Assembly (NCBI GenBank): GCA_965203445.1
Contig: OZ241883.1
Location: 448,001-512,000 of the forward strand
DNA: 64,000 nucleotides
Source: Candidatus Oxydemutator sp.
GTDB taxonomy: Bacteria; Pseudomonadota; Gammaproteobacteria; Poriferisulfidales; Oxydemutatoraceae
Reading direction: 5' to 3'
The translations under genes were made by a program, and so were the position numbers. Every line of letters begins with the position of its first letter. The stretch's first letter is position 1. Below, piece by piece: positions 1 to 64,000 of this stretch. The notes under the pieces are model-generated. The model saw only the letters and a list, made by a program, of their open reading frames with translations, ran no database searches and was not told where the DNA came from.

Positions 1-26
1 CTCGGTCAGTTTCTAACGCCCGCAAA

Positions 27-212
27 AAGGATCTGGTCGGGAACGCCGTGGGGGCGTTCCCTTGCTGGTGTATAAAACCGGAACGGCCCTCACCCCAACC
101 TGAATCGCCCCGTGTTTTTCGAAGACTCCCCAATGAGGGAAAAGGGGCCAGCAAAATGTAACCCTCTCCCCCCTAGGAGAGGGTGGGCGGAGAAAATGGG
201 CCGAAAACCTTT
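27..212 (+). repeat. Dispersed palindromic repeat element, copy 1; direct repeat with 1370-1535
   Basis: 27-97 (aaggatctggtcgggaac...ggccctcacccca) is near-identical to 1370-1440, and 155-212 (atgtaaccctctc..ctaggagagggtgggcggagaaaatgggccgaaa) to 1478-1535. Contains a CCCTCTCC/GGAGAGGG hairpin. Confidence 0.9.
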
Positions 213-1418
213 TGGCGGCGCTTGCTGCGCGGATACGCGGACAAGCTGCCCTTTTCCCTGGAAACCATCGGCGGCGACTTTGTGGAACAGGCGGTGAACG
301 AAGTCCAATTCGGGCGACGCGGCTATACCCACGCTGTTCTGAACCCGCCGTACAAAAAAATAACAAGCAATTCCCGTTGGCGCCTGCTCCTTCGCCAAGT
401 CGGAATTGAAACCGTCAATCTTTATTCGGCCTTTGTCGCGTTGTCTCTTTTGCTGATGGTTCCGGGCGGGCAAATTGTGGCTGTCATTCCTCGCAGCTTT
501 TGCAACGGGCCCTACCATCGCTCTTTTCGCAATTTTATTCTGAAGCGCGCGGCGATCCGGCACGTGCACTTGTTCCAGGCGCGCAACCGGACGTTCAAAG
601 ACGACGGCGTGTTACAGGAAAACGTTATCATCCGGCTTGAATGCGGCGGACGGCAAGGGCCGGTAACGGTTTCCGCTTCGACCGACGATACTTTTTGCGA
701 CATCACCGCACACGCGCATCCGTTTGATCAAATTGTGCTTCCGAACGATACGGAAAGATTTATCCACGTGCCGATTTCTTTTGAGAAAAACATCATCGAG
801 TCATCCGCGGCCATCCGCCATACTCTGGCCGACCTCGGCCTCGGCGTGTCGACCGGGCCGGTGGTCGACTTTCGATTGAAAAAGCATCTGCGCGACGCGC
901 CCGAGGCGGGAACCGTCCCCTTGCTTTATCCTGGGCACTTCACCGCCGACGGCATGATATGGCCGCGAGCGCACGGGAAAAGACCGAACGCCATTTGTCG
1001 CAACGGCGACACCGAAAAGTGGCTGTATCCGAACGGTTTTTATTGTGTGGTGCGCCGATTTTCGTCAAAGGAAGAAAAGCGCCGAATTGTGGCGGGCGTG
1101 GTTGATCCTGGCACCTTTGGCGGCGCGCCCGCGCTGGGCTTCGAGAACCATTTGAACCTGTTTCATGAGGACAAGCACGGATTGCCGCAATTTTTGGCAC
1201 ACGGGCTGGCCGCATTTCTCAACACCACCGCCGTTGATGAATGTTTTCGGCGTTTCAGCGGCCACACACAGGTCAACGCCACCGATCTCAGGTTGATGAA
1301 GTATCCAAGCCGCGAAGCACTGATGAAGCTTGGCAGATGGGCCGCGTGCCGCAAGAAACCGACGCAGGCAAGGATCTGGTCGGGAACACCGTGGGGGCGT
1401 TCCCTTACTGATGTATAA
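183..1418 (+). pseudogene. Truncated N6-adenine DNA methyltransferase, Eco57I/BsuBI-PstI type
   Basis: NPPY motif IV and following ETVNLYSAFV, IPRSFCNGPY, LQENVI and RRFSGHTQVNATDL segments typical of this family. No SAM-binding motif I before NPPY. Both ORF ends lie inside the flanking repeats. Confidence 0.8.
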
Positions 1419-1535
1419 AACCGGAACGGCCCTCACCCCAGCCCTCTCCCTCCGGGAGGAGTTGTCCGCAGGCCTGTAATGTAACCCTCTCTCCCTAGGA
1501 GAGGGTGGGCGGAGAAAATGGGCCGAAACCCTTTC
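1370..1535 (+). repeat. Dispersed palindromic repeat element, copy 2
   Basis: Matches 27-212. 1441-1510 is the reverse complement of the copy at ~51240-51310. Confidence 0.9.
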
Positions 1536-1544
1536 GGCCGTGCT

Positions 1545-1949
1545 TCATAGCAGGCTGAGGGTTAGGGCCACCGCCGTCAGGAGTGATCCCAGGATCACGA
1601 TTGCCGAGAGCGGTTTTCCGAATCCTCGGCACAGAAGCCGTCCGGCCAAGCCAAGCAGCAGCGCGGCGGCGGCGAACACCAGCGCGAACGTAACCACGCC
1701 TCGCGGGTTGCGCAAAGCCTCCGGGAATACGGCCATGAACAACGCCAGGCGTTCTTCGCGGTTTCCGCCCTGCAGAAAAGCCTGTATCCACTGCCACGCG
1801 AACCAGGACGGCACCGCCAGCACGCCCGCGCCGAGCAGCGGCAGCATGAAGGAGCAGTCGCCGCGCCTCTTCCGCTTCTCCGGCGCCTCAGCCGTTTCGT
1901 GCGTCTCAGCCGGTTCCCGCGTCTCGGTCGGTTCTTGTTCGTTTTTCAT
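1545..1949 (-). CDS. Small hypothetical membrane protein
   Basis: 134-aa ORF with about three hydrophobic segments, directly downstream of and overlapping hisE. Confidence 0.55.
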   Translation of the reverse strand: MKNEQEPTETREPAETHETAEAPEKRKRRGDCSFMLPLLGAGVLAVPSWFAWQWIQAFLQGGNREERLALFMAVFPEALRNPRGVVTFALVFAAAALLLGLAGRLLCRGFGKPLSAIVILGSLLTAVALTLSLL

Positions 1950-2256
1950 CGTGGCCGGAAGTTCCGAAGCGGCGCTCCAGTTCGGCGAACAGCCGCTCCA
2001 CCGTAATTCCCTTGCGTGCGAGCAGCACCTGGCAGTGAAACCACAAGTCGGCCATCTCGCGCACGACGTGATCGTGGTCGGCGCCGCTTGCGGCCTCGAT
2101 CAACTCGGCGGATTCCTCGGCAATTTTGTCGAGAATGGCGTCGTCGCCGCGCTGGTAGAGCGCGGCGCTGTACGATTCCTCGGGTGACGCACCCTTGCGC
2201 TGTTCCAGCACCCGGGCGATGCGCCCGATGATCTCCGCCCTGGCCGCCGTGCTCAC
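1906..2256 (-). CDS. hisE: Phosphoribosyl-ATP pyrophosphatase
   Basis: C-terminal part of ORF 1906..2985: [50 protein letters not shown]. The GTG at 2256 overlaps the hisF stop (GTGA). Confidence 0.93.
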
Positions 2257-3011
2257 AGCCGCACCTCGACGCCGCGCGCGCGCATGTATTGCTTGGCCTC
2301 GCGTATCGTGTGTTCGCGGTAGTGGAAGATGCTGGCCGCGAGCACCGCGTCGGCGCGCCCTTCGGTGACGCCCTCGACCAAGTGGTCGAGCTTGCCGACG
2401 CCGCCGGAGGCGATCACCGGTATCGGGACGCTCTCGCTGACGCGCCGCGTCAGCGGCAGATCGAAGCCCTCGCGCGTGCCGTCCTTGTCCATGCTGGTCA
2501 GCAGGATTTCGCCGCAGCCGCAGGCCGCCATCCGGCGCGCCCAGTCGACGGCGTCGAGTCCCGTCGGCGTGCGCCCGCCGTGCGTGTGGACTTCCCAGCC
2601 GCCGTTGCCGCGCTTCGCGTCTATCGCGACGACGATGCACTGCGATCCGACTTTGTTCACCGCGGCGCGCACCAGATCCGGGTTCTCCACCGCGGCCGTG
2701 TTGACCGCGATTTTGTCGGCGCCGGCCTGGTGCAGCGCGCGGATGTCCGCGACGTCGCGCACGCCGCCGCCGACGGTCAGCGGCATGAACACTTCGCCGG
2801 CGACGCGCTCGACGACGTCGAGCATGATGTCGCGCCCGTCGGAACTGGCGGTGATGTCGAGAAACGTGATCTCGTCGGCGCCCTCCTCGTTGTAGCGTTT
2901 TGCGATTTCCACCGGATCGCCGGCGTCGGTTACGTTGACGAAGTTGACGCCCTTGACGACGCGCCCGCGGTCGACGTCGAGGCACGGGATGACACGCTTG
3001 GCCAGCGGCAT
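2253..3011 (-). CDS. hisF: Imidazole glycerol phosphate synthase cyclase subunit
   Basis: [49 protein letters not shown]. Confidence 0.98.
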
Positions 3012-3024
3012 CGGCGGGACCTCT

Positions 3025-3774
3025 TCAGGATCGGGGCGGCGGGCAGAGCGCGTCGACCAGTTTGCGGGTTTCGGCCAAGTCCAACGCCCCCTCGTAGAGC
3101 GCGCGCCCGAGCACCACGCCGCGGATGCCTTCCTCGCCGGTCGTGCATATCGCCTTGACGTCGTCGAGCGTCGTGAAACCGCCGGCGGCGATCACCGGAA
3201 TGCGGATCGAGGAGGCGAGTTTCACGGTGCCCTCTATGTTCGGCCCGCTCATCATGCCGTCGCGGCTGACGTCGGTGTGGATGATCGCGGCGACGCCGTC
3301 GGTCTCGAAGTGCTGCACCAGGTCCACCGGGTCGTGGTGCACCAATTTCGACCAGCCCGATACGGCGATCTGGTTTTCCTTGATGTCTATGCCGACGATG
3401 ACGTGGCCGGGGAATTCCAGGCACAGGTCGTTGATGAAGTGCGGCTGGCTCGCCGCGCGCGTGCCGAGTATCACGTACTGAACGCCGGCGTCGAGATACG
3501 CCTGCACCGTCTCCTCGTCGCGTATGCCGCCGCCGACCTGCACCGGGAGATCCGGCAGACTCTGGACGATTTGTTCGACCAGGTGCATGTTCTCCGGCTT
3601 GCCACTGGCGGCGCCGTCGAGGTCTATCACGTGCAGGCGCTCGGCGCCGGCCTCGGCCCAGCGCTTTGCGACGGCGACCGGATCGTCGGAAAACACCGTG
3701 GTCTGGTCGCGCCGGCCCTGGCGCAGGCGGACGCATCTGCCGTCTTTCAGATCAATCGCGGGGATCAGGAGCAT
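3025..3774 (-). CDS. hisA: ProFAR isomerase
   Basis: [48 protein letters not shown]. Start set at the ATG at 3774. Confidence 0.97.
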
Positions 3775-3839
3775 AACGGGAGTATAACGGTTGCCCATGC
3801 GCGGGGGCGCGCCTGCCTTCCAAGTATAGCGCACCACGT

Positions 3840-4481
3840 CTATGCCTTTCCATCCCAGCGCACGAAGTTTTCCAGCAGACGCAGACCGGCGTCGGCGCTT
3901 TTCTCCGGATGAAACTGCACCGCGAACACGGAAGCGGCCGCGATTGCGCAGACGAATTCCCCGCCGTACTCGGTACGCGCCGCGATCAGGCCGTCGTCGG
4001 CCGGCTCGGCGTGATAGCTATGCACGAAATAAAAGTGCTCGTCGTCGCGGATGCCGTGCCACAACGGATGCGCGCGCGTCCGGCGCACGCGATTCCAGCC
4101 CATGTGCGGGATTTTGAGACCGGGCGCCGCGTCGGCGCGCCCCTGCAAACGTCTGACGTCGCCGGCGAACAGGCCGAGGCAGTCGGTGCCGTCGTTCTCG
4201 TCGCTGCGTCCGAGCAACACTTGCAGGCCCATGCAGATACCGAGGAAGGGCTTCTCCGCGGCGGCGCGCGCAAGCGGCCGCACGAGCTTGCGCGCGTGGA
4301 TCGCGCTCATGCAGTCGCCGGCCGCGCCTTGCCCGGGGAACACGACTTTGTCGGCGTCGTCGACGCGGCGCCCGTCGCCGGTGGTGACTACCCGCGTGCC
4401 GCCCGGGCTGACGTGGCGCAGCGCGCGCTCAACCGAGCGCAGGTTGCCCATGCCGTAATCCACGATGGTGATGGTGAGCAT
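3840..4481 (-). CDS. hisH: Imidazole glycerol phosphate synthase glutaminase subunit
   Basis: IVDYGMGNLRSV, FLGICMGLQ, PHMGWN, YFVHSY, QFHPEKS. Confidence 0.97.
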   Translation of the reverse strand: MLTITIVDYGMGNLRSVERALRHVSPGGTRVVTTGDGRRVDDADKVVFPGQGAAGDCMSAIHARKLVRPLARAAAEKPFLGICMGLQVLLGRSDENDGTDCLGLFAGDVRRLQGRADAAPGLKIPHMGWNRVRRTRAHPLWHGIRDDEHFYFVHSYHAEPADDGLIAARTEYGGEFVCAIAAASVFAVQFHPEKSADAGLRLLENFVRWDGKA

Positions 4482-4534
4482 CGCCTTATCCCGCGCCCTG
4501 CGCCCCGCGCCGCAAGGCACACGCCGCTATATCG

Positions 4535-5128
4535 TCATAAAACGCCTTTGGTCGAGGGCAGGACGGCGGCCATGCGCGGATCCGGTTCGACCGCCATGCG
4601 ACACGCCTTGGCAAACGCCTTGAACAAGGTCTCGGCGATATGGTGGCCGTTGTTGCCGCGCAGGTTGTCCAGGTGCAACGTCGCCCGCGCGTGGTTGACG
4701 AAGCCCTGAAAGAATTCATGAATCAGGTCGACGTCGAACTCGCCGATGCGCGCGCGCGGATAGCTGACGTGATATTCGAGGCCGGGGCGCCCCGAGAAAT
4801 CAACGACCGCGCGCGACAACGCCTCGTCGAGCGGCACGTAGGCGTGGCCGTAGCGGCGGATGCCTTTCTTGTCGCCGAGCGCCCGCGCGAAGCATTGCCC
4901 CATGGCGATGCCGACGTCCTCGACGGTATGGTGGTGATCCACCTCGAGGTCGCCCGCGGCCTTGAGGTCGAGATCGAAACAGCCGTGCTTGCGAAATTGG
5001 TCGAGCATGTGCTCGAGGAAGGGGATGCCGATCTCGATGCGGTTTTTGCCCGAACCGTCCAGGTTCAATTCGATGTCAATTTGCGTCTCGGCGGTATGGC
5101 GCCGGACGCTGCTGGTACGCGCGTTCAT
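4535..5128 (-). CDS. hisB: Imidazoleglycerol-phosphate dehydratase
   Basis: [40 protein letters not shown]. Confidence 0.98.
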
Positions 5129-5228
5129 TGGGAGAGGCGTCGGAAGAACCGGATTATAAGTGAAAATTCCTCGTACAGGTGGGCCGCCGATGCCGAAGTC
5201 TTGCCGTTTCCCCTTGCTCTATCGCCCC

Positions 5229-5675
5229 TCAATCGGGCTTGACGCGCAGCAGGAAGGTCGCAGGTCCCTGGTTGACCAATTCCACGCGCATGTCGGCGCC
5301 GAAACGCCCGCGCGCGGTTTTCGGGTGTAGCCGCGCGATGGCGTCGCACAACTGCGCGAACAGCGTCTCGGCTTGTTGCGGCGCGGCCGCGGTCGAGAAA
5401 CCGGGGCGCATGCCCTTGTGCGTGTCCGCCGCCAGCGTGAACTGCGGCACCAGCAGAATCTCGCCCTCGACGTCGCCTATGCTGCGGTTCATTCTGCCAT
5501 CGTCGTCGTCGAAAATCCGGTAGCCGACGATGCGTCGCGCCATGCGCTCGACCGCCGCCGCCACGTCGCCGGGTTCAAACGCCGCGAACACTAAGACACC
5601 AAGCCCAACGTCGGCGATGGTCTCGCCGCCGGTCGCAACCGAGGCGCGCGCGACGCGCTGCAACAGTGCGATCAT
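5229..5675 (-). CDS. dtd: D-aminoacyl-tRNA deacylase
   Basis: MIALLQRVARASV, VPQFTLAADT, GMRPGFS, FGADMRVELVNQGPATF. Confidence 0.96.
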   Translation of the reverse strand: MIALLQRVARASVATGGETIADVGLGVLVFAAFEPGDVAAAVERMARRIVGYRIFDDDDGRMNRSIGDVEGEILLVPQFTLAADTHKGMRPGFSTAAAPQQAETLFAQLCDAIARLHPKTARGRFGADMRVELVNQGPATFLLRVKPD

Positions 5676-5710
5676 GAGGTGATCATCGCGCGATCATGTG
5701 CGGCGCGCCG

Positions 5711-6685
5711 TCATCCAAAGCGCCTGGCCGCGGCGTCGGTCGCCTCGACCAGGTGGTGGACGTTGCCGGCCTCGAAAGCCGAGTGGCCGGACTCGTCGGC
5801 GATTTGCAGTTGCGAGCGCGGCCAGTGTCGGTGCAGCAGCCACGCCTGTTCCAGCGGGCACACCACGTCGTAGCGCCCGTGCACGATGGTGCCCGGAATA
5901 TCGCCGAGCTTGTCGGCGTCGGCCAGCAGTTGCCCCTCTTTAAGAAAGATGCCATTGACAAAGAAGTGGCACTCGATGCGCGCGAGGCTCAGCGCGACGT
6001 GCGGGTCGCTGAAGAACTGAACCACCGAAGGCTTGGGCCTGAGGGTCGCGGTCTTGCCCTCCCACACCGACCACGCGACCGCGGCCGCAAGCCGCGCCCG
6101 CTCGTCGGCGCCGGTCAGACGGCGGTAGTAGGCGCCGATCATGTCGTCGCGCTCATCGGGCGGTATGACCTCCTCGAACGAACGCCACAGATCCGGGAAC
6201 AGAAACTTCGCGCCGTCCTGGTAAAACCACGACAGATCGCGCCGCCGGCACAGGAACACGCCGCGCAGTATCAGCGACAGGCACCGTTCGGGATGGGTCT
6301 CGGCGTAGGCGAGCGCCAGCGTCGAGCCCCACGACCCGCCGAACACGACCCAGCGCTCGATGCCGAGATGCTCGCGGATCGTCTCGAGGTCGGCAATCAG
6401 GTGTTGCGTCGTGTTGTCCCTCAGTTCGGCGTGCGGCGTCGAACGCCCGCTGCCGCGCTGATCGAAGAGCACGATGCGGTAGGCCGCGGGATCGAAGAAG
6501 CGCCGATGATCGGCCTCGCAACCGGCGCCCGGCCCGCCGTGCAGAAACACCGCTGGCAACCCGCGCGGATTGCCCGATTCCTCGACGTACAGCGTATGCA
6601 GCGCATCCACCGGCAAAAAAAACGACCGCTCGGCGCTGATTTTGGGGTAGAGGGTGCGCATTGGCGTGGGCATTGGCGTGGGCAT
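5711..6685 (-). CDS. pip: Prolyl aminopeptidase (proline iminopeptidase)
   Basis: LHGGPGAG, FDQRGSGRS, GGSWGSTLALAY, GRYDVVCP, SGHSAFE. The start could be any of three Met codons in an MPTP repeat. Confidence 0.95.
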   Translation of the reverse strand: MPTPMPTPMRTLYPKISAERSFFLPVDALHTLYVEESGNPRGLPAVFLHGGPGAGCEADHRRFFDPAAYRIVLFDQRGSGRSTPHAELRDNTTQHLIADLETIREHLGIERWVVFGGSWGSTLALAYAETHPERCLSLILRGVFLCRRRDLSWFYQDGAKFLFPDLWRSFEEVIPPDERDDMIGAYYRRLTGADERARLAAAVAWSVWEGKTATLRPKPSVVQFFSDPHVALSLARIECHFFVNGIFLKEGQLLADADKLGDIPGTIVHGRYDVVCPLEQAWLLHRHWPRSQLQIADESGHSAFEAGNVHHLVEATDAAARRFG

Positions 6686-6802
6686 TGCAGCGGCGACAGT
6701 CTATCAGGTCGACGGCAAAAACTCCCGACCGACGGGCGTGGCCGGGCCTGTGATAATGTGTCATCCATAATGTGTCACCCCGATAAGTTGCGCTGAAAAA
6801 TC

Positions 6803-7627
6803 ATGCCCGAAGTAACGTGGTGCGGCAGGCGATGGCGTCATCAACTGGAGCGTCTCGTCCGAGGTGTCGAGGCGGAGCTGTTGATAGCATGTCCGTTCAT
6901 CCAGCTGCGCGAAGCCAGATTCCTATCCACCGCTCTCGGCGCCGTGGAGGCGGACGTGCGCGTGTTGACGGATATAAGAATGGACAGCATCGTCAACGGT
7001 TCCTTGGACGTCGGCGCGCTTCTGCTGCTCGCCGCGTTCAGTCCGAAGTCCGGGGTAACGACGCTTCCCGGGCTGCACGCCAAAGTGTTTGTCGCGGACT
7101 GCAAACGGGCGATTATCACCTCCGGCAATCTGACCCGTTCCGGGCTGGATCACAACTACGAGTATGGCGCGGTCGTCAGCGGCAAAAAGACGGTCGGGCG
7201 GGTGCGCAAAGACGTGGAGAGGTTTGCCCGAGGCGGCACCATCGTCGGCGACGAAGCTCTGCGCGAAATCGCGCGGCTGGCCCGGCCTCTGATCGAAAAA
7301 AGCGAGCCTGGGACCTTCGGCAAAAAGGAAGCGGCGTTGAACCGGGCCGTGGCCGAAGCGCAGGTGGGGCCGCGCTCGGCAAACGCCGTCTTCGGCGACG
7401 CGATATGCCGGGTGCTGGCCGACCGCGTGCCGCGCACCACAAGGCGGCTGAACGAGGAAATCCGGCAGCTGCTTCCCGATTTGTGCCATGACGCACTACA
7501 CTTGACCATCAACGGCAAATCCTACGGGAAAAAGTGGAAGCATCAGGTGCGAAACGCCCAGGTTACCCTCAAGAAAAGAGGCCGTATTCTTTATGACGAG
7601 ACCGCAAGACGCTGGCTGCTTGCATAA
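6803..7627 (+). CDS. PLD-family (HKD) nuclease with C-terminal winged-helix-like domain
   Basis: Single LHAKVFVAD...TSGNLT...NYEYG PLD-nuclease motif. The C-terminus (KKWKHQVRNAQVTLKKRGRI) resembles Mrr_N/wH DNA-binding modules. Confidence 0.8.
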   Translation: MPEVTWCGRRWRHQLERLVRGVEAELLIACPFIQLREARFLSTALGAVEADVRVLTDIRMDSIVNGSLDVGALLLLAAFSPKSGVTTLPGLHAKVFVADCKRAIITSGNLTRSGLDHNYEYGAVVSGKKTVGRVRKDVERFARGGTIVGDEALREIARLARPLIEKSEPGTFGKKEAALNRAVAEAQVGPRSANAVFGDAICRVLADRVPRTTRRLNEEIRQLLPDLCHDALHLTINGKSYGKKWKHQVRNAQVTLKKRGRILYDETARRWLLA

Positions 7628-7706
7628 CGGCGGCCAGGCCCGTCGTGCGGACGTCGCCTGCATCGCGCCGGGGCCGGGCGCACGCCATCGGGTTCGGCTG
7701 CGCCGA

Positions 7707-8369
7707 ATGGACGCGATGACGGCTGATTCGCCACAATCGCCGCCGGTTGCGGGCGTTTTGGTGCGCTATCTCGGGCGGTGCGAATACGTCGGGGTGCGCG
7801 ACGCGATGGAGGCATACACGCGGCGGCGCACGGCGACGAGTGCCGATCAGTTCTGGTTGCTGGAACATTTTCCGGTTTATACGGCGGGGCGCGCGACCGC
7901 GCCGGATGCGCTGGCGCGCCGCGTCGCGCGCTCGATTCCGGTCGTATGCACCGACCGCGGCGGGCAGGCGACGTATCACGGGCCGGGACAGGCCGTGCTC
8001 TATACGCTGCTCGACTTAAGGCGCCGCGCGCTCGGCGTGCGACGTTGCGTGTATCTGCTCGAAGGGGCCGTCATCGCTTTTCTCGGCGATTGCGGCGTGC
8101 GCGCGCACCGCTTGGCGGACGCCCCCGGCGTCTATGTGCGCGGGCGCAAGATCGCCTCGCTCGGATTGCGCGTGCGCGGCGGATGCTGCTACCACGGCGT
8201 CGCGTTGAACGTCGGCATGGATTTGTCGCCTTTCGACGGCATCGTCGCGTGCGGTATGCGCGGTATGCGGGCGACGCAAATGGCGGACTGCGGCGCGGCG
8301 CCGGACGTCAAGAGCGCGGCTTTCGGTCTTGCGCGGAGTCTGGCCGCGCGGTTGGACGAACGTGTCTGA
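7707..8369 (+). CDS. lipB: Octanoyltransferase LipB
   Basis: LLEHFPVYTAG, DRGGQATYHGPGQ, RKIASLGLRV, YHGVALNV. Start is approximate. Confidence 0.95.
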   Translation: MDAMTADSPQSPPVAGVLVRYLGRCEYVGVRDAMEAYTRRRTATSADQFWLLEHFPVYTAGRATAPDALARRVARSIPVVCTDRGGQATYHGPGQAVLYTLLDLRRRALGVRRCVYLLEGAVIAFLGDCGVRAHRLADAPGVYVRGRKIASLGLRVRGGCCYHGVALNVGMDLSPFDGIVACGMRGMRATQMADCGAAPDVKSAAFGLARSLAARLDERV

Positions 8370-9381
8370 GCACCGCCCTGTCCACGCCGCAACGTCGCGC
8401 GCGAACCCGGCCACCCACCGGCGCGGCGCGCACAAGTTGTTGCGCGCGCGCAGCGCCGCCGCCAGGGCCGCCGCCAACGCCGCCACCAACGCCGTCGCCA
8501 GCACCGCCACCGGCGCCGCGCCTCTCGCCAGGCCGCGTTGGCTGAGGGCAAAACTGGTCTCCGATCCGGTTTCCGGTTCGCGCGTGGCACGTATGCGGCG
8601 GCTGCTCAGGCAAGACCGGCTGCACAGCGTCTGCGAGGAGGCGCGATGTCCGAACCTGAACGAATGCTTCTCGCGCAACACCGCGACCTTCCTGATTTTG
8701 GGCGACCGCTGCACGCGCCGGTGCGCGTTCTGCGACGTCGCGCACGGGCACCCAATGCCGCCGGATCCATATGAACCCGGGCGCTTGGCGCGGCTGGTGC
8801 GCCGCCTTGCGCTCGCCTACGTCGTCGTCACGTCGGTGGATCGCGACGACCTCGCCGACGGCGGCGCCGCGCACTTCGCCGCGTGCGTGCGCGAACTGCG
8901 CGCGATAACGACGGCGCGCGTCGAGATACTGGTTCCGGACTTTCGCAGGCGGATTGCGCGTGCGCTGTGCGCGCTCGCGCGCGCGCCCTGCGACGTGTTC
9001 GCCCACAACGTCGAGACGGTGCCGCGGCTTTACCGCGAGGTTCGCGCCGGCGCCGATTATTCCGAATCGCTGCGGCTGCTGCTGGAACACAAGCGCCGCT
9101 TCCCCGACGTTCCGACAAAGTCGGGACTGATGTTGGGGCTGGGCGAAACTACCGACGAGATCGAGGAAGTGATGCGCGACCTGCGCCGCCACCGCGTGGA
9201 CCTGCTGACCATCGGCCAGTATCTGCGCCCGGCGCCCGGTTACTGGCCGGTGCGACGCTACGCCGCCCCTGCCGAGTTCAAGCGCCTGGCCAAGATGGGC
9301 CGCGCGATGGGGTTTCGCCACGTCGCAAGCGGCCCGCTGGTGCGCTCGTCGTACCACGCCGACGCATACGCACCCGATTGA
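8362..9381 (+). CDS. lipA: Lipoyl synthase
   Basis: VCEEARCPNLNEC, CTRRCAFC (radical SAM), KSGLMLGLGE, GPLVRSSYHA. Confidence 0.97.
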   Translation: MSEHRPVHAATSRANPATHRRGAHKLLRARSAAARAAANAATNAVASTATGAAPLARPRWLRAKLVSDPVSGSRVARMRRLLRQDRLHSVCEEARCPNLNECFSRNTATFLILGDRCTRRCAFCDVAHGHPMPPDPYEPGRLARLVRRLALAYVVVTSVDRDDLADGGAAHFAACVRELRAITTARVEILVPDFRRRIARALCALARAPCDVFAHNVETVPRLYREVRAGADYSESLRLLLEHKRRFPDVPTKSGLMLGLGETTDEIEEVMRDLRRHRVDLLTIGQYLRPAPGYWPVRRYAAPAEFKRLAKMGRAMGFRHVASGPLVRSSYHADAYAPD

Positions 9382-9382
9382 C

Positions 9383-9482
9383 CTTCCCCCTCCCTATCCT
9401 GGAGAAGGACTCTGCATTCCCCCTCTCCCTCCGGGTGAGGGCCTCTTCATTCTCCCTCTGGGAGAGGGTTTGAAAGAGGGCC
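9383..9482. repeat. Degenerate copy of the CCCTCTCCC/GGGAGAGGG palindromic repeat; probable terminator between convergent lipA and methyltransferase
   Basis: ccctctccctccgggtgagggc and tctccctctgggagagggt hairpin units. Confidence 0.7.
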
Positions 9483-9496
9483 GCCGGCCTTATACA

Positions 9497-11098
9497 TCAG
9501 TGCCACAATCGTTTTGCCTTGAGGTGGAAAATTGTTTCCGAATATGCGGCCGTGCGGTCTTTTTCTACGCGGTTGAGGACGGGGCGTCTGTATTGGTGGA
9601 CGATCCGCAAATCGGAAGCCTCGGCAATCTGCGGATACAGGTCGTATTTGTCGTTGGCGACGAGGAAAACGTCGAAATCGTCGCGCAGGAAACGCCGGCA
9701 ATTCACCAGAACCTTTGCGATCTCGGTCGCATAAGAGGCGCGCGCCTGCCTCCCCTGGCCCTTGGAAAGCGGCCCTATCTCCCATGCGTCCCGGCGCGAG
9801 AAACCGAAGAGATCGTAGGAGTAGGCATGCTGCTCGTGATAATCAATCAGGCCGACGTAGGGCGGGCTGGAAAAAATCCCCTTGATCTTCTGCGAGGCGA
9901 CCAGATCGGCAAGCGCCTTGTTTTTTCCCGCAAGGGCCGCGCGGACGTCTATCGTCCGGCTGTCGCCGACCAGGCAGTGCTGATGCGTTCCCGTGCGCAA
10001 TGCGCCGAAGTCGCGCAGACGCCGGCACGTGTCCTCGCAATAGCGCCGCCACCATCCGAAAAGCGACAAAATCGGCTTGCAGACCTTTCCGTGCTTCTTG
10101 CAATAATAGGGACGCGCGACGGGTTCCTTCAGCGTCCCCAGATCGGCGTGGGTCGTCGCGCGGCAGGAGCGGATCGTGCGGCTCAGCACGACCCTCGCGA
10201 CGTCTTTCACGTCGGCGCGGCGTATCCCTTGCAGCCGCGCCAGCAGAAAATCCATCTCCCGTCTGACCGGCGGCGCATACCATTTGTCTAAAAAGTCGCG
10301 CCCGCCGGGCGGCGCGACCTCGACGCCGTATCGCCGCACGAGACCGTCGAAAACAGGCAGAAATTCTTTCAGCTTCTCCGCCGCGTAACGACGCTCGGGA
10401 ATTTTTCCCTGATTCACGTCGCGGCGATAATCGGGAGACGGAAAGTATTTCTGATTAAACGCCTTCAGGCGATCCGTCAGTTCGGCGTCAAAGAGGAGAT
10501 GGGCGCCGCCCTTGCGGAATTCCCGCAAAGACTCGGTCAGGCGCGAGAACACCGATTCGACGCGATCCACGTCACAGGTGCCGATTTTCACGTTGCCGAC
10601 GAGGGCGTTGAACGCTGAGACGTCCACGCCTACCGCGTGCATTCCAAGCTCGTTGGCCTGCACCAGGGTCGTCCCGCTGCCGCAGAAAGGATCCAGCACG
10701 ACGTCCTCCTCCCCGAAGCAGGCCTCTTTCTTGAAAGCGTCGGTATGGCCGTCCAGGAAATACTCTGCGAGCTGCGGGATGAACTTGCCCTTGTAGGGAT
10801 GCAGACGATGGACGTGCTTCGTTCTTTCGGCTTCCCGGTATTCGGTGAAAGAAAGCCGCCAGTTGAGATCGTCGCCGAGCTGCTCTTTCCAGCGTTTTTC
10901 CTGGGGGCCTATCTGATTCCGATAATAGTCTTCCAGATCGCCGGCACGGACGGCAGGGCCGCCGTCGCCGGCGCTTTTTCGCACCCTGCCGTACTGGACG
11001 AGATAGCTGATATTGGACTGCGTGACTTGTCGGCCCAGCAGCTTGGAAGCGAACCGGCTCGCTTCCGCCAAAGTCAGCAGGTCTGCGTCTTTTGCCAC
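9497..11098 (-). CDS. Orphan amino-DNA methyltransferase (probably N4-cytosine) with N-terminal HTH
   Basis: HRLHPYKGKF, motif I DPFCGSGTT, distal motif IV FSSPPY. The N-terminal LLTLAEAS...ISYLVQYGRV segment is HTH-like. Confidence 0.88.
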   Translation of the reverse strand: MAKDADLLTLAEASRFASKLLGRQVTQSNISYLVQYGRVRKSAGDGGPAVRAGDLEDYYRNQIGPQEKRWKEQLGDDLNWRLSFTEYREAERTKHVHRLHPYKGKFIPQLAEYFLDGHTDAFKKEACFGEEDVVLDPFCGSGTTLVQANELGMHAVGVDVSAFNALVGNVKIGTCDVDRVESVFSRLTESLREFRKGGAHLLFDAELTDRLKAFNQKYFPSPDYRRDVNQGKIPERRYAAEKLKEFLPVFDGLVRRYGVEVAPPGGRDFLDKWYAPPVRREMDFLLARLQGIRRADVKDVARVVLSRTIRSCRATTHADLGTLKEPVARPYYCKKHGKVCKPILSLFGWWRRYCEDTCRRLRDFGALRTGTHQHCLVGDSRTIDVRAALAGKNKALADLVASQKIKGIFSSPPYVGLIDYHEQHAYSYDLFGFSRRDAWEIGPLSKGQGRQARASYATEIAKVLVNCRRFLRDDFDVFLVANDKYDLYPQIAEASDLRIVHQYRRPVLNRVEKDRTAAYSETIFHLKAKRLWH

Positions 11099-11129
11099 GT
11101 TTCCGGTGCGGCGCCCGTCGCGCGCCCGC

Positions 11130-12500
11130 TCAGCCGCCCGATTTCTTGTCCGCGTAATACTCGTGCGTCAGCTTGACGATGATCGGCGACAACAGCGCCA
11201 GCGCGATCAGGTTGGGCAGCGCCATCAGCGCGTTGAACACGTCGGCCACCAGCCAGATCAGGTCTATGCCGGCCCTGGCGCCGCCTTCCCACAGCAGCAC
11301 CAGCGGCCCGACGAACACCGTGACCAGATACAGCAGACGATAGACCGTGACCTGATTCAGGCCGAACAGATACTGCCAGCATTTCTCCCCGTAATAACTC
11401 CAGCCGAGGATCGTCGTGTAGCCGAACAGGATGACCGCGGCCGCCAGCAGGTATTCGCTGCCGGGCAGCACGCTGGCGAACGCCATCGTCGTCAGGTCGA
11501 CGCCGGTCTCGCCGGTCTCCCAGACGCCGGTTACGACGATGGCGAGGCCGGTTATCGTGCAGATGACGAGGGTGTCTATGAAGGTTCCGAGCATCGCGAC
11601 GTGGCCCTGGCGCACCGGGCTGTCGGTCTGGGCCGCGGCGTGCGCAATCGGTGCGCTGCCTAAGCCGGCTTCGTTCGAGAACACGCCGCGCGCGACGCCG
11701 AAGCGGATCGCGGCCCAGACCGCGGCGCCGGCGAAGCCGCCGGCCGCGGCCGTGCCGGTGAAGGCGGTGGAGACGACGAGAGCGACGGCCGCGGGAATTT
11801 CGGTCACGTGCGCGAACACCACGATCAGGCCGGCGAGCACGTAGAGCACCGCCATCGTCGGCACCAGTTTGCTCGCCCACGTGGCGATGCGGGCGATGCC
11901 GCCGAACAGTACGATCGCGGTCAACGCGGTGAGCACGACCGCGGTCCACAGCGGCGAGAAGCCGTGGTCGTCGAGCGCGTCGGCTATCGAATTGGACTGG
12001 ATCATGCAGCCGATGCCGACGGCGCTGACCGTGCCGAACGTTGCGAACAGAAAGGCGAGCCACTTCCAGTTTTCGCCGAGTCCGTTTTTGATGTAGTGCA
12101 TCGGGCCGCCGATGCGTTTGCCGGCGGCGTCGGTCTCGCGGAAGCGCACGGCACACACCGCCTCGCTGTATTTCGTGGCCATGCCGACGAGGGCCGTGAT
12201 CCACATCCAGAACAGCGCGCCGGGGCCGCCGAGCGCGATTGCGGTCGCGACGCCGGCGATGTTGCCGATGCCGATGGTCGCCGACAGCGACGTCATCAAC
12301 GCGCGGAACGCGCTGATGTCGCCCTCGCCCTGCGCCTCCCGTCCCTGCCACAACAGCGAGAAGCCGTAGCCGATTTTTCGCACCGGCAGCCACGACAGCC
12401 GGGTCGTCAACAACAGCCCGACGCCGAGGATCGCGATCAGCATCGGCGGCCCCCAGACGATGCCGCTGACGGTGCCGATGAAGTTTTGTAATGCCTGCAT
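11130..12500 (-). CDS. Alanine/glycine:cation symporter (AGCS family)
   Basis: GIGNIAGVATAIALGGPGALFWMW, GGPMHYI, RGVFSNEAGLGSAPIAHA, GWSYYGE. Confidence 0.95.
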   Translation of the reverse strand: MQALQNFIGTVSGIVWGPPMLIAILGVGLLLTTRLSWLPVRKIGYGFSLLWQGREAQGEGDISAFRALMTSLSATIGIGNIAGVATAIALGGPGALFWMWITALVGMATKYSEAVCAVRFRETDAAGKRIGGPMHYIKNGLGENWKWLAFLFATFGTVSAVGIGCMIQSNSIADALDDHGFSPLWTAVVLTALTAIVLFGGIARIATWASKLVPTMAVLYVLAGLIVVFAHVTEIPAAVALVVSTAFTGTAAAGGFAGAAVWAAIRFGVARGVFSNEAGLGSAPIAHAAAQTDSPVRQGHVAMLGTFIDTLVICTITGLAIVVTGVWETGETGVDLTTMAFASVLPGSEYLLAAAVILFGYTTILGWSYYGEKCWQYLFGLNQVTVYRLLYLVTVFVGPLVLLWEGGARAGIDLIWLVADVFNALMALPNLIALALLSPIIVKLTHEYYADKKSGG

Positions 12501-12529
12501 GGTGTGCCCCGTTGGTTGAGCTGCCGCAA

Positions 12530-13177
12530 TTATACGGCGGCGATTGCGTTTTTATCGGGCCACGTGCAGCAATCCGCTATCGGGCAGTCGGCACACGCCG
12601 GGTTGCGCGCCTTGCACGTGTAGCGCCCGTGCAGGATCAGCCAGTGGTGCGCGTGGCGCTTGAACTCGTCGGGAACGACCGCCAGCAGTTTTTTCTCGAC
12701 CGCCTCGGGCGTCTTGCCCGGCGCCAGGCCGGTGCGGTTCGCTACCCGAAAGATATGCGTGTCCACCGCAATCGTCGGTTGGCCGAAGGCGTTGTTCAGG
12801 ATTACGTTCGCGGTCTTGCGCCCGACGCCGGGCAGGCTGGTCAGCGCTTCCATGGTGCCCGGCACGCGCCCGCGGTGTTCGGCGAGCAGGATTTTGCAGG
12901 TGGCGATGATGTTGTCGGCCTTGGAATTGAACAGGCCGATGGTGCGGATGTGGGTTTTCAGTCGCCGCTTGCCAAGCTCCAGCATTTTGGCGGGCGTGTT
13001 CGCCTCCTTGAACAACGTGCGCGTCGCCTTGTTGACGCCGACGTCGGTCGCCTGCGCCGACAATATCACCGCGACCAGCAACTCGAAGCGCGAGCGATAG
13101 ACCAGTTCGCTGCGCGGGTTCGGATTGCGCTCGCGAAGGCGGGTGAAAATCGTGCGGGCGGCGGCGCCAGGCGGCAT
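12530..13177 (-). CDS. nth: Endonuclease III
   Basis: FELLVAVILSAQATD, HhH LPGVGRKTANV, VDTHIFRV, 4Fe-4S motif CKARNPACADCPIADCC. Confidence 0.97.
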   Translation of the reverse strand: MPPGAAARTIFTRLRERNPNPRSELVYRSRFELLVAVILSAQATDVGVNKATRTLFKEANTPAKMLELGKRRLKTHIRTIGLFNSKADNIIATCKILLAEHRGRVPGTMEALTSLPGVGRKTANVILNNAFGQPTIAVDTHIFRVANRTGLAPGKTPEAVEKKLLAVVPDEFKRHAHHWLILHGRYTCKARNPACADCPIADCCTWPDKNAIAAV

Positions 13178-13181
13178 GGTT

Positions 13182-13592
13182 TCAGCTTGACCGCGCGCCG
13201 CCGGTGGCCGCGGCGACGCGCCGTTGCAGCGCCTGCCTGGCCGTATCGCGCGCACTTTTGCGGCGTTCGTCTTCGCGCGCAAGGCGCCGCTTGCGCGCCT
13301 TGATGCGCCGCGCGGCATCGCGCATTCGCCGTTGTCGCGCCTCGGGCGTCTCGGGCGTCTCGGGCTCAGGCGCCATTGCGATGCAATCCACCGGACACAC
13401 GGGCAGGCACAACTCGCAACCGATGCACTGCTCCTCGATCACGGCGTGCAACCATTGCGCTGCGCCGAGAATCGCGTCCACCGGGCAGGCCGCAAGACAC
13501 AGCGCGCAACCGATGCATTCCTCCTCGTCTATGCGCGCGACGGCGCACGTGAATTTCAGGCGCGGCGCGGCGCGCGTTGTCGGCGTCTCCAT
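13182..13592 (-). CDS. Short RnfB/RsxB-like 2x[4Fe-4S] ferredoxin
   Basis: Two CxxCxxCxxxCP motifs plus an RnfB-like basic tail, located between metG and nth. The N-terminal membrane/FeS part of full RnfB is missing. Confidence 0.85.
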
Positions 13593-13596
13593 GCGC

Positions 13597-15651
13597 CTAC
13601 CGGATCTTCATGCCCGGCTGCGCGCCGGCGTCGGGTGCGATCAGGAACAGTTCGCCGCCGCCGGCGCCGGCGGCCAGCACCATCCCCTCGGAGACGCCGA
13701 AGCGCATTTTCTTCGGCGCCAGGTTGGCGACGACGACGACCAGGCGGCCTGGCAGGCGCTCGCTCTCGTACGCGCGGCGGACGCCGGCCATGATCGTGCG
13801 GTTGCGCGCCTCGCCCACGTCTATTGCAAGGCGCAGCAATTTGTCGGCGCCCTCGATTTTCTCGGCGCTGACGATTTTGCCGACGCGCAGATCGAGCTTC
13901 TGAAAATCGGGCAGCCCGATTTGCGCCGCTTGTGTGGGCGCGTCGTCCGCCGCCGACGCACTCGTTTCAGATTTCGGGGCGCTGCCGGGCGTTTCCACCA
14001 GACGCTTCGCCACGTCGCGCTCGATGCGCGTGAGCAGCGGGCGAAAGCGGTTGATCCTGTGGTGCTCGCCGGCACCTGCTTTTTCCACGAAAGGGTCGCG
14101 TTGCCAGTGCTGTAACGAACAGTTCAAAAACGCCTCGGCCCGCGCGCACGTCTCGGGCAGCACCGGCTTCAGGTAGAGGACGAGGCGGCTGAACAGCAAC
14201 AGGCCGAGACTGCATACGACGTGCAGCTCGCCGCCGGCGTCCGGGCGCTGCTCGCGTTTTGCGATCTGCCACGGCTTGTGGCGATCTATGTAGCGGTTGG
14301 CCTCGTCGGCGAGCGCCATGACGGCGCGCATCGCGGCCGCGTATTCGAGGGTCTCGTATCGGCGCGCGACGTCGGCGCCGGCGTCCTGGAAACGGCGATA
14401 GAGATCGTGGCCGACGGTCTTGTCCGTGCACAGGATGCGGTCGTCGAAGTACCGGTGGATGAAGCTCGCGCAGCGGCTTGCGACGTTGACGATTTTGCCG
14501 ACCAGATCGCCGTTGACGCGCTGCACGAAATCGTCGAGTCCCAAGTCGGCGTCGGCGACGTTGTCGCCGAGTTTGGCGGCGAAGTAATAGCGCAGATACT
14601 CCGGCGACAGATGCCGCAGATAGGTCTTTGCGGTGATGAAGGTGCCGCGCGACTTCGACATTTTCTGGCCGTCGACCGTCACGAAGCCGTGGCAGTGCAC
14701 CGCGGTCGGCTTGCGAAAACCCGCGCCCTCGAGCATCGCCGGCCAGAACAGCGTGTGGAAATAGGCGATGTCCTTGCCGATAAAATGGTGCAGTTCGGCG
14801 TCGGAAGCGGCGCCCCAGAAGCGCTCGAAGTCCACGCCCTCGCGTTTGCAGTAGTCTTTGAAACTCGCCATGTAGCCTATCGGCGCGTCGAGCCAGACGT
14901 AGAAGTACTTGCCGGGGTGGTCCGGTATCTCGAAGCCGAAGTACGGCGCGTCGCGCGAGATGTCCCAGTCTTGCAGCCCGGCGTCGAACCACTCGTCCAG
15001 CTTGTTGCCGATCTCGGGCTGCACGTGCCCGCCCTTCGTCCAGCGTTTGAGGCTGTCCTCGAAGTCGCGCAGCCGGAAGAAGTAGTGCTCCGATTCGCGC
15101 GCGACCGGCTTGTCGCCGGTCACCACCGACACCGGGTTTTTCAGTTCCGAGGCCGCATAGGTCGCACCGCACGCCTCGCAGCAGTCGCCGTACTGATCGG
15201 CGGCGCCGCAGCGCGGACACTCGCCCTTGATGTAGCGGTCGGGCAGAAACATCCCCGCCCGTTCGTCGTAGGCCTGGGTGACGTTGCGGCGCGTGACGTG
15301 CCCGCCCTCCTTGAGGCGGCGATAGATCAGCTCCGACAGTTCGCGGTTTTCGTCCGAATGCGTCGTGTAGTAGTTGTCGAAATGCACCAGAAACGCGGCG
15401 AAGTCGTCGGCGTGCTCCTTGTGCATACGCGCGATCAGTTCCTCGGGCGCCACGCCTTCCCGTTGCGCCTTGATCATGATCGGCGTGCCGTGCGCGTCGT
15501 CGGCGCAGATGTAATGACAGACGTTGCCGCAAAGCCGCTGAAAGCGAACCCAGACGTCCGCCTGTATGTACTCGAGCAGATGCCCGAGGTGTATCGGCCC
15601 GTTGGCGTACGGCAGGGCGTTGGTAACCAGTATTTCGCGCTTTTTTGTCAT
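13597..15651 (-). CDS. metG: Methionyl-tRNA synthetase
   Basis: [13 protein letters not shown], zinc knuckle, KMSKS, C-terminal tRNA-binding (Trbp111-like) domain. Confidence 0.99.
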
Positions 15652-15738
15652 TTGCGGGGTGGTGGCGGGATACGTTCGCGGCGAGGTCGGGCTGCTTTCG
15701 GGCGGGAAGCTTCGTTGCGCGGGGCGGCGGATACGGCT

Positions 15739-16002
15739 TTATTGCGCCCGCAATTTGCCGGAGGCGGTTTTCCCGGTTTTCTCAGTCTTCTCCAGGCACT
15801 CGGCCAGCCAGATTTTTATGATGGATTGCCGGGTCACCCCCAGACGGGCGGCTTCCCGATCTATGGACTCGATCATCCAGGTCGGGAAATCCACGTTGAC
15901 GCGCTTTTGCTCGCGCATCGGTCTCCTGGCCTTCGACAAGTCCAGGGCGCCCGTAATATCCTTTCCCTCGTCAAAGTTTTTATCAAAATGTTTCGCTTTC
16001 AT
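15739..16002 (-). CDS. BrnA-type (RHH/CopG) antitoxin
   Basis: MKAKHFDKNFDEGKDI..LDLSKARRP..KRVNVDFPTWMIESIDREAARLGVTRQSIIKIWL. Confidence 0.85.
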   Translation of the reverse strand: MKAKHFDKNFDEGKDITGALDLSKARRPMREQKRVNVDFPTWMIESIDREAARLGVTRQSIIKIWLAECLEKTEKTGKTASGKLRAQ

Positions 16003-16103
16003 AGAGAGCAACCTCCTCGGGGTCGGGACTTCCGGACTGAATGTATAAAAATTATACCATTATGGAGTTTGCGAAGACTTTGTGATGTGACTTGCCCGAC
16101 TAC
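15897..16103 (-). repeat. Duplicate of the brnTA locus at 18148-18568 with the brnT core deleted
   Basis: 15897-16041 matches 18148-18291 and 16043-16103 matches 18508-18568. The ~215 bp between them is absent. Confidence 0.9.
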
Positions 16104-16139
16104 CCCGGTATCATTTTTTCCAGATCTTGCCGGCGTGCT

Positions 16140-17486
16140 TCAGCCCTTTTTTCCCATCTCTTGCAGGCGCGCCTCCAGATCGGGCGGCGCCACAAATAGA
16201 AACGTGCGGCCCGCGCGCGAGTGGCGCAGCAGATCTCTCTGCTCCAACGTCAGCAGATCATTGCGCGCCGTCGCGTACGTGATGCCGTGGCTGTTGAGAT
16301 GCGACCTGATCGAGTAGCGAACACCGGGGTTGCGCAGGGCGTGTCCCAGCAGCGCGGTTTGCCGATGATTCAATCCGACGTCGGCGCGCAACATCTGCTC
16401 GATGGCGCGCACCTGCCCGCTTTTGCGCGCAATGTAATTGTGCAGTTGTTTGATGGCCCCGTTGATGACCCGCAGTTGGGCGAGAATGAAATAAGTAAGA
16501 TCGTTCTCGTCGGTTTCGGTGTAGAGAAACGAGCGTGCGTAAGCCGCCGGCGCCTTGCGCAGGATGCTGGAAATGGAAAGGAATTCGGCGAGCCAGTAGC
16601 CTTGTTTCAGCATCGCCCAGTAAAACAGGGCGCGCGCGGTGCGTCCGTTGCCGTCCATGAAAGGGTGGTCGTAGGCGAACCAGAAATGCAGGAGTATGGC
16701 ACGCACCACCGGATGTACGAATTCGTGGCGCGGGCCACCGTTGGCAAATCGGCAAAGCTTTTCCATGTGTTTTGGGATTTCCCGCGCCTTCGGCGGTTGA
16801 TGCAATAGCGTGCCGTCTCGGTCGTATACCGCAATTTCGTCGTCGGTGCGCAGCCACGGCGGGGGGCAATCGGCGGGCAGCGTGTCCTTGCAGATGACGC
16901 CGTGAATCTCCTTTATCAGGGCCGGCGTCATTTTCCGTTGCTTGTGTTCGCCCGTGAGTTGCATCGCATGGTAGTTGTTGAGAATCATCCGTTCGGCGCG
17001 ATCCACGGGACGGCGCCCGGAGCGCAACATTTCCTTTGCCACCTTGCGCGTCGTCGCGGCGCCTTCGAGCTGGCTTGAGGTGATCGCCTCCTCGATCAGC
17101 GAACCTTGCAGATAGCGGTCTTTGCTACGTGGATTGGCAATCGGGTCGGGCACGTTGATCTGGCCGCTTGCGCCCCGGTCAACGTTGTGCAGCATCTCGA
17201 GGGCGGGGTCGGGCATCGTGTAGGAAAAACTGCGCCCTGCACGATCCACGAGCGGGACGAAACGCCGGGTCTGCAATCGTGTCCATTTGATGGACGCCCA
17301 CCATTCCTCCGATGTAAGCCCCTTTGGGGGCCGCACGTAGCGCAGAGTATGCCAATGGCGGTATTTTCCCTCCGGAGCAGGGCCGGTTTCCGTTCCGGGC
17401 AACTGCGCGATGCGTCGCAGGAGATCAGCGTCGGCCAATTTCTCTATAGAATCTTCATATGTCGCTGGCGTTACAGGGATTTTCAT
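16140..17486 (-). CDS. Fic family protein with C-terminal HTH
   Basis: Canonical HPFMDGNGRTAR Fic motif; EEAITSSQLEGA inhibitory-helix-like motif. Confidence 0.93.
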   Translation of the reverse strand: MKIPVTPATYEDSIEKLADADLLRRIAQLPGTETGPAPEGKYRHWHTLRYVRPPKGLTSEEWWASIKWTRLQTRRFVPLVDRAGRSFSYTMPDPALEMLHNVDRGASGQINVPDPIANPRSKDRYLQGSLIEEAITSSQLEGAATTRKVAKEMLRSGRRPVDRAERMILNNYHAMQLTGEHKQRKMTPALIKEIHGVICKDTLPADCPPPWLRTDDEIAVYDRDGTLLHQPPKAREIPKHMEKLCRFANGGPRHEFVHPVVRAILLHFWFAYDHPFMDGNGRTARALFYWAMLKQGYWLAEFLSISSILRKAPAAYARSFLYTETDENDLTYFILAQLRVINGAIKQLHNYIARKSGQVRAIEQMLRADVGLNHRQTALLGHALRNPGVRYSIRSHLNSHGITYATARNDLLTLEQRDLLRHSRAGRTFLFVAPPDLEARLQEMGKKG

Positions 17487-17558
17487 CTTCGGGTCTTTTT
17501 TATAAAAATCTATCAGTTCAGTTAAAATTAATAGATAGACCCTTTTTTGTCAATCATC

Positions 17559-17800
17559 TGTATGGGGCCACCACATTCTGGACAAATGGGGGAGTTGTTT
17601 CTCGACGGCTTGGCACGGGGCGATCTTCCCCAAACTCCAGTGTGGGCGCTCGGCGTTGTAGCGTTCCAGGTAGAGGAGCGTTCAAGGGCCGCGTCGCGAC
17701 TGCTGGTGCGACGACTTGCCAACGCCAACGCAAAACGACTGCTGTGATCCGTCACCGTGAAGATATAGTGACGACTGTTCCGTGCAAAAAGCATCGCTGA
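17559..17800 (-). mobile_element. IS481-like transposase remnant, internally deleted
   Basis: RHYIFTVTDHSSRFALA (rve core start) is joined to YLERYNAERPHWSLG...SRMWWPHT in another frame. A TGT terminus lies at 17559. Confidence 0.6.
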
Positions 17801-17920
17801 TTTTGGGCGTTAAGCACTGGTGCTTGCGCGCCAGTGCTTAACACGCTAAGCCCACCAGAATTTTGGGAGCGCAGCAAGTAAAATTTCTGCGTGTAGCGCC
17901 TTATCAGACATGGGTTCTCA

Positions 17921-18148
17921 TCACCGTTCTTTACATTCATATGCTTTACGAACGGTTGTTCTGATGTAGGCACTTAAACCTTCACCATATTGAGCGAGCC
18001 GCTTCATTTCTTTTATGTTCAATGATCCAGCACTCCAACAGGTGTAACGATAAATAGAACCATTATTAAACTGTACACGGATGAAGTCGCTACCAATCTC
18101 ATAGCCGCATACACCAGAATCACCACCTAGATTTTTGTATCTTTCCAT
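17921..18148 (-). CDS. KTSC-like small protein, fused in frame to an upstream BrnA N-terminal fragment (18252-18149)
   Basis: MERYKNLGGDSGVCGYEIGSDFIRVQFNNGSIYRY...GEGLSAYI. AT-rich. Confidence 0.65.
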   Translation of the reverse strand: MERYKNLGGDSGVCGYEIGSDFIRVQFNNGSIYRYTCWSAGSLNIKEMKRLAQYGEGLSAYIRTTVRKAYECKER

Positions 18149-18233
18149 GACGCGCTTTTGCTCGCGCATGGGTCTTCTGGCTTTCGACAAGTCCAGGGCA
18201 CTCGTAACATCCTTTCCCTCATCAAAGTTTTTA

Positions 18234-18506
18234 TCAAAATTTTTCGCTTTCATAGAGAGCAACCTCCTCGGGTCGGGACTTTCGGACTGAAATGATGCGG
18301 ATATTTTCCCCACGATAGGTGATCACACATGACCAGTGTTTATCCGCAATCATTCCAATCACCAGATACCTCGGTTCGCCTTCATTTCTGGCTGGTATTT
18401 CCAACAAGTTGGAATCATCCCAAAGTTTTTGGGCATTGACAAAGTCAATGCCGTGCTTGCCGAGATTTGTCGTGCTCTTACGCCCGTCAAACTCGAATCT
18501 GACCAT
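18234..18506 (-). CDS. BrnT-type ribonuclease toxin
   Basis: FEFDGRKSTTNLGKHGIDF...EPRYLVIG...RIISVRKSRPEE. Confidence 0.9.
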   Translation of the reverse strand: MVRFEFDGRKSTTNLGKHGIDFVNAQKLWDDSNLLEIPARNEGEPRYLVIGMIADKHWSCVITYRGENIRIISVRKSRPEEVALYESEKF

Positions 18507-18613
18507 GGTATAAAAATTATACCATTATGGAGTTTGCAAAGACTTTGTGATGTGACTTGCCCGACTACTGCACGGGGCGCCGAGTAGTCGGCTATATGAA
18601 GAGAGTGGGGCAA

Positions 18614-20671
18614 TCAGATCTCTGATACTTGCAGTTTTTCCCCTATCACACGTTCCCAGTTTTGTAGAGTCGCGCAATAGTATGGGAGTGGTTTGCCCTC
18701 ATACTCAGCGATATGCAGATTTCCTTCGCCAAGCAACAGTGTCAGGATTGGGCGTTTCAGTTCATCTTCTTTCCGGGGATCTTCGGGGCTTTTGCTTTCC
18801 TTGATGAGGTGGTACAACTGGCCGCCATAAACCCCGATTCCATCCTCTCCACTAGGCATCGCCCTGGGTACGCGACAGTACTTGGTATTGCGCTCCTTCA
18901 ATTTCTCCAATAGCTTGTTTTTAACGTCAGCCATTGCAGCCGAGGCCGCTTGAATTACTTCTTGAGCACCAGTGTCTTCAATAACTTGAGTCTGCTGTTC
19001 CTCCTTACATATATTACCCATGTAGACTTCACCGAAATCGCGCAGGCGAACGGGAAGAACAAAGGGTTGGTGCGGTGCACTCCACATGTAGCAGTTGCCG
19101 GGAATGGGTTCCGCAATAAGATGAGCCAGAATATCTGACGAATAGTGAGAGTTGTACTTGCCGAGAACACTGGCATCACCCTCGGAGAGTAAATGAAAGC
19201 AGAACCAGTTGTCCGCCTGACTAAGCAGTTCAGGTGCCATCGCACCGGGCTGTTGCGTGACGAGCATGGCCCCAAGATCGTACTTGCGCCCTTCCTTCAC
19301 CCATTCGACATAGGGACTGGTATCGTCCAGGTTACGGCCGAGGACACTCTGCGCTTCCTCGACAACGGCAACAACGGGAATGATCGGATTTCCGCCCGTA
19401 AAGTGTTCCTGATTGTGCGAGAAAATTTTTCGGAGAAGCAATCCGGCGAGTTTATTGCCCGCACCAGAACTCAACAGGCTGATGTCGATCACAACGACTT
19501 TCCCCTTCGCCAGAGCCTGTAGCGTTCCCGACAAGACTTGGCTGTCCGGATCATGGAGAGTACGTACGACACCAGACATATTGCTGCGGGCAGCTGCGAT
19601 TTCCGCCGTTGACTGAGAAATTTGTCCTATAGCGTAGCCAAGGAGTGTGCCGACTTCCTTATCATCGGCCTGTAGTCCCTTTTCGTAAATCAGCTCAACG
19701 AGCTTGTGCCAGTTAGCATTGGAGACACTCTTGAGTTTGAGTACATTCTGTTGGGATTGGCGATCGGAAGAAACTGCGATGCCGATGACGTCGCGCGGGG
19801 AAAGGTCCCGGATATCGAGTTTCACCTCGCCAGCCTTCCAACTGCCATAGTATGCGCTTGGTGCCTGTCGGTTTGTGAACACCAGAAGTTTTTCCTTCAA
19901 ATCTGGGACGTCGCACAGTCCAGGACGGCCCGCCACACGGTCAGGCCAGAAATACTCGCCATCAGGGTCGAAAATCAGGGTGCCGACGGGACGACCGTTA
20001 GCCGTCGTTGGTTGCGTCTGATACAACTCCGCAATGAGGAACTTGACGAGATTCGACTTCCCATAGCCTGCGCGCGCAAAGACGACGGAGCGTCGAGAAA
20101 CAAGGTTCTTTATATCGAAAGTGACCTGAAGGCGGGGATCAAGAGATATTAATTCCGGCTGTGTCTGTTTGTGATCGGCTCCGCTGAATACGAACTCACC
20201 CAACACGTACTCTCCTAATTCCGTCTTGCCCCGGCTCAGTTTGCAGAGTTCCTGCAAAACCCTCTCGCTGGGCAAAGCGACCTGTGCACCGAGATGCGGG
20301 AGCCTGCGTTGTGAGGGGACGTATATGATACTGTTGCCGTCCGTGCGCACCGCCCCAAGCAATTTCACTTGCACGCGATACTTGAGACGCTGCTCCTTCA
20401 AGTCCTCAGGCACCTTCTGTTGCCTGCGTTGCATCGTGTTGACGTAATCTTCTCCTTCCGGCGCCGCCAGTAATCCAGAAGGAACAAAACGGGTTATGCG
20501 TCCAAGCGAAGCTTCCTCTGGTGACCCGAGTTCGACGAGAAGAAATTGCCCGAGTTGTGGACGGTCGAGCATACTGGCGTCGTACGGAGCAACAATCTCG
20601 GCTGCAAACTCATATCCGCGTTCGTTGAATCCTTTGAACGTTCCTACGATTTTCGAATTTGCGAACAGCAT
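18614..20671 (-). CDS. HerA/FtsK-family ATPase (DUF87) with N-terminal HAS-barrel-like region
   Basis: Walker A ARAGYGKS, IFDPDGEY, Walker B VVEEAQ, EGRKY arginine finger, VTQQP. Confidence 0.9.
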   Translation of the reverse strand: MLFANSKIVGTFKGFNERGYEFAAEIVAPYDASMLDRPQLGQFLLVELGSPEEASLGRITRFVPSGLLAAPEGEDYVNTMQRRQQKVPEDLKEQRLKYRVQVKLLGAVRTDGNSIIYVPSQRRLPHLGAQVALPSERVLQELCKLSRGKTELGEYVLGEFVFSGADHKQTQPELISLDPRLQVTFDIKNLVSRRSVVFARAGYGKSNLVKFLIAELYQTQPTTANGRPVGTLIFDPDGEYFWPDRVAGRPGLCDVPDLKEKLLVFTNRQAPSAYYGSWKAGEVKLDIRDLSPRDVIGIAVSSDRQSQQNVLKLKSVSNANWHKLVELIYEKGLQADDKEVGTLLGYAIGQISQSTAEIAAARSNMSGVVRTLHDPDSQVLSGTLQALAKGKVVVIDISLLSSGAGNKLAGLLLRKIFSHNQEHFTGGNPIIPVVAVVEEAQSVLGRNLDDTSPYVEWVKEGRKYDLGAMLVTQQPGAMAPELLSQADNWFCFHLLSEGDASVLGKYNSHYSSDILAHLIAEPIPGNCYMWSAPHQPFVLPVRLRDFGEVYMGNICKEEQQTQVIEDTGAQEVIQAASAAMADVKNKLLEKLKERNTKYCRVPRAMPSGEDGIGVYGGQLYHLIKESKSPEDPRKEDELKRPILTLLLGEGNLHIAEYEGKPLPYYCATLQNWERVIGEKLQVSEI

Positions 20672-20672
20672 A

Positions 20673-21887
20673 TCAGGCCTCCTTATATCTGAGGTTCGTC
20701 AGCGTCCGTCCCAGATGCTTCATGCGAAGCAAGCGTTCAGATTCTTCATCCGTAAGTCTGCTGCACATTCCTTGAAGCAGCATGTCCTGGAGATCCTGAA
20801 TCTCGAGCCCCGACAGCTTTGCGAAATTGTGCGCTTTCTGGATACACATCGGGTAGTCCGGAATAGGAAAACCTTGCTGCGCATCAACGGTCAGTTGTCC
20901 GAGGATGCGTTCCGCCTGACCAGCCTGCCACTCGGCAACGTCAACGGGCCATACAGGATCCATAGGTCTATCACCGAATTTAACGAGATAGAGTTTCCCA
21001 AAGGACTGGTATAGTCGCCGGCCGGTGTCGTCCTCGTCAGTGGTTTCATACGTGTCGAGCCAGGTACGATCGAAGTTGTAGCACTCGGCCTCAATATCCT
21101 CATCAACCCGAACAAAGCATGGATAAGGTTTGTGAAACGTGGCTTCGAGTTCCAGGGCGACGGCAAGTCGACCGAGTACGGCACTTTGCTTGGCTACCCC
21201 GACTAACGACAGTTGTGCGTTTTCCTTTGCATGAGTGGCAACACCGGCACGGATTTTCTGATCAAGCAAAGGAAACATGTCTCGGGTGAACGATTTGGTT
21301 CGGAGAAGACCATCCCGCACCAAAATTGTATCCCCTCCCCATTGGAGGTTGGGGTTGGCGACGAGATCATATAAGACGGCCCATTCTACAATGTCTCGAT
21401 AGCAGCGCATTGCCCCTGTACTCTTGCCGGGCGTTCCAATCCCTCTGATGAGATACGACATCTGTTCGAGGGTTTTGCCCGTGTCTTGGGCCAACCGCTC
21501 CAGGGGTGTAACTGTATGTCCCGAATCCTGTTTGGTTCTTTCTTCCAGTTCTTCAATGCTGATGGTGCTGGAGACAGCGTCGAGCACATGTTCCTTACCA
21601 CGCGAATCAACCACGCGCACAAGTTCGACAATCGCCGGATTGAAGGCAAGACGGTTATCACCTCCATCCGCAGAGACGAATGAAACGGCATTAACGGAGT
21701 AGGAACGGAGTGGTTTCACTCCATCCCGAAGGCGTTTCGCGTACTCGCGAAACTTTTGGAGATGAGGGACTTCGGAGTTATACGCCTTCATCACCTTTCG
21801 TCTGAGTTCCTCTCTATCCAGGTTAGCGAGTGACACGTTCTCAGCCCATTGTCTCAGCGATTGTATGGAGTCGACGCAGGTTGGCAA
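20673..21887 (-). CDS. NurA-family nuclease
   Basis: SADGG, VRDGLL, VGVAKQS, GFPIPDYP..QKAHNFAKL. GGAGG RBS before the TTG start; ends 1 bp upstream of herA. Confidence 0.82.
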   Translation of the reverse strand: MPTCVDSIQSLRQWAENVSLANLDREELRRKVMKAYNSEVPHLQKFREYAKRLRDGVKPLRSYSVNAVSFVSADGGDNRLAFNPAIVELVRVVDSRGKEHVLDAVSSTISIEELEERTKQDSGHTVTPLERLAQDTGKTLEQMSYLIRGIGTPGKSTGAMRCYRDIVEWAVLYDLVANPNLQWGGDTILVRDGLLRTKSFTRDMFPLLDQKIRAGVATHAKENAQLSLVGVAKQSAVLGRLAVALELEATFHKPYPCFVRVDEDIEAECYNFDRTWLDTYETTDEDDTGRRLYQSFGKLYLVKFGDRPMDPVWPVDVAEWQAGQAERILGQLTVDAQQGFPIPDYPMCIQKAHNFAKLSGLEIQDLQDMLLQGMCSRLTDEESERLLRMKHLGRTLTNLRYKEA

Positions 21888-23007
21888 TGGTTCCTCCCAG
21901 GTTCCAGTTTCTCCATTCAGGGAACCGTTGTGCTCGAGGAAACGCCCATCGCTCGGCCCAATACTCGGTAATCTGGCTTGGTGTCTGCGTTATGTACTCA
22001 GGATGCACTGCTTTTCCAAGAAGAAAGTCGCGTGTATTGCCAGCGAGAGGGATGACAAAAACTTGCCGACGGATTCCGTGCTGAAGAATGTCGGCCTTTA
22101 TTCCCAATTCTGTTGCAGCTTGGCGAATGACCCGTATACGCCAATTTGGTCCATTACCGAATTTGTTTCCTTGGGCATAGGAGTGATTGCGACGGATGAG
22201 GACGTCCCGCAGTTGCGTGAATGTGTCTTCGTCAATATGAAAGTGTCCATAGCCCTGAGAATACCACGTTGGAACTTGATGATTTTCAACATTCGTGAGA
22301 AATGCAGTTCCCTGCGGAATGCGAAGGCGGTTGTATATGGATGATCGTCCAAGTGCCGACGATGTCGTCAGAAGAACAAGTTGTGGTTTCTTTTTCTTTT
22401 CACTTATTACACCCCGATAGTTGCGATACTTCAGGTGGAAATTTCTTACTATCTCGCTGGAGGTAGCCAACAGGGCCACCAACTTACCGCCTAAGATCTT
22501 GCTGTATGGCGGTAAGGCCCCAAGGACAAATGCGTCCATCGTGTGGATTAGACGATCTTTGCGTCCGTTGGCATCCCAACCAACCCAAGCGTCTCGCGGC
22601 GTGAGATTAAAGACGGGATCAGTCAGTCCGATAATACCGATGAGCTTCCCGTTGTTTTTATCTCTGACAAGGTAGCGCATACGCCTCCCGAAGCCTTTGC
22701 TTACTGGAATTGACCAAAGAAGTGAGGCGGCGTTGAATATTTGGGAGTCACAGGTTCCTCCTGCCACAGCAGTTAATTGAGGCTCGATCTCAGAAATATT
22801 AATTTCACGTGGATTGGCGAGATACTGGCGCAGAAGACCAATGTGATGCTCAAAGGAGCCATTCATAGTAGCCATAGTGGCCAAACGTTTTCCTGAGTGG
22901 AACACGCGAATCTGCTTTTTGTTTAAGGTGCTGGGCAAGGATGGAAACTGCTCGGCTACGCTAAGCAGATGTCTTCGTAGGGAATATTCCTTGGGGGTGA
23001 GTTTCAT
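21841..23007 (-). CDS. Druantia DruA-like protein (DUF4338)
   Basis: WSIPVSKGFGRRMRYLV, GLTDPVFNL..RD..VGW, MDAFVLGALPPY..LGGKLVA, TTSSALGRSSIYNRL, GYGHFH, FGNGPNWR, HGIRRQVF. Confidence 0.88.
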   Translation of the reverse strand: MKLTPKEYSLRRHLLSVAEQFPSLPSTLNKKQIRVFHSGKRLATMATMNGSFEHHIGLLRQYLANPREINISEIEPQLTAVAGGTCDSQIFNAASLLWSIPVSKGFGRRMRYLVRDKNNGKLIGIIGLTDPVFNLTPRDAWVGWDANGRKDRLIHTMDAFVLGALPPYSKILGGKLVALLATSSEIVRNFHLKYRNYRGVISEKKKKPQLVLLTTSSALGRSSIYNRLRIPQGTAFLTNVENHQVPTWYSQGYGHFHIDEDTFTQLRDVLIRRNHSYAQGNKFGNGPNWRIRVIRQAATELGIKADILQHGIRRQVFVIPLAGNTRDFLLGKAVHPEYITQTPSQITEYWAERWAFPRAQRFPEWRNWNLGGTIANLRRLHTIAETMG

Positions 23008-23148
23008 GGGTAAGCTTGAGCGCGTTCTCTGTATTCCAGGGATTATGTGGCGCGCAATAGAAAATTGACTTTTGTTAGCGTCCGGCTCTCGGCGGGCGGG
23101 CGCGATATTTGCCGCGCCGATGCGACGGGAAGAGAGAGTATAAGCCGG

Positions 23149-23428
23149 TCAGGCGGGTTTGTAGCGTCGGACTTTGATTTTGTCCGCACGGGCGCGCATT
23201 TGCGAGGCGTCATACCATGCCTGCATTCGCAGCAGCAGGTCCATGCCGACGCCGAATGCTTTCTCAAGGCGCAGCGCCATCTCCGGCGATAGCGCGGCGT
23301 TGCCGTTCAGCAAGGCCGAAAGCGTCGCGCGACGCACCCCCAGAATCGCAGCCGCCTTCGTTACGTTCAAACCCAATTCCTCGATGACTTCCGTACGAAT
23401 GAAACTGCCCGGATGCGGGGGAACCATG
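23149..23428 (-). CDS. HigA-family antitoxin (XRE HTH)
   Basis: [43 protein letters not shown]. Confidence 0.92.
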
Positions 23429-23453
23429 TTCACTTTGAGACCGCCAGTAACCA

Positions 23454-23501
23454 TCAGTGGTAATCCTCCAAAGTGAGGCGATCAATATGACCGCTTATCA
23501 C
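23454..23501 (-). pseudogene. higB remnant (start fused to C-terminus)
   Basis: GGAG-spaced GTG gives [15 protein letters not shown]. The LEDYH end is typical of HigB toxins preceding HigA. Confidence 0.65.
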
Positions 23502-23539
23502 GTCTCCAAGTGTACGGCGATACCGCTCATAGCACAAGT

Positions 23540-23913
23540 GTGTGTATAAGGCCAGAAACATACTGGACAGGTTGTTGACCCGGCCAAGTTTGATGTGTAT
23601 GTTCCTTACACATGCATATTGAATACAGACGAGTTCCATGGCCAGAGTGCAGTTGATAATCCCTGACGAGGAGCGCACCCGGTTTGCCCACCAGGCACGC
23701 CGGGAAGGCATGTCCCTGAGCGCCTGGCTGCGCGCCGCGGCCCGTGAACGGCTTGCGCGGCAATTGAAAACCGGACGCTTTGAATCCGAAGCGGAACTCG
23801 CGGCCTTTTTCGCCGAATGTGACAAATTGGAAGGCCCGGGCGAGGAGCCGGACTGGAGACAACACCTGGTCACCATCAACGAATCCCGCGGGCGCGGCGT
23901 ATCAAACACTTGA
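23540..23913 (+). repeat. ~375-bp direct repeat (promoter region plus antitoxin), second copy at 26291-26673
   Basis: Both copies start gtgtgtataaggccagaaacata and end atcaaacacttga. The encoded proteins are near-identical. Confidence 0.92.
23638..23913 (+). CDS. VapB-like (RHH) antitoxin, orphan copy
   Basis: MARVQLIIPDEER..ARREGMSLSAWLRAAA. Paralogue of 26398..26673 with no PIN gene following. Confidence 0.8.
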   Translation: MARVQLIIPDEERTRFAHQARREGMSLSAWLRAAARERLARQLKTGRFESEAELAAFFAECDKLEGPGEEPDWRQHLVTINESRGRGVSNT

Positions 23914-23947
23914 GCTGCCGGGTTTGATTCGCGGACGGCGGGCACGG

Positions 23948-25222
23948 CTACAGTTTTTCCCACAGACGGCGCGTGGGGACGGCGTGAAGCTTTTCCCCGA
24001 AGCGGATCATTTTCCCCCCGTTATAAACCACCGCGCCGCCGGCAAAGGCGTCCCCCATCGTGGATTGCAGGCGGCGCAGGCCGCGAAAGTCGGAAGGGGA
24101 AATGGTGGCCGAGGACTTCACTTCCACGCCGGCGACGGAGTGCACGCTGCGTTCGATAACGAGGTCCACTTCCACGCCGTCTTTGTCGCGGTAGTGAAAA
24201 AAATCATGCCTTTCATCGTGCCCGTCCGCCTGCCGCCTCAATTCCTGCAGGACGAAAGTTTCCAGCAGTTGTCCGAGCAACGCGCGGTCGTTTCGCAGTT
24301 CCTCCGCGTCCACTTTCAGCAGCGCGCAGGCAAGCCCGGTGTCGGCCAGATGCAGTTTCGGGGTCTTGACGAATCGTTTGCGTCTGTTCGCGTGCCACGC
24401 GGGAATTCTTTCCAGCAGAAACAGCCGCTCCAGCAAAGAGATATAACCTTGAATCGTCGGTCTGCTGTGCTGAAAGTATGCCGCGAGTTTATTGACGTTC
24501 AAAAGCCGCGCCGTGGAGGCCGCCGAAAACGCCAACAGTCTCGGCAGATCCTCGACCGACCGGATGCGTGAAATCGTGAATGCATCGCTATTGGCTATGG
24601 TTGTCAGATAGCTTTGGTACCACTCGATGCGACGTGTCTTGTCGGAGTATTCGAGGGCCGCCGGATAACCGCCATATACTATTCTTTGCGCGGGATCGGT
24701 CAGCGCGACTTGCCAGCGGTTCGGAAACTTTGCCGAGAACAGCAAATCCAGAAAATCCGGTTTTTTGTGTTCCAGCTCGGTTTGCGCGAGCGGATGCATA
24801 CGGACGATTTCCATTCGTCCGGCGAGCGAATCGGAAAGTCCGCGCACGTGCAGAACGCTGACCGAGCCGGTCAAAATGAAGCGCCCTGGAACGCGGTTTT
24901 TGTCAACGGCGAGTTTTATCTGTGAAAAGATTCGGGGAGATTTCTGAATCTCGTCCAATATGACTTTTCTCGGCAGAGAATTGACAAAGCCCACGGGGTC
25001 GTTCAGGACGTAATCCAGGGTTTGTGCATCGTCCATGCTGATATAGACATAGCCCGCGGATTTCCCCACTTTCTGCGCGAGCGTCGTTTTGCCACACTGA
25101 CGCGGCCCATGAATCAGCGTAACCGGAGTGTCTTTCAAGGCCCTTCTCAGGCATGGTTCCACGTGGCGGGGATGCAGTCTTTTCATACGGTTTATTATGT
25201 CCGCAAGTGGGACTGATTGCAA
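23948..25222 (-). CDS. AAA_14 ATPase with DUF4143
   Basis: GPRQCGKTT, ILDEIQK, FILTGS, SLAGR, KTPKLHLADTGL, YRDKDGVEVD, VEVKS. Confidence 0.92.
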   Translation of the reverse strand: MQSVPLADIINRMKRLHPRHVEPCLRRALKDTPVTLIHGPRQCGKTTLAQKVGKSAGYVYISMDDAQTLDYVLNDPVGFVNSLPRKVILDEIQKSPRIFSQIKLAVDKNRVPGRFILTGSVSVLHVRGLSDSLAGRMEIVRMHPLAQTELEHKKPDFLDLLFSAKFPNRWQVALTDPAQRIVYGGYPAALEYSDKTRRIEWYQSYLTTIANSDAFTISRIRSVEDLPRLLAFSAASTARLLNVNKLAAYFQHSRPTIQGYISLLERLFLLERIPAWHANRRKRFVKTPKLHLADTGLACALLKVDAEELRNDRALLGQLLETFVLQELRRQADGHDERHDFFHYRDKDGVEVDLVIERSVHSVAGVEVKSSATISPSDFRGLRRLQSTMGDAFAGGAVVYNGGKMIRFGEKLHAVPTRRLWEKL

Positions 25223-25325
25223 GTTTATATATAGGACGATTAAAAGTTCAGTAAGAGGATGATTGCAAGTTTCATGTATGGCTGATTGAAAGTATTTTCA
25301 CCCCGTAAAAAGCGGCAGGCTGCCG

Positions 25326-26204
25326 CTATCCGTGCCCGATTTTCCAGACGCCCTTTTCTCGGAAGGCCGGGATGGTCTGGCGGCGGGCGGCGTTGGTGAC
25401 GGCGGGTGCCGAGAGTTTTTGTTGCCTGATGTAATCGGACAAGCGGACGATTCGTTCTCCTTTCAGGTAGGCAGTCCGTTTGTGCAGAGATTCCATCAAG
25501 GCCAGGAACAGAATCTTTTCCATCCCCTTTGTCCGGCCGTTGGCGTCGTAATCGCGCAACGCCTGATAGTAGACCTGCTTTTCTTTGTTGCGGATTATGA
25601 CGCAGGGAAATCCCGACTCCAGCAGCTGGAAATTGACGAGCACCCGTCCGATGCGGCCGTTGCCGTCGCAAAACGGATGGATGGATTCAAAATCCAGATG
25701 GAATTTTGCTATTTTGTCGAGAAAATAAGCGTTCATATCGTTTGCGCAGGAAAGCAGAATTTCGCTCATCATTTCTTCGACGTGTTCCGGCGGAGGTGCT
25801 ACGTGATAACCGACGCGCACGAACTCGCCCTGCCGCCGAAAGCGCCCGGCGATGGAGTCGTCAATGCCGCCCATCAGCATATTGTGGAGCAGCAGTATCA
25901 GGTCTCTGGTCAGCGGTTCTCTCTCCGCGGCCCTGTCGCGCTCGTATGCGATCACACGCGCCAGGTTTTTCGCCTCGAACATTTCCCGAATGGATACGTT
26001 TCGGGATAACTTGGTCCCCAGCAGGATTTTCTCGGTCTCCCGCAGGGTCAGCGTGGAGTTTTCTATCGCGTTGGAGTTATAGACGTTCTCCGGCGTTTCC
26101 GCCTCGTCAATCAAGGCCAGCAGGGATTCCTTGCCGGTTTTGAGGGAGGCATATTCCTCCCGCAAACGTTGGATTCTGTCTCTGATGGACGGGGAGATTG
26201 CCAT
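25326..26204 (-). CDS. Fic family protein
   Basis: YNSNAIENSTLT, HPFCDGNGRIGR, short C-terminal HTH-like tail. Confidence 0.93.
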   Translation of the reverse strand: MAISPSIRDRIQRLREEYASLKTGKESLLALIDEAETPENVYNSNAIENSTLTLRETEKILLGTKLSRNVSIREMFEAKNLARVIAYERDRAAEREPLTRDLILLLHNMLMGGIDDSIAGRFRRQGEFVRVGYHVAPPPEHVEEMMSEILLSCANDMNAYFLDKIAKFHLDFESIHPFCDGNGRIGRVLVNFQLLESGFPCVIIRNKEKQVYYQALRDYDANGRTKGMEKILFLALMESLHKRTAYLKGERIVRLSDYIRQQKLSAPAVTNAARRQTIPAFREKGVWKIGHG

Positions 26205-26397
26205 AGGGAAATTCTACCTGTATTCACGCAATAAGTGCAAAAAAACGTGAATTCAGGCACCAAAAACGGGGCTATTCACGATTTCGGGTAGTGTGTATAA
26301 GGCCAGAAACATATCAGACATTTTGTTGACTTGGCCAGGTTCGATGTGTATGCTTCTTACACATGCACATTGAGTGCATTGAATACAGGAGAGTTTC

Positions 26398-26673
26398 ATG
26401 GCAAGAGTGCAGTTGATAATCCCCGACGAGGACCGCACCCGGTTTGCCTACCAGGCACGCCGGGAGGGCATGTCCCTGAGCGCTTGGCTGCGGGCCGCGG
26501 CCGGTGAACGGCTTGTGCGACAGTCGAAAACCAGACGCTTTGAATCCGAAGCAGAACTCGCGGCCTTTTTCGCTGAGTGCGACAAATTGGAAGGCCCGGG
26601 CGTGGAACCGGACTGGAACCAGCACCTGGCCACCATAAACGAATCCCGCCGGCGCGGCATATCAAACACTTGA
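26398..26673 (+). CDS. VapB-like antitoxin
   Basis: RHH-like N-terminus; the stop overlaps the TTG start of the PIN gene. Confidence 0.85.
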   Translation: MARVQLIIPDEDRTRFAYQARREGMSLSAWLRAAAGERLVRQSKTRRFESEAELAAFFAECDKLEGPGVEPDWNQHLATINESRRRGISNT

Positions 26674-27065
26674 TCTTCGTAGATACCAACGTATTCATGT
26701 ACTCGGTGGGCCGGGCACATCCGCTGCAGGAACCGGCCCGCGAATTTTTTGCCGAGTCGGACCGCAATCAGACACCGTTATGCACTTCCGCGGAAGTCTT
26801 ACAGGAACTGGCCCATGCTTACCTTCCCGTGCAGCGACAACGAACGCTCGAGGCTGCCATGTCGCTTGTAATCAGGGCGGGAATTGAGGTTTGGCCTTTG
26901 GAGAGCGAGGATGTACATCTCGCCTGCCAACTGCATGAGCAGTTCCCCACCCTTGGCGTAAGAGACCTCTGCCACCTGGCAAGTTGCCAGCGACACGGAG
27001 CGACCAGTATCAAGACCTTCGATAAAGCCCTCGCCACTGTCGCAAACATCCCGAAAAATATATAG
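26670..27065 (+). CDS. VapC PIN-domain toxin
   Basis: IFVDTNVFMY, SAEVLQE, RDLCHLASC, IKTFDKAL. Confidence 0.9.
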   Translation: MIFVDTNVFMYSVGRAHPLQEPAREFFAESDRNQTPLCTSAEVLQELAHAYLPVQRQRTLEAAMSLVIRAGIEVWPLESEDVHLACQLHEQFPTLGVRDLCHLASCQRHGATSIKTFDKALATVANIPKNI

Positions 27066-27091
27066 AGGGAAATGGTGCTATATTCTGTTGT

Positions 27092-29527
27092 ATGCCGAGC
27101 AGAATTGTCGATCTAATAAAAAAATGGGCGAACTGGCTGTGGTGCCGAATATCCGCCACTACTGATAGCGGTGATGGCGACAAGCCTGTTCCGCCAAATA
27201 ACGATGTATCCAGTCAGCCGGAAGGTGTTGGACAAGATCGCATCGAGCCATATTCTGATGGTCCCGAGAAACCACTTGACGAGAATCAACGGACAGAGAA
27301 CAAAAATGAGCAGGCGTCTGGCGACGGAAAAACACCCCAGAGTTCTCCTGCGTCAAATAAGCAATCAGGGCTTCCCGCTACCGATACTGATAGCGGCAAG
27401 CCTGTTCCGCCGAATAACGATATATCCAGTCAGCCGGAGGATGTTGAACAAAATCGCATCGAGTCATGTTCTGATGGTCACGAGAAACAACCCGACGAGG
27501 ATCAACGGACAGAGGACAAAATTGAGCGGGCATCTGGCGACGGAATAACGTCCCAAAGTTCTCCTGCGTCAAATAAGCAGTCAGGCCTTTCCGCTACCGA
27601 TGAGGATGACTCCGACTCTTATGATCATGAAAAGCCTGAACTGGCAGGAAACGACAAACCCGTTGGCAGGCAATCCAAGCCTCCCAGAGAAATACCCGCG
27701 AGACGAGGGCGGGAAAGAGGCACCTCGTCCCGGAAGGAAAAGGGAGAACCAAAGAAATCTTCCCCTGGCCCCCGAGCACAACTGATATGCATAGAAAAAG
27801 AACAGCGCTGGGGGCTGTACTTATCTGCGGATGAGGAATGCCCAATAGCAAAAGTTCGGCAAGGAAACGAACCTCTGGCCAGTGCAGGAGGTGAATGGAG
27901 TATTCTATCCTTCCGTGGCAGCTTGTCCATCACCTATGAGGATGGAGAACGTCACGAGATTGAGCTATTCAATGATAGACCGCTGGTCTTCAAATTCCAA
28001 GGCGGATGGCAAGGCACAGGCCACAAAGTCAAATACATCACGAGCGGCCATTTCATCGTCATCGTGCCGCAAGAATGGCATCGCAGAGGGAACGTCCCGG
28101 TCGAACAGGATGGGTGCACGGACTCCGGGTTCATTGCACACTACTTCTCTCGTGGGAGAGAAGACTCATCCGAAGATGCAGGCGGTTTCGGGGAATATGC
28201 CGGCCCATTGACGAAATCCAGCTTCACATTGATCGGGAATCGTATCTTCGACAACTCCGATGAAGGCGAACTGTTCGGCGGCCCGGTTCTGGAGCTGAAC
28301 CTCGCTTCTGAGGTCGAGTGGGTGCGAGTCGGCGAGGAAAGAGATGGCGGATGGCCGGGCGACAACTTCAAGCCGGACAAACCTCTTGCAGAGGTCCTGA
28401 ACGGCCGACAGGGGCGATTCTTCGTTCGTGTGTACGACGATGATACCAAACGGCTGGACAGTGACGAGTTTCGATATTTCGCCAATCTTCAAAAAATCCT
28501 TGTGGATGGCGCGCCCTACAGTGAAACTTCGCTGCTCATTCCGTCTTCGACCGGCCATTCTCCGACGGAAGTGCAGCTCATCGGCACCGAGGATTCCCTC
28601 ATTCTCCCAAAATTGGAGACAGATGAGGCCTGGACAACCGTACGGCCGGACGGCACCGTTGTTGTCAAACCGCATCCAGACGGCGATCATGTTTCTTGTA
28701 AGCTGGAGTCCGATAAGGGCAGCGTCCGGGTGGAAATAAAGCTCCCCCGCATCTGGTGGCGGTTGAGCCAACGCGGGGAACAATCCGAAGACTGGCACAG
28801 CGTACCATTCGAGGTGACGCGCCAGGGATTCAGGGACCGTGCCGAACGGGACGAGGCTATTTGGCTGCGGTTGCCGCTACGTATCGCTTCCGTCAAGGCA
28901 GGATTCGACGAAGAAACAGATCGAAAGTACCGCTCTGACAAGAAGGGAGAAGATGTCGAGATTCCCTTGCTCGATTTTCTCGACTACCGGCAGATTGACC
29001 AACGGCTGAACGCGGACACTTCGCTTAATATTGAAATTGGCGAACAAGTGTTGGCACTTATCCAGGTTTCCAGTGATCCGGTGCCAACGATCCTCTCATT
29101 TGCGTGTGAACCGGAGGCCATCAACGAGGGGGATGTGGCGACCTTGTCCTGGGAAACTCAGGACACGGAACCCGAAGGCGTAACAATCGAACCCGAAATC
29201 GGGTCGGTGAAACCAAATGGCAGCCGCACTGTTTCGCCGAACGAGACCACAACTTATACGCTGAGATTGACGGCTGCCAATATGGATGACGTGACAAAAG
29301 ACGCGACCGTGACGATTCATCGGGAAGCACCGCACGGAACACCACCGGAAGCCATGGTCAAGTGTCGGAGTGGATGGCGACGAGGCAAGGGCTTCAGCCG
29401 GCGCGAACTGCGCGCCGCAGGTCTGGCACCAGAGAACGACGCGCGGGGTTTCATTCCTGTCGACCGCCGCCGACGGAGCATGCATCCGGACAACGTAGCA
29501 ACACTCAGGAGGTTGACTGATGCCTGA
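27092..29527 (+). CDS. Large hypothetical protein: acidic tandem-repeat N-terminus, unknown core, Ig-like domain, C-terminal eL13-like motif
   Basis: 811-aa ORF whose end overlaps the helicase start by 8 bp. PTILSF..ATLSW..VTI..IGSV..GSRTVSP..TTTYTL is Ig-like. The C-terminus reads RGKGFSRRELRAAGL...IPVDRRRRSMHPDNVATL. Confidence 0.8.
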   Translation: MPSRIVDLIKKWANWLWCRISATTDSGDGDKPVPPNNDVSSQPEGVGQDRIEPYSDGPEKPLDENQRTENKNEQASGDGKTPQSSPASNKQSGLPATDTDSGKPVPPNNDISSQPEDVEQNRIESCSDGHEKQPDEDQRTEDKIERASGDGITSQSSPASNKQSGLSATDEDDSDSYDHEKPELAGNDKPVGRQSKPPREIPARRGRERGTSSRKEKGEPKKSSPGPRAQLICIEKEQRWGLYLSADEECPIAKVRQGNEPLASAGGEWSILSFRGSLSITYEDGERHEIELFNDRPLVFKFQGGWQGTGHKVKYITSGHFIVIVPQEWHRRGNVPVEQDGCTDSGFIAHYFSRGREDSSEDAGGFGEYAGPLTKSSFTLIGNRIFDNSDEGELFGGPVLELNLASEVEWVRVGEERDGGWPGDNFKPDKPLAEVLNGRQGRFFVRVYDDDTKRLDSDEFRYFANLQKILVDGAPYSETSLLIPSSTGHSPTEVQLIGTEDSLILPKLETDEAWTTVRPDGTVVVKPHPDGDHVSCKLESDKGSVRVEIKLPRIWWRLSQRGEQSEDWHSVPFEVTRQGFRDRAERDEAIWLRLPLRIASVKAGFDEETDRKYRSDKKGEDVEIPLLDFLDYRQIDQRLNADTSLNIEIGEQVLALIQVSSDPVPTILSFACEPEAINEGDVATLSWETQDTEPEGVTIEPEIGSVKPNGSRTVSPNETTTYTLRLTAANMDDVTKDATVTIHREAPHGTPPEAMVKCRSGWRRGKGFSRRELRAAGLAPENDARGFIPVDRRRRSMHPDNVATLRRLTDA
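27161..27602 (+). repeat. Two ~216-bp (72-aa) in-frame tandem repeats
   Basis: caagcctgttccgcc at 27181 and 27397; KPVPPNND.SSQPE...QSSPASNKQSGL.ATD occurs twice. Confidence 0.92.
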
Positions 29528-32500
29528 CGCAAACGACATCGAACGGTGGACCGAAATGATCCGCCAACGGTACGAGAACTACCTGAAGACGTCCTTTTAC
29601 TTCAAGGATGGCAACCTTCGGGACTCGTTCCGGTCTGCTCTGCAAGAAGGCGGCAGCCTGCTGAAGGGGCCGTTTCCCGAACCGGCGCGCGGCTTCAAGA
29701 AGGGTATGCATGCAAGGAATCTGGCACAGAACTGTTTTCCCAAAAAGAGTGAGGAGGTTCTTCCTGCGCTACTGATTGATAAACATGACTACCAGTTGTA
29801 CGTCCATCAGGAACGCGCGATACGCGCTGTACACCTGGATCGGCAAAACATCGTCGTCGCTACCGGCACCAGCAGCGGAAAGACGGAAAGTTTTCTTTAT
29901 CCCATCCTGTTCGAGCTGTTCCATCAGTACCTCACAGACAAACTGCGGGAACCGGGTGTGCGGGCTTTGATCCTGTATCCGATGAACGCGCTTGCCAACG
30001 ATCAGCGTGAACGCCTTGGGGGTATCTGCCAGGAGCTGGCCGATGCAGGATCGGCATTTCGCCCGACCTTCGGGCAATACATCGGCCAGACACCCGAGGA
30101 CGAAAAGGACCACCGGCGCAATGCCACGGCGTGGGAGGAAAGACGACTCCCTAGTGAGCTCGTCTTTCGTAAGGAAATGCGGGACACTCCGCCCCACATT
30201 CTGCTTACCAACTACTCTATGCTGGAGTACCTGCTGATTCGTCCCGACGACAGTCCACTCTTCGACGGAGATCGGGGTACACACTGGCAGTTCATCGTGT
30301 TGGACGAGGCACACCAGTACCGGGGTGCCAAAGGCATGGAGATGGGCATGTTGATCCGGCGCCTCAAGCAACGGCTGCGTGACGGCGGGCGGAAGGAAAC
30401 TTTCCGCTGTATCGCCACCAGCGCAACCATTTCGTCCGGCGAAGACGAGAAAGATAGACAAGCAGTCGCGCAGTTTGCAAAATCGCTTTTTGGAGAACCG
30501 TTCTCGGCATCCGGCATCATCTTTGGAGAGGCGGAACAACCAAGCGCGGACGAATCGCCACGCCGCTACCATGCCTTTCTACGCTCGCTCGAAGGCGCGT
30601 TTTTGGTTCATAGAGACGGTGCGGACGCTGTCGTGCTCAATCGAAAAGGTGTAGCAGAAAGCGATTCGACCTCAGAACCTTTGGAGATCGCACTGTGCCG
30701 CGAGTGTGGACAGCACTACTACGTTGGCCAAGAGCAGGGCGGAAAGTTGCAGGAGGCCGTACGGGACCCCAGCCAGTCGAACTTCGGCGTGGAATACTAC
30801 CTGCCGTCGGAGGATGGAGATCATCTCCTTTGCAGGCGTTGCGGGATGCTTTCCATGTCGAAACCGGCATGCGATTGCGGCGTATCGGTTCACGTCAAGC
30901 AGTGCCAACCCCACCAAGAGCATGCCGACCAGTTAAAGCAATGCGAGACGTGCGGGTATCAGCGCGGCGGCATCGGCGATCCCGTGCAAGAGATCGTCCA
31001 CGGCTCCGATGCGCCCAATGCCGTCATTGCGACCGCGCTCCACGAACTCTTGCCCGAGGACCGGCGCAAAGTGCTGGCTTTTGCCGACAGTCGCCAAGAG
31101 GCCGCATTCTTTGCGTGGTATGCCGAGGACTCCTACGCAAAGCTACGCGACCGCAATCTGATGTTTCGCGCGATGAAAGCGGGACCAATCGATCCGGAAG
31201 GCTTATCCATTGACGACCTCAAAAACCGGCTACATAAACAGTGGGAAGAGGCTGGCTTGTTCGATGAGCCAGATGCCAGGGAGAGCAATGACCGAAAAGT
31301 GCTGATGTCGATCCTCCGCGAAGCGGTGACGGACGAGCGGAGGTTGTCTTTGAGTGGGGTCGGTCTGGTCAGGTGGTCCATCAAAATTCCTGACGACGTG
31401 GAATTACCCTTGGCAATGCAGCCACCTTGGAATCTGACAGAGGATGAAACACGTCGTTTGCTCGGGTATCTTATGGATGAATTGCGAGTTCGCCGTGCCA
31501 TGAATCTACCGGAAGGCCCTGGGGTGCCGGGATGGAGTGACGTATCGACTCGGAATCAACAAGCATACTGTCAGGGAATGCCGGGCAATAGGAGAAACGT
31601 TCGAAAATGGGGCGGTCCCCAATCCACAATCGTCAGCCACTTCCTTCGCAGGCTCCTGACGGACAGCAATCTTTCAGATGACAAGAGACGGTCAGCCTCC
31701 ACCGAACTCATGAAGAATGTCTGGCAGACTTTGCGCAAGCGCGACGGTGAACGCGGCACGGCTGATTGCATTCTTTCCAGTACAAGCATCAATGGAGCAT
31801 TTCGTCTCAACCCGCGCTGGCTTCGAATACAGCTGGCTGCATCAGGCGAAATCTGGGAATGCGATACCTGCGCAAGCCTGACCGCCCATAACGTGCGCAA
31901 AGTTTGTCCTCGGAATAAATGTCCCGGAAAACTGGAACCTGCCGACCAATCGCGCCTCCGGCAAAATCACTATCGAATCCTCTACGAAAGTGCCGACTTG
32001 CCAGCCGCATTGTATGCGGAGGAGCACACGGCGCAGATCGAAAGTGACGAAGCACGCAAAAGACAGGATCGGTTCAAAGACGGAAAAACGCATTTGCTCA
32101 GTTCCTCGACGACGTTCGAGGTCGGCGTCGACCTCGGTGATTTGGAGGTCGTGTTCCTGCGCAACGTCCCACCGGAACCGTTCAACTATACCCAGCGCGT
32201 CGGGCGAGCCGGACGCCGCGAGACACCGGGATTGGCGGTCACCTATTGCCGCCGCAACCCGCACGACCTCTACCACTTCAAGAGTCCGGAGGAACGGGTC
32301 ATAAAGGGCAAGGTGCGACCACCACGGTTGCAAATGACGAACATGAAAATCGTGATCCGACACATGGTCGCCGCAGCTTTGTCGACATTCTTTAAGGAGA
32401 ATAGTACGCGCTTCGCAAAGGTAGAGGCGTTCGTTGGAAATTGGGCGACCCCCTCCGCCGTTTCCGACTTGAAACGATTCTGCAAAAACAATGCTGAATT

Positions 32501-33779
32501 AAGGAACACGCTTCGCCAGATCGTGCCGAAGAACATGTACCAGGACACGGGGCTTGTCGGCGACGACTGGATTGACAACGTTGCGGGACCGAAGAGCCGT
32601 TTCGCCGATATGGAAGAGGAAGTGTGTGCGGATTACCAAGCAATGAAGACGGCTAAGGACTCTCTTATTGAGCGGCAGCCCCGGGGGTGGACTGAAAAAG
32701 TGAAACAGTTGGAAAGTCGGATGGAGACCATCGCCGGCGAACAGACGTTGCAGTTCCTTTCTCGAAAAGCGGTAATCCCAAAATATGGGTTTCCGGTTGA
32801 TGTCGTCGAACTCGATACGCGTCCGCAAGATGGCAAGCCGACAGGTGTCTCGCTCCAGCGGGACCTGTCCCAGGCCATTGCCGAATACGCACCGGAAGGA
32901 AAGGTCATCGCCAACAAGCTTGAATGGCAGTCCTATGGTATCAAAGCGATCCCTGAAAAAGCATGGCCCGTCCGACACTATGAATATGATGAAGCACGGA
33001 ATTTCAGACAATGGATTGAAGGCGACCCGGGGGCTTCCCCTAATAGCCGGAAATACCTTTCTCCTATATTTGGTTTCGTGACCCAGCTTTTCAAGCAGCC
33101 CAAGAAGCCCCGTGGGCGGGCGCGACGCCTGTACACAACACGACCGTTTTTCCAAGGATTCGGAGGCGATAGCCAGCCCGAAAGCAAGACCATCCTCGGC
33201 GTGCAAGTCACCAAAGCGACGCCGGGAACTCTGGTCATACTCTGCGAAGGCAGGAACAAGAAAGGTTTCTGGATATGCCGTTCTTGCGGTGCCCACATGG
33301 CGGAACCAGCAGACACGCACAATTCCCCCTCGAACTCCACCTGCCGAGGCACACTCGCACGGTTCTCGCTTGGGCACGAATTGGTGACAGATGTCGTGCG
33401 TTTGCAGTTTCCGCAACTGATTGAGGAGTGGCACGCATACTCCGTTGCATACGCCGTTCTACTCGGTGCGGCGGAAACGTTGGATGTTCCGAATACCGAT
33501 CTGAACGTGACAATCACTGGTAGCGGCAGTCGGGATGAGTCCGCGGTAGTGTTGTACGATAACGTTCCCGGTGGAGCCGGACTGGTCGCGCAATTGGAGG
33601 AAGCCAACGTTTTCGAGGAAGTCCTCGAAAACGCACGAAAGCGCGTTCAGGGAAACTGCGGTTGCGATTCCAGTTGCTACGGCTGCCTGCGCAGCTACCG
33701 CAATCAGTTTGCGCACCCGTATCTGCAAAGGCAGACAGCACTGGAATTTCTCTCAAGGCCAGGGTTACCTGGTTTGTGA
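29520..33779 (+). CDS. SF2 DEAH helicase with C-terminal DUF1998 (DruE/Hrq1-MrfA-like)
   Basis: TGTSSGKT, YPMNALANDQ, TNYSMLEYLL, DEAH, TSAT, FADSRQEAA, TTFEVGVDLG, QRVGRAGR, several CxxC pairs, YDNVPGGAG...CGCDSSCYGCLRSYRN. Confidence 0.93.
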   Translation: MPDANDIERWTEMIRQRYENYLKTSFYFKDGNLRDSFRSALQEGGSLLKGPFPEPARGFKKGMHARNLAQNCFPKKSEEVLPALLIDKHDYQLYVHQERAIRAVHLDRQNIVVATGTSSGKTESFLYPILFELFHQYLTDKLREPGVRALILYPMNALANDQRERLGGICQELADAGSAFRPTFGQYIGQTPEDEKDHRRNATAWEERRLPSELVFRKEMRDTPPHILLTNYSMLEYLLIRPDDSPLFDGDRGTHWQFIVLDEAHQYRGAKGMEMGMLIRRLKQRLRDGGRKETFRCIATSATISSGEDEKDRQAVAQFAKSLFGEPFSASGIIFGEAEQPSADESPRRYHAFLRSLEGAFLVHRDGADAVVLNRKGVAESDSTSEPLEIALCRECGQHYYVGQEQGGKLQEAVRDPSQSNFGVEYYLPSEDGDHLLCRRCGMLSMSKPACDCGVSVHVKQCQPHQEHADQLKQCETCGYQRGGIGDPVQEIVHGSDAPNAVIATALHELLPEDRRKVLAFADSRQEAAFFAWYAEDSYAKLRDRNLMFRAMKAGPIDPEGLSIDDLKNRLHKQWEEAGLFDEPDARESNDRKVLMSILREAVTDERRLSLSGVGLVRWSIKIPDDVELPLAMQPPWNLTEDETRRLLGYLMDELRVRRAMNLPEGPGVPGWSDVSTRNQQAYCQGMPGNRRNVRKWGGPQSTIVSHFLRRLLTDSNLSDDKRRSASTELMKNVWQTLRKRDGERGTADCILSSTSINGAFRLNPRWLRIQLAASGEIWECDTCASLTAHNVRKVCPRNKCPGKLEPADQSRLRQNHYRILYESADLPAALYAEEHTAQIESDEARKRQDRFKDGKTHLLSSSTTFEVGVDLGDLEVVFLRNVPPEPFNYTQRVGRAGRRETPGLAVTYCRRNPHDLYHFKSPEERVIKGKVRPPRLQMTNMKIVIRHMVAAALSTFFKENSTRFAKVEAFVGNWATPSAVSDLKRFCKNNAELRNTLRQIVPKNMYQDTGLVGDDWIDNVAGPKSRFADMEEEVCADYQAMKTAKDSLIERQPRGWTEKVKQLESRMETIAGEQTLQFLSRKAVIPKYGFPVDVVELDTRPQDGKPTGVSLQRDLSQAIAEYAPEGKVIANKLEWQSYGIKAIPEKAWPVRHYEYDEARNFRQWIEGDPGASPNSRKYLSPIFGFVTQLFKQPKKPRGRARRLYTTRPFFQGFGGDSQPESKTILGVQVTKATPGTLVILCEGRNKKGFWICRSCGAHMAEPADTHNSPSNSTCRGTLARFSLGHELVTDVVRLQFPQLIEEWHAYSVAYAVLLGAAETLDVPNTDLNVTITGSGSRDESAVVLYDNVPGGAGLVAQLEEANVFEEVLENARKRVQGNCGCDSSCYGCLRSYRNQFAHPYLQRQTALEFLSRPGLPGL

Positions 33780-33814
33780 AGCGTCAAATTGATACAAAAC
33801 AGCACTATTCACTA

Positions 33815-33930
33815 TTCTCCCTTGCCTCTGGGTGAGGGCCGTTTGAGGGCCGTTGCATAACCTTCTCACCCTCACCCGGCCTGCGGCCACCCTCTGCCGT
33901 CCCTTGCTCCCTCTCCCGGAGGGAGAGGGT
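33815..33930. repeat. Palindromic repeat-family copy between convergent helicase and hsdR
   Basis: ccctcacccggcctgcggccaccctct and ccctctcccggagggagagggt units. Confidence 0.75.
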
Positions 33931-33931
33931 T

Positions 33932-36900
33932 TTATCGGGAGGTGCTCCAGTCGTCGGCGAAGAGTTCGGCTTGTTGCAGGATGTTGTCGGTCGCCGTTTC
34001 CTGCCCGTCGGGCGGGTAGCCGTATTTTTTCAACAGTCGCCGGACGATGTTTCTCAGTCTGGCGCGCACGTTTTCCTTTATCGTCCAGTCTATCGAGGCA
34101 TTCTCCCGCACCCGTTGCACCAGGATTTGTGCGAGTTCCCGCAGGGTCGCATCGCCCAACACCTCCATGGCGCTTTCGTTCATCGCCAGCGCGTCGTAAA
34201 ACGCGACCTCGTCGGGCGACAGCCCCATGCCGCCGGCTCTTTCGTCGGCAGTTTTTATCTCCTTCGCAAGTTCGATCAGTTCCTCGATGACCTGCGCCGT
34301 GGTCAGCAGGTTGTTCCGGTATTTTCTGATCGCCGCGGCCAGCATCTCGGAAAACTTTCTGCTCTGGACGAAGTTCTTTTTCGTCCGGGTTTTTATCTCG
34401 TCGCTCAGGATCTTCTTCAGCAGTTCCAACGCGAGGTTGCGGTGTTTCAGGCCCCGGATCTCGGCCAGGAAGTCGTCGGAAAGAATGGATATGTCCGGCT
34501 TTTTGATGCCGGCGGCGTCGAACACGTCCATCACGCCGTCCGCCACCAGCGCCCGGTCCACTATCTGCCGGATCGCGGTCTCGATCTCGACGCTGCCGCC
34601 GCCGCCACTCCGTGACTCGAACTTGGTCAGGCGCGCTTTTATGGCCTGGAAAAACCCGACGTCCGCCTTTATTTCGAGCGCCTTGGGATGCGGCACCGCA
34701 AGCGCGAACGCCTTGCCGAGCAGCGTCACCTCTTTGACAAACCTTTCCTTGCCGTTCTCCAGGCCGAGGATACGTTCGGCGCCCTCCAGAATCAGCCTCA
34801 TCTTCTCGCCGGTGCCGGCGGCGAAGTATCCGCGGTAGTCGAACTTGTCGAACATCGCGTCGACCACTTCGTGTTTCTCCAGCATCTGCTCGACCGCCCG
34901 TTCCTGCGCGAGCGCCGGCGTCCCGCGCACGTCGTTTCTGGTGTACTCCGCGAGCGCGTGCTTCAAGTCCGACACAATGCCGATGTAGTCCACCACCAGG
35001 CCGCCGGGCTTGTCCTTGAACACCCTGTTGACGCGGGCTATCGCCTGCATCAGGTTGTGGCCGCGCATGATCTTGTCGACGTACATCGTGCTCAGGCACG
35101 GCGCGTCGAAGCCCGTCAGCCACATGTCGCACACGATGACCATTTGCAGCGGATCATCCGGGGCTTTGAAGCGTTCGCCGAGCGCTTTTCTCTCCTGCTT
35201 TGTGGTCACGTGCCTCTGCCACTTGGCGGGGTCGCTCGAGGCAGCGGTCATGACGACCTTTATGCGGCCCTTGTCTCTGGCGTCGTCGTGCCAGCGCGGG
35301 CGCCGCGCGATGATCGCGTCGTAGAGGGCGACCGCGATGCGGCGGCTCGTGGCGACGATCATCGCCTTGCCTTCGACGGCTTCGCGCCTCGCCGCAAAGT
35401 GTTCGAGCAGGTCCTCGACGACCTTCTGTATGCGCTGCTCGTGGCCGACGATGGCCTCCTGCCGCGCCCATTTGGCCTTCGTTTGCTCGGTCGCCGTCGC
35501 CTCCTCGCTTTCGGCGACGCTCTCGATCTCGGCGTCCAGCCGCTCCCGCTCCTCGTCTTTCAAATGCACCTGCACCAGGCGCGACTCGTAGTAGATCGGC
35601 ACGGTCGCCCCGTCCTCGACCGCCTGCTCGACGTCGTACACGTCTATGTAATCGCCGAACACCTTGGGCGTCGAGGCGTCCTCCTTCTCAATCGGCGTGC
35701 CGGTGAAGCCGATGAAGGAGGCGCCGGGCAGCGCGTCTCTCAGGTATTTGGCGAAGCCGTAGTTTGTCCTCACCCCGTCCTTGACAAAGAACGTTCTGGC
35801 GCCGAACCCGTATTGGCTGCGGTGCGCCTCGTCGGCGATGACGACGATGTTTCTCCGTTCCGAGAGCAGCTCGAAAACGTCGCCGCCGTCGTCGGGCAGG
35901 AATTTCTGGATGGTCGAAAACACGACACCGCCGCCCGCGGTTTTCAACAGGCGCTTCAAGTCGGCGCGGCTTTGCGCCTGCTTCGGTTCCTGCCTGAGCA
36001 GGTTTTTGCCGGCGACGAAGGCGCCGAACAACTGGTCGTCCAGATCGTTGCGGTCGGTGATCACGACGATGGTGGGGTTTCCCATCTCGCGGCTGGCCAC
36101 GAGCAACCCGGCGTAGAACACCATGGACAACGACTTGCCGCTGCCCTGCGTGTGCCAGACCACCCCGGCTTTGCGGTCGCCCTCGGGCTGGTCGCGGACG
36201 TCCGGCAGGCCGTACGCCGCCGGCTTTTCCTTTATTTGCCCGCGCCCGCGCGCCGCCCGCAGCGTGGATCGGACGGCCTCCTTCACCGCGTGATACTGAT
36301 GATACGCGGCGATCTTCTTGACCGTCGCAATCGTCGTCTGACCGGTTTGTGCATCGGTAACTTTCTCTCTATCGAAGATCGTAAAGTGGCGGATGAGATC
36401 GAGCAGCACGTCCGGCCTGAGCATTCCCCGGACGAGAGTTTCTATCTGGGGCACGGTCGCGGCGTCTTCCATTCTTCCGTCCACCGTCTTCCACGCCATG
36501 AAACGGTTCCAGCCGGAAGTCAGCGAACCGGCCGCGGCGTTCAGACCGTCCGATGCGACCAGCACCCCGTTGTAGCAGAACAGGCCGGGGATGGTTTGCC
36601 TGTAGGTTTGCAGCTGATCAAACGCCTTGCGCACCGTCGCGTTTTCGTCCGCCGGGTTTTTCAACTCGATGACCGCCAAAGGCAGGCCGTTTATGAAGAG
36701 GACCAGATCGGGGCGCCTGGTTACGTTGTTCTCCGTCACCGTGAACTGGTCGCAGACGACGAGGTCGTTGTTCAACGGCTCCTCGAAATCAATCAAATGT
36801 ACTCTGGCGCCGGCCGTCTCGCCGTTCTTCTGATACTCCTCGGCGACGCCGTCGGTCAACATCCGGTGGAAGGCTTCGTTGCTTGCGGCCAGATTGCGTC

Positions 36901-37123
36901 CGGACAAGGCGATCACCTGGCGCACGGCCTGCTCCCCGACCGCTGCCGGAACCTTCCGATTGAGATTGACGACCGCATCCCGGAGGCGCCCGCGCAGGAC
37001 GACATCGGTGACGTGCTCCCTCTCGGCCTCCTGCCGTTGCCGGGAGAGATGCGAGTAGCCCTGCTCTGTAAGCAGCGCTATCGCGTGCCTTTCGACGTCC
37101 GACTCGTACATGGCGGCGGTCAT
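33932..37123 (-). CDS. hsdR: Type I restriction enzyme R subunit
   Basis: PD..INGLPLAVIELK nuclease motif, WHTQGSGKS, DEAHRSQY, FTGTPI, MWLTGFDAP, QAIARVNR. Confidence 0.97.
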   Translation of the reverse strand: MTAAMYESDVERHAIALLTEQGYSHLSRQRQEAEREHVTDVVLRGRLRDAVVNLNRKVPAAVGEQAVRQVIALSGRNLAASNEAFHRMLTDGVAEEYQKNGETAGARVHLIDFEEPLNNDLVVCDQFTVTENNVTRRPDLVLFINGLPLAVIELKNPADENATVRKAFDQLQTYRQTIPGLFCYNGVLVASDGLNAAAGSLTSGWNRFMAWKTVDGRMEDAATVPQIETLVRGMLRPDVLLDLIRHFTIFDREKVTDAQTGQTTIATVKKIAAYHQYHAVKEAVRSTLRAARGRGQIKEKPAAYGLPDVRDQPEGDRKAGVVWHTQGSGKSLSMVFYAGLLVASREMGNPTIVVITDRNDLDDQLFGAFVAGKNLLRQEPKQAQSRADLKRLLKTAGGGVVFSTIQKFLPDDGGDVFELLSERRNIVVIADEAHRSQYGFGARTFFVKDGVRTNYGFAKYLRDALPGASFIGFTGTPIEKEDASTPKVFGDYIDVYDVEQAVEDGATVPIYYESRLVQVHLKDEERERLDAEIESVAESEEATATEQTKAKWARQEAIVGHEQRIQKVVEDLLEHFAARREAVEGKAMIVATSRRIAVALYDAIIARRPRWHDDARDKGRIKVVMTAASSDPAKWQRHVTTKQERKALGERFKAPDDPLQMVIVCDMWLTGFDAPCLSTMYVDKIMRGHNLMQAIARVNRVFKDKPGGLVVDYIGIVSDLKHALAEYTRNDVRGTPALAQERAVEQMLEKHEVVDAMFDKFDYRGYFAAGTGEKMRLILEGAERILGLENGKERFVKEVTLLGKAFALAVPHPKALEIKADVGFFQAIKARLTKFESRSGGGGSVEIETAIRQIVDRALVADGVMDVFDAAGIKKPDISILSDDFLAEIRGLKHRNLALELLKKILSDEIKTRTKKNFVQSRKFSEMLAAAIRKYRNNLLTTAQVIEELIELAKEIKTADERAGGMGLSPDEVAFYDALAMNESAMEVLGDATLRELAQILVQRVRENASIDWTIKENVRARLRNIVRRLLKKYGYPPDGQETATDNILQQAELFADDWSTSR

Positions 37124-37130
37124 TTCATTC

Positions 37131-37319
37131 TATCGTTCGCACAGAAAAGCAGAACTTCGTTCATCATCCCACAGACGCGCTGGCGTTGGAGTGATAGGCG
37201 TTTTCCGGCGTTTGTGCCTCGTCAATCAAGGCCAGCAGGGATTCCTTGCCGATTTTGAGGGAGGCGTATTCCCTCAGCAAACACTGGATTCTGCCGCGAC
37301 GGGACAGAGAGGTTGGCAT
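37131..37319 (-). pseudogene. Degenerate, internally deleted copy of the fic gene at 25326-26204
   Basis: 37183-37300 resembles 26068-26185 (gcctcgtcaatcaaggccagcagggattccttgcc identical) and 37131-37167 resembles 25736-25772. The Fic motif is absent. Confidence 0.8.
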
Positions 37320-37528
37320 AGCGTAATTTTACATGTACTCACGGAGAAATATAACCATGAACAATCACACTCTATCTGGTGCGATTTGATAACGGCCAGG
37401 AAAGAAAGTACGACATTGCCCCGTTGCCGACAAAGAAAATGTTTGCCCCCTTGAAAGCCCCGCTTTGTTCCAATACATTGCAGTGGAGCAAGAGTGTTAC
37501 TATCCTTACTGTCAACCAAAGGAGCTGA

Positions 37529-37750
37529 ATGATGAAAAAGAAACAATCCGCCCAGGGACAACCTCCTCGCGGCGGGCGCGCGCAAAATTGCAGCGCCATA
37601 CTGAAAAAGGCGTTGTCCCGGCCGGGAGTGCGTGAGTTTATGGAGGTATATGGCCAGTGGCAGGAGCGGGACAAAGGGCTTGACTCGTATCGGGCGGCGA
37701 CGAAAGAATCTCGTCAGATTATTACCACGGATCACGCCAACCCCTCGTAG
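37529..37750 (+). CDS. Small hypothetical protein
   Basis: 73-aa ORF with an aaggag RBS upstream. Confidence 0.5.
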   Translation: MMKKKQSAQGQPPRGGRAQNCSAILKKALSRPGVREFMEVYGQWQERDKGLDSYRAATKESRQIITTDHANPS

Positions 37751-37770
37751 CCGCTTAAACTGTATAAACC

Positions 37771-38538
37771 ATGCTTCACCAGTTCATCCATCAACAGCGC
37801 GTAAAACGCGGGATAACCCAGGAATACCTTGCATCGGCGCTCGATGTTTCGCGCCCGACGTATATCCAGATCGAGCGCGGCAAGCGGGAGCCGACTATAT
37901 CCGAAGCCAGAAAACTCGCGGCAATTTTCGACTTGTCGTTGGAGGCTTTTCTGGCCGAGAGAGAACCGAAGCACGAGATCATCGTCGAGCAGGAGCCGGC
38001 GGGCGGTGCCGACGATCTGCAAATTCGCGTGACCAGAAAAAACCTCGACAAGTGTAAGCAGGTTTTGCTGTACGTGCTGACCAAAGTAGGCGCCAAACCG
38101 AACGTCGGCGAAACGGTGCTGCATAAACTGCTCTACTTCATTGACTTCGACTACTACGAAAAATATGAGGAAAACCTGATGGGCGCAACCTACATCAAGA
38201 ACCATCACGGCCCCACTTCGGTGGAGTTCGCAAAGGTCGTCGGCGACATGCAGAAACAAGGGGAACTGCAAGCCGTAAAAAGCAAACATTTCCAATACCG
38301 GCAGAAAAAATACCTGCCGCTGACCTCGCCCAAACTCGACCTGCTCTCGGCCCGCGAAGCCGCCCACATTGACGGCGTGCTCGCCCGCCTCTCGGACAAG
38401 AACGCCGCCGAGATAGAACATTACTCGCACGGGGACATCCCGTGGCAATCCGCACAACACGGCAAACCGCTTTCCTACGAGAGCGTCTTCTACCGCGACG
38501 AAAAATACTCCGTAAGAAGCCACGACGATGCGCTTTGA
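37771..38538 (+). CDS. XRE-HTH plus DUF4065 (SocA/Panacea-like) antitoxin-type protein
   Basis: TQEYLASALDVSRPTYIQIERGKREP; LHKLLYFIDF, HHGP, YSHGDIPW. Confidence 0.82.
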   Translation: MLHQFIHQQRVKRGITQEYLASALDVSRPTYIQIERGKREPTISEARKLAAIFDLSLEAFLAEREPKHEIIVEQEPAGGADDLQIRVTRKNLDKCKQVLLYVLTKVGAKPNVGETVLHKLLYFIDFDYYEKYEENLMGATYIKNHHGPTSVEFAKVVGDMQKQGELQAVKSKHFQYRQKKYLPLTSPKLDLLSAREAAHIDGVLARLSDKNAAEIEHYSHGDIPWQSAQHGKPLSYESVFYRDEKYSVRSHDDAL

Positions 38539-38582
38539 TGGGGTGGCGGAGTTTCAGGTTTGGCTTTGTGCGGCTGGCAACC

Positions 38583-39359
38583 ATGATGACATTGATCAGG
38601 CAATTTTGGGATAGGTTCATAATTCCCCTAATTATGGGAGATAGGCCACACAGAAATAACGTTGAATCGAAGCCAAGCCGCAAACCATATGGCCCGTCAC
38701 GCTTCGCTGATTTATTGCAAGCCTATACGGGGTCTTTGGAAAAATCTGATGGTGAGCCAAAGACAGCAGGTGAGTTAATCTCGGAACTCACTGATGGAGC
38801 AAACTTAGTTGATGGAAAACATACTTGCGAATACGCCGATGACAACAAGCACGACATTGAATGCATGAAGAAGTGTTGTGATGCTGAGATAAAGACTATG
38901 GAAATAATTGGGCTGGTTGCAGCGCCATACTATTTCCATCGAGTGGCAGTGCTCTCCCGAAAAATAAAAAACTATCGCCAAGAAGTTTATTACTGTGAAA
39001 CTTACATCCGATTAGTTGAAAACTATTACGCCGAACATGGAACGAAGGGCATAGCCGATGTAAGAAAAGGCCCGCGTTTCCAAGCGATAGTTAATCGCCT
39101 TCCCAAAGCAAAAGAGCTGTTGGCCAAAAAGCGCCCGCGCCACCCGATGCCCGCCTTCGTCAGACAGGCCCTGCAAAGCCACAACCTGATGGACACTTAC
39201 AATCAGCGCCCGGCCTATCAGCGAAACGATTATCTCGGCTGGATCAACGCCGCCAAGCGCGCCAAGACGAAAGAAAAGCGGCTGCGGCAGATGTTGGACG
39301 AGCTGAGGGCAGGCGGCATCTATATGAAAATGAAACACCCGCCATCGTCGAAACGCTAA
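38583..39359 (+). CDS. Hypothetical protein with C-terminal YdeI/OmpD-associated domain
   Basis: C-terminus RHPMPAFVRQAL..YNQRPAYQRNDYLGWINAAKR..TKEKRLRQMLDEL. The N-terminal part is more AT-rich and unrecognised. Confidence 0.65.
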   Translation: MMTLIRQFWDRFIIPLIMGDRPHRNNVESKPSRKPYGPSRFADLLQAYTGSLEKSDGEPKTAGELISELTDGANLVDGKHTCEYADDNKHDIECMKKCCDAEIKTMEIIGLVAAPYYFHRVAVLSRKIKNYRQEVYYCETYIRLVENYYAEHGTKGIADVRKGPRFQAIVNRLPKAKELLAKKRPRHPMPAFVRQALQSHNLMDTYNQRPAYQRNDYLGWINAAKRAKTKEKRLRQMLDELRAGGIYMKMKHPPSSKR

Positions 39360-39537
39360 CGGGAACCTCATATTACCTACCAAGATTCCTGGCGAAACAA
39401 AATCAACTCAACAGACGATAGGTGCGTTTGCGGTTCACCACCAGCCCTTCGGCAACCAGCATCTCGTGCAGCATCAGATACCCTTAGTGTTGAAACTTGG
39501 CATTCTCTCTCTCCAATTGCCTTAGGGGATAGGTCAA

Positions 39538-42126
39538 TCAGTCATTTCGCTTGGCGACAGCGGTAGAGGCTGATGGATGGTTGACCTCCGAGCTAACAGG
39601 GGCAGGTAAGATCCCCAATCTATCAATAATTTTCTGTCGATCCCTATAGTTAATAGTATGCGTACGAGAATGTCCGACTATTTCAAAGTCTAAGATTCTC
39701 CTTGCTATTACAGAGAAGTCCTTTTTATTTCTCCTTTCAGCAATAGATTCTATTTGTAAATTTTTGCTGTACCACATCAATATTCCATGTTTTATGATAA
39801 AAGAAGCTGGAGTATTCCTCTTATCACATACTGCTTCGACAATATTTATTAACTTATCTGAACCTAAGGAATGTACTATTTTGTAGAGTACTCCATAAAT
39901 AAGAAGAAAATTTATATTCCAAAAAATAATCCTCGATACTTTTTCTAATTCTTTCCGGCTTGGTCTTTTCTTTTTGCTCTCCGCGAATATTTCTAATCTA
40001 TCGGAAATAAATTTCACCAACTCTTCTTGCTGATATTCTTCTCTTATTAATTCAAAAAATGATGATAAAAACCTCAATTGAATATCCATTGCCTTCTCAA
40101 ATGTTTCTTTAAGATATTCTTTTTCAAGCGAGCCAGCACGATTCTTTATAATCTGTCCCATAACCTCCGCCGTTTTGATGCCTTTTCTTAACTCATTTTC
40201 AAACTCATCTTCCACTTCGCCACTTTCAAAACCTTTTTCCTCCATCTCTTTCGCTTCTTCAATGACATCTTGAGACTTTAGTTGATCATGTCTGGTTCTT
40301 TCTGGCGTTTGATCCGTGGGCAGAGCGGCTGTGACTATATCATTAGCGTGTTTATCAAAAAAATTAAGTTCTTCTTTGCCTAATGATGCTGGCTTATAGT
40401 TCTTAAATATATCGTCAGCGTTAATAAAGGCTTTCTTTAAGACTTGAATATTTTTAGAGTGATGAAATACAAATACCGCAATATAAGCATTTTCATTTGT
40501 ATGAAGATTACTGATAATTCTGCTAATGCTTTTCTCACACTCATTCAAATGCTCTGCTATATATCTAGCAGCAAAAAAATAGTACAAATATAGATAACAA
40601 AAAGAGTAGTTCCCAAGGCTATCTCTACATAATATTTGTGTTCTCTGTAAATTTTTTAGTAGGGTATCTTCTTTCACGGGGAAATTATACTTCTGTAAAT
40701 AATCTCTCATAAAATTCCGATAATCATTCTGTGATACTTCTCGTTTCCTATTTTTAAAAAAATGAAAGGCAAATACAGTTAGAAAATTGATATAAGTGTC
40801 TATTTCATCGTTTCCTATTCCTTGTTTCCGCAACGCACAATATATTAGCGCTTGGTAACAATACCCTTGTGATGTGATTTCCTCGTTTAGTGGTTTAAGT
40901 GTTTCATAAGTACAAATCGCCGATAAAATAAAGAAAGGATACGCTGGCATTATTCCACTGCCTAGAATCTTGCCCAAAATGGAGTCCACTAATTCTGTTG
41001 TTTTATCAATATTCTCATAATGATCATTCATGCCACCGCTATCCTGACCTGCTAAATCTGTCCATCTGCCAATTAACTCACTCCTCAAAGATGGCTTTAA
41101 TTCCTCAATCTGAAAATGAGGGAATGACCTCGTCAGGCTTTCATCTTTCAGATTCAAGCTGAAAATATCATCAACTATGATTATTCTATTTTTGTACAAA
41201 GATAACCGATTAATATGTTTTTCTTTGTTTGTGGCCAAATGAAAATCATCAATAATAGGAACGATTCTGTTTGCGCCAATCTCATCAATTGAAGCAGCGT
41301 TGTACTGCTTCTTAAAAGCAGCGGCTATCCTGTTTTCTACTACTCCAGCAAGACGCTTATTTTCATCATGAACGTAAACAGGTACTAACCCTTTTTCTCT
41401 CAATACTGTGAATAGTTTTTTGCACAAAGTAGTTTTTCCTGATTGATTCTCTCCAGCAATCAACACGGCAGAATATTCTGTGATGTTCTTTATTAGGACC
41501 TCAGAACTAATATACTCTCTCTTATCTTTTGAACGATCATACTTTGATAATGTCGGATAAATGAAAATATCGTCCAAGCGTAGTGTTTCTTTGCCAGAGT
41601 GAGCGCGTGTCAATAGTTCCGCGCTGCCTAAAAAATCTTGGAAACTATCTTTAATTACTAGTTGTTTGCATTTGTTCTCACTCACAATAACTTTCTTCAA
41701 CTCTTCATAAACAGAATGCCATGCGGTGTCAGAAGTTTCAAAACTCGAAACAGGCTTTCCATCTTTGGGCAAGGCTAACAACTCGAAAATATCACCATCA
41801 TCTTTCCAGCCACATTCTTTTAGAATTATTGGCACGACTGAAATACCCTTTTTATTTTTGAGCTCAATGGCTCGTTTCTTCTCATTAATACACTCGTCCG
41901 AGGCAAGAAACTCTGCTGATATAAATAGACAAATAATATCTGCCTGCTCGAGATTATTATGTATATGATCTCGAAATATCGCACCGGGTAATATTTTTCT
42001 GTCGTACCAATCTTCAATTAATCCCTTTTGCTTAAGTGGATCAATATGCTTAGTAAACTTCTCAATATCAGCTTCATCCTCATGGCAATAGCTGATAAAT
42101 AGTTTTAACTTTTGAGTTTCACTCAT
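39538..42126 (-). CDS. TIR domain plus STAND-like P-loop NTPase (internal start)
   Basis: Own RBS and ATG (aaaggagaaattttATG at 42126); 862 aa; markedly AT-rich. Confidence 0.8.
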   Translation of the reverse strand: MSETQKLKLFISYCHEDEADIEKFTKHIDPLKQKGLIEDWYDRKILPGAIFRDHIHNNLEQADIICLFISAEFLASDECINEKKRAIELKNKKGISVVPIILKECGWKDDGDIFELLALPKDGKPVSSFETSDTAWHSVYEELKKVIVSENKCKQLVIKDSFQDFLGSAELLTRAHSGKETLRLDDIFIYPTLSKYDRSKDKREYISSEVLIKNITEYSAVLIAGENQSGKTTLCKKLFTVLREKGLVPVYVHDENKRLAGVVENRIAAAFKKQYNAASIDEIGANRIVPIIDDFHLATNKEKHINRLSLYKNRIIIVDDIFSLNLKDESLTRSFPHFQIEELKPSLRSELIGRWTDLAGQDSGGMNDHYENIDKTTELVDSILGKILGSGIMPAYPFFILSAICTYETLKPLNEEITSQGYCYQALIYCALRKQGIGNDEIDTYINFLTVFAFHFFKNRKREVSQNDYRNFMRDYLQKYNFPVKEDTLLKNLQRTQILCRDSLGNYSFCYLYLYYFFAARYIAEHLNECEKSISRIISNLHTNENAYIAVFVFHHSKNIQVLKKAFINADDIFKNYKPASLGKEELNFFDKHANDIVTAALPTDQTPERTRHDQLKSQDVIEEAKEMEEKGFESGEVEDEFENELRKGIKTAEVMGQIIKNRAGSLEKEYLKETFEKAMDIQLRFLSSFFELIREEYQQEELVKFISDRLEIFAESKKKRPSRKELEKVSRIIFWNINFLLIYGVLYKIVHSLGSDKLINIVEAVCDKRNTPASFIIKHGILMWYSKNLQIESIAERRNKKDFSVIARRILDFEIVGHSRTHTINYRDRQKIIDRLGILPAPVSSEVNHPSASTAVAKRND

Positions 42127-43605
42127 AAAATTTCTCCTTTGTTTGTCTTTTCGTCTGACCCTAACTTTGGCGTCCATCAATTTTGGTAACAGGGTGTCTC
42201 GTAGGTTTTCAAGTGCATAAATGTGGCAGGAATTGGAGGTAATTCTTTCGTCAATAGACTTTATGTTGTCTTGAAATTTTTGAATTAAATCAGAAGGTGG
42301 CAAGACGATTTCGATATTCCCGAAATCATTTTTGCTTATGGAACCGAATACCGTTCCTTCTTGATCAAATTGTCTGATTTCACCCATCAGTGATTTTGTC
42401 TTGTAGTAGGTGTAACTATAGAAATCTTTATTCTTCTTGTATCGCAGGGAGGCTACACCTCGGCCTATGCAGCATTTTTCTTGTGCCATGTTTAATTCAC
42501 CAACCGGGGCGCGGACGCTGATCAGCGTATCATATTTTTCCGCAAGTCTTTTAGGTTCGGTAGTATAGACTCGGTTTTTCGGAAAACGAAAGCCAAAATC
42601 CGCATTCCCTTGAAATAGAGGAGTGCCTTGTCTTACCTCATTATAAGATTTTCCAGGCGGAGATTGTCCCATTGTAAGATTAAATTCGCCAGACAATGCG
42701 CTGGTATCCCACCTCTCATCCGCTTCCTCGACAAACCATTGGCGGAAGAGGGTTTGGGCTAGGTTCTCGAGGGTTTTGTTCTGGCGGTGGAGCAGGTCTA
42801 TTTTGTCGTCGAGGGATGAGAGTACTTGGGCGATGGCTTTTTGTTCGGGGAGCGGGGGCAGAAGAATCTGTAAATTTTCAATATCGGACGGTCTTAATGA
42901 CGGGTAGGCAGATGTTGCCCCTTCTGCTATCGAATCAAGTTTTTCTACCGTGTCATTAGATGTTAAGAAGAAATAAATAAACATGGGTTCCGCTTTCCTC
43001 TTGTCTGTTTCAATAACTGAAAATCCAGTTGACACGACAAGGTTTGCCGGAGGGTTTTTTATGAAGCCATAATGGCGCTGAATAGGTCTCACTGTTGAAT
43101 AAATTATGTCATGGTTTTTTACCAACCGTTTTGCCCTACTCGGCGCGTCCGGTAGTTCAAATGTTTGGTAAGATTCTGTCCTTCCTTCACATATCGAGCC
43201 CGTATCCAAGTATCGGATTTTGATATGTTCATAGTTCTTATCTACGCTCCGTTGATTAGATTTGACGATCTTCCCCAACTTCACCTCCCGCCAGCCTGCC
43301 AACTCCGTCTTTTCCTGCAACACCACGTATTTTTTCCTGATGTTATCTTTGAAATCTTCGGGGATGTCTTCCCATACGAGAAGTTGGACGGTAAAGGGCA
43401 GATTGCTTTCCACGAAGGCCTCTTTTGCGTTGGCGACTTCCATGTCCGTCGCATTCCAGACAACCAAGTCAAGATCCGAAGCAGGATCGGCTTTCCACTT
43501 CACGCGGGAACCATAGGCCCATACCGTTTTATCGGTCAGGTAAGTGCCCAACAGTTCGCGCAACAGGCGCAAGTGCCTGTTTTCAAGGTCTATCAAGCGT
43601 TCCAT
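39538..43605 (-). CDS. hsdS: MNT nucleotidyltransferase-HsdS fused in frame to a TIR-NTPase
   Basis: AYGSR..SDLDL (MNT); PPLPEQKAIA..LDDKIDL and LRDTLLPKLM (HsdS conserved helices); then FISYCHED..WYDRKI..FLASDECINE (TIR) and GENQSGKTT..IIDDFH (P-loop). Confidence 0.88.
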   Translation of the reverse strand: MERLIDLENRHLRLLRELLGTYLTDKTVWAYGSRVKWKADPASDLDLVVWNATDMEVANAKEAFVESNLPFTVQLLVWEDIPEDFKDNIRKKYVVLQEKTELAGWREVKLGKIVKSNQRSVDKNYEHIKIRYLDTGSICEGRTESYQTFELPDAPSRAKRLVKNHDIIYSTVRPIQRHYGFIKNPPANLVVSTGFSVIETDKRKAEPMFIYFFLTSNDTVEKLDSIAEGATSAYPSLRPSDIENLQILLPPLPEQKAIAQVLSSLDDKIDLLHRQNKTLENLAQTLFRQWFVEEADERWDTSALSGEFNLTMGQSPPGKSYNEVRQGTPLFQGNADFGFRFPKNRVYTTEPKRLAEKYDTLISVRAPVGELNMAQEKCCIGRGVASLRYKKNKDFYSYTYYKTKSLMGEIRQFDQEGTVFGSISKNDFGNIEIVLPPSDLIQKFQDNIKSIDERITSNSCHIYALENLRDTLLPKLMDAKVRVRRKDKQRRNFMSETQKLKLFISYCHEDEADIEKFTKHIDPLKQKGLIEDWYDRKILPGAIFRDHIHNNLEQADIICLFISAEFLASDECINEKKRAIELKNKKGISVVPIILKECGWKDDGDIFELLALPKDGKPVSSFETSDTAWHSVYEELKKVIVSENKCKQLVIKDSFQDFLGSAELLTRAHSGKETLRLDDIFIYPTLSKYDRSKDKREYISSEVLIKNITEYSAVLIAGENQSGKTTLCKKLFTVLREKGLVPVYVHDENKRLAGVVENRIAAAFKKQYNAASIDEIGANRIVPIIDDFHLATNKEKHINRLSLYKNRIIIVDDIFSLNLKDESLTRSFPHFQIEELKPSLRSELIGRWTDLAGQDSGGMNDHYENIDKTTELVDSILGKILGSGIMPAYPFFILSAICTYETLKPLNEEITSQGYCYQALIYCALRKQGIGNDEIDTYINFLTVFAFHFFKNRKREVSQNDYRNFMRDYLQKYNFPVKEDTLLKNLQRTQILCRDSLGNYSFCYLYLYYFFAARYIAEHLNECEKSISRIISNLHTNENAYIAVFVFHHSKNIQVLKKAFINADDIFKNYKPASLGKEELNFFDKHANDIVTAALPTDQTPERTRHDQLKSQDVIEEAKEMEEKGFESGEVEDEFENELRKGIKTAEVMGQIIKNRAGSLEKEYLKETFEKAMDIQLRFLSSFFELIREEYQQEELVKFISDRLEIFAESKKKRPSRKELEKVSRIIFWNINFLLIYGVLYKIVHSLGSDKLINIVEAVCDKRNTPASFIIKHGILMWYSKNLQIESIAERRNKKDFSVIARRILDFEIVGHSRTHTINYRDRQKIIDRLGILPAPVSSEVNHPSASTAVAKRND

Positions 43606-44021
43606 TCTTCACCTGTCATGGCTTCGTAAAGATCAATAGCGTCCGCAATGAAATCGGGGACAAGCTCCAGGGTTGCGTTTGCCTTCGCTTCATCATGCTT
43701 ATAGCTGGTATCGTTTCTTTTGTCGGTGTATTGAAGCCAGGCTTCCGCGTCATTTATTACCCGGCTTTCAAATCCCGACCGGAATAGGGATTTCGGCCTT
43801 ACATCTCGCAGACCGGAAACCCCTTCTTCCTGAAGATACTTTTTCAGGTGTTTGTGTGCCATATCGAAGCAGACTTCAAAGCGCTGAATGCAGGACTCTC
43901 GGAATTTGTCCCGGTCGGAATCCCGCAACTCCGGCCGGTTCGGGCATTCCAGCCATGCCTCATGGCCTTCTTGAAGCAGAGCCAAGGCTTTTTTCAGTCT
44001 TTCATAGTTTATCTCGCTCAT
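43593..44021 (-). CDS. HEPN protein (HI0074 family)
   Basis: RESCIQRFEVCFDMAHKHLKKYL; motif RNDTSYKH. Confidence 0.85.
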   Translation of the reverse strand: MSEINYERLKKALALLQEGHEAWLECPNRPELRDSDRDKFRESCIQRFEVCFDMAHKHLKKYLQEEGVSGLRDVRPKSLFRSGFESRVINDAEAWLQYTDKRNDTSYKHDEAKANATLELVPDFIADAIDLYEAMTGEEWNA

Positions 44022-44075
44022 GCTTCCACCTCCCGCCAGCCTTCCCGCCTCGGTTTTCCCTGCGATGCTGTGTCT

Positions 44076-44411
44076 TTATTTCTGGTTTTTAAGCTCATCT
44101 TTTGTGAACAGGGTCTTGTTGCAATCTTCAATGCGTTCTTTCAGGGGCCGATAGCTGATCGTCTGCCAGGCGGTGACGTCGACTTTGTACGGCAGGCTGC
44201 TTTCCAGGAAAAGTGTATACAGCCTGCGAACGGCGGCTTCGTCCACGTTCCCGTATATCACCAAGTCAATATCGGAGTGGCTTTTACGGGTTCCGTCCGC
44301 GCGGGAACCGAACAGCGCCACCCTTTCGGCACCGGGTGCGCCCTGGTTGATGATGGATTTTATCTTTTGTAGTTGAGACCGGCTCAACCCGTGATCAAGC
44401 GCCGTCCGCAT
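44076..44411 (-). CDS. Minimal nucleotidyltransferase (MNT)
   Basis: LFGSRADG..SDIDLVI; ESSLPYKVDV. Confidence 0.9.
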   Translation of the reverse strand: MRTALDHGLSRSQLQKIKSIINQGAPGAERVALFGSRADGTRKSHSDIDLVIYGNVDEAAVRRLYTLFLESSLPYKVDVTAWQTISYRPLKERIEDCNKTLFTKDELKNQK

Positions 44412-44832
44412 GGATGTCTTCCTCCGCCAGTTTTTCGTATAGCTCATCGAAGCAGAGCAGGTATTTTTCGCCTATCTGTTCTATCACCGTCTCGAATCTC
44501 TTGAAGTTGTAGGTGTGGCTCATTTCATTGCGGGCGTCCAGCAGGTTCATCCACTCTTCCCCGCGCTCGATGAGTTTTGCGGCGACCGCCTCTTTTATCA
44601 CGGCTCTCGGCGTAATTTGCGCAAACACCACGTTCTGGCTCTCCAGATAGTCTTTCATCGTTTTCCAGGAGAGTTCGGTGCAGTATTCAAAACGATGCAC
44701 CATGCCCTCCCTGCCCAGTTGATCCAGTTTGTTTTCATGGTGCAGTTCATTGGCCTCCTGCAACAGAAAGAAGGCTCTTTTGAAATTGGCGAAACGGTAT
44801 TGCCAGCGCTGTTTTTCCTGCTGGATGGTCAC
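44395..44832 (-). CDS. HEPN protein (HI0074 family)
   Basis: RWQYRFANFKRA, GMVHRFEYCTELSWKTMKDYL, RNEMSHTY (RX4HXY). The GTG start overlaps the upstream stop. Confidence 0.9.
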   Translation of the reverse strand: MTIQQEKQRWQYRFANFKRAFFLLQEANELHHENKLDQLGREGMVHRFEYCTELSWKTMKDYLESQNVVFAQITPRAVIKEAVAAKLIERGEEWMNLLDARNEMSHTYNFKRFETVIEQIGEKYLLCFDELYEKLAEEDIHADGA

Positions 44833-45818
44833 TTGTACTTTCCGCTCAACAGCAATACGATCAGGCCGATCATCTGTTCTTTGTCCCCCGGTTTGGATTC
44901 GGCAATCAGCAAAGTCAACGCGGTCAGGGTCTCCGGCGTGATTCTTTCCCGAAAGCGGAACCCCGCCTTTTGCAGAAACCAGATAAAACAAAAGGCCCCG
45001 GTGCGCTTGTTGCCGTCGTTAAACGGATGGTTTTTTATCGTGAAGTAAAGCAGATGGGCGGCTTTTTCCTCTATGCTCGGATAGGCGTCTTGACTGAAAG
45101 CGGATTGCAATACACTGGCCAAAATCGCCTCCATGCTGCCTTGTGTTTTTTCCTGGGCGAACAGTTCCGTCGCCTCGTCTTTCCGCAGTAGTTCCACCTT
45201 GAGTGTGGCAATCGCCGCGTACAAGTCTTCCGACTGAATGGCCAGCGTTTTTTTGCTCAACCCCTTTTGCGGGAACATTTGCCGGTCATAGGATTCCAAA
45301 GAAAACCAGACACCAGCAAAAGTTTTGATCAGACCCAGAACGTCGCTTGTCTTCAGACCGGTGTTGCCGACGGAAATTTTTTTGATGTCTTCTACGGTCT
45401 GTAAAAACTTTGCATAATTCGTGCCGATGCGTTTTCTGTTGATGGTGTAGCCCTGGAGCAAATGCCGCTTCAGGGTCTTGGTCGCCCAAATGCGGAACTG
45501 TGTGGCCTGCTTGGAATCTACGCGGTAGCCAACCGAGAGAATGAGATCCAAGTTGTAGTATTCAATTTCGCGTGATATTTGCCGATTTCCTTCCTTTTGA
45601 ACTGTTGCAATTTTTGCAACAGTTGCCTCGGCTTCCAGCTCACCAGACTGAAATACATTCTTGATATGGCGTGAAATAACCGATTTATCTCTGCCGAATA
45701 ATTCGGCAATCTGGCTCAGATTGCCCCAGACGGTGTTGCCGTCCACGTCGCCGCGAAACTCTATCCGCCCGCTTCTGGCCTGGTAAATGACCATCTTTTC
45801 CCGCCGTTTATTTTTCAT
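44829..45818 (-). CDS. RhuM-like domain plus Fic/Doc protein
   Basis: YYNLDLILSVGYRV.S..ATQFRIWAT (RhuM); KNHPFNDGNKRTG (Doc-type Fic). Confidence 0.9.
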   Translation of the reverse strand: MKNKRREKMVIYQARSGRIEFRGDVDGNTVWGNLSQIAELFGRDKSVISRHIKNVFQSGELEAEATVAKIATVQKEGNRQISREIEYYNLDLILSVGYRVDSKQATQFRIWATKTLKRHLLQGYTINRKRIGTNYAKFLQTVEDIKKISVGNTGLKTSDVLGLIKTFAGVWFSLESYDRQMFPQKGLSKKTLAIQSEDLYAAIATLKVELLRKDEATELFAQEKTQGSMEAILASVLQSAFSQDAYPSIEEKAAHLLYFTIKNHPFNDGNKRTGAFCFIWFLQKAGFRFRERITPETLTALTLLIAESKPGDKEQMIGLIVLLLSGKYK

Positions 45819-47370
45819 GGCCAATTTTTCCCAGGTCAATTTTGTCCAGGTTCGCCAATATGCGTTTGTTCAGCGTTTTCTCTTCTTTTATCTGCGCCTC
45901 GAACTCGGCCTTCAATTCGGCGAACCGCTCGCCGAAGTCGAAGTCGTCTTCCTCGTCGGGCAGGCCGACGTAGCGCCCCGGGCTCAGCACGTAGTCCAGC
46001 TCCTTGACTTTCTCTATCGGCGCCGCGTTGCAGAAGCCGGCGACGTCCTCGTAGTTTCCGTCCTCCTTGCGCCACCGGTGGTAGGTGTCGGCGATCCTGG
46101 CGATGTCCTCGTCGGAAAACTCGCGCGTGCGCCGGTTGATCAGGTGCCCCAGTTCGCCCGCGTCTATGAACAGGATTTCGCCGGCGCGTTTGCGGTCGCC
46201 GTTGTAGCCGTGCCTTTTGTTCGAGACGAACCACAGGCAGGCGGGGATCTGGGTGTTCAGAAACAGCTTGGCCGGCAGGTTGACGATGCAATCCACGAGG
46301 CCCGCGTCTATGATGTTTTTGCGGATGACGTCCTCGTTGGACGACTTGGAGGTCAGCGAGCCCTTGGACAGTACGAAACCGGCCGCGCCCTTCGGCGAGA
46401 GGTGGTGGATAAAATGCTGCACCCAGGCGAAGTTGGCGTTGCCGCGCGGCGGCGCGCCGTATTTCCAGCGCCCGTCCTCGCGCAACTGTTCGCCGCTCCA
46501 GTCGCTGTCGTTGAACGGCGGATTGGCGAGAATGAAATCCGCCTTCAGGTCGGGGTGGGCGTCGCGCAGAAACGAGCCTTCCGCGTTCCACCGCACCCGC
46601 GAGCCATCTATGCGGCGGATGGCCAGGTTCATCCGGCAAAGCCGGTAGGTGGTCTGATTGCTTTCCTGGCCGTAGATGGAAATGTCGTCGACCTCGCCCT
46701 GGTGCGCCTTGATGAATTTCTCGCTCGAGACGAACATGCCGCCGCTGCCGCAGCACGGGTCGAAAACCCGCCCCCGATACGGCTCTATCATCTCCACCAG
46801 CAGTCTGACGATGGAGGCCGGAGTGTAAAACTGCCCGCCTTTTTTGCCTTCGGCCAACGCGAACTGGCCGAGGAAATACTCATAGATTTTTCCGAGAACG
46901 TCCTTTGATTTTGCGGGGGCGCCGCCGAGAGCGACGTCGCCGAACAGATCCATCAGTCCGCCGAGGGTCGCGGCGCCGACGTTGGGCCTGGAAAACCCTT
47001 TCGGCAGGATGCCCTTGAGGCCCTGGTTTTCCCTTTCTATGGCCTCCATCGCCTCGTCCAATACCGCGCCGATATTCGTTTGTTTCGACTGCGAATGCAG
47101 TGCTTTCCACCTGGCCTCGGGCGGCACCCAGAACTCGTTTTCCGCATGGTATTCGTCCCGCTCTTCGGGATCGGCGTATCGCTCGTTTTTCAGTTCCTCG
47201 TAACGGGCCTCGAAAGAGTCCGATATGTATTTGAGAAACAGCAGGCCGAGCGCGACGTGCTTGTAGTCCGCCGCGTCCATGTTTTTGCGCAGCTTGTCCG
47301 CCGCCTTGAACAGCGTGGCCTCAAGGCTCCCCGTTTTTGCGGTCTTATTCTTTGGCACGGGTTGTTTCAT
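45808..47370 (-). CDS. hsdM: Type I restriction-modification M subunit
   Basis: GQFYTP, DPCCGSGGM, ANPPFN, LSPGRYVG. Confidence 0.97.
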   Translation of the reverse strand: MKQPVPKNKTAKTGSLEATLFKAADKLRKNMDAADYKHVALGLLFLKYISDSFEARYEELKNERYADPEERDEYHAENEFWVPPEARWKALHSQSKQTNIGAVLDEAMEAIERENQGLKGILPKGFSRPNVGAATLGGLMDLFGDVALGGAPAKSKDVLGKIYEYFLGQFALAEGKKGGQFYTPASIVRLLVEMIEPYRGRVFDPCCGSGGMFVSSEKFIKAHQGEVDDISIYGQESNQTTYRLCRMNLAIRRIDGSRVRWNAEGSFLRDAHPDLKADFILANPPFNDSDWSGEQLREDGRWKYGAPPRGNANFAWVQHFIHHLSPKGAAGFVLSKGSLTSKSSNEDVIRKNIIDAGLVDCIVNLPAKLFLNTQIPACLWFVSNKRHGYNGDRKRAGEILFIDAGELGHLINRRTREFSDEDIARIADTYHRWRKEDGNYEDVAGFCNAAPIEKVKELDYVLSPGRYVGLPDEEDDFDFGERFAELKAEFEAQIKEEKTLNKRILANLDKIDLGKIGHEK

Positions 47371-47377
47371 CTGCCGG

Positions 47378-47391
47378 ATTGTACATACAAT
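47378..47391. promoter_or_regulatory. Short palindrome (attgta-ca-tacaat), putative antitoxin operator between divergent hsdM and the brnT remnant
   Basis: Inverted repeat seen directly; its function is inferred from TA autoregulation. Confidence 0.4.
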
Positions 47392-47461
47392 ATGAAGAAA
47401 CGCGCCATCTCACCGGCGGGCGGCCAGGAAAGAGCGCGCGTTTTGCACGGAAGGCACATGA
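47392..47461 (+). pseudogene. brnT remnant
   Basis: ATG AAG AAA followed by IS../RRAARKERAF, resembling the BrnT C-terminus ISARxAxxxER. Its stop overlaps the brnA start. Confidence 0.5.
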
Positions 47462-47721
47462 TGAAATCCGAATACGATTTGTCCTCGATGAAGTCCAGGA
47501 AAAATCCGTTCGCCTCGAGGCTGACAAAGCAGGTGACGATACGGGTGGGCGGCGACGTCGTCGAGTATTTCAAATCCATGGCGAATGATACGGGCATTCC
47601 CTATCAGAGTCTGATCAACCTGTATCTGAGGGATTGCGCGGCGCGCAACAGGAAAATTGACCTGCGCTGGCGTCGCCCCCCGAACAAGCGCGCCCAGGCG
47701 TCGCGCAAGACGCGCGGTTGA
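47458..47721 (+). CDS. BrnA/CopG-type antitoxin
   Basis: MKSEYDLS...KNPFA..KQVTIRV..DVVEYFK..TGIPYQSLINLYLRDC. Confidence 0.88.
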   Translation: MMKSEYDLSSMKSRKNPFASRLTKQVTIRVGGDVVEYFKSMANDTGIPYQSLINLYLRDCAARNRKIDLRWRRPPNKRAQASRKTRG

Positions 47722-47726
47722 GCATC

Positions 47727-47918
47727 ATGAAATACAAAATCATACTGACGGCCTCCGAGGAGGGATACAGCGTTTCCTGCCCTGAACTTCCCGGGTGCTG
47801 GTCGCAAGGCACGACGGAAGAAGAAGCCATCGAGAATATAAACGAGGCGATTCAAGACTATCTGGCGGCCGTTGCCGCGTCCGCCGAGGGACGGGATGTC
47901 CCCTCTGAACAATTATGA
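47727..47918 (+). CDS. Short HicB-family antitoxin
   Basis: GYSVSCPELPGCWSQGTTEEEAIENINEAI; no hicA adjacent. Confidence 0.85.
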   Translation: MKYKIILTASEEGYSVSCPELPGCWSQGTTEEEAIENINEAIQDYLAAVAASAEGRDVPSEQL

Positions 47919-49018
47919 ATGAACATTTTTTGCAGTCCATGAAGATCGAGAATTTCCGCGGGATCAAATACGCGGAAATTAACGATCTGGCGCGAGTCAA
48001 TCTGTTTTGCGGCAAAAACAATTATGGCAAAACTTCGATTTTGGAATCGTTGTTCCTGCTAAGCGGTATTTCGAACCCGGAATTGATGGTCAGGCTTCAA
48101 ACCTGGAGAGGGCAAACGCTTAGTACGGCTGTTGACTGGAAGAGCTGCTTCCACAATTACAATCATAAGAAAGCAATTATGCTCTCCGGGAAGCAGCAGC
48201 AGGGAAAGAGAAAACTTACTATCTCTCCGATGTCTGACCATCTGCCCATCGCGTATGGCCCAGGCACCCCGGCGGTTGCGGGAAGCGGCAGGCCCATTAC
48301 CCAAGCTCGGGCTGAGACCTCTGCCATAGAGAACGCACCCACGGGACTTCGATATGATTTTACCGTTGATGGCCGGAACTATCAGGCAACGATCAGCCAG
48401 GCGATTGGCCAAGAGGGGATGGGCCAAATAAACTGGAATAAACCGCCCGGGTACGAAGAGCGATTAGCAAGTGTTTTTTCATTACCAACGAAAAAATACA
48501 ACCCTGCCTTTGTTGACAAAATGCTCCAGGCAAAGCGCAAAGACATACTCATAAAGGCACTGCAATTTGTGAACCCTGAAGTCCGGGACGTTCAGATGAG
48601 CGCGACGGGAGTTCTCTCCGCCGATACAGGGCTCGATTATTTTCTGCCCGTTGACTTGCTGGGCAGCGGCACTGGTAATGTTACCAACATAATTTCCAGC
48701 ATTGACGGGGCCGAGGGTGGTTTGTTAATGATGGACGGAATCGAGCGCGGGCTTCATGTCTCCGCCATCAAACCTGTATGGGGAATGATTCTGGAACATT
48801 CCGCCGCGTGCGACACCCAGATATTTGCGACCACCCACAGCAAGGACGTTATCAAAGCTTTGACGGCAGTATCGAACGAGAAACTGCTTTCAGATGATGA
48901 CGGTAATGAAGTCGCATGTTTCGCGCTGGAAAAATTGGACTCCGATGAGACAAAGGCATATAAATACTCCGTTGAAGACTTGATAAAATCCGAGGAAGCC
49001 AACGTAGATATTCGATAG
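47915..49018 (+). CDS. ABC-type AAA_15/AAA_21 ATPase
   Basis: IENFRGI, GKNNYGKTS, LGSG signature, LMMDGIERGLH (Walker B lacking E), ATTHS. Confidence 0.85.
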   Translation: MNEHFLQSMKIENFRGIKYAEINDLARVNLFCGKNNYGKTSILESLFLLSGISNPELMVRLQTWRGQTLSTAVDWKSCFHNYNHKKAIMLSGKQQQGKRKLTISPMSDHLPIAYGPGTPAVAGSGRPITQARAETSAIENAPTGLRYDFTVDGRNYQATISQAIGQEGMGQINWNKPPGYEERLASVFSLPTKKYNPAFVDKMLQAKRKDILIKALQFVNPEVRDVQMSATGVLSADTGLDYFLPVDLLGSGTGNVTNIISSIDGAEGGLLMMDGIERGLHVSAIKPVWGMILEHSAACDTQIFATTHSKDVIKALTAVSNEKLLSDDDGNEVACFALEKLDSDETKAYKYSVEDLIKSEEANVDIR

Positions 49019-49117
49019 CAGGGTTTGTCGGCGAATTACTGATCTTATACAGGAACGGCAGACCGGGCCGTCCGCCCCCCTCTGCTATAATCCCTCATTC
49101 GCCCCGAACAACCCACC

Positions 49118-50221
49118 ATGTCCCAACCAGAAACTCAACTGAGCACCCGGGCCGTCGAGCAGGCCCTGCAGGAAATCGTCGACCCCAATACGGGCAAGGA
49201 CCTGGTCTCGTCGAAGGCGGTGCGGGATCTTGCGGTCGAGGGCGGCGCGGTGCGCGCGCGTCTGCTTCTCGGTTATCCGGCGAAGAATTTTCTGCCGCAG
49301 TTGATCGCCCGGGTCGAGGCCGCGATTCGCGCGCTCGACGGCGTCGAGGAGGTCGAGGTCGAGGGCGAATGGAAGATCCAGGCGCATTCGGTGCAGAAGA
49401 GCCTGAAGCCGATGGAGCACATCCGCAACGTCATCGCGGTGGCGTCCGGCAAGGGCGGCGTCGGCAAGTCCACGACGGCGGTCAACCTGGCGCTGGCGCT
49501 GGCGGCGGAGGGGGCCGCGGTCGGTCTGCTCGACGCCGACATCTACGGCCCCAGCCAGCCGACGATGCTGGGCATACGCGGGCAGCCCGACACCAAGGAC
49601 GGGCAGACGCTGGAGCCGCTCGACTCGCTCGGTTTGCAGGCGATGTCCATCGGTTTTCTGATTGACGAGGAGACGCCGATGATCTGGCGCGGGCCGATGG
49701 TCACGCAGGCGCTCGAGCAGCTGCTGAACAACACCAACTGGCGCGACCTCGACTATCTGGTGGTGGACTTGCCGCCGGGCACCGGCGACGTGCAGCTGAC
49801 GCTGGCGCAGAAGATTCCGGTCAGCGGCGCGGTCATCGTGACGACGCCGCAGGACATCGCGCTGCTCGACGCGCGCAAGGGCATCCGAATGTTCGAGAAA
49901 GTGGACGTGCCGATACTCGGCATCATCGAGAACATGAGCATCCATATATGCAGCGAATGCGGCCACGAGGAGCATATCTTCGGCAGCGGCGGCGGCGACA
50001 AAATCGCCAAGGACTACGACGTCGAACTGCTGGGGCGCCTGCCGCTCGACAAGGCGATCCGCGAGCAGACCGACGGCGGCCAACCGACGGTCGTCGCCGA
50101 ACCGGACGGGCGCCTTGCGCAAATCTACGTCGAGACCGCGAGAAAGACCGCGGCGCGCCTGGCGGTGCGCGCCAAGGATTATTCGGCGAAGTTTCCGAAG
50201 ATCGTCATCCAGAACGACTGA
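49118..50221 (+). CDS. apbC: Fe-S cluster carrier ApbC/Mrp
   Basis: ASGKGGVGKST, WRGPM, DLPPGTGD, ENMS..CSECG. Confidence 0.97.
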   Translation: MSQPETQLSTRAVEQALQEIVDPNTGKDLVSSKAVRDLAVEGGAVRARLLLGYPAKNFLPQLIARVEAAIRALDGVEEVEVEGEWKIQAHSVQKSLKPMEHIRNVIAVASGKGGVGKSTTAVNLALALAAEGAAVGLLDADIYGPSQPTMLGIRGQPDTKDGQTLEPLDSLGLQAMSIGFLIDEETPMIWRGPMVTQALEQLLNNTNWRDLDYLVVDLPPGTGDVQLTLAQKIPVSGAVIVTTPQDIALLDARKGIRMFEKVDVPILGIIENMSIHICSECGHEEHIFGSGGGDKIAKDYDVELLGRLPLDKAIREQTDGGQPTVVAEPDGRLAQIYVETARKTAARLAVRAKDYSAKFPKIVIQND

Positions 50222-50263
50222 ATCCCGACGCCCGCCCAAAACCCGCCCGACGACGACAACACG

Positions 50264-50830
50264 ATGGCGATCAAATCCGACGCCTGGATACGCAGGATGG
50301 CGCGCGAGCACGGCATGATCGAGCCGTTCGCGCCGCGGCAGGTGTCGCGTCGGGACAACGGCAAGGTCGTCTCCTACGGCACCTCGAGCTACGGCTACGA
50401 CGTGCGTTGCAGCAACCATTTCAAGGTGTTCACGAACATCCATTCGGCCATCGTTGATCCCAAGGCGTTTGACGAGGAGAGTTTCGTCGCGATGGATACG
50501 GACGTGTGCCTCATCCCGCCCAACTCGTTCGCGCTGGCGAGCACGGTCGAGTATTTTCGCATCCCGCGCTCGGTGCTGACGGTGTGCGTCGGCAAGTCCA
50601 CCTACGCCCGCTGCGGCATCATCGTCAACGTGACGCCGCTGGAGCCGGAATGGGAGGGGCACATCACGCTGGAGTTCTCGAACACGACGCCGCTGCCGGC
50701 CAGGATCTACGCCAACGAGGGTGTCGCGCAACTGCTGTTTTTCGAGTCCGACGAGACGTGCGAGACGTCGTACAAAGACCGCGACGGCAAATACCAGAAG
50801 CAGACCGGGGTCACGTTGCCGGTCGCCTGA
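50264..50830 (+). CDS. dcd: dCTP deaminase
   Basis: [34 protein letters not shown]. Confidence 0.97.
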
Positions 50831-51217
<387 letters not shown>

Positions 51218-51231
51218 CGGCGCGCGCGAAA

Positions 51232-51325
51232 GGCTTTCGGCCCACCCTCTCCTATGGGGGAGAGGGTTACGTTACGGGCCGGCGGACGACTTCTCCCGGA
51301 GGGAGAGGGTGGCCGCAGGCCCTCG
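51232..51325 (-). repeat. Palindromic repeat-family copy (reverse complement of 1441-1535)
   Basis: gcccaccctctcctatgggggagagggttacgttacgggccggcggacgacttctcccggagggagaggg. Confidence 0.85.
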
Positions 51326-51328
51326 CCC

Positions 51329-51829
51329 CTACCAGCGCGCCTTGTCCCACATTTGCGGGTTGGCCCAGAAGCGGCTGCTGAGCCATTCGGGGACGTCCTT
51401 GTAATCGAAGATGTCGAAGTAGTACAGGCGCCCGCCCGCGGCCGCGCCCTCGTCGGGGTAGGTGCGCAGCAGGCGCAATCCGAGCGCGCGCACGCGGCGG
51501 TCGTCTTGAACCGATACCGCTTGCGGCCGGTACAGATAGACGCGCTCGCAATCGAGGTCGCGCAGGCGCGAGATCAGCTGCTCGAACGACGCCGGCGCGA
51601 CGTCCGTCGCGCCGCAGGCGACGATGCCTACCGAGAATTTGCGCGCCGCGCGCGGCGCCTCGAGATACTCCGCCGGACCGCGCCAAGCCAGTTTGTCGCG
51701 CCCGCTGCGCGCTTCGCAAAGCCGCGACGCCCATTCCTCGCGCGCGCTCAGCAACAACGCGCGGGCGTGCGGCGCGGCCAGGGTGTCGGCTATGATGCGC
51801 CGCAGATCATCGCGCGCGCCGCGCGTCAC
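51329..51829 (-). CDS. Conserved hypothetical protein (DUF6231-like)
   Basis: C-terminal YYFDIFDYKDVPEWLSSRFWANPQMWDKARW; the GTG start overlaps the rnd stop. Confidence 0.75.
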   Translation of the reverse strand: MTRGARDDLRRIIADTLAAPHARALLLSAREEWASRLCEARSGRDKLAWRGPAEYLEAPRAARKFSVGIVACGATDVAPASFEQLISRLRDLDCERVYLYRPQAVSVQDDRRVRALGLRLLRTYPDEGAAAGGRLYYFDIFDYKDVPEWLSSRFWANPQMWDKARW

Positions 51830-52929
51830 GTTTCCTCGAGCAAGGCCGCAACCCGCTCCCCGAGCAGATGCGTCCGCCAGCCGTGCAGCAGCGGCGCGTC
51901 CGTGCGCGCTTCTTCCGGGCGCACCAACTGCGTCAGTTGCCTGCGCGTCGCCAGCAGCGACGGTTCGATCGTATGTTCGGCCGCGATCTCGCGCACCAGC
52001 CGCACCAATTCGTCCACCAGCACCTGGCGTTTTGCATCGTACTTCTTCGGCGGCGTTTCGTCGCCGTCGCCGACCGGTGCCAGCAACGCCTCGATTTCGC
52101 GCGCCCACGCCCCGAGGCGCCGGCTGCGGCACGCGGCGATCTTTTCTATCGCAGCCGCTTTCGCCGGGCGCATCAGCGCCAGTTCGATCAGGCAGTCGTC
52201 GCTCATCAGCCAGCGTCGCGGCAAGTCGGCTTTTTGCGCCTTTTGCTCGCGCCACTGCGCCAGCAGCCGCAGGCGGCGCTGGTCGGAGGGGCGTTTTAAG
52301 CGCCCGCGCCCGCCGACCTTCTGCCATACGTCGTCGGTGCCACGCTCCGCCGCGGCTTGCAGATTGCACCGGCTCTCCTCGGCAAACCACTCCTGCTTGC
52401 CTTGGCGGCGCAGCCGCCGCTCCAGGTCTCGTTGCAGCGAACGCAGATGGACGACGTCGCAGGCCGCGTAGCGCATTTGTTCCGGCGACAACGGGCGTTG
52501 CAGCCAGTCGGATCGAGTGCAGTCTTTGTCGACGCCGACGGCGAGACACGCCATGACCAGCTGCTTGTAACCGACCTGGTAGCCGAGACCGACGAAGGCC
52601 GCGGCCAGTTGCGTGTCGAACACCGGCGCCTTGACCGGGCACTCGAGGCGTTCGAGCACCTCGTAGTCCTGTTGCGCGCCGTGGATGATTTTCAGGATTG
52701 CGCCGTCGGCCAGCAAGCGGCGCAACGGCGACAGATCGGACACCGCGGTGGGATCAATCAGCGCCACTTTTTCGGCGTTTTCGCCGGTCGCAATCTGCAC
52801 CAGCGCCGGGCGCGGGTAATAGGTTTTCTCGCGCACGCACTCGGTGTCGAGCGCAAGCCACCGCGTGCGCGCGGCAAGGTCGCAGATTTGTGATAACGCG
52901 GCGCCGTCGTCGACAAAAGCGATCCGCAT
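51826..52929 (-). CDS. rnd: Ribonuclease D
   Basis: ALDTECVREKTYYP, FDTQLAA, SDWLQRPLS..YAACDV, HRDC domain, LHGWR. Confidence 0.95.
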   Translation of the reverse strand: MRIAFVDDGAALSQICDLAARTRWLALDTECVREKTYYPRPALVQIATGENAEKVALIDPTAVSDLSPLRRLLADGAILKIIHGAQQDYEVLERLECPVKAPVFDTQLAAAFVGLGYQVGYKQLVMACLAVGVDKDCTRSDWLQRPLSPEQMRYAACDVVHLRSLQRDLERRLRRQGKQEWFAEESRCNLQAAAERGTDDVWQKVGGRGRLKRPSDQRRLRLLAQWREQKAQKADLPRRWLMSDDCLIELALMRPAKAAAIEKIAACRSRRLGAWAREIEALLAPVGDGDETPPKKYDAKRQVLVDELVRLVREIAAEHTIEPSLLATRRQLTQLVRPEEARTDAPLLHGWRTHLLGERVAALLEET

Positions 52930-52976
52930 GAACTGGGGCCCCAAAGAAGGACGCGACGTGTATCGTTCGCCGGCCC

Positions 52977-53132
52977 TTACTTGATCTTGGCTTCCTTATA
53001 GAGGACGTGTTTGCGCACGACGGGATCGTATTTCTTGATCTCCATCTTCTCGGCGTTGGCGGTCTTTTTGCGGGTCGTCGTGTAGTAGTGGCCGGTGCCG
53101 GCGCTGGAGACGAGTTTGATCTTGTCGCGCAT
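52977..53132 (-). CDS. rpmG: 50S ribosomal protein L33
   Basis: Translated by hand: [23 protein letters not shown]...[19 protein letters not shown]. Confidence 0.97.
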
Positions 53133-53139
53133 GGCGCCG

Positions 53140-53376
53140 TCAGACCTTGACGCCGCGCTTGCGCAGATCGGCGAGCACGGCCTGTATGCCCTTCTTGTCT
53201 ATGATGCGCATGCCCTTGCGCGAGACGCGCAGTTTTACCCAGCGTCCTTCGTCGGGCGCCCAGAAGCGGTGCACGTGCAGGTTCGGCAAAAAGCGCCGCC
53301 GCGTCTTGTTGTGCGCGTGCGACACGTTGTTGCCGCTCATCGGCTTTTTCCCGGTTACCTGGCAGACTCTGGACAT
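53140..53376 (-). CDS. rpmB: 50S ribosomal protein L28
   Basis: [33 protein letters not shown]. Confidence 0.98.
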
Positions 53377-53444
53377 GGTTTTGTTCCGCTGAACGCGTGA
53401 GCGTGCAAGCATACCGTATATCGGCGCTTGCCGCCAGTTCTTCT

Positions 53445-53482
53445 CCGCCCTCTCCTTAGGGGGAGAGGGCTACATTATGGGG
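53445..53482. repeat. Partial palindromic repeat-family copy
   Basis: ccctctccttagggggagagggctacatta. Confidence 0.7.
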
Positions 53483-53532
53483 CGGCGGGTGGGGACGGCG
53501 GACGGTTATACTGCTCCGAAGGTATCGCGCGC

Positions 53533-54834
53533 GTGAACAAGGCTTCCTCATCCCCGAACGTATCGGCGCCGTCCGCGTGGCGGGGCGGTCGGTCGAAACC
53601 GGCGTTGTCGTGGGCGTTGTACGACTGGGCCAACTCGGCCTTTGCGGTCGTCGTGATGGCGGGCATCTTCCCGATATTTTTCCGCGATTACTGGGCGCGC
53701 GGCCTCGACGACGGCGACGTCACGCTGGCGCTCGGCGTCGCCAACTCGCTGTCCAGCCTGCTGCTGATACTGTCGGCGCCGCTGCTCGGATCAATCGCCG
53801 ACGCGATGGGCGTAAGAAAGAATCTGCTGGCCGCGTGCGCCGTGGCCTCGGCGGCGGCCACCGCCGGCTTCGCGTTCGTCGTACAGGGCGCGTGGGTCGG
53901 GGCCGCGGTGCTCTACGTGCTCGGCGTGTTTCTGTTCATGCTCGGCAACGTTTTCTACGACGCGCTGCTGGTGGACGTCAGCGAACCGCGCCGCTACCAC
54001 CGGGTATCGTCGCTCGGCTACGCGCTCGGCTACCTCGGCGGCGGTCTGGCGCTGGCGTTTTGTGCGTGGATGATCCTGCAAGCCGAGACCTTCGGCTTCG
54101 ACGACGAAAGCGACGCGATCCGCTCGTGCTTCGCGCTGGTCGCCACGTGGTGGCTGGTGTTCAGCGTGCCGCTGTTGCTGTGGGTGCGCGAGAGGGGCGG
54201 CGCCGGCGGCGGCGCGCGCGCCGGTCTCGGGCGTTTTCTAGAGACCCTGCGGCTGTTGCGCCGTCATCCGCAGGCGGCGTGGTTTCTGCTGGCCTACTGG
54301 CTGTACATAGACGGGGTGGACACCGTCATCCGCATGGCCGCCAACTACGGCCAAGTTCTCGGTTTCGGCGTGCCCGATCTGATCGCGGCGCTGCTGCTGG
54401 TGCAATTCATCGGCTTTCCCGCCACCATCGTCTATGGGCGGCTGGCCGAACGTTTCGGCGCGCGGCGGCTGATCACAGCCGGCATACTCGTGTATCTGCT
54501 GATCTGCGCGTGGGGCGCGATGGTGCAGTCCACCGCCGGTTTTTATTCGCTGGTCGTGCTGATCGGATTGACGCAGGGCGGTATCCAGGCGCAGAGCCGG
54601 TCGTTTTACGCGCACCTGGTGCCGGCGCAATACTCGGCGCAACTGTTCGGCGTCTATAATCTGCTCGGCAAGTTCGCGGCGCTGATAGGACCGCTGCTGC
54701 TCGGCATCGTCGGCAGCATCAGCGGCAGCCCGCGCCTCGGGCTGTTGTCGGTCGGCGTGCTGTTCATCGCCGGCCTGGTCGTTCTCGTGACGCGCGTGCC
54801 GCGCGACGCGGGCGAGGTGCGCGGCGCGGACTAG
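53533..54834 (+). CDS. MFS transporter (UMF1/Atg22-like)
   Basis: SWALYDWANSAF, NVFYDALL, GYALGYLGGG, about 12 hydrophobic segments. Confidence 0.9.
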   Translation: MNKASSSPNVSAPSAWRGGRSKPALSWALYDWANSAFAVVVMAGIFPIFFRDYWARGLDDGDVTLALGVANSLSSLLLILSAPLLGSIADAMGVRKNLLAACAVASAAATAGFAFVVQGAWVGAAVLYVLGVFLFMLGNVFYDALLVDVSEPRRYHRVSSLGYALGYLGGGLALAFCAWMILQAETFGFDDESDAIRSCFALVATWWLVFSVPLLLWVRERGGAGGGARAGLGRFLETLRLLRRHPQAAWFLLAYWLYIDGVDTVIRMAANYGQVLGFGVPDLIAALLLVQFIGFPATIVYGRLAERFGARRLITAGILVYLLICAWGAMVQSTAGFYSLVVLIGLTQGGIQAQSRSFYAHLVPAQYSAQLFGVYNLLGKFAALIGPLLLGIVGSISGSPRLGLLSVGVLFIAGLVVLVTRVPRDAGEVRGAD

Positions 54835-54877
54835 GCGCGGATCAGGCGCCGCGTTCGGCGTCGGCGGCCGTCTCGAA

Positions 54878-55615
54878 CTATACTTCCGCATCCGGCCCCA
54901 GCGGCCGCTCCAGGACGCGGCCGTCGAACAGGCAACGGTCTTCCCGCATCGTGATCCTGCCGCTGCAACAGAGCGCCACGGCCTGCGGGTAGATGCGGTG
55001 TTCCTCGCGCAACACGCGCGCGGCGAGTTCCGCCGGCGTCTCGCCCGCCACCACCGCTATTTCGCTTTGCATGATCAGCGGCCCGGCGTCGAGCGCGGCG
55101 GTAACAAAGTGCACGCTGCAACCATGGCGGGTCTCGCCGGCTTCGAGCACGCGCCGGTGCGTGTCCAATCCCTTGTAGGCGGGCAGCAGCGAAGGATGGA
55201 TATTGACGATGCGCCCGACGAAGCGGCGCACGAAGTCCGCGCTCAACACGCGCATGAACCCGGCCAGCGCGATGACGTCGACGCCCGCGGCGGGCGCTCC
55301 CGATGTCGCTTCGGGCGACGCTCCCGACGTCGCTTCGGGCGACCCTCCCGGCGGCTCTCCAGGCGAGGCGTCGTCGAGGCGCGCCGCCAGCGCGCGCTCA
55401 AAATCCGACCGCGAAACGAACTCCGAGGCCGCGACGACGTGCGCAGGAACGCCGCGCCGTCTTGCCTCGTCCAGGCCGGGCGCACCGCGCCGGTCGCTGA
55501 TGACTTGGCTGATGCGCCCGCCCAGACGCCCGTCTGCGGCCGCCTCCATCAACGCGCGCGCGTTGCTGCCGCGTCCCGAGAGCAGGATTGCGACTTGCCT
55601 GCCGCGCTCAGTCAT
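54878..55615 (-). CDS. purN: Phosphoribosylglycinamide formyltransferase
   Basis: SGRGSN, LAGFMRVL, NIHPSLLP, HGCSVHFV..LDAGP, EHRIYP; carries a 24-bp x3 insertion. Confidence 0.96.
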   Translation of the reverse strand: MTERGRQVAILLSGRGSNARALMEAAADGRLGGRISQVISDRRGAPGLDEARRRGVPAHVVAASEFVSRSDFERALAARLDDASPGEPPGGSPEATSGASPEATSGAPAAGVDVIALAGFMRVLSADFVRRFVGRIVNIHPSLLPAYKGLDTHRRVLEAGETRHGCSVHFVTAALDAGPLIMQSEIAVVAGETPAELAARVLREEHRIYPQAVALCCSGRITMREDRCLFDGRVLERPLGPDAEV

Positions 55616-56666
55616 AAAGGACGGACGGCCGTTCCTCGTCGCCCTTCTCGATCTCGCCGATCACGCGGGCCGCAAACCCTCGTTGCCCGACGTCGCGCAC
55701 CACGCCGTCGCAGTCGTCGCCCGCGACGATGAGCGCCATGCCGATGCCGCAGTTGAAGACGCGCAACATTTCGGCTTCCTCGATTTGCCCCTCGCGTTGC
55801 AGCCAGTCGAATATGCGCGGGCGCGTCCACGCCTTGGTAAAAACGCGCGCGTGGTGAAACGGCGGCAGCACGCGCGGCAGATTGGCGCTTACGCCGCCGC
55901 CGGTGATATGCGCCAGCGCGCGCACGCGCCCCTGCTCGATCAGCGGCAGCAGCGCCCGCACGTATATATGTGTCGGCGTGAGCAGGGTCTCGCCCAAGGT
56001 GGCGCCAGTGGCGTCGTCGAAGGGCGCGTCGAGGCGCGCGCCGTTGTCGTCCATAATTTTGTGGATCAGCGAGAAGCCGTTCGCGTGCACGCCGCTCGAC
56101 GCGACGCCGACGACGGCCTGGCCCGCGGCGACGCCCGCGGGCGTCGGCAGGCGGTCTTTCTCGGCCAGACCGACGGCGAAGCCGGCGAGATCGTATTCGC
56201 CGTCCGGATAGCATCCGGGCATCTCGGCGGTCTCGCCCCCGACCAGCGCGGCGCCGGCCATGCGGCACCCTTCGGCGATGCCGGCAACGACCGCCTCGGC
56301 CGTCACCACGTCGAGCCTGCCGCACGAGAAGTAATCGAGAAACAGCACCGGTTCGCCGCCCTGCGCCAGGACGTCGTTTGCGCACATCGCGACCAGGTCT
56401 ATGCCTATGGTGTCGTGCCTGCCGAGACGTTGCGCCAGTCTCAGCTTCGTGCCGACGCCGTCGGTCGCGGTCAGGATCAGCGGCTTGCGGTAGCGCCCCG
56501 CGGGCGGCTCGAACACCGAGGCGAAACCGCCGATGCCGCCGACGACGCCCGGCCTGCGGGTGCTTTCGCACAGCGGGCGGATGGCTTTTACCAGCGCGTC
56601 GGCGGCGTCGAGACGCACGCCGGCGTCGCGGTAGGTCGTCGCTCGTCGGGATTGTTTCGCGGTCAT
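55608..56666 (-). CDS. purM: AIR synthetase
   Basis: TDGVGTK, GIDLVAM, GGETAEMPG, SSGVHANGFSL, HITGGG, FNCGIG. Confidence 0.98.
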   Translation of the reverse strand: MTAKQSRRATTYRDAGVRLDAADALVKAIRPLCESTRRPGVVGGIGGFASVFEPPAGRYRKPLILTATDGVGTKLRLAQRLGRHDTIGIDLVAMCANDVLAQGGEPVLFLDYFSCGRLDVVTAEAVVAGIAEGCRMAGAALVGGETAEMPGCYPDGEYDLAGFAVGLAEKDRLPTPAGVAAGQAVVGVASSGVHANGFSLIHKIMDDNGARLDAPFDDATGATLGETLLTPTHIYVRALLPLIEQGRVRALAHITGGGVSANLPRVLPPFHHARVFTKAWTRPRIFDWLQREGQIEEAEMLRVFNCGIGMALIVAGDDCDGVVRDVGQRGFAARVIGEIEKGDEERPSVLYD

Positions 56667-56875
56667 TTCGCCGGATGTTGCCGGATGTTGCGTTTGGGGG
56701 CTACAATGCCTATCCTGCGCGGTGCCCGCCTTAGGTCCATGCAGCGCGACGCCGCGATGAACCCGTGTTTGAGCAGCCTGACTTTCGTTTTATCACCGCC
56801 CGTTCCGGGCACGCAAGCCCGCGCGAGTTGCGAATTATATAGGCAAATCAACTCCCCCGGCGGCTTAGACACAAA

Positions 56876-57465
56876 GTGTTCCAGGCAAGACATATCCCGA
56901 ACCTGATAACCGGCTTGCGGCTCGCGCTGACGCCGGTGCTGGTGTTCCTGCTGCTGGATCGGAACTTCCGCGTCGCGTTCCTGCTGCTGTTGCTGCTCGG
57001 TTTGTCCGACGCGCTCGACGGTTTCCTGGCGAAACGCCGAGACTGGCGCAGCCGCATCGGGGAGTTCCTCGATCCGGTGGCCGACAAACTGATGCTGATC
57101 GGCGCCTTTGTGGCGCTCGCGTGGGTCGAGCTGCTGCCGCCGTGGCTGGCGGTGTTGGTGCTGGCGCGCGACTTTATCATCATCGCCGGCGGCGTCGCCT
57201 ACCATTTCTTCATCGGGCCGTTTCAGGCGCGGCCCTCGTACATCAGCAAGATCAACACGTTTTTGCAGCTCATCCTGGTCGGCGTCGTGACGTGCGCGCA
57301 GTTCGCGGCGGTGCCCGCCCTGGCGGTGCCGGCCCTGGTCACCCTGGTTACGATGGCGACGCTTTGGAGCGGCGTCGCCTACGTCGTCGTCTGGGGGACG
57401 ATGGCCAGGAACCCGCCGCGTCGCGCCCCGCGCCGCGCCCCGCGTCGCGCCATGGGCGCCGGGCG

Positions 57466-57469
<4 letters not shown>
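56876..57469 (+). CDS. CDP-alcohol phosphatidyltransferase family protein
   Basis: IPNLIT; DALDGFLAKR...GEFLDPVADK. Confidence 0.92.
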
Positions 57470-58790
<1,321 letters not shown>

Positions 58791-58859
58791 TCAGCATTGC
58801 ATTGTCCTACTTTTGGCGGGGCGTTTTCAAGACGCCGCGCCGGATCGGGGAGTTCCATC

Positions 58860-59261
58860 GTGCCAATCTACGAATACGAGTGCAGCGATTGCGGACACCG
58901 CCTCGAGGTGTTGCAGTATTCCGGCGAACCCACGCTGACCGAGTGTCCGGCCTGCGCCCGGGGCACCCTCAGAAAACTGATGTCGGCGGCGGGTTTCCGG
59001 CTGTCGGGCGGCGGCTGGTACGAGACCGACTTCAAGACCGGCGGCAAACGCAACCTGGCCGGCGACGCCAAGCCCGAGGCCCAGTCCGAACCCAAGTCCG
59101 ACGCCAAGTCCGACGCCAAGTCCGAAACCAGGGGCGCGGATGCCCGACCTTCCGACAAGGGCGGTGGCGCCGGCGAGCCGAAAAAAACCTCCGGTGCGCC
59201 CGCGGCGCCGGCGAAGCCGGCGGCCAGGCCGTCGCCGTCTCCGGATAAGGGCACCGGTTGA
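58860..59261 (+). CDS. FmdB-family zinc-ribbon protein
   Basis: PIYEYECSDCGH, CPAC, FRLSGGGWYETDFK; typical position upstream of aspS. Confidence 0.92.
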   Translation: MPIYEYECSDCGHRLEVLQYSGEPTLTECPACARGTLRKLMSAAGFRLSGGGWYETDFKTGGKRNLAGDAKPEAQSEPKSDAKSDAKSETRGADARPSDKGGGAGEPKKTSGAPAAPAKPAARPSPSPDKGTG

Positions 59262-59291
59262 GCACGCCGCCTTCGCTTTCTTATCTTGTCC

Positions 59292-61076
59292 ATGCGCACC
59301 CATTACTGCGGCGAGGTTGACGAGACGCTCGTCGGCCGCGAAGTAGTCGTCTGCGGCTGGGTCAACCGCCGCCGCGACCACGGCGGCGTCATCTTCATAG
59401 ACCTGCGCGATCGCGGCGGGTTGTTGCAGATCGTGGCCGACCCGGCGCGTGCGCACGTGTTCGCGCTGGCCGAGAGCGTGCGCAACGAGTTCGTGCTGAA
59501 GGTCGCGGGCCGGGTGCGGCTGCGCCCGCCGGACACCGCCAACGCGGAGTTGCCGACGGGGCGCGTCGAGGTCGCCTGCGAGCGGCTCGAAATCCTGAAC
59601 GAAGCGGCGACGCCGCCGTTTCAGATGGACGACGACGACGTCAGCGAGGAAGTGCGCCTGCGTTACCGCTACGTGGATTTGCGCAAGCCGCAAATGCAGC
59701 GGCGCCTGGCGACGCGCGCCGCAATCGCGCGCACGCTGCGCGCCTTTCTCGACGACAACGGCTTTCTCGAGATCGAGACGCCGATGCTGACGCGCGCGAC
59801 GCCCGAGGGCGCGCGCGATTACCTGGTGCCTAGCCGCACCCAGGCGCACTCCTTCTTCGCGCTGCCGCAATCGCCGCAACTGTTCAAGCAACTGCTGATG
59901 ATGGGCGGTCTCGACCGCTACTACCAGATCACGCGCTGTTTCCGCGACGAGGATCTGCGCGCCGACCGCCAGCCGGAGTTCACGCAGCTCGACGTCGAGA
60001 CTTCGTTCATGGACGAGGCGCACATAACCGGCTTGATGGAGGAAATGATCAGGCGTCTGTTCCGCGACGTATTGGACGTCGAATTGCCCGATCCGTTCCC
60101 GCGCGTGACCCACGCCGAGGCGCTGCGACGCTACGGCAGCGACCGCCCCGATCTGCGCGTTCCGCTGGAGCTGACCGAGATCACCGAGTGGATGCGCGAA
60201 GTCGAGTTCCAGGTCTTCTCAGGCCCGGCCAACGACGCCGACGGGCGCGTCGCCGCGTTGCGGCTGCCCGGCGGCGCGCGCCTGACGCGCAAGGAGATTG
60301 ACGACTACACCGAATACGTCGGTCGCTACGGCGCCAAGGGTCTGGCCTACGTCAAATGCACGGAGCCGGCGCGCGGGCGCGACGGCTTGCAGTCGCCGAT
60401 CATCAAGTTTTTGCCGGACGACGTGCTCGCGCGCCTGCTACAAGCCACCGCCGCGGGCGCCGGCGACCTGCTGTTCTTCGGCGCCGGTCACCGCGACGTC
60501 GTCAACGATTCGCTGGCGGCGTTGCGCGTGCGTCTCGGGCGCGATCTCGGGTTGGCGGAGTCCGGCTGGCGTCCTTTGTGGGTCGTGGATTTTCCGATGT
60601 TCGAGTGGGAGCGGCGCGAGAAGCGCTGGCTGTCGCCGCACCATCCGTTCACCGCGCCGCGCACCGACGACCCGCGCCGGCTGCTCGACGATCCGGGCGC
60701 CTGTACGTCGCGCGCCTACGACGTCGTGATAAACGGCGTCGAATTGGGAGGCGGTTCGGTGCGCATCCACAAGCGCGCGATGCAGCAGGCCGTGTTCGAC
60801 GTGCTCGGAATCTCGCGCCGGGAGGCCGACGCCAAGTTCGGCTTTTTCCTGCGCGCGCTCGAACACGGCTGCCCGCCGCACGGCGGCATCGCCTTCGGCT
60901 TCGACCGCATGGCGTTGCTGCTGACGTCCGGGCGCTCGATCCGCGACGTGATGGCCTTCCCGAAGACGCAGACCGCCTGCTGCCCGCTGACCGAAGCGCC
61001 AGCGCCGGCGGCGGCGGAACAGCTGCGGGAATTGCACCTGAAACTCGACCAGCGTCCTGGCGATGGGAGCGGTTAG
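59292..61076 (+). CDS. aspS: Aspartyl-tRNA synthetase
   Basis: [54 protein letters not shown]. Confidence 0.99.
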
Positions 61077-62190
61077 CCCGCCATCGCGCGACGCTCCGCA
61101 AGTCACCGTGCTGATGCCGGTGTACAACGGCGAACGCTTCCTCGGCGCGGCCGTCGAATCCATACTCGGCCAGACCTTCGGTGATTTCGAGCTGCTCGTC
61201 ATGGACGACGGTTCGAGCGACGCCTCGCTGGCCGTCGTCCGCGGCTACGCGGCGCGCGACTCGCGCATTCGCGTCGTTTCCAGGGAGAACCGCGGGCTGG
61301 TCGCGACGCTGAATGAAGGCATAGACCTTGCGCGCGGCGCCTATCTGGCGCGCATGGATTGCGACGACCTGAGCTTCCCCGGGCGCCTGCAAACGCAGTT
61401 CGATTTCATGCGCGCACATCCGGATCACGCGCTGTGCGGAAGCAACGCGCACGTCATCAACGCCGGCGGCCGCGTCATCAAGAAATGGTCGGTGCCGGTC
61501 GAGGACGCGCAAAGCTTCCGCGTTTTCAGTTGTTTCTCGGCGCCGTTTGCCCATTCGAGCGCGTTCATCGCCCTGGCTTGCCTGCGCGCTGGAAATTTTC
61601 GCTACAGCGAGCGTTACCCCCGCGCCGAGGACCTCGAATTGTGGGGGCGCATCTCGCGCCGCCATCCCTGCGCGCTGCTGGCCGAGCCGTTGATCGCGTG
61701 GCGCAATCACGACGACGGCGTCTGCACCAGCTTTTCGGATGAACAGATAGACGAACTCGCGCAAATCGTCGAGAACAACGTCGCCGCCGAATGGCTGAAA
61801 CTTCCCGACGACGCGTACGTCCGGCTGCTCGCGCGCGCGCGCCCGATTACGCGCGACGACGTCATCGGCGCGGCCGAGGTCTCCAATCGTCTGAGCGAGG
61901 CGTTCGAGGACTTGCCGCCGCGCGCGCGCCGCGCCGCGCGTTTTGCGTTCGGGGTTTTTCTGAGCATCATGGTCGCGGGAATCGCCCACCGCCGGGGGCT
62001 TGCCTGGGCGCACGACTTCGGCGGCCGCCTGTCGTGCCGGGGAGCGCTGGGACTGCGCCCACGCCTGTTGTTGGCGATGCCCCGATGGTTGCCCGACGCG
62101 CTCGCCTACCGCATAGAGGCGGCCGCCGTGTTCGTCTATCGCAAGGTTCTGCCGCAGGCGCGGGCGCGCCTTCAGGGACCGCGCTCGTAG
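61063..62190 (+). CDS. Glycosyltransferase family 2
   Basis: VLMPVYN, DDGSSD, ARMDCDD, AEDLELW. Confidence 0.92.
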
Positions 62191-63032
62191 GCGACGAATC
62201 CCCTTATCCTGCCGGCGGCGGACGCCGCGTAGCGCAGCGCTTCCCTGGGCCTGAAGCGCAGCAGTTGCACGAACGCGCCCGCCAGCGGTTGCAACAGCGA
62301 CAGCGCGGAATAATACAGCGCCCACAACGGCCTTGCGCGGCAGTGCTTTCTCAGCATCGCCCCCCGCCCGACGCCGTACGTGTAGTGTTTTTTTATCCAG
62401 ACCCGGAGCGCCGCCTTGCGGGCGTCGACGTCCGGATGGCGCACGCGCAGATCCGGGTGATAGACGACCGGCTTGCCGCGTTCGAGCAACCGCAGCACGA
62501 GGTCGCTCTCTTCGCTGCCGCCGTATTTCGCGCCTATGCCGAGTTGCTCGTCGAACAACCCCACTTCCACCAGGTCCTCGCGTTTGACTATCATGGACGC
62601 CAGCAGGCAGCAGTCGAAGCGGTAGAAGGTGACGGGCGTCTCCAGGGCGCCGGTGTGCCTCGAATAAGCCCGCCTGCCGTCCGGCAGCGTCACCAGGCCG
62701 CAGATGCAGGCGTGGTCGGGGTAGCGCTCGGTCAGCGCGTGTGCGGCGGCAAGGCTGCCTTTCTCGAGTATGGCGTCGTCGTCCACGAACAGCAGCCAAT
62801 CTCCCCTGGCGTGGCGGATCGCGTGATTGCGCGCCGCCGCCGCGCCTCTCGTTTCCATTGGCAGGTAGCGGTATTCGCCCCGCCGAGGCGGGACGATTTC
62901 GTGCCTGGGGCGCGACTGGTCCGCGATGATGGTCTCGAAAGGCCGCCGATAGTCCTGGGCGTCAATCGAGGCGACGAGCTCGCTCACGATCCGGTAACGG
63001 TCGCAGGTCGGTATAATGATCGAAAATTTCAT
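62172..63032 (-). CDS. Glycosyltransferase family 2
   Basis: MKFSIIIPT, AAARN, FVDDD, FDE.LG.G..GSEESDL. Confidence 0.9.
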   Translation of the reverse strand: MKFSIIIPTCDRYRIVSELVASIDAQDYRRPFETIIADQSRPRHEIVPPRRGEYRYLPMETRGAAAARNHAIRHARGDWLLFVDDDAILEKGSLAAAHALTERYPDHACICGLVTLPDGRRAYSRHTGALETPVTFYRFDCCLLASMIVKREDLVEVGLFDEQLGIGAKYGGSEESDLVLRLLERGKPVVYHPDLRVRHPDVDARKAALRVWIKKHYTYGVGRGAMLRKHCRARPLWALYYSALSLLQPLAGAFVQLLRFRPREALRYAASAAGRIRGFVAYERGP

Positions 63033-63205
63033 CGGCGACGGGGTGGTTCGGCGCCGCCGATTATAAGTCTTTTGTTCGGGCCTTTTGTTTCGTTCGGACC
63101 TTTTGTTCGGGCGCTGCATACTGAGCTGGCCCCGGCACCAGGGCCGCCGTTTTCGCGCCTCGTACGGTCGTTTATGACTTCCCCCCATGTACCCATCGGC
63201 CCACA

Positions 63206-64000
63206 ATGAACGTTTTGGCGTCTGAGTCGGACGCCGCCGCGGTTTCCGTCTCGGTCGCGTCGCTGCTGGGCCTGGCGCACGCGGCGCGCGGCCTGTCGCT
63301 GCGCCGCAACGTCGCGCGCGCGCGCCACAGCGACGTGCGCCGTTCGCCGTTCAAGGGACGCGGCATGGAGTACGACGAGTCGCGCCCGTACCAGCCCGGC
63401 GACGACGTGCGCCATCTCGACTGGCGCGTGACCGCGCGCACCGGCAAGGCCCATACCAAACTGTTCCGCGAGGAGCGCGAGCGCCCGGTGTTTTTGTGGG
63501 TGGATTACCGCGCGCCGATGTTTTTTGCGACGCGCGGGCGCTTCAAATCGGTGGCCGCGGCGCAGCTCGCGGCGCTGCTGGCGTGGAGCGCGGTGCACGA
63601 GGGCGACCGTCTCGGCAGCGTCGTCTTCAACGACGGCGATCACAGCGAGATCAAGCCGCAGCGGGGCAAGATCGGCGCGCTGCGCCTGTTTCACGAACTC
63701 GCCCGGTTAGGGGCCGGCGGCGGCGCCGCCACGGTCGAAGCCGAGGCCGGCGACGACCCGCGACGCGCGCCGTCGCAGGCGCTGTCGCGCCTGGCGCACA
63801 TCGCGCGCCGAGGCAGCCTGATCTTTCTGATCAGCGATTTCCGAGGGCTCGACGAGGCCGCCCACACGCGCTTGCTGCAACTTGCGGCGCACAGCGAGAC
63901 GATGCTGGCGTTCGTCTGCGACCCGCTCGAGCGCCGTCTGCCGCCGCCGGGACGCTACCGCGTCAGCGACGGTCGGCGCGACCTCGACTTCGACGCCGGC
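63206..64000 (+). CDS. DUF58 (MoxR-associated) protein, running off the window end
   Basis: Translated by hand: FKGRGMEYDESRPYQPGDDVRHLDWRVTAR, FREERE, LIFLISDF. No in-frame stop was seen. Confidence 0.92.
   Translation, partial: MNVLASESDAAAVSVSVASLLGLAHAARGLSLRRNVARARHSDVRRSPFKGRGMEYDESRPYQPGDDVRHLDWRVTARTGKAHTKLFREERERPVFLWVDYRAPMFFATRGRFKSVAAAQLAALLAWSAVHEGDRLGSVVFNDGDHSEIKPQRGKIGALRLFHELARLGAGGGAATVEAEAGDDPRRAPSQALSRLAHIARRGSLIFLISDFRGLDEAAHTRLLQLAAHSETMLAFVCDPLERRLPPPGRYRVSDGRRDLDFDAG

What the first reader, a model, noticed from the sequence alone, without database searches (positions are those of the whole stretch)
27092..33779. Candidate new two-gene defence system: protein with an eL13-like domain coupled to a DUF1998 helicase
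Seen: the 811-aa ORF overlaps the start of a 1419-aa DEAH/DUF1998 helicase by 8 bp, inside a defence island. Its last ~55 aa (29351-29527) read VKCRSGWRRGKGFSRRELRAAGL...GFIPVDRRRRSMHPDNVATL. Known: this matches the signature of ribosomal protein eL13 (R.G.GFS..EL..AG......GI.VD.RR.S.H..NV..L), which belongs to archaeal and eukaryotic ribosomes and is not part of the bacterial ribosome. DUF1998 helicases are the core of Druantia (DruE) and DISARM (DrmAB), but I know of no partner in those systems carrying eL13. Inference: the eL13 fold has been recruited as an RNA- or nucleic-acid-binding sensor or adaptor that works with the helicase in anti-phage defence.
Basis: partly seen in the sequence, partly recalled or inferred. 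Interest (0 to 1): 0.92.

Follow-up and report, generated by a model that had tools for sequence, protein, structure and literature searches.

The report
Druantia-like helicase partner with eL13 domain
A bacterial anti-phage helicase gene is paired with a protein whose tail copies a ribosomal protein known only from archaea and eukaryotes; in related bacteria that tail is swapped for copies of transcription and translation proteins, which hints at an undescribed way of sensing or targeting infection.

Summary
ORF 27092-29527 (811 aa) overlaps ORF 29520-33779 (1419 aa) by 8 bp. The last ~60 residues are a true homologue of the eL13 core: NCBIfam archaeal L13e E 2.7e-11, and eL13 chains are the top fold matches (Z 8.9-9.0, rmsd 1.6-1.8 A). 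The helicase is a compact DruE with no nuclease domain (PADLOC DruE1 5.5e-160). The partner is not the described DruH by sequence: 0 of 60 homologues hit PADLOC DruH models, and hhalign against E. coli DruH gave 0.2%. It consists of a short N-terminal helix, a disordered linker, about six beta-sandwich domains and the eL13 module. The pair is conserved: 59 of 65 loci, all from MAGs of many phyla, have DruE directly downstream. No third gene is shared. New here: the C-terminus is a swap site. 216 of 253 collected proteins carry eL13. Others carry bacterial uS17, uS5, NusB, NusA-AR2 or RNA polymerase omega. One omega tail is 97.7% identical in DNA to the host's own rpoZ. I read this as a Druantia-III-like variant whose partner carries an exchangeable targeting or bait module taken from the gene-expression machinery. 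The mechanism is inferred, not shown.

The parts
27092..29527 (+). Partner gene, 811 aa (P0001). It sits upstream of the helicase and overlaps it by 8 bp.
   Evidence: 261 homologues at E<=1e-3. 1,546 library representatives at E<=1e-30; that count is inflated by unrelated Ig-repeat proteins.
27092..27160 (+). Short N-terminal amphipathic helix motif (about residues 1-23). It recurs at the N-terminus of many homologues.
   Evidence: N-termini printed, read by eye. No function tested.
27161..27778 (+). Low-complexity linker rich in Ser, Pro, Asp and Glu (residues 24-229). It holds a tandem duplication of about 74 aa. This region varies in length among homologues.
   Evidence: composition, the two repeat copies, and N-terminal extension lengths of 0-430 aa with a median of 188. 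The A1 consensus shows no conservation here.
27779..29080 (+). Conserved all-beta core (residues 230-663): about five beta-sandwich (Ig/FN3-like) domains.
   Evidence: AlphaFold2 models with mean pLDDT 87.2 and 90.6. Only generic Ig/FN3 matches were found, best Z 6.6-7.2. Invariant residues are listed.
29081..29335 (+). Ig/PKD-like domain (residues 664-748) just before the C-terminal module. Some homologues lack it.
   Evidence: Weak Pfam hits to He_PIG, Big_9 and PKD. Model residues 435-518 match Ig/FN3/PKD domains at Z about 8. Tails without this domain are printed.
29336..29524 (+). eL13-like C-terminal module (residues 749-811).
   Evidence: Nearly invariant G765, G767, F768, S769, E772, D791, R793, R794, H798, N801. 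This is the only match to the archaeal L13e model in the whole 2.38-Mb genome.
29520..33779 (+). DruE-type (YprA-family) SF2 helicase, 1419 aa, with no nuclease domain.
   Evidence: PADLOC DruE1 5.5e-160 and DruE3 5e-151. It aligns to residues 94-1713 of the 2104-aa E. coli DruE and stops before its C-terminal region. The best PDB sequence hit is 9tu7_Y, deposited as 'DEAD/DEAH box helicase' (2108 aa), at 4.5e-72.
29805..30437 (+). DEAD/DEAH helicase domain (residues 96-306). A GxxxGKT Walker A motif and a DEAH box are visible in the alignment.
   Evidence: Pfam PF00270 4.3e-18. Alignment.
32019..32219 (+). Helicase C-terminal domain (residues 834-900).
   Evidence: Pfam PF00271 7.4e-11.
33447..33689 (+). 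MZB / DUF1998 zinc-binding domain (residues 1310-1390). The protein ends 29 residues later.
   Evidence: Pfam PF09369 1.1e-13.

Best explanation
This is a two-gene anti-phage module of the Druantia type III kind. The downstream gene is a compact DruE: a YprA-family SF2 helicase with an MZB/DUF1998 domain and no nuclease domain. The upstream gene is not the described DruH. It encodes a modular protein with four parts. These are a short conserved N-terminal helix, a long disordered linker, a rigid string of about six beta-sandwich domains, and a small exchangeable C-terminal module. In this window and in most relatives that module is a homologue of the conserved core of ribosomal protein eL13. 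In a minority it is replaced by a copy of a bacterial transcription or translation protein: uS17, uS5, NusB (with eL13 kept), the AR2 repeat of NusA, or the whole omega subunit of RNA polymerase. I infer that the C-terminal module decides what the system attaches to or is triggered by. For the eL13 type, the most likely job is binding RNA or single-stranded nucleic acid. I also infer that the beta-sandwich array couples this event to DruE. [quoted passage not shown] Shown here: the gene pair, the domain identities, the conserved linkage, the module swapping and one recent capture of a host gene. Inferred: the defence function, the binding target, the coupling to DruE and the final effector. 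Neither protein has a recognisable nuclease. The confidence of 0.55 applies to the statement as a whole. The identity of the parts is near certain, and the mechanism is much less so.
For: DruE identity. eL13 homology by sequence and by predicted fold. Linkage: a DruE match begins between -35 and +170 nt of the partner's stop in 59 of 65 loci, and overlaps it in 43 of those 59. No other flanking gene cluster is shared by more than 5 of the 65 loci. Accessory, mobile character: the partner was found in 0 of 40 relatives of the same genus, family or order, yet occurs in MAGs whose titles name many phyla. It sits among defence genes. Swap site: a module HMM built from the family finds eL13 in 216 of 253 collected proteins. 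Other tails are uS17 (P0063 2.4e-30; L043 1.3e-30, above the NCBIfam cut-off), omega (L016: Pfam 4.6e-9, above the gathering score; NCBIfam 1.6e-12), NusB plus eL13 (P0104 2.1e-27), uS5 (P0166 residues 692-814, 7.3e-23) and NusA AR2 (P0250 residues 435-500, about 1e-6 to 5e-9). Host capture: the L016 omega tail matches the host's own rpoZ, elsewhere on the same contig, over 311 nt with 7 mismatches and no gaps. The copy runs from 5 nt before the ATG to about 10 nt past the stop. All 4 differences inside the coding part are synonymous. In six loci with non-eL13 tails (L016, L033, L040, L043, L054, L057) the gap to DruE is 73-170 nt rather than an overlap, as expected if a cassette was inserted. 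Analogy: E. coli DruH binds ssDNA at the interface of an Ig-like subdomain and its C-terminal domain (passages of 10.64898/2026.05.12.722862). E. coli DruE is a 3'-to-5' helicase triggered by ssDNA (passages of 10.64898/2026.05.13.724758). A nuclease-less DruH-DruE pair defends M. smegmatis (passages of PMC13316683).
Against: No experiment supports defence, nucleic-acid binding or contact with DruE. PADLOC has no model for the partner, so standard tools would not call a complete system. eL13 has no place in a bacterial ribosome (established knowledge). Docking onto the host machinery therefore cannot explain the commonest module, and omega is not a nucleic-acid binder. No single binding target fits all modules. 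The gene neighbourhood of the uS5, NusA and NusB variants could not be checked, because these are database proteins without contigs here. Several tail types remain unidentified. The uS17 tail of L043 is only 46% identical to its host's own uS17. The fold matches rest on predicted models, and Z about 9 is only modestly above the generic Ig matches at Z about 8. The genome-wide L13e search rang in none of the 14 control genomes, archaea included, so its sensitivity is doubtful.
Confidence: 0.55

Rival explanations
1. Integrated-decoy sensor. The C-terminal module is a bait that copies host proteins which phages bind or modify: RNA polymerase omega, NusA, NusB, uS5 and uS17. A phage factor that touches the bait switches on DruE. 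This parallels plant NLR receptors with integrated domains.
For: Unrelated folds occupy one fixed position. Several are whole host proteins rather than fragments. One is a near-exact copy of the host's own rpoZ with only synonymous changes in the coding part. The E. coli DruH papers argue that the partner is the infection sensor (passages of 10.64898/2026.05.12.724681). A decoy model has been proposed, without an identified host-derived domain, for bNACHT11 (passage of PMC11702601).
Against: About 85% of collected members (216 of 253) carry eL13, which no bacterium uses, so there is nothing for it to imitate (plus established knowledge). The uS17 tail of L043 is only 46% identical to its host's own uS17. 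No phage trigger is known. Four synonymous changes are a small sample.
Confidence: 0.25
2. Tether to the transcription-translation machinery. The module plugs the partner into RNA polymerase, the 30S subunit or Nus complexes, or onto nascent RNA. DruE is thereby delivered to single-stranded DNA at transcription bubbles or R-loops on phage DNA.
For: Omega, NusA-AR2, NusB, uS5 and uS17 all assemble into RNA polymerase, Nus or 30S complexes (established knowledge). Their identities are shown. The omega copy is full length and 99% identical in protein to the host's own, so it could occupy the same site.
Against: eL13 has no docking site in bacteria. A ribosomal protein carrying about 750 extra residues may not assemble into a subunit. 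Nothing here tests binding.
Confidence: 0.15
3. Ordinary Druantia type III. The partner is just a very divergent DruH. The eL13-like tail is a small basic structural appendage with no special role, and the other tails are evolutionary noise.
For: The layout matches: two genes, partner first, overlapping. Both DruH and this protein contain Ig-like domains (passages; models). Druantia III-like DruE proteins without a nuclease are already described (passages).
Against: 0 of 60 homologues hit any PADLOC DruH model at E<=0.1, while E. coli DruH hits 10 of them. hhalign probability is 0.2% and BLASTP finds nothing. The structured part is about 580 aa and all-beta. Described DruH proteins are about 1,100 aa with large helical regions. 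Ten residues of the eL13 module are nearly invariant, which argues for function.
Confidence: 0.12
4. Not immunity at all. It is a transcription-linked DNA repair or R-loop helicase system, related to MrfA/YprA repair helicases.
For: YprA/MrfA (6znp) is a sequence relative at 3.2e-23. The omega, NusA and NusB modules point towards transcription.
Against: The partner was not found in any of 40 relatives. It is scattered across phyla and sits among defence genes. The helicase scores far better against DruE models than against anything else.
Confidence: 0.04

Closest known systems
Druantia type III-A (DruH-DruE of E. coli)
   Same: Two co-oriented genes, partner first. DruE is a YprA-family helicase with DUF1998. 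The window's DruE aligns to E. coli DruE residues 94-1713 at 28-34% identity. Both partners contain Ig-like domains.
   Different: E. coli DruE carries C-terminal PLD-like nuclease domains that are absent here. E. coli DruH has 1,119 aa, belongs to the YjiT family and has large helical regions. It shows no sequence or profile similarity to this partner. No eL13 or other gene-expression module is reported for DruH in the passages I read.
Druantia type III-B / 'type III-like' branch (e.g. M. smegmatis DruH-DruE)
   Same: Compact DruE without a canonical nuclease, in a two-gene overlapping operon (passages).
   Different: M. smegmatis DruH is 1,132 aa and its DruE is 1,667 aa. I could not obtain a III-B DruH sequence to compare directly. 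None of the PADLOC DruH3 models, all about 1,000-1,170 positions apart from one 596-position C-terminal model, matches this family.
Ribosomal protein eL13 (Pfam PF01294, NCBIfam NF008914)
   Same: The conserved core is shared in sequence and in predicted fold: 39% identity to Pyrobaculum eL13 over 61 residues and 35% to the human protein.
   Different: Here it is a roughly 60-residue C-terminal domain of a bacterial 811-aa protein, not a free ribosomal subunit protein. It lacks the eukaryotic N- and C-terminal extensions. It scores below both curated family cut-offs.
Plant NLR receptors with integrated decoy domains (concept)
   Same: A fixed position in an immune-system protein carries varied domains copied from host proteins.
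   Different: The scaffold is unrelated, with no NLR or STAND ATPase. No pathogen factor is known. The commonest module, eL13, has no host counterpart.
MrfA/YprA repair helicase
   Same: The same helicase family with the MZB domain.
   Different: MrfA pairs with the MrfB exonuclease and acts in repair. Here the helicase is DruE-like, much longer, and paired with an Ig-array protein.

Membership tests
Druantia type III (DruH + DruE) | DruE: YprA-family SF2 helicase with DEAD, Helicase_C and DUF1998/MZB domains | tested here: met
   Pfam domains. PADLOC DruE1 5.5e-160 and DruE3 5e-151. Best PDB sequence hit 9tu7_Y, deposited as 'DEAD/DEAH box helicase' (2108 aa), 4.5e-72.
Druantia type III (DruH + DruE) | Partner is DruH by sequence (PADLOC DruH3 models; YjiT family) | tested here: not met
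   P0001 has no PADLOC hit. 0 of 60 homologues hit DruH at E<=0.1. Positive control: E. coli DruH hits 10 DruH3 models. hhalign probability 0.2%. BLASTP best E 1.7.
Druantia type III (DruH + DruE) | Partner shares the DruH fold | tested here: inconclusive
   Fold searches returned only generic tandem Ig/FN3 matches. DruH (9tud) is in the sequence copy of PDB. I cannot tell whether it is in the fold libraries, which stop at 2026-04-08.
Druantia type III (DruH + DruE) | Two co-oriented adjacent genes with the partner upstream | tested here: met
   8-bp overlap in the window. 59 of 65 loci have DruE downstream, 43 of them overlapping.
Druantia type III-A | C-terminal PLD-like nuclease domains in DruE | tested here: not met
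   The protein ends 29 residues after the MZB domain. The alignment stops at residue 1713 of the 2104-aa E. coli DruE.
Druantia type III (DruH + DruE) | Protects against phage | not testable with these tools
   Needs phage challenge of a strain carrying the operon.
Druantia type I (DruABCDE) | DruA, DruB, DruC and DruD in one operon with DruE | tested here: not met
   A DruA gene lies 4 kb away on the opposite strand. The 404-aa ORF beside it has no PADLOC hit. DruA accompanies the pair in 0 of 65 loci.
Ribosomal protein eL13 | Significant match to the conserved core of the family profile | tested here: met
   NCBIfam E 2.7e-11. Pfam E 2.7e-4. 42 of 60 homologues at E<=0.01. PDB phmmer hits.
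Ribosomal protein eL13 | Score reaches the curated family cut-off | tested here: not met
   21.3 bits against 24.9 for Pfam. 42.9 bits against 96 for NCBIfam.
Ribosomal protein eL13 | eL13 core fold | tested here: met
   Top matches of 48,161 chains: Z 9.0, 8.9, 8.9 and 8.5, rmsd 1.6-2.0 A, 61-63 residues aligned. The query is a predicted model.
Ribosomal protein eL13 | Free-standing component of the large ribosomal subunit | tested here: not met
   It is the C-terminal domain of an 811-aa protein in a bacterium. Bacterial ribosomes lack eL13 (established knowledge).
Integrated-decoy immune receptor (concept) | Varied domains copied from host proteins at one position of an immune protein | tested here: met
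   uS17, uS5, NusB, NusA-AR2 and omega at the C-terminus. The omega tail is 97.7% identical in DNA to the host's rpoZ.
Integrated-decoy immune receptor (concept) | A pathogen factor binds or modifies the integrated domain and this triggers immunity | not testable with these tools
   No phage trigger is known.

The most novel reading that the evidence does not exclude
The partner is a bacterial integrated-decoy receptor. Its C-terminus is a cassette site that captures copies of host gene-expression proteins: omega, NusA, NusB, uS5 and uS17. The eL13-like module would be an old, generalised version. Phage factors that bind or modify these baits would switch on the DruE helicase. This would be the first bacterial immune sensor in which the baits can be read directly from the sequence, and each bait would name a host protein that phages attack.
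Probability: 0.25. Interest if true: 0.93.

Novelty: new variant of a known kind. Interest (0 to 1): 0.8.

Why it matters
Druantia is one of the most widespread anti-phage systems. Its two-gene type III form was only dissected in 2025-2026, and the role of the non-helicase partner is still debated: ssDNA binder, phage-protein sensor or nuclease. This family offers a second, unrelated partner for a DruE helicase, and its business end can be read from the sequence. That end is a small module at a fixed position. It is usually a homologue of an archaeal/eukaryotic ribosomal protein. It is sometimes a fresh copy of the host's own RNA polymerase omega, a 30S protein or a Nus factor. If the modules are baits or tethers, they link a DNA-helicase defence to the transcription-translation machinery. 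They would also give a direct handle on what triggers the system. Finally, this is a clear case of an archaeal/eukaryotic-type ribosomal protein domain kept under selection in bacteria across many phyla.

Tried and rejected
DruH identity. PADLOC, hhalign against E. coli DruH and BLASTP gave nothing. E. coli DruH served as the positive control.

Fold of the N-terminal core. Foldseek PDB, VIA-align wide and the VIA second look returned only generic tandem Ig/FN3 arrays. DruH was not among the listed rows. That is no evidence that the folds differ.

Guesses that failed. I guessed that the basic coiled-coil tails (L035, L040 and the P0024 group) were uL29-like. Pfam, NCBIfam and PDB searches found nothing significant. 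I guessed that the P0138/P0194 tails were bS6-like. There was no PDB hit at E<=1. The recurrent tail type of L029, L057 and P0189 also had no significant hit.

Host paralogues of unidentified tails. None was found for L029, L033, L057 or the insert of L051. L040 had only a weak one at E 2e-3. The L053 tail is 44% identical to a stand-alone 149-aa host ORF of unknown function.

Third conserved gene. None found.

Other attempts. The ESM Atlas gave no usable hit. For sequencing runs, no RNA holder is listed, and read laying was not used. The own-genome search with the archaeal L13e model found only this gene, but its control rang in 0 of 14 genomes. I did not run complex prediction. DruE does not fit the size limit whole, I had no basis for choosing which domain to cut, and a negative result would not have moved my odds.

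Literature. No paper holds Druantia together with L13e, eL13 or Ribosomal_L13e. No paper holds 'integrated decoy', 'anti-phage' and 'ribosomal protein' together. In the search for Druantia with NusB, RpoZ, uS17, omega subunit or eL13, none of the 15 listed papers (of 137 found) holds Druantia; the other 122 were not seen. The Druantia, sponge and symbiont search gave 3 papers, none relevant judging by title and abstract start. The supplements of Bell et al. 2025 may list the partner genes of the type III-like branch, and I could not see them.


Full report
1. Observation. The window holds ORF 27092-29527 (+, 811 aa) and ORF 29520-33779 (+, 1419 aa), which overlap by 8 bp. The second has DEAD, Helicase_C and MZB/DUF1998 domains. 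It scores as DruE in PADLOC: DruE1 5.5e-160 and DruE3 5e-151. The surroundings are a defence island. On the minus strand are DruA (21841-23007), an unknown 404-aa ORF and a HerA-like ATPase. Also present are PDC-S01, a Fic/SoFic-like protein, a PIN protein, a type I restriction R subunit and a 1355-aa ORF with HsdS, TIR and STAND hits.

2. The eL13 likeness is real. Pfam Ribosomal_L13e matches residues 760-800 at E 2.7e-4, just under the gathering score. The NCBIfam archaeal L13e model matches 759-808 at E 2.7e-11, below its equivalog cut-off. In a PDB sequence search, 19 of the 20 hits at E<=1 are eL13, and the best is the Pyrobaculum protein at 1.9e-4. An AlphaFold2 model of residues 230-811 has mean pLDDT 87.2. 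In a search of 48,161 chains that does not depend on Foldseek, its last 63 residues match eL13 chains as the top hits: Z 9.0, 8.9, 8.9 and 8.5, rmsd 1.6-2.0 A, 25-39% identity. Within the family the module is strongly conserved, with ten nearly invariant residues. 42 of 60 homologues hit PF01294 at E<=0.01. In the whole 2.38-Mb genome this is the only match to the archaeal L13e model. That search rang in none of its 14 control genomes, so I give it little weight.

3. The helicase. It aligns with E. coli ATCC 8739 DruE over residues 94-1713 of 2104 at 28-34% identity and then ends. It therefore lacks the C-terminal PLD-like nuclease region of the type III-A enzyme. Passages of Bell et al. 2025 (10.1101/2025.09.15.676423) describe a 'Druantia type III-like' branch whose helicases most often have no nuclease. 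Passages of 10.64898/2026.05.13.724758 call a compact form type III-B. M. smegmatis has such a pair, with DruH of 1,132 aa and DruE of 1,667 aa, and it defends against phage (PMC13316683, passages).

4. The partner is not the described DruH by sequence. P0001 has no PADLOC hit. None of 60 homologues hits a DruH model at E<=0.1. E. coli DruH hits ten DruH3 models. hhalign of the 120-sequence family alignment against E. coli DruH gives 0.2% probability, and BLASTP finds nothing. Structurally the partner is a string of about six beta-sandwich domains followed by the eL13 module. Fold searches of the whole model and of the N-terminal 346 residues gave only generic Ig/FN3 arrays. E. coli DruH is described as J-like baseplate and Ig-like domains plus large helical regions, and it binds ssDNA between an Ig-like subdomain and its C-terminal domain (passages). 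A remote relation through the Ig-like parts is therefore neither shown nor excluded. At the N-terminus many homologues share a short amphipathic helix. A disordered linker follows, 0-430 aa long with a median of 188, and then a small basic motif. In the window the linker carries a tandem duplication of about 74 aa.

5. The pair is a unit. A scan of one genome per species found 65 loci. All are MAGs, and their titles name many phyla. In 59 of them a DruE homologue starts between -35 and +170 nt of the partner's stop, and in 43 it overlaps.
- Three of the six misses are short contigs and two are gene fragments.
- In the sixth, L009, the partner is followed by a GmrSD_N (DUF262) protein and a PtuA-like ATPase.
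- In L018 the DruE match covers only the first 400 or so residues.
- No other flanking gene cluster is shared by more than 5 of 65 loci.
- DruA, the 404-aa ORF, HerA and PIN accompany the pair in 0 of 65 loci.
- None of 40 relatives of the window's genome carries the partner.
A profile search of 1.84 billion representatives found 1,546 proteins at E<=1e-30. That count includes unrelated Ig-repeat giants. 147 of the best 150 have family-like lengths and a long single match, and 3 are Ig-repeat giants.

6. The C-terminus is a swap site. This is the main new result. The 37 without it break down by my reading of the printed tails. About seven are fragments, three are unrelated Ig-repeat proteins, and about 27 carry something else. 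The tails identified by tools are:
- bacterial uS17 in P0063 (2.4e-30) and in L043 (1.3e-30, above the NCBIfam cut-off);
- RNA polymerase omega in L016 (Pfam 4.6e-9, above the gathering score; NCBIfam 1.6e-12);
- NusB inserted before a retained eL13 in P0104;
- uS5 in P0166 (residues 692-814 against uS5 31-153, 7.3e-23);
- the AR2 repeat of NusA in P0250.
Among the 60 loci with a complete C-terminus, 44 have the strict eL13 motifs. Seven more look eL13-like by eye, of which only L062 was tested (4.1e-5). Nine have other tails. L016 and L043 both have DruE directly downstream. The neighbourhoods of P0063, P0104, P0166 and P0250 could not be checked.

7. One capture is recent. The omega tail of L016 matches the host's own rpoZ, 730 kb away on the same contig, over 311 nt with 7 mismatches and no gaps. 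The copied stretch starts 5 nt before the rpoZ ATG and ends about 10 nt after its stop. It is fused in frame to the Ig-like domain. All 4 differences inside the coding part are synonymous. By contrast, the uS17 tail of L043 is 46% identical to its host's uS17. In six loci with non-eL13 tails the gap to DruE is 73-170 nt rather than an overlap. That fits insertion of a foreign cassette in place of the eL13 end.

8. How it most likely works. Shown: a DruE helicase is tied to an Ig-array protein with an exchangeable end module drawn from transcription and translation proteins. Inferred: the end module sets the target or trigger, and DruE acts on single-stranded DNA as in E. coli (passages). For the eL13 type I favour binding of RNA or single-stranded nucleic acid. 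The module is small and basic, and it keeps the residues conserved in real eL13. The E. coli partner also uses its C-terminal region next to an Ig-like domain to hold ssDNA. The omega, NusA, NusB, uS5 and uS17 versions suggest two sharper readings, which I list as rivals. One is bait for phage factors that attack these proteins. The other is a tether onto RNA polymerase, Nus or 30S complexes. Neither explains eL13, which bacteria do not use. Neither protein has a recognisable nuclease, so the final blow is unknown. The M. smegmatis pair shows that a nuclease-less pair can still defend.

9. What is in print. I found no paper that links Druantia with eL13 or L13e. Searches for the decoy idea with ribosomal proteins in anti-phage systems found none. 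One preprint proposes an integrated-decoy model for bNACHT11 without a host-derived domain. The other searches are listed under Tried and rejected. Supplements were closed.

10. Verdict. This is a new variant of a known kind: Druantia type III-like, with a non-DruH partner. The sensor architecture is unusual and easy to test.

Noticed in passing
window 18614-23007 (-): A DruA gene (PADLOC DruA1 5.2e-120) is followed on the same strand by an unknown 404-aa ORF and a HerA-like DUF87 ATPase. No DruB, DruC or DruD is present. This could be a separate, undescribed DruA-containing module. It does not travel with the partner-DruE pair (0 of 65 loci).
   Followed up: partly
window 39538-43605 (-): One 1355-aa ORF combines a nucleotidyltransferase, a complete type I specificity subunit (HsdS), a TIR domain and a STAND NTPase (PDC-S60-like). 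It is either a real fusion or a missed stop or frameshift in the assembly.
   Followed up: no
window 23948-27065: PDC-S01 (AAA_14 plus DUF4143), a Fic/SoFic-like protein and a PIN-domain protein lie just upstream of the partner gene. The PIN gene ends 27 bp before the partner's ATG. One of 60 homologues has a PIN domain in the same protein.
   Followed up: no
window 27161-27620 (partner residues ~25-175): There is a tandem duplication of about 74 aa inside the disordered acidic, Ser/Pro-rich linker of the partner.
   Followed up: partly
L009:7413-13137: This is the one locus with room for DruE but none present. There the partner overlaps a GmrSD_N (DUF262) gene by 8 bp, and a PtuA/OLD-like ATPase follows. 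The sensor protein may be able to pair with another effector set.
   Followed up: partly
L016:9603-9914 and L073 (same contig, 730 kb away): A full copy of the host's rpoZ, 97.7% identical in DNA, is fused in frame to the end of the partner gene. No repeats or mobile-element marks were looked for at the junction.
   Followed up: partly
L019, L055, L063, L027: The DruE matches span 5.2-6.7 kb in L019, L055 and L063, more than the usual 4.2 kb. In L027 extra DruE-like matches begin upstream of the partner. These could be insertions in DruE, longer DruE forms or a second copy.
   Followed up: no
L051:9429-9647, L052, L020: In these loci the eL13 module is split by an insert of about 70 aa. The insert has no paralogue elsewhere in the L051 and L052 genomes. 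In L020 a different insert repeats a motif of the core.
   Followed up: partly
L005-L069 record titles; runs X3, X5: All 65 loci come from MAGs. Several titles name lineages that I recall as sponge-associated, such as Candidatus Poriferihabitaceae, Binatia, Latescibacterota, Dadabacteria and SAR202. The family may be spreading within one habitat.
   Followed up: no
L075:1438-1887 (-): A stand-alone 149-aa host ORF of unknown function is 44% identical to the C-terminal tail of the partner in L053. It lies beside a MoeA-like gene and a transposase-like ORF (identified by eye, not tested). This suggests that proteins of unknown role are also captured as modules.
   Followed up: partly
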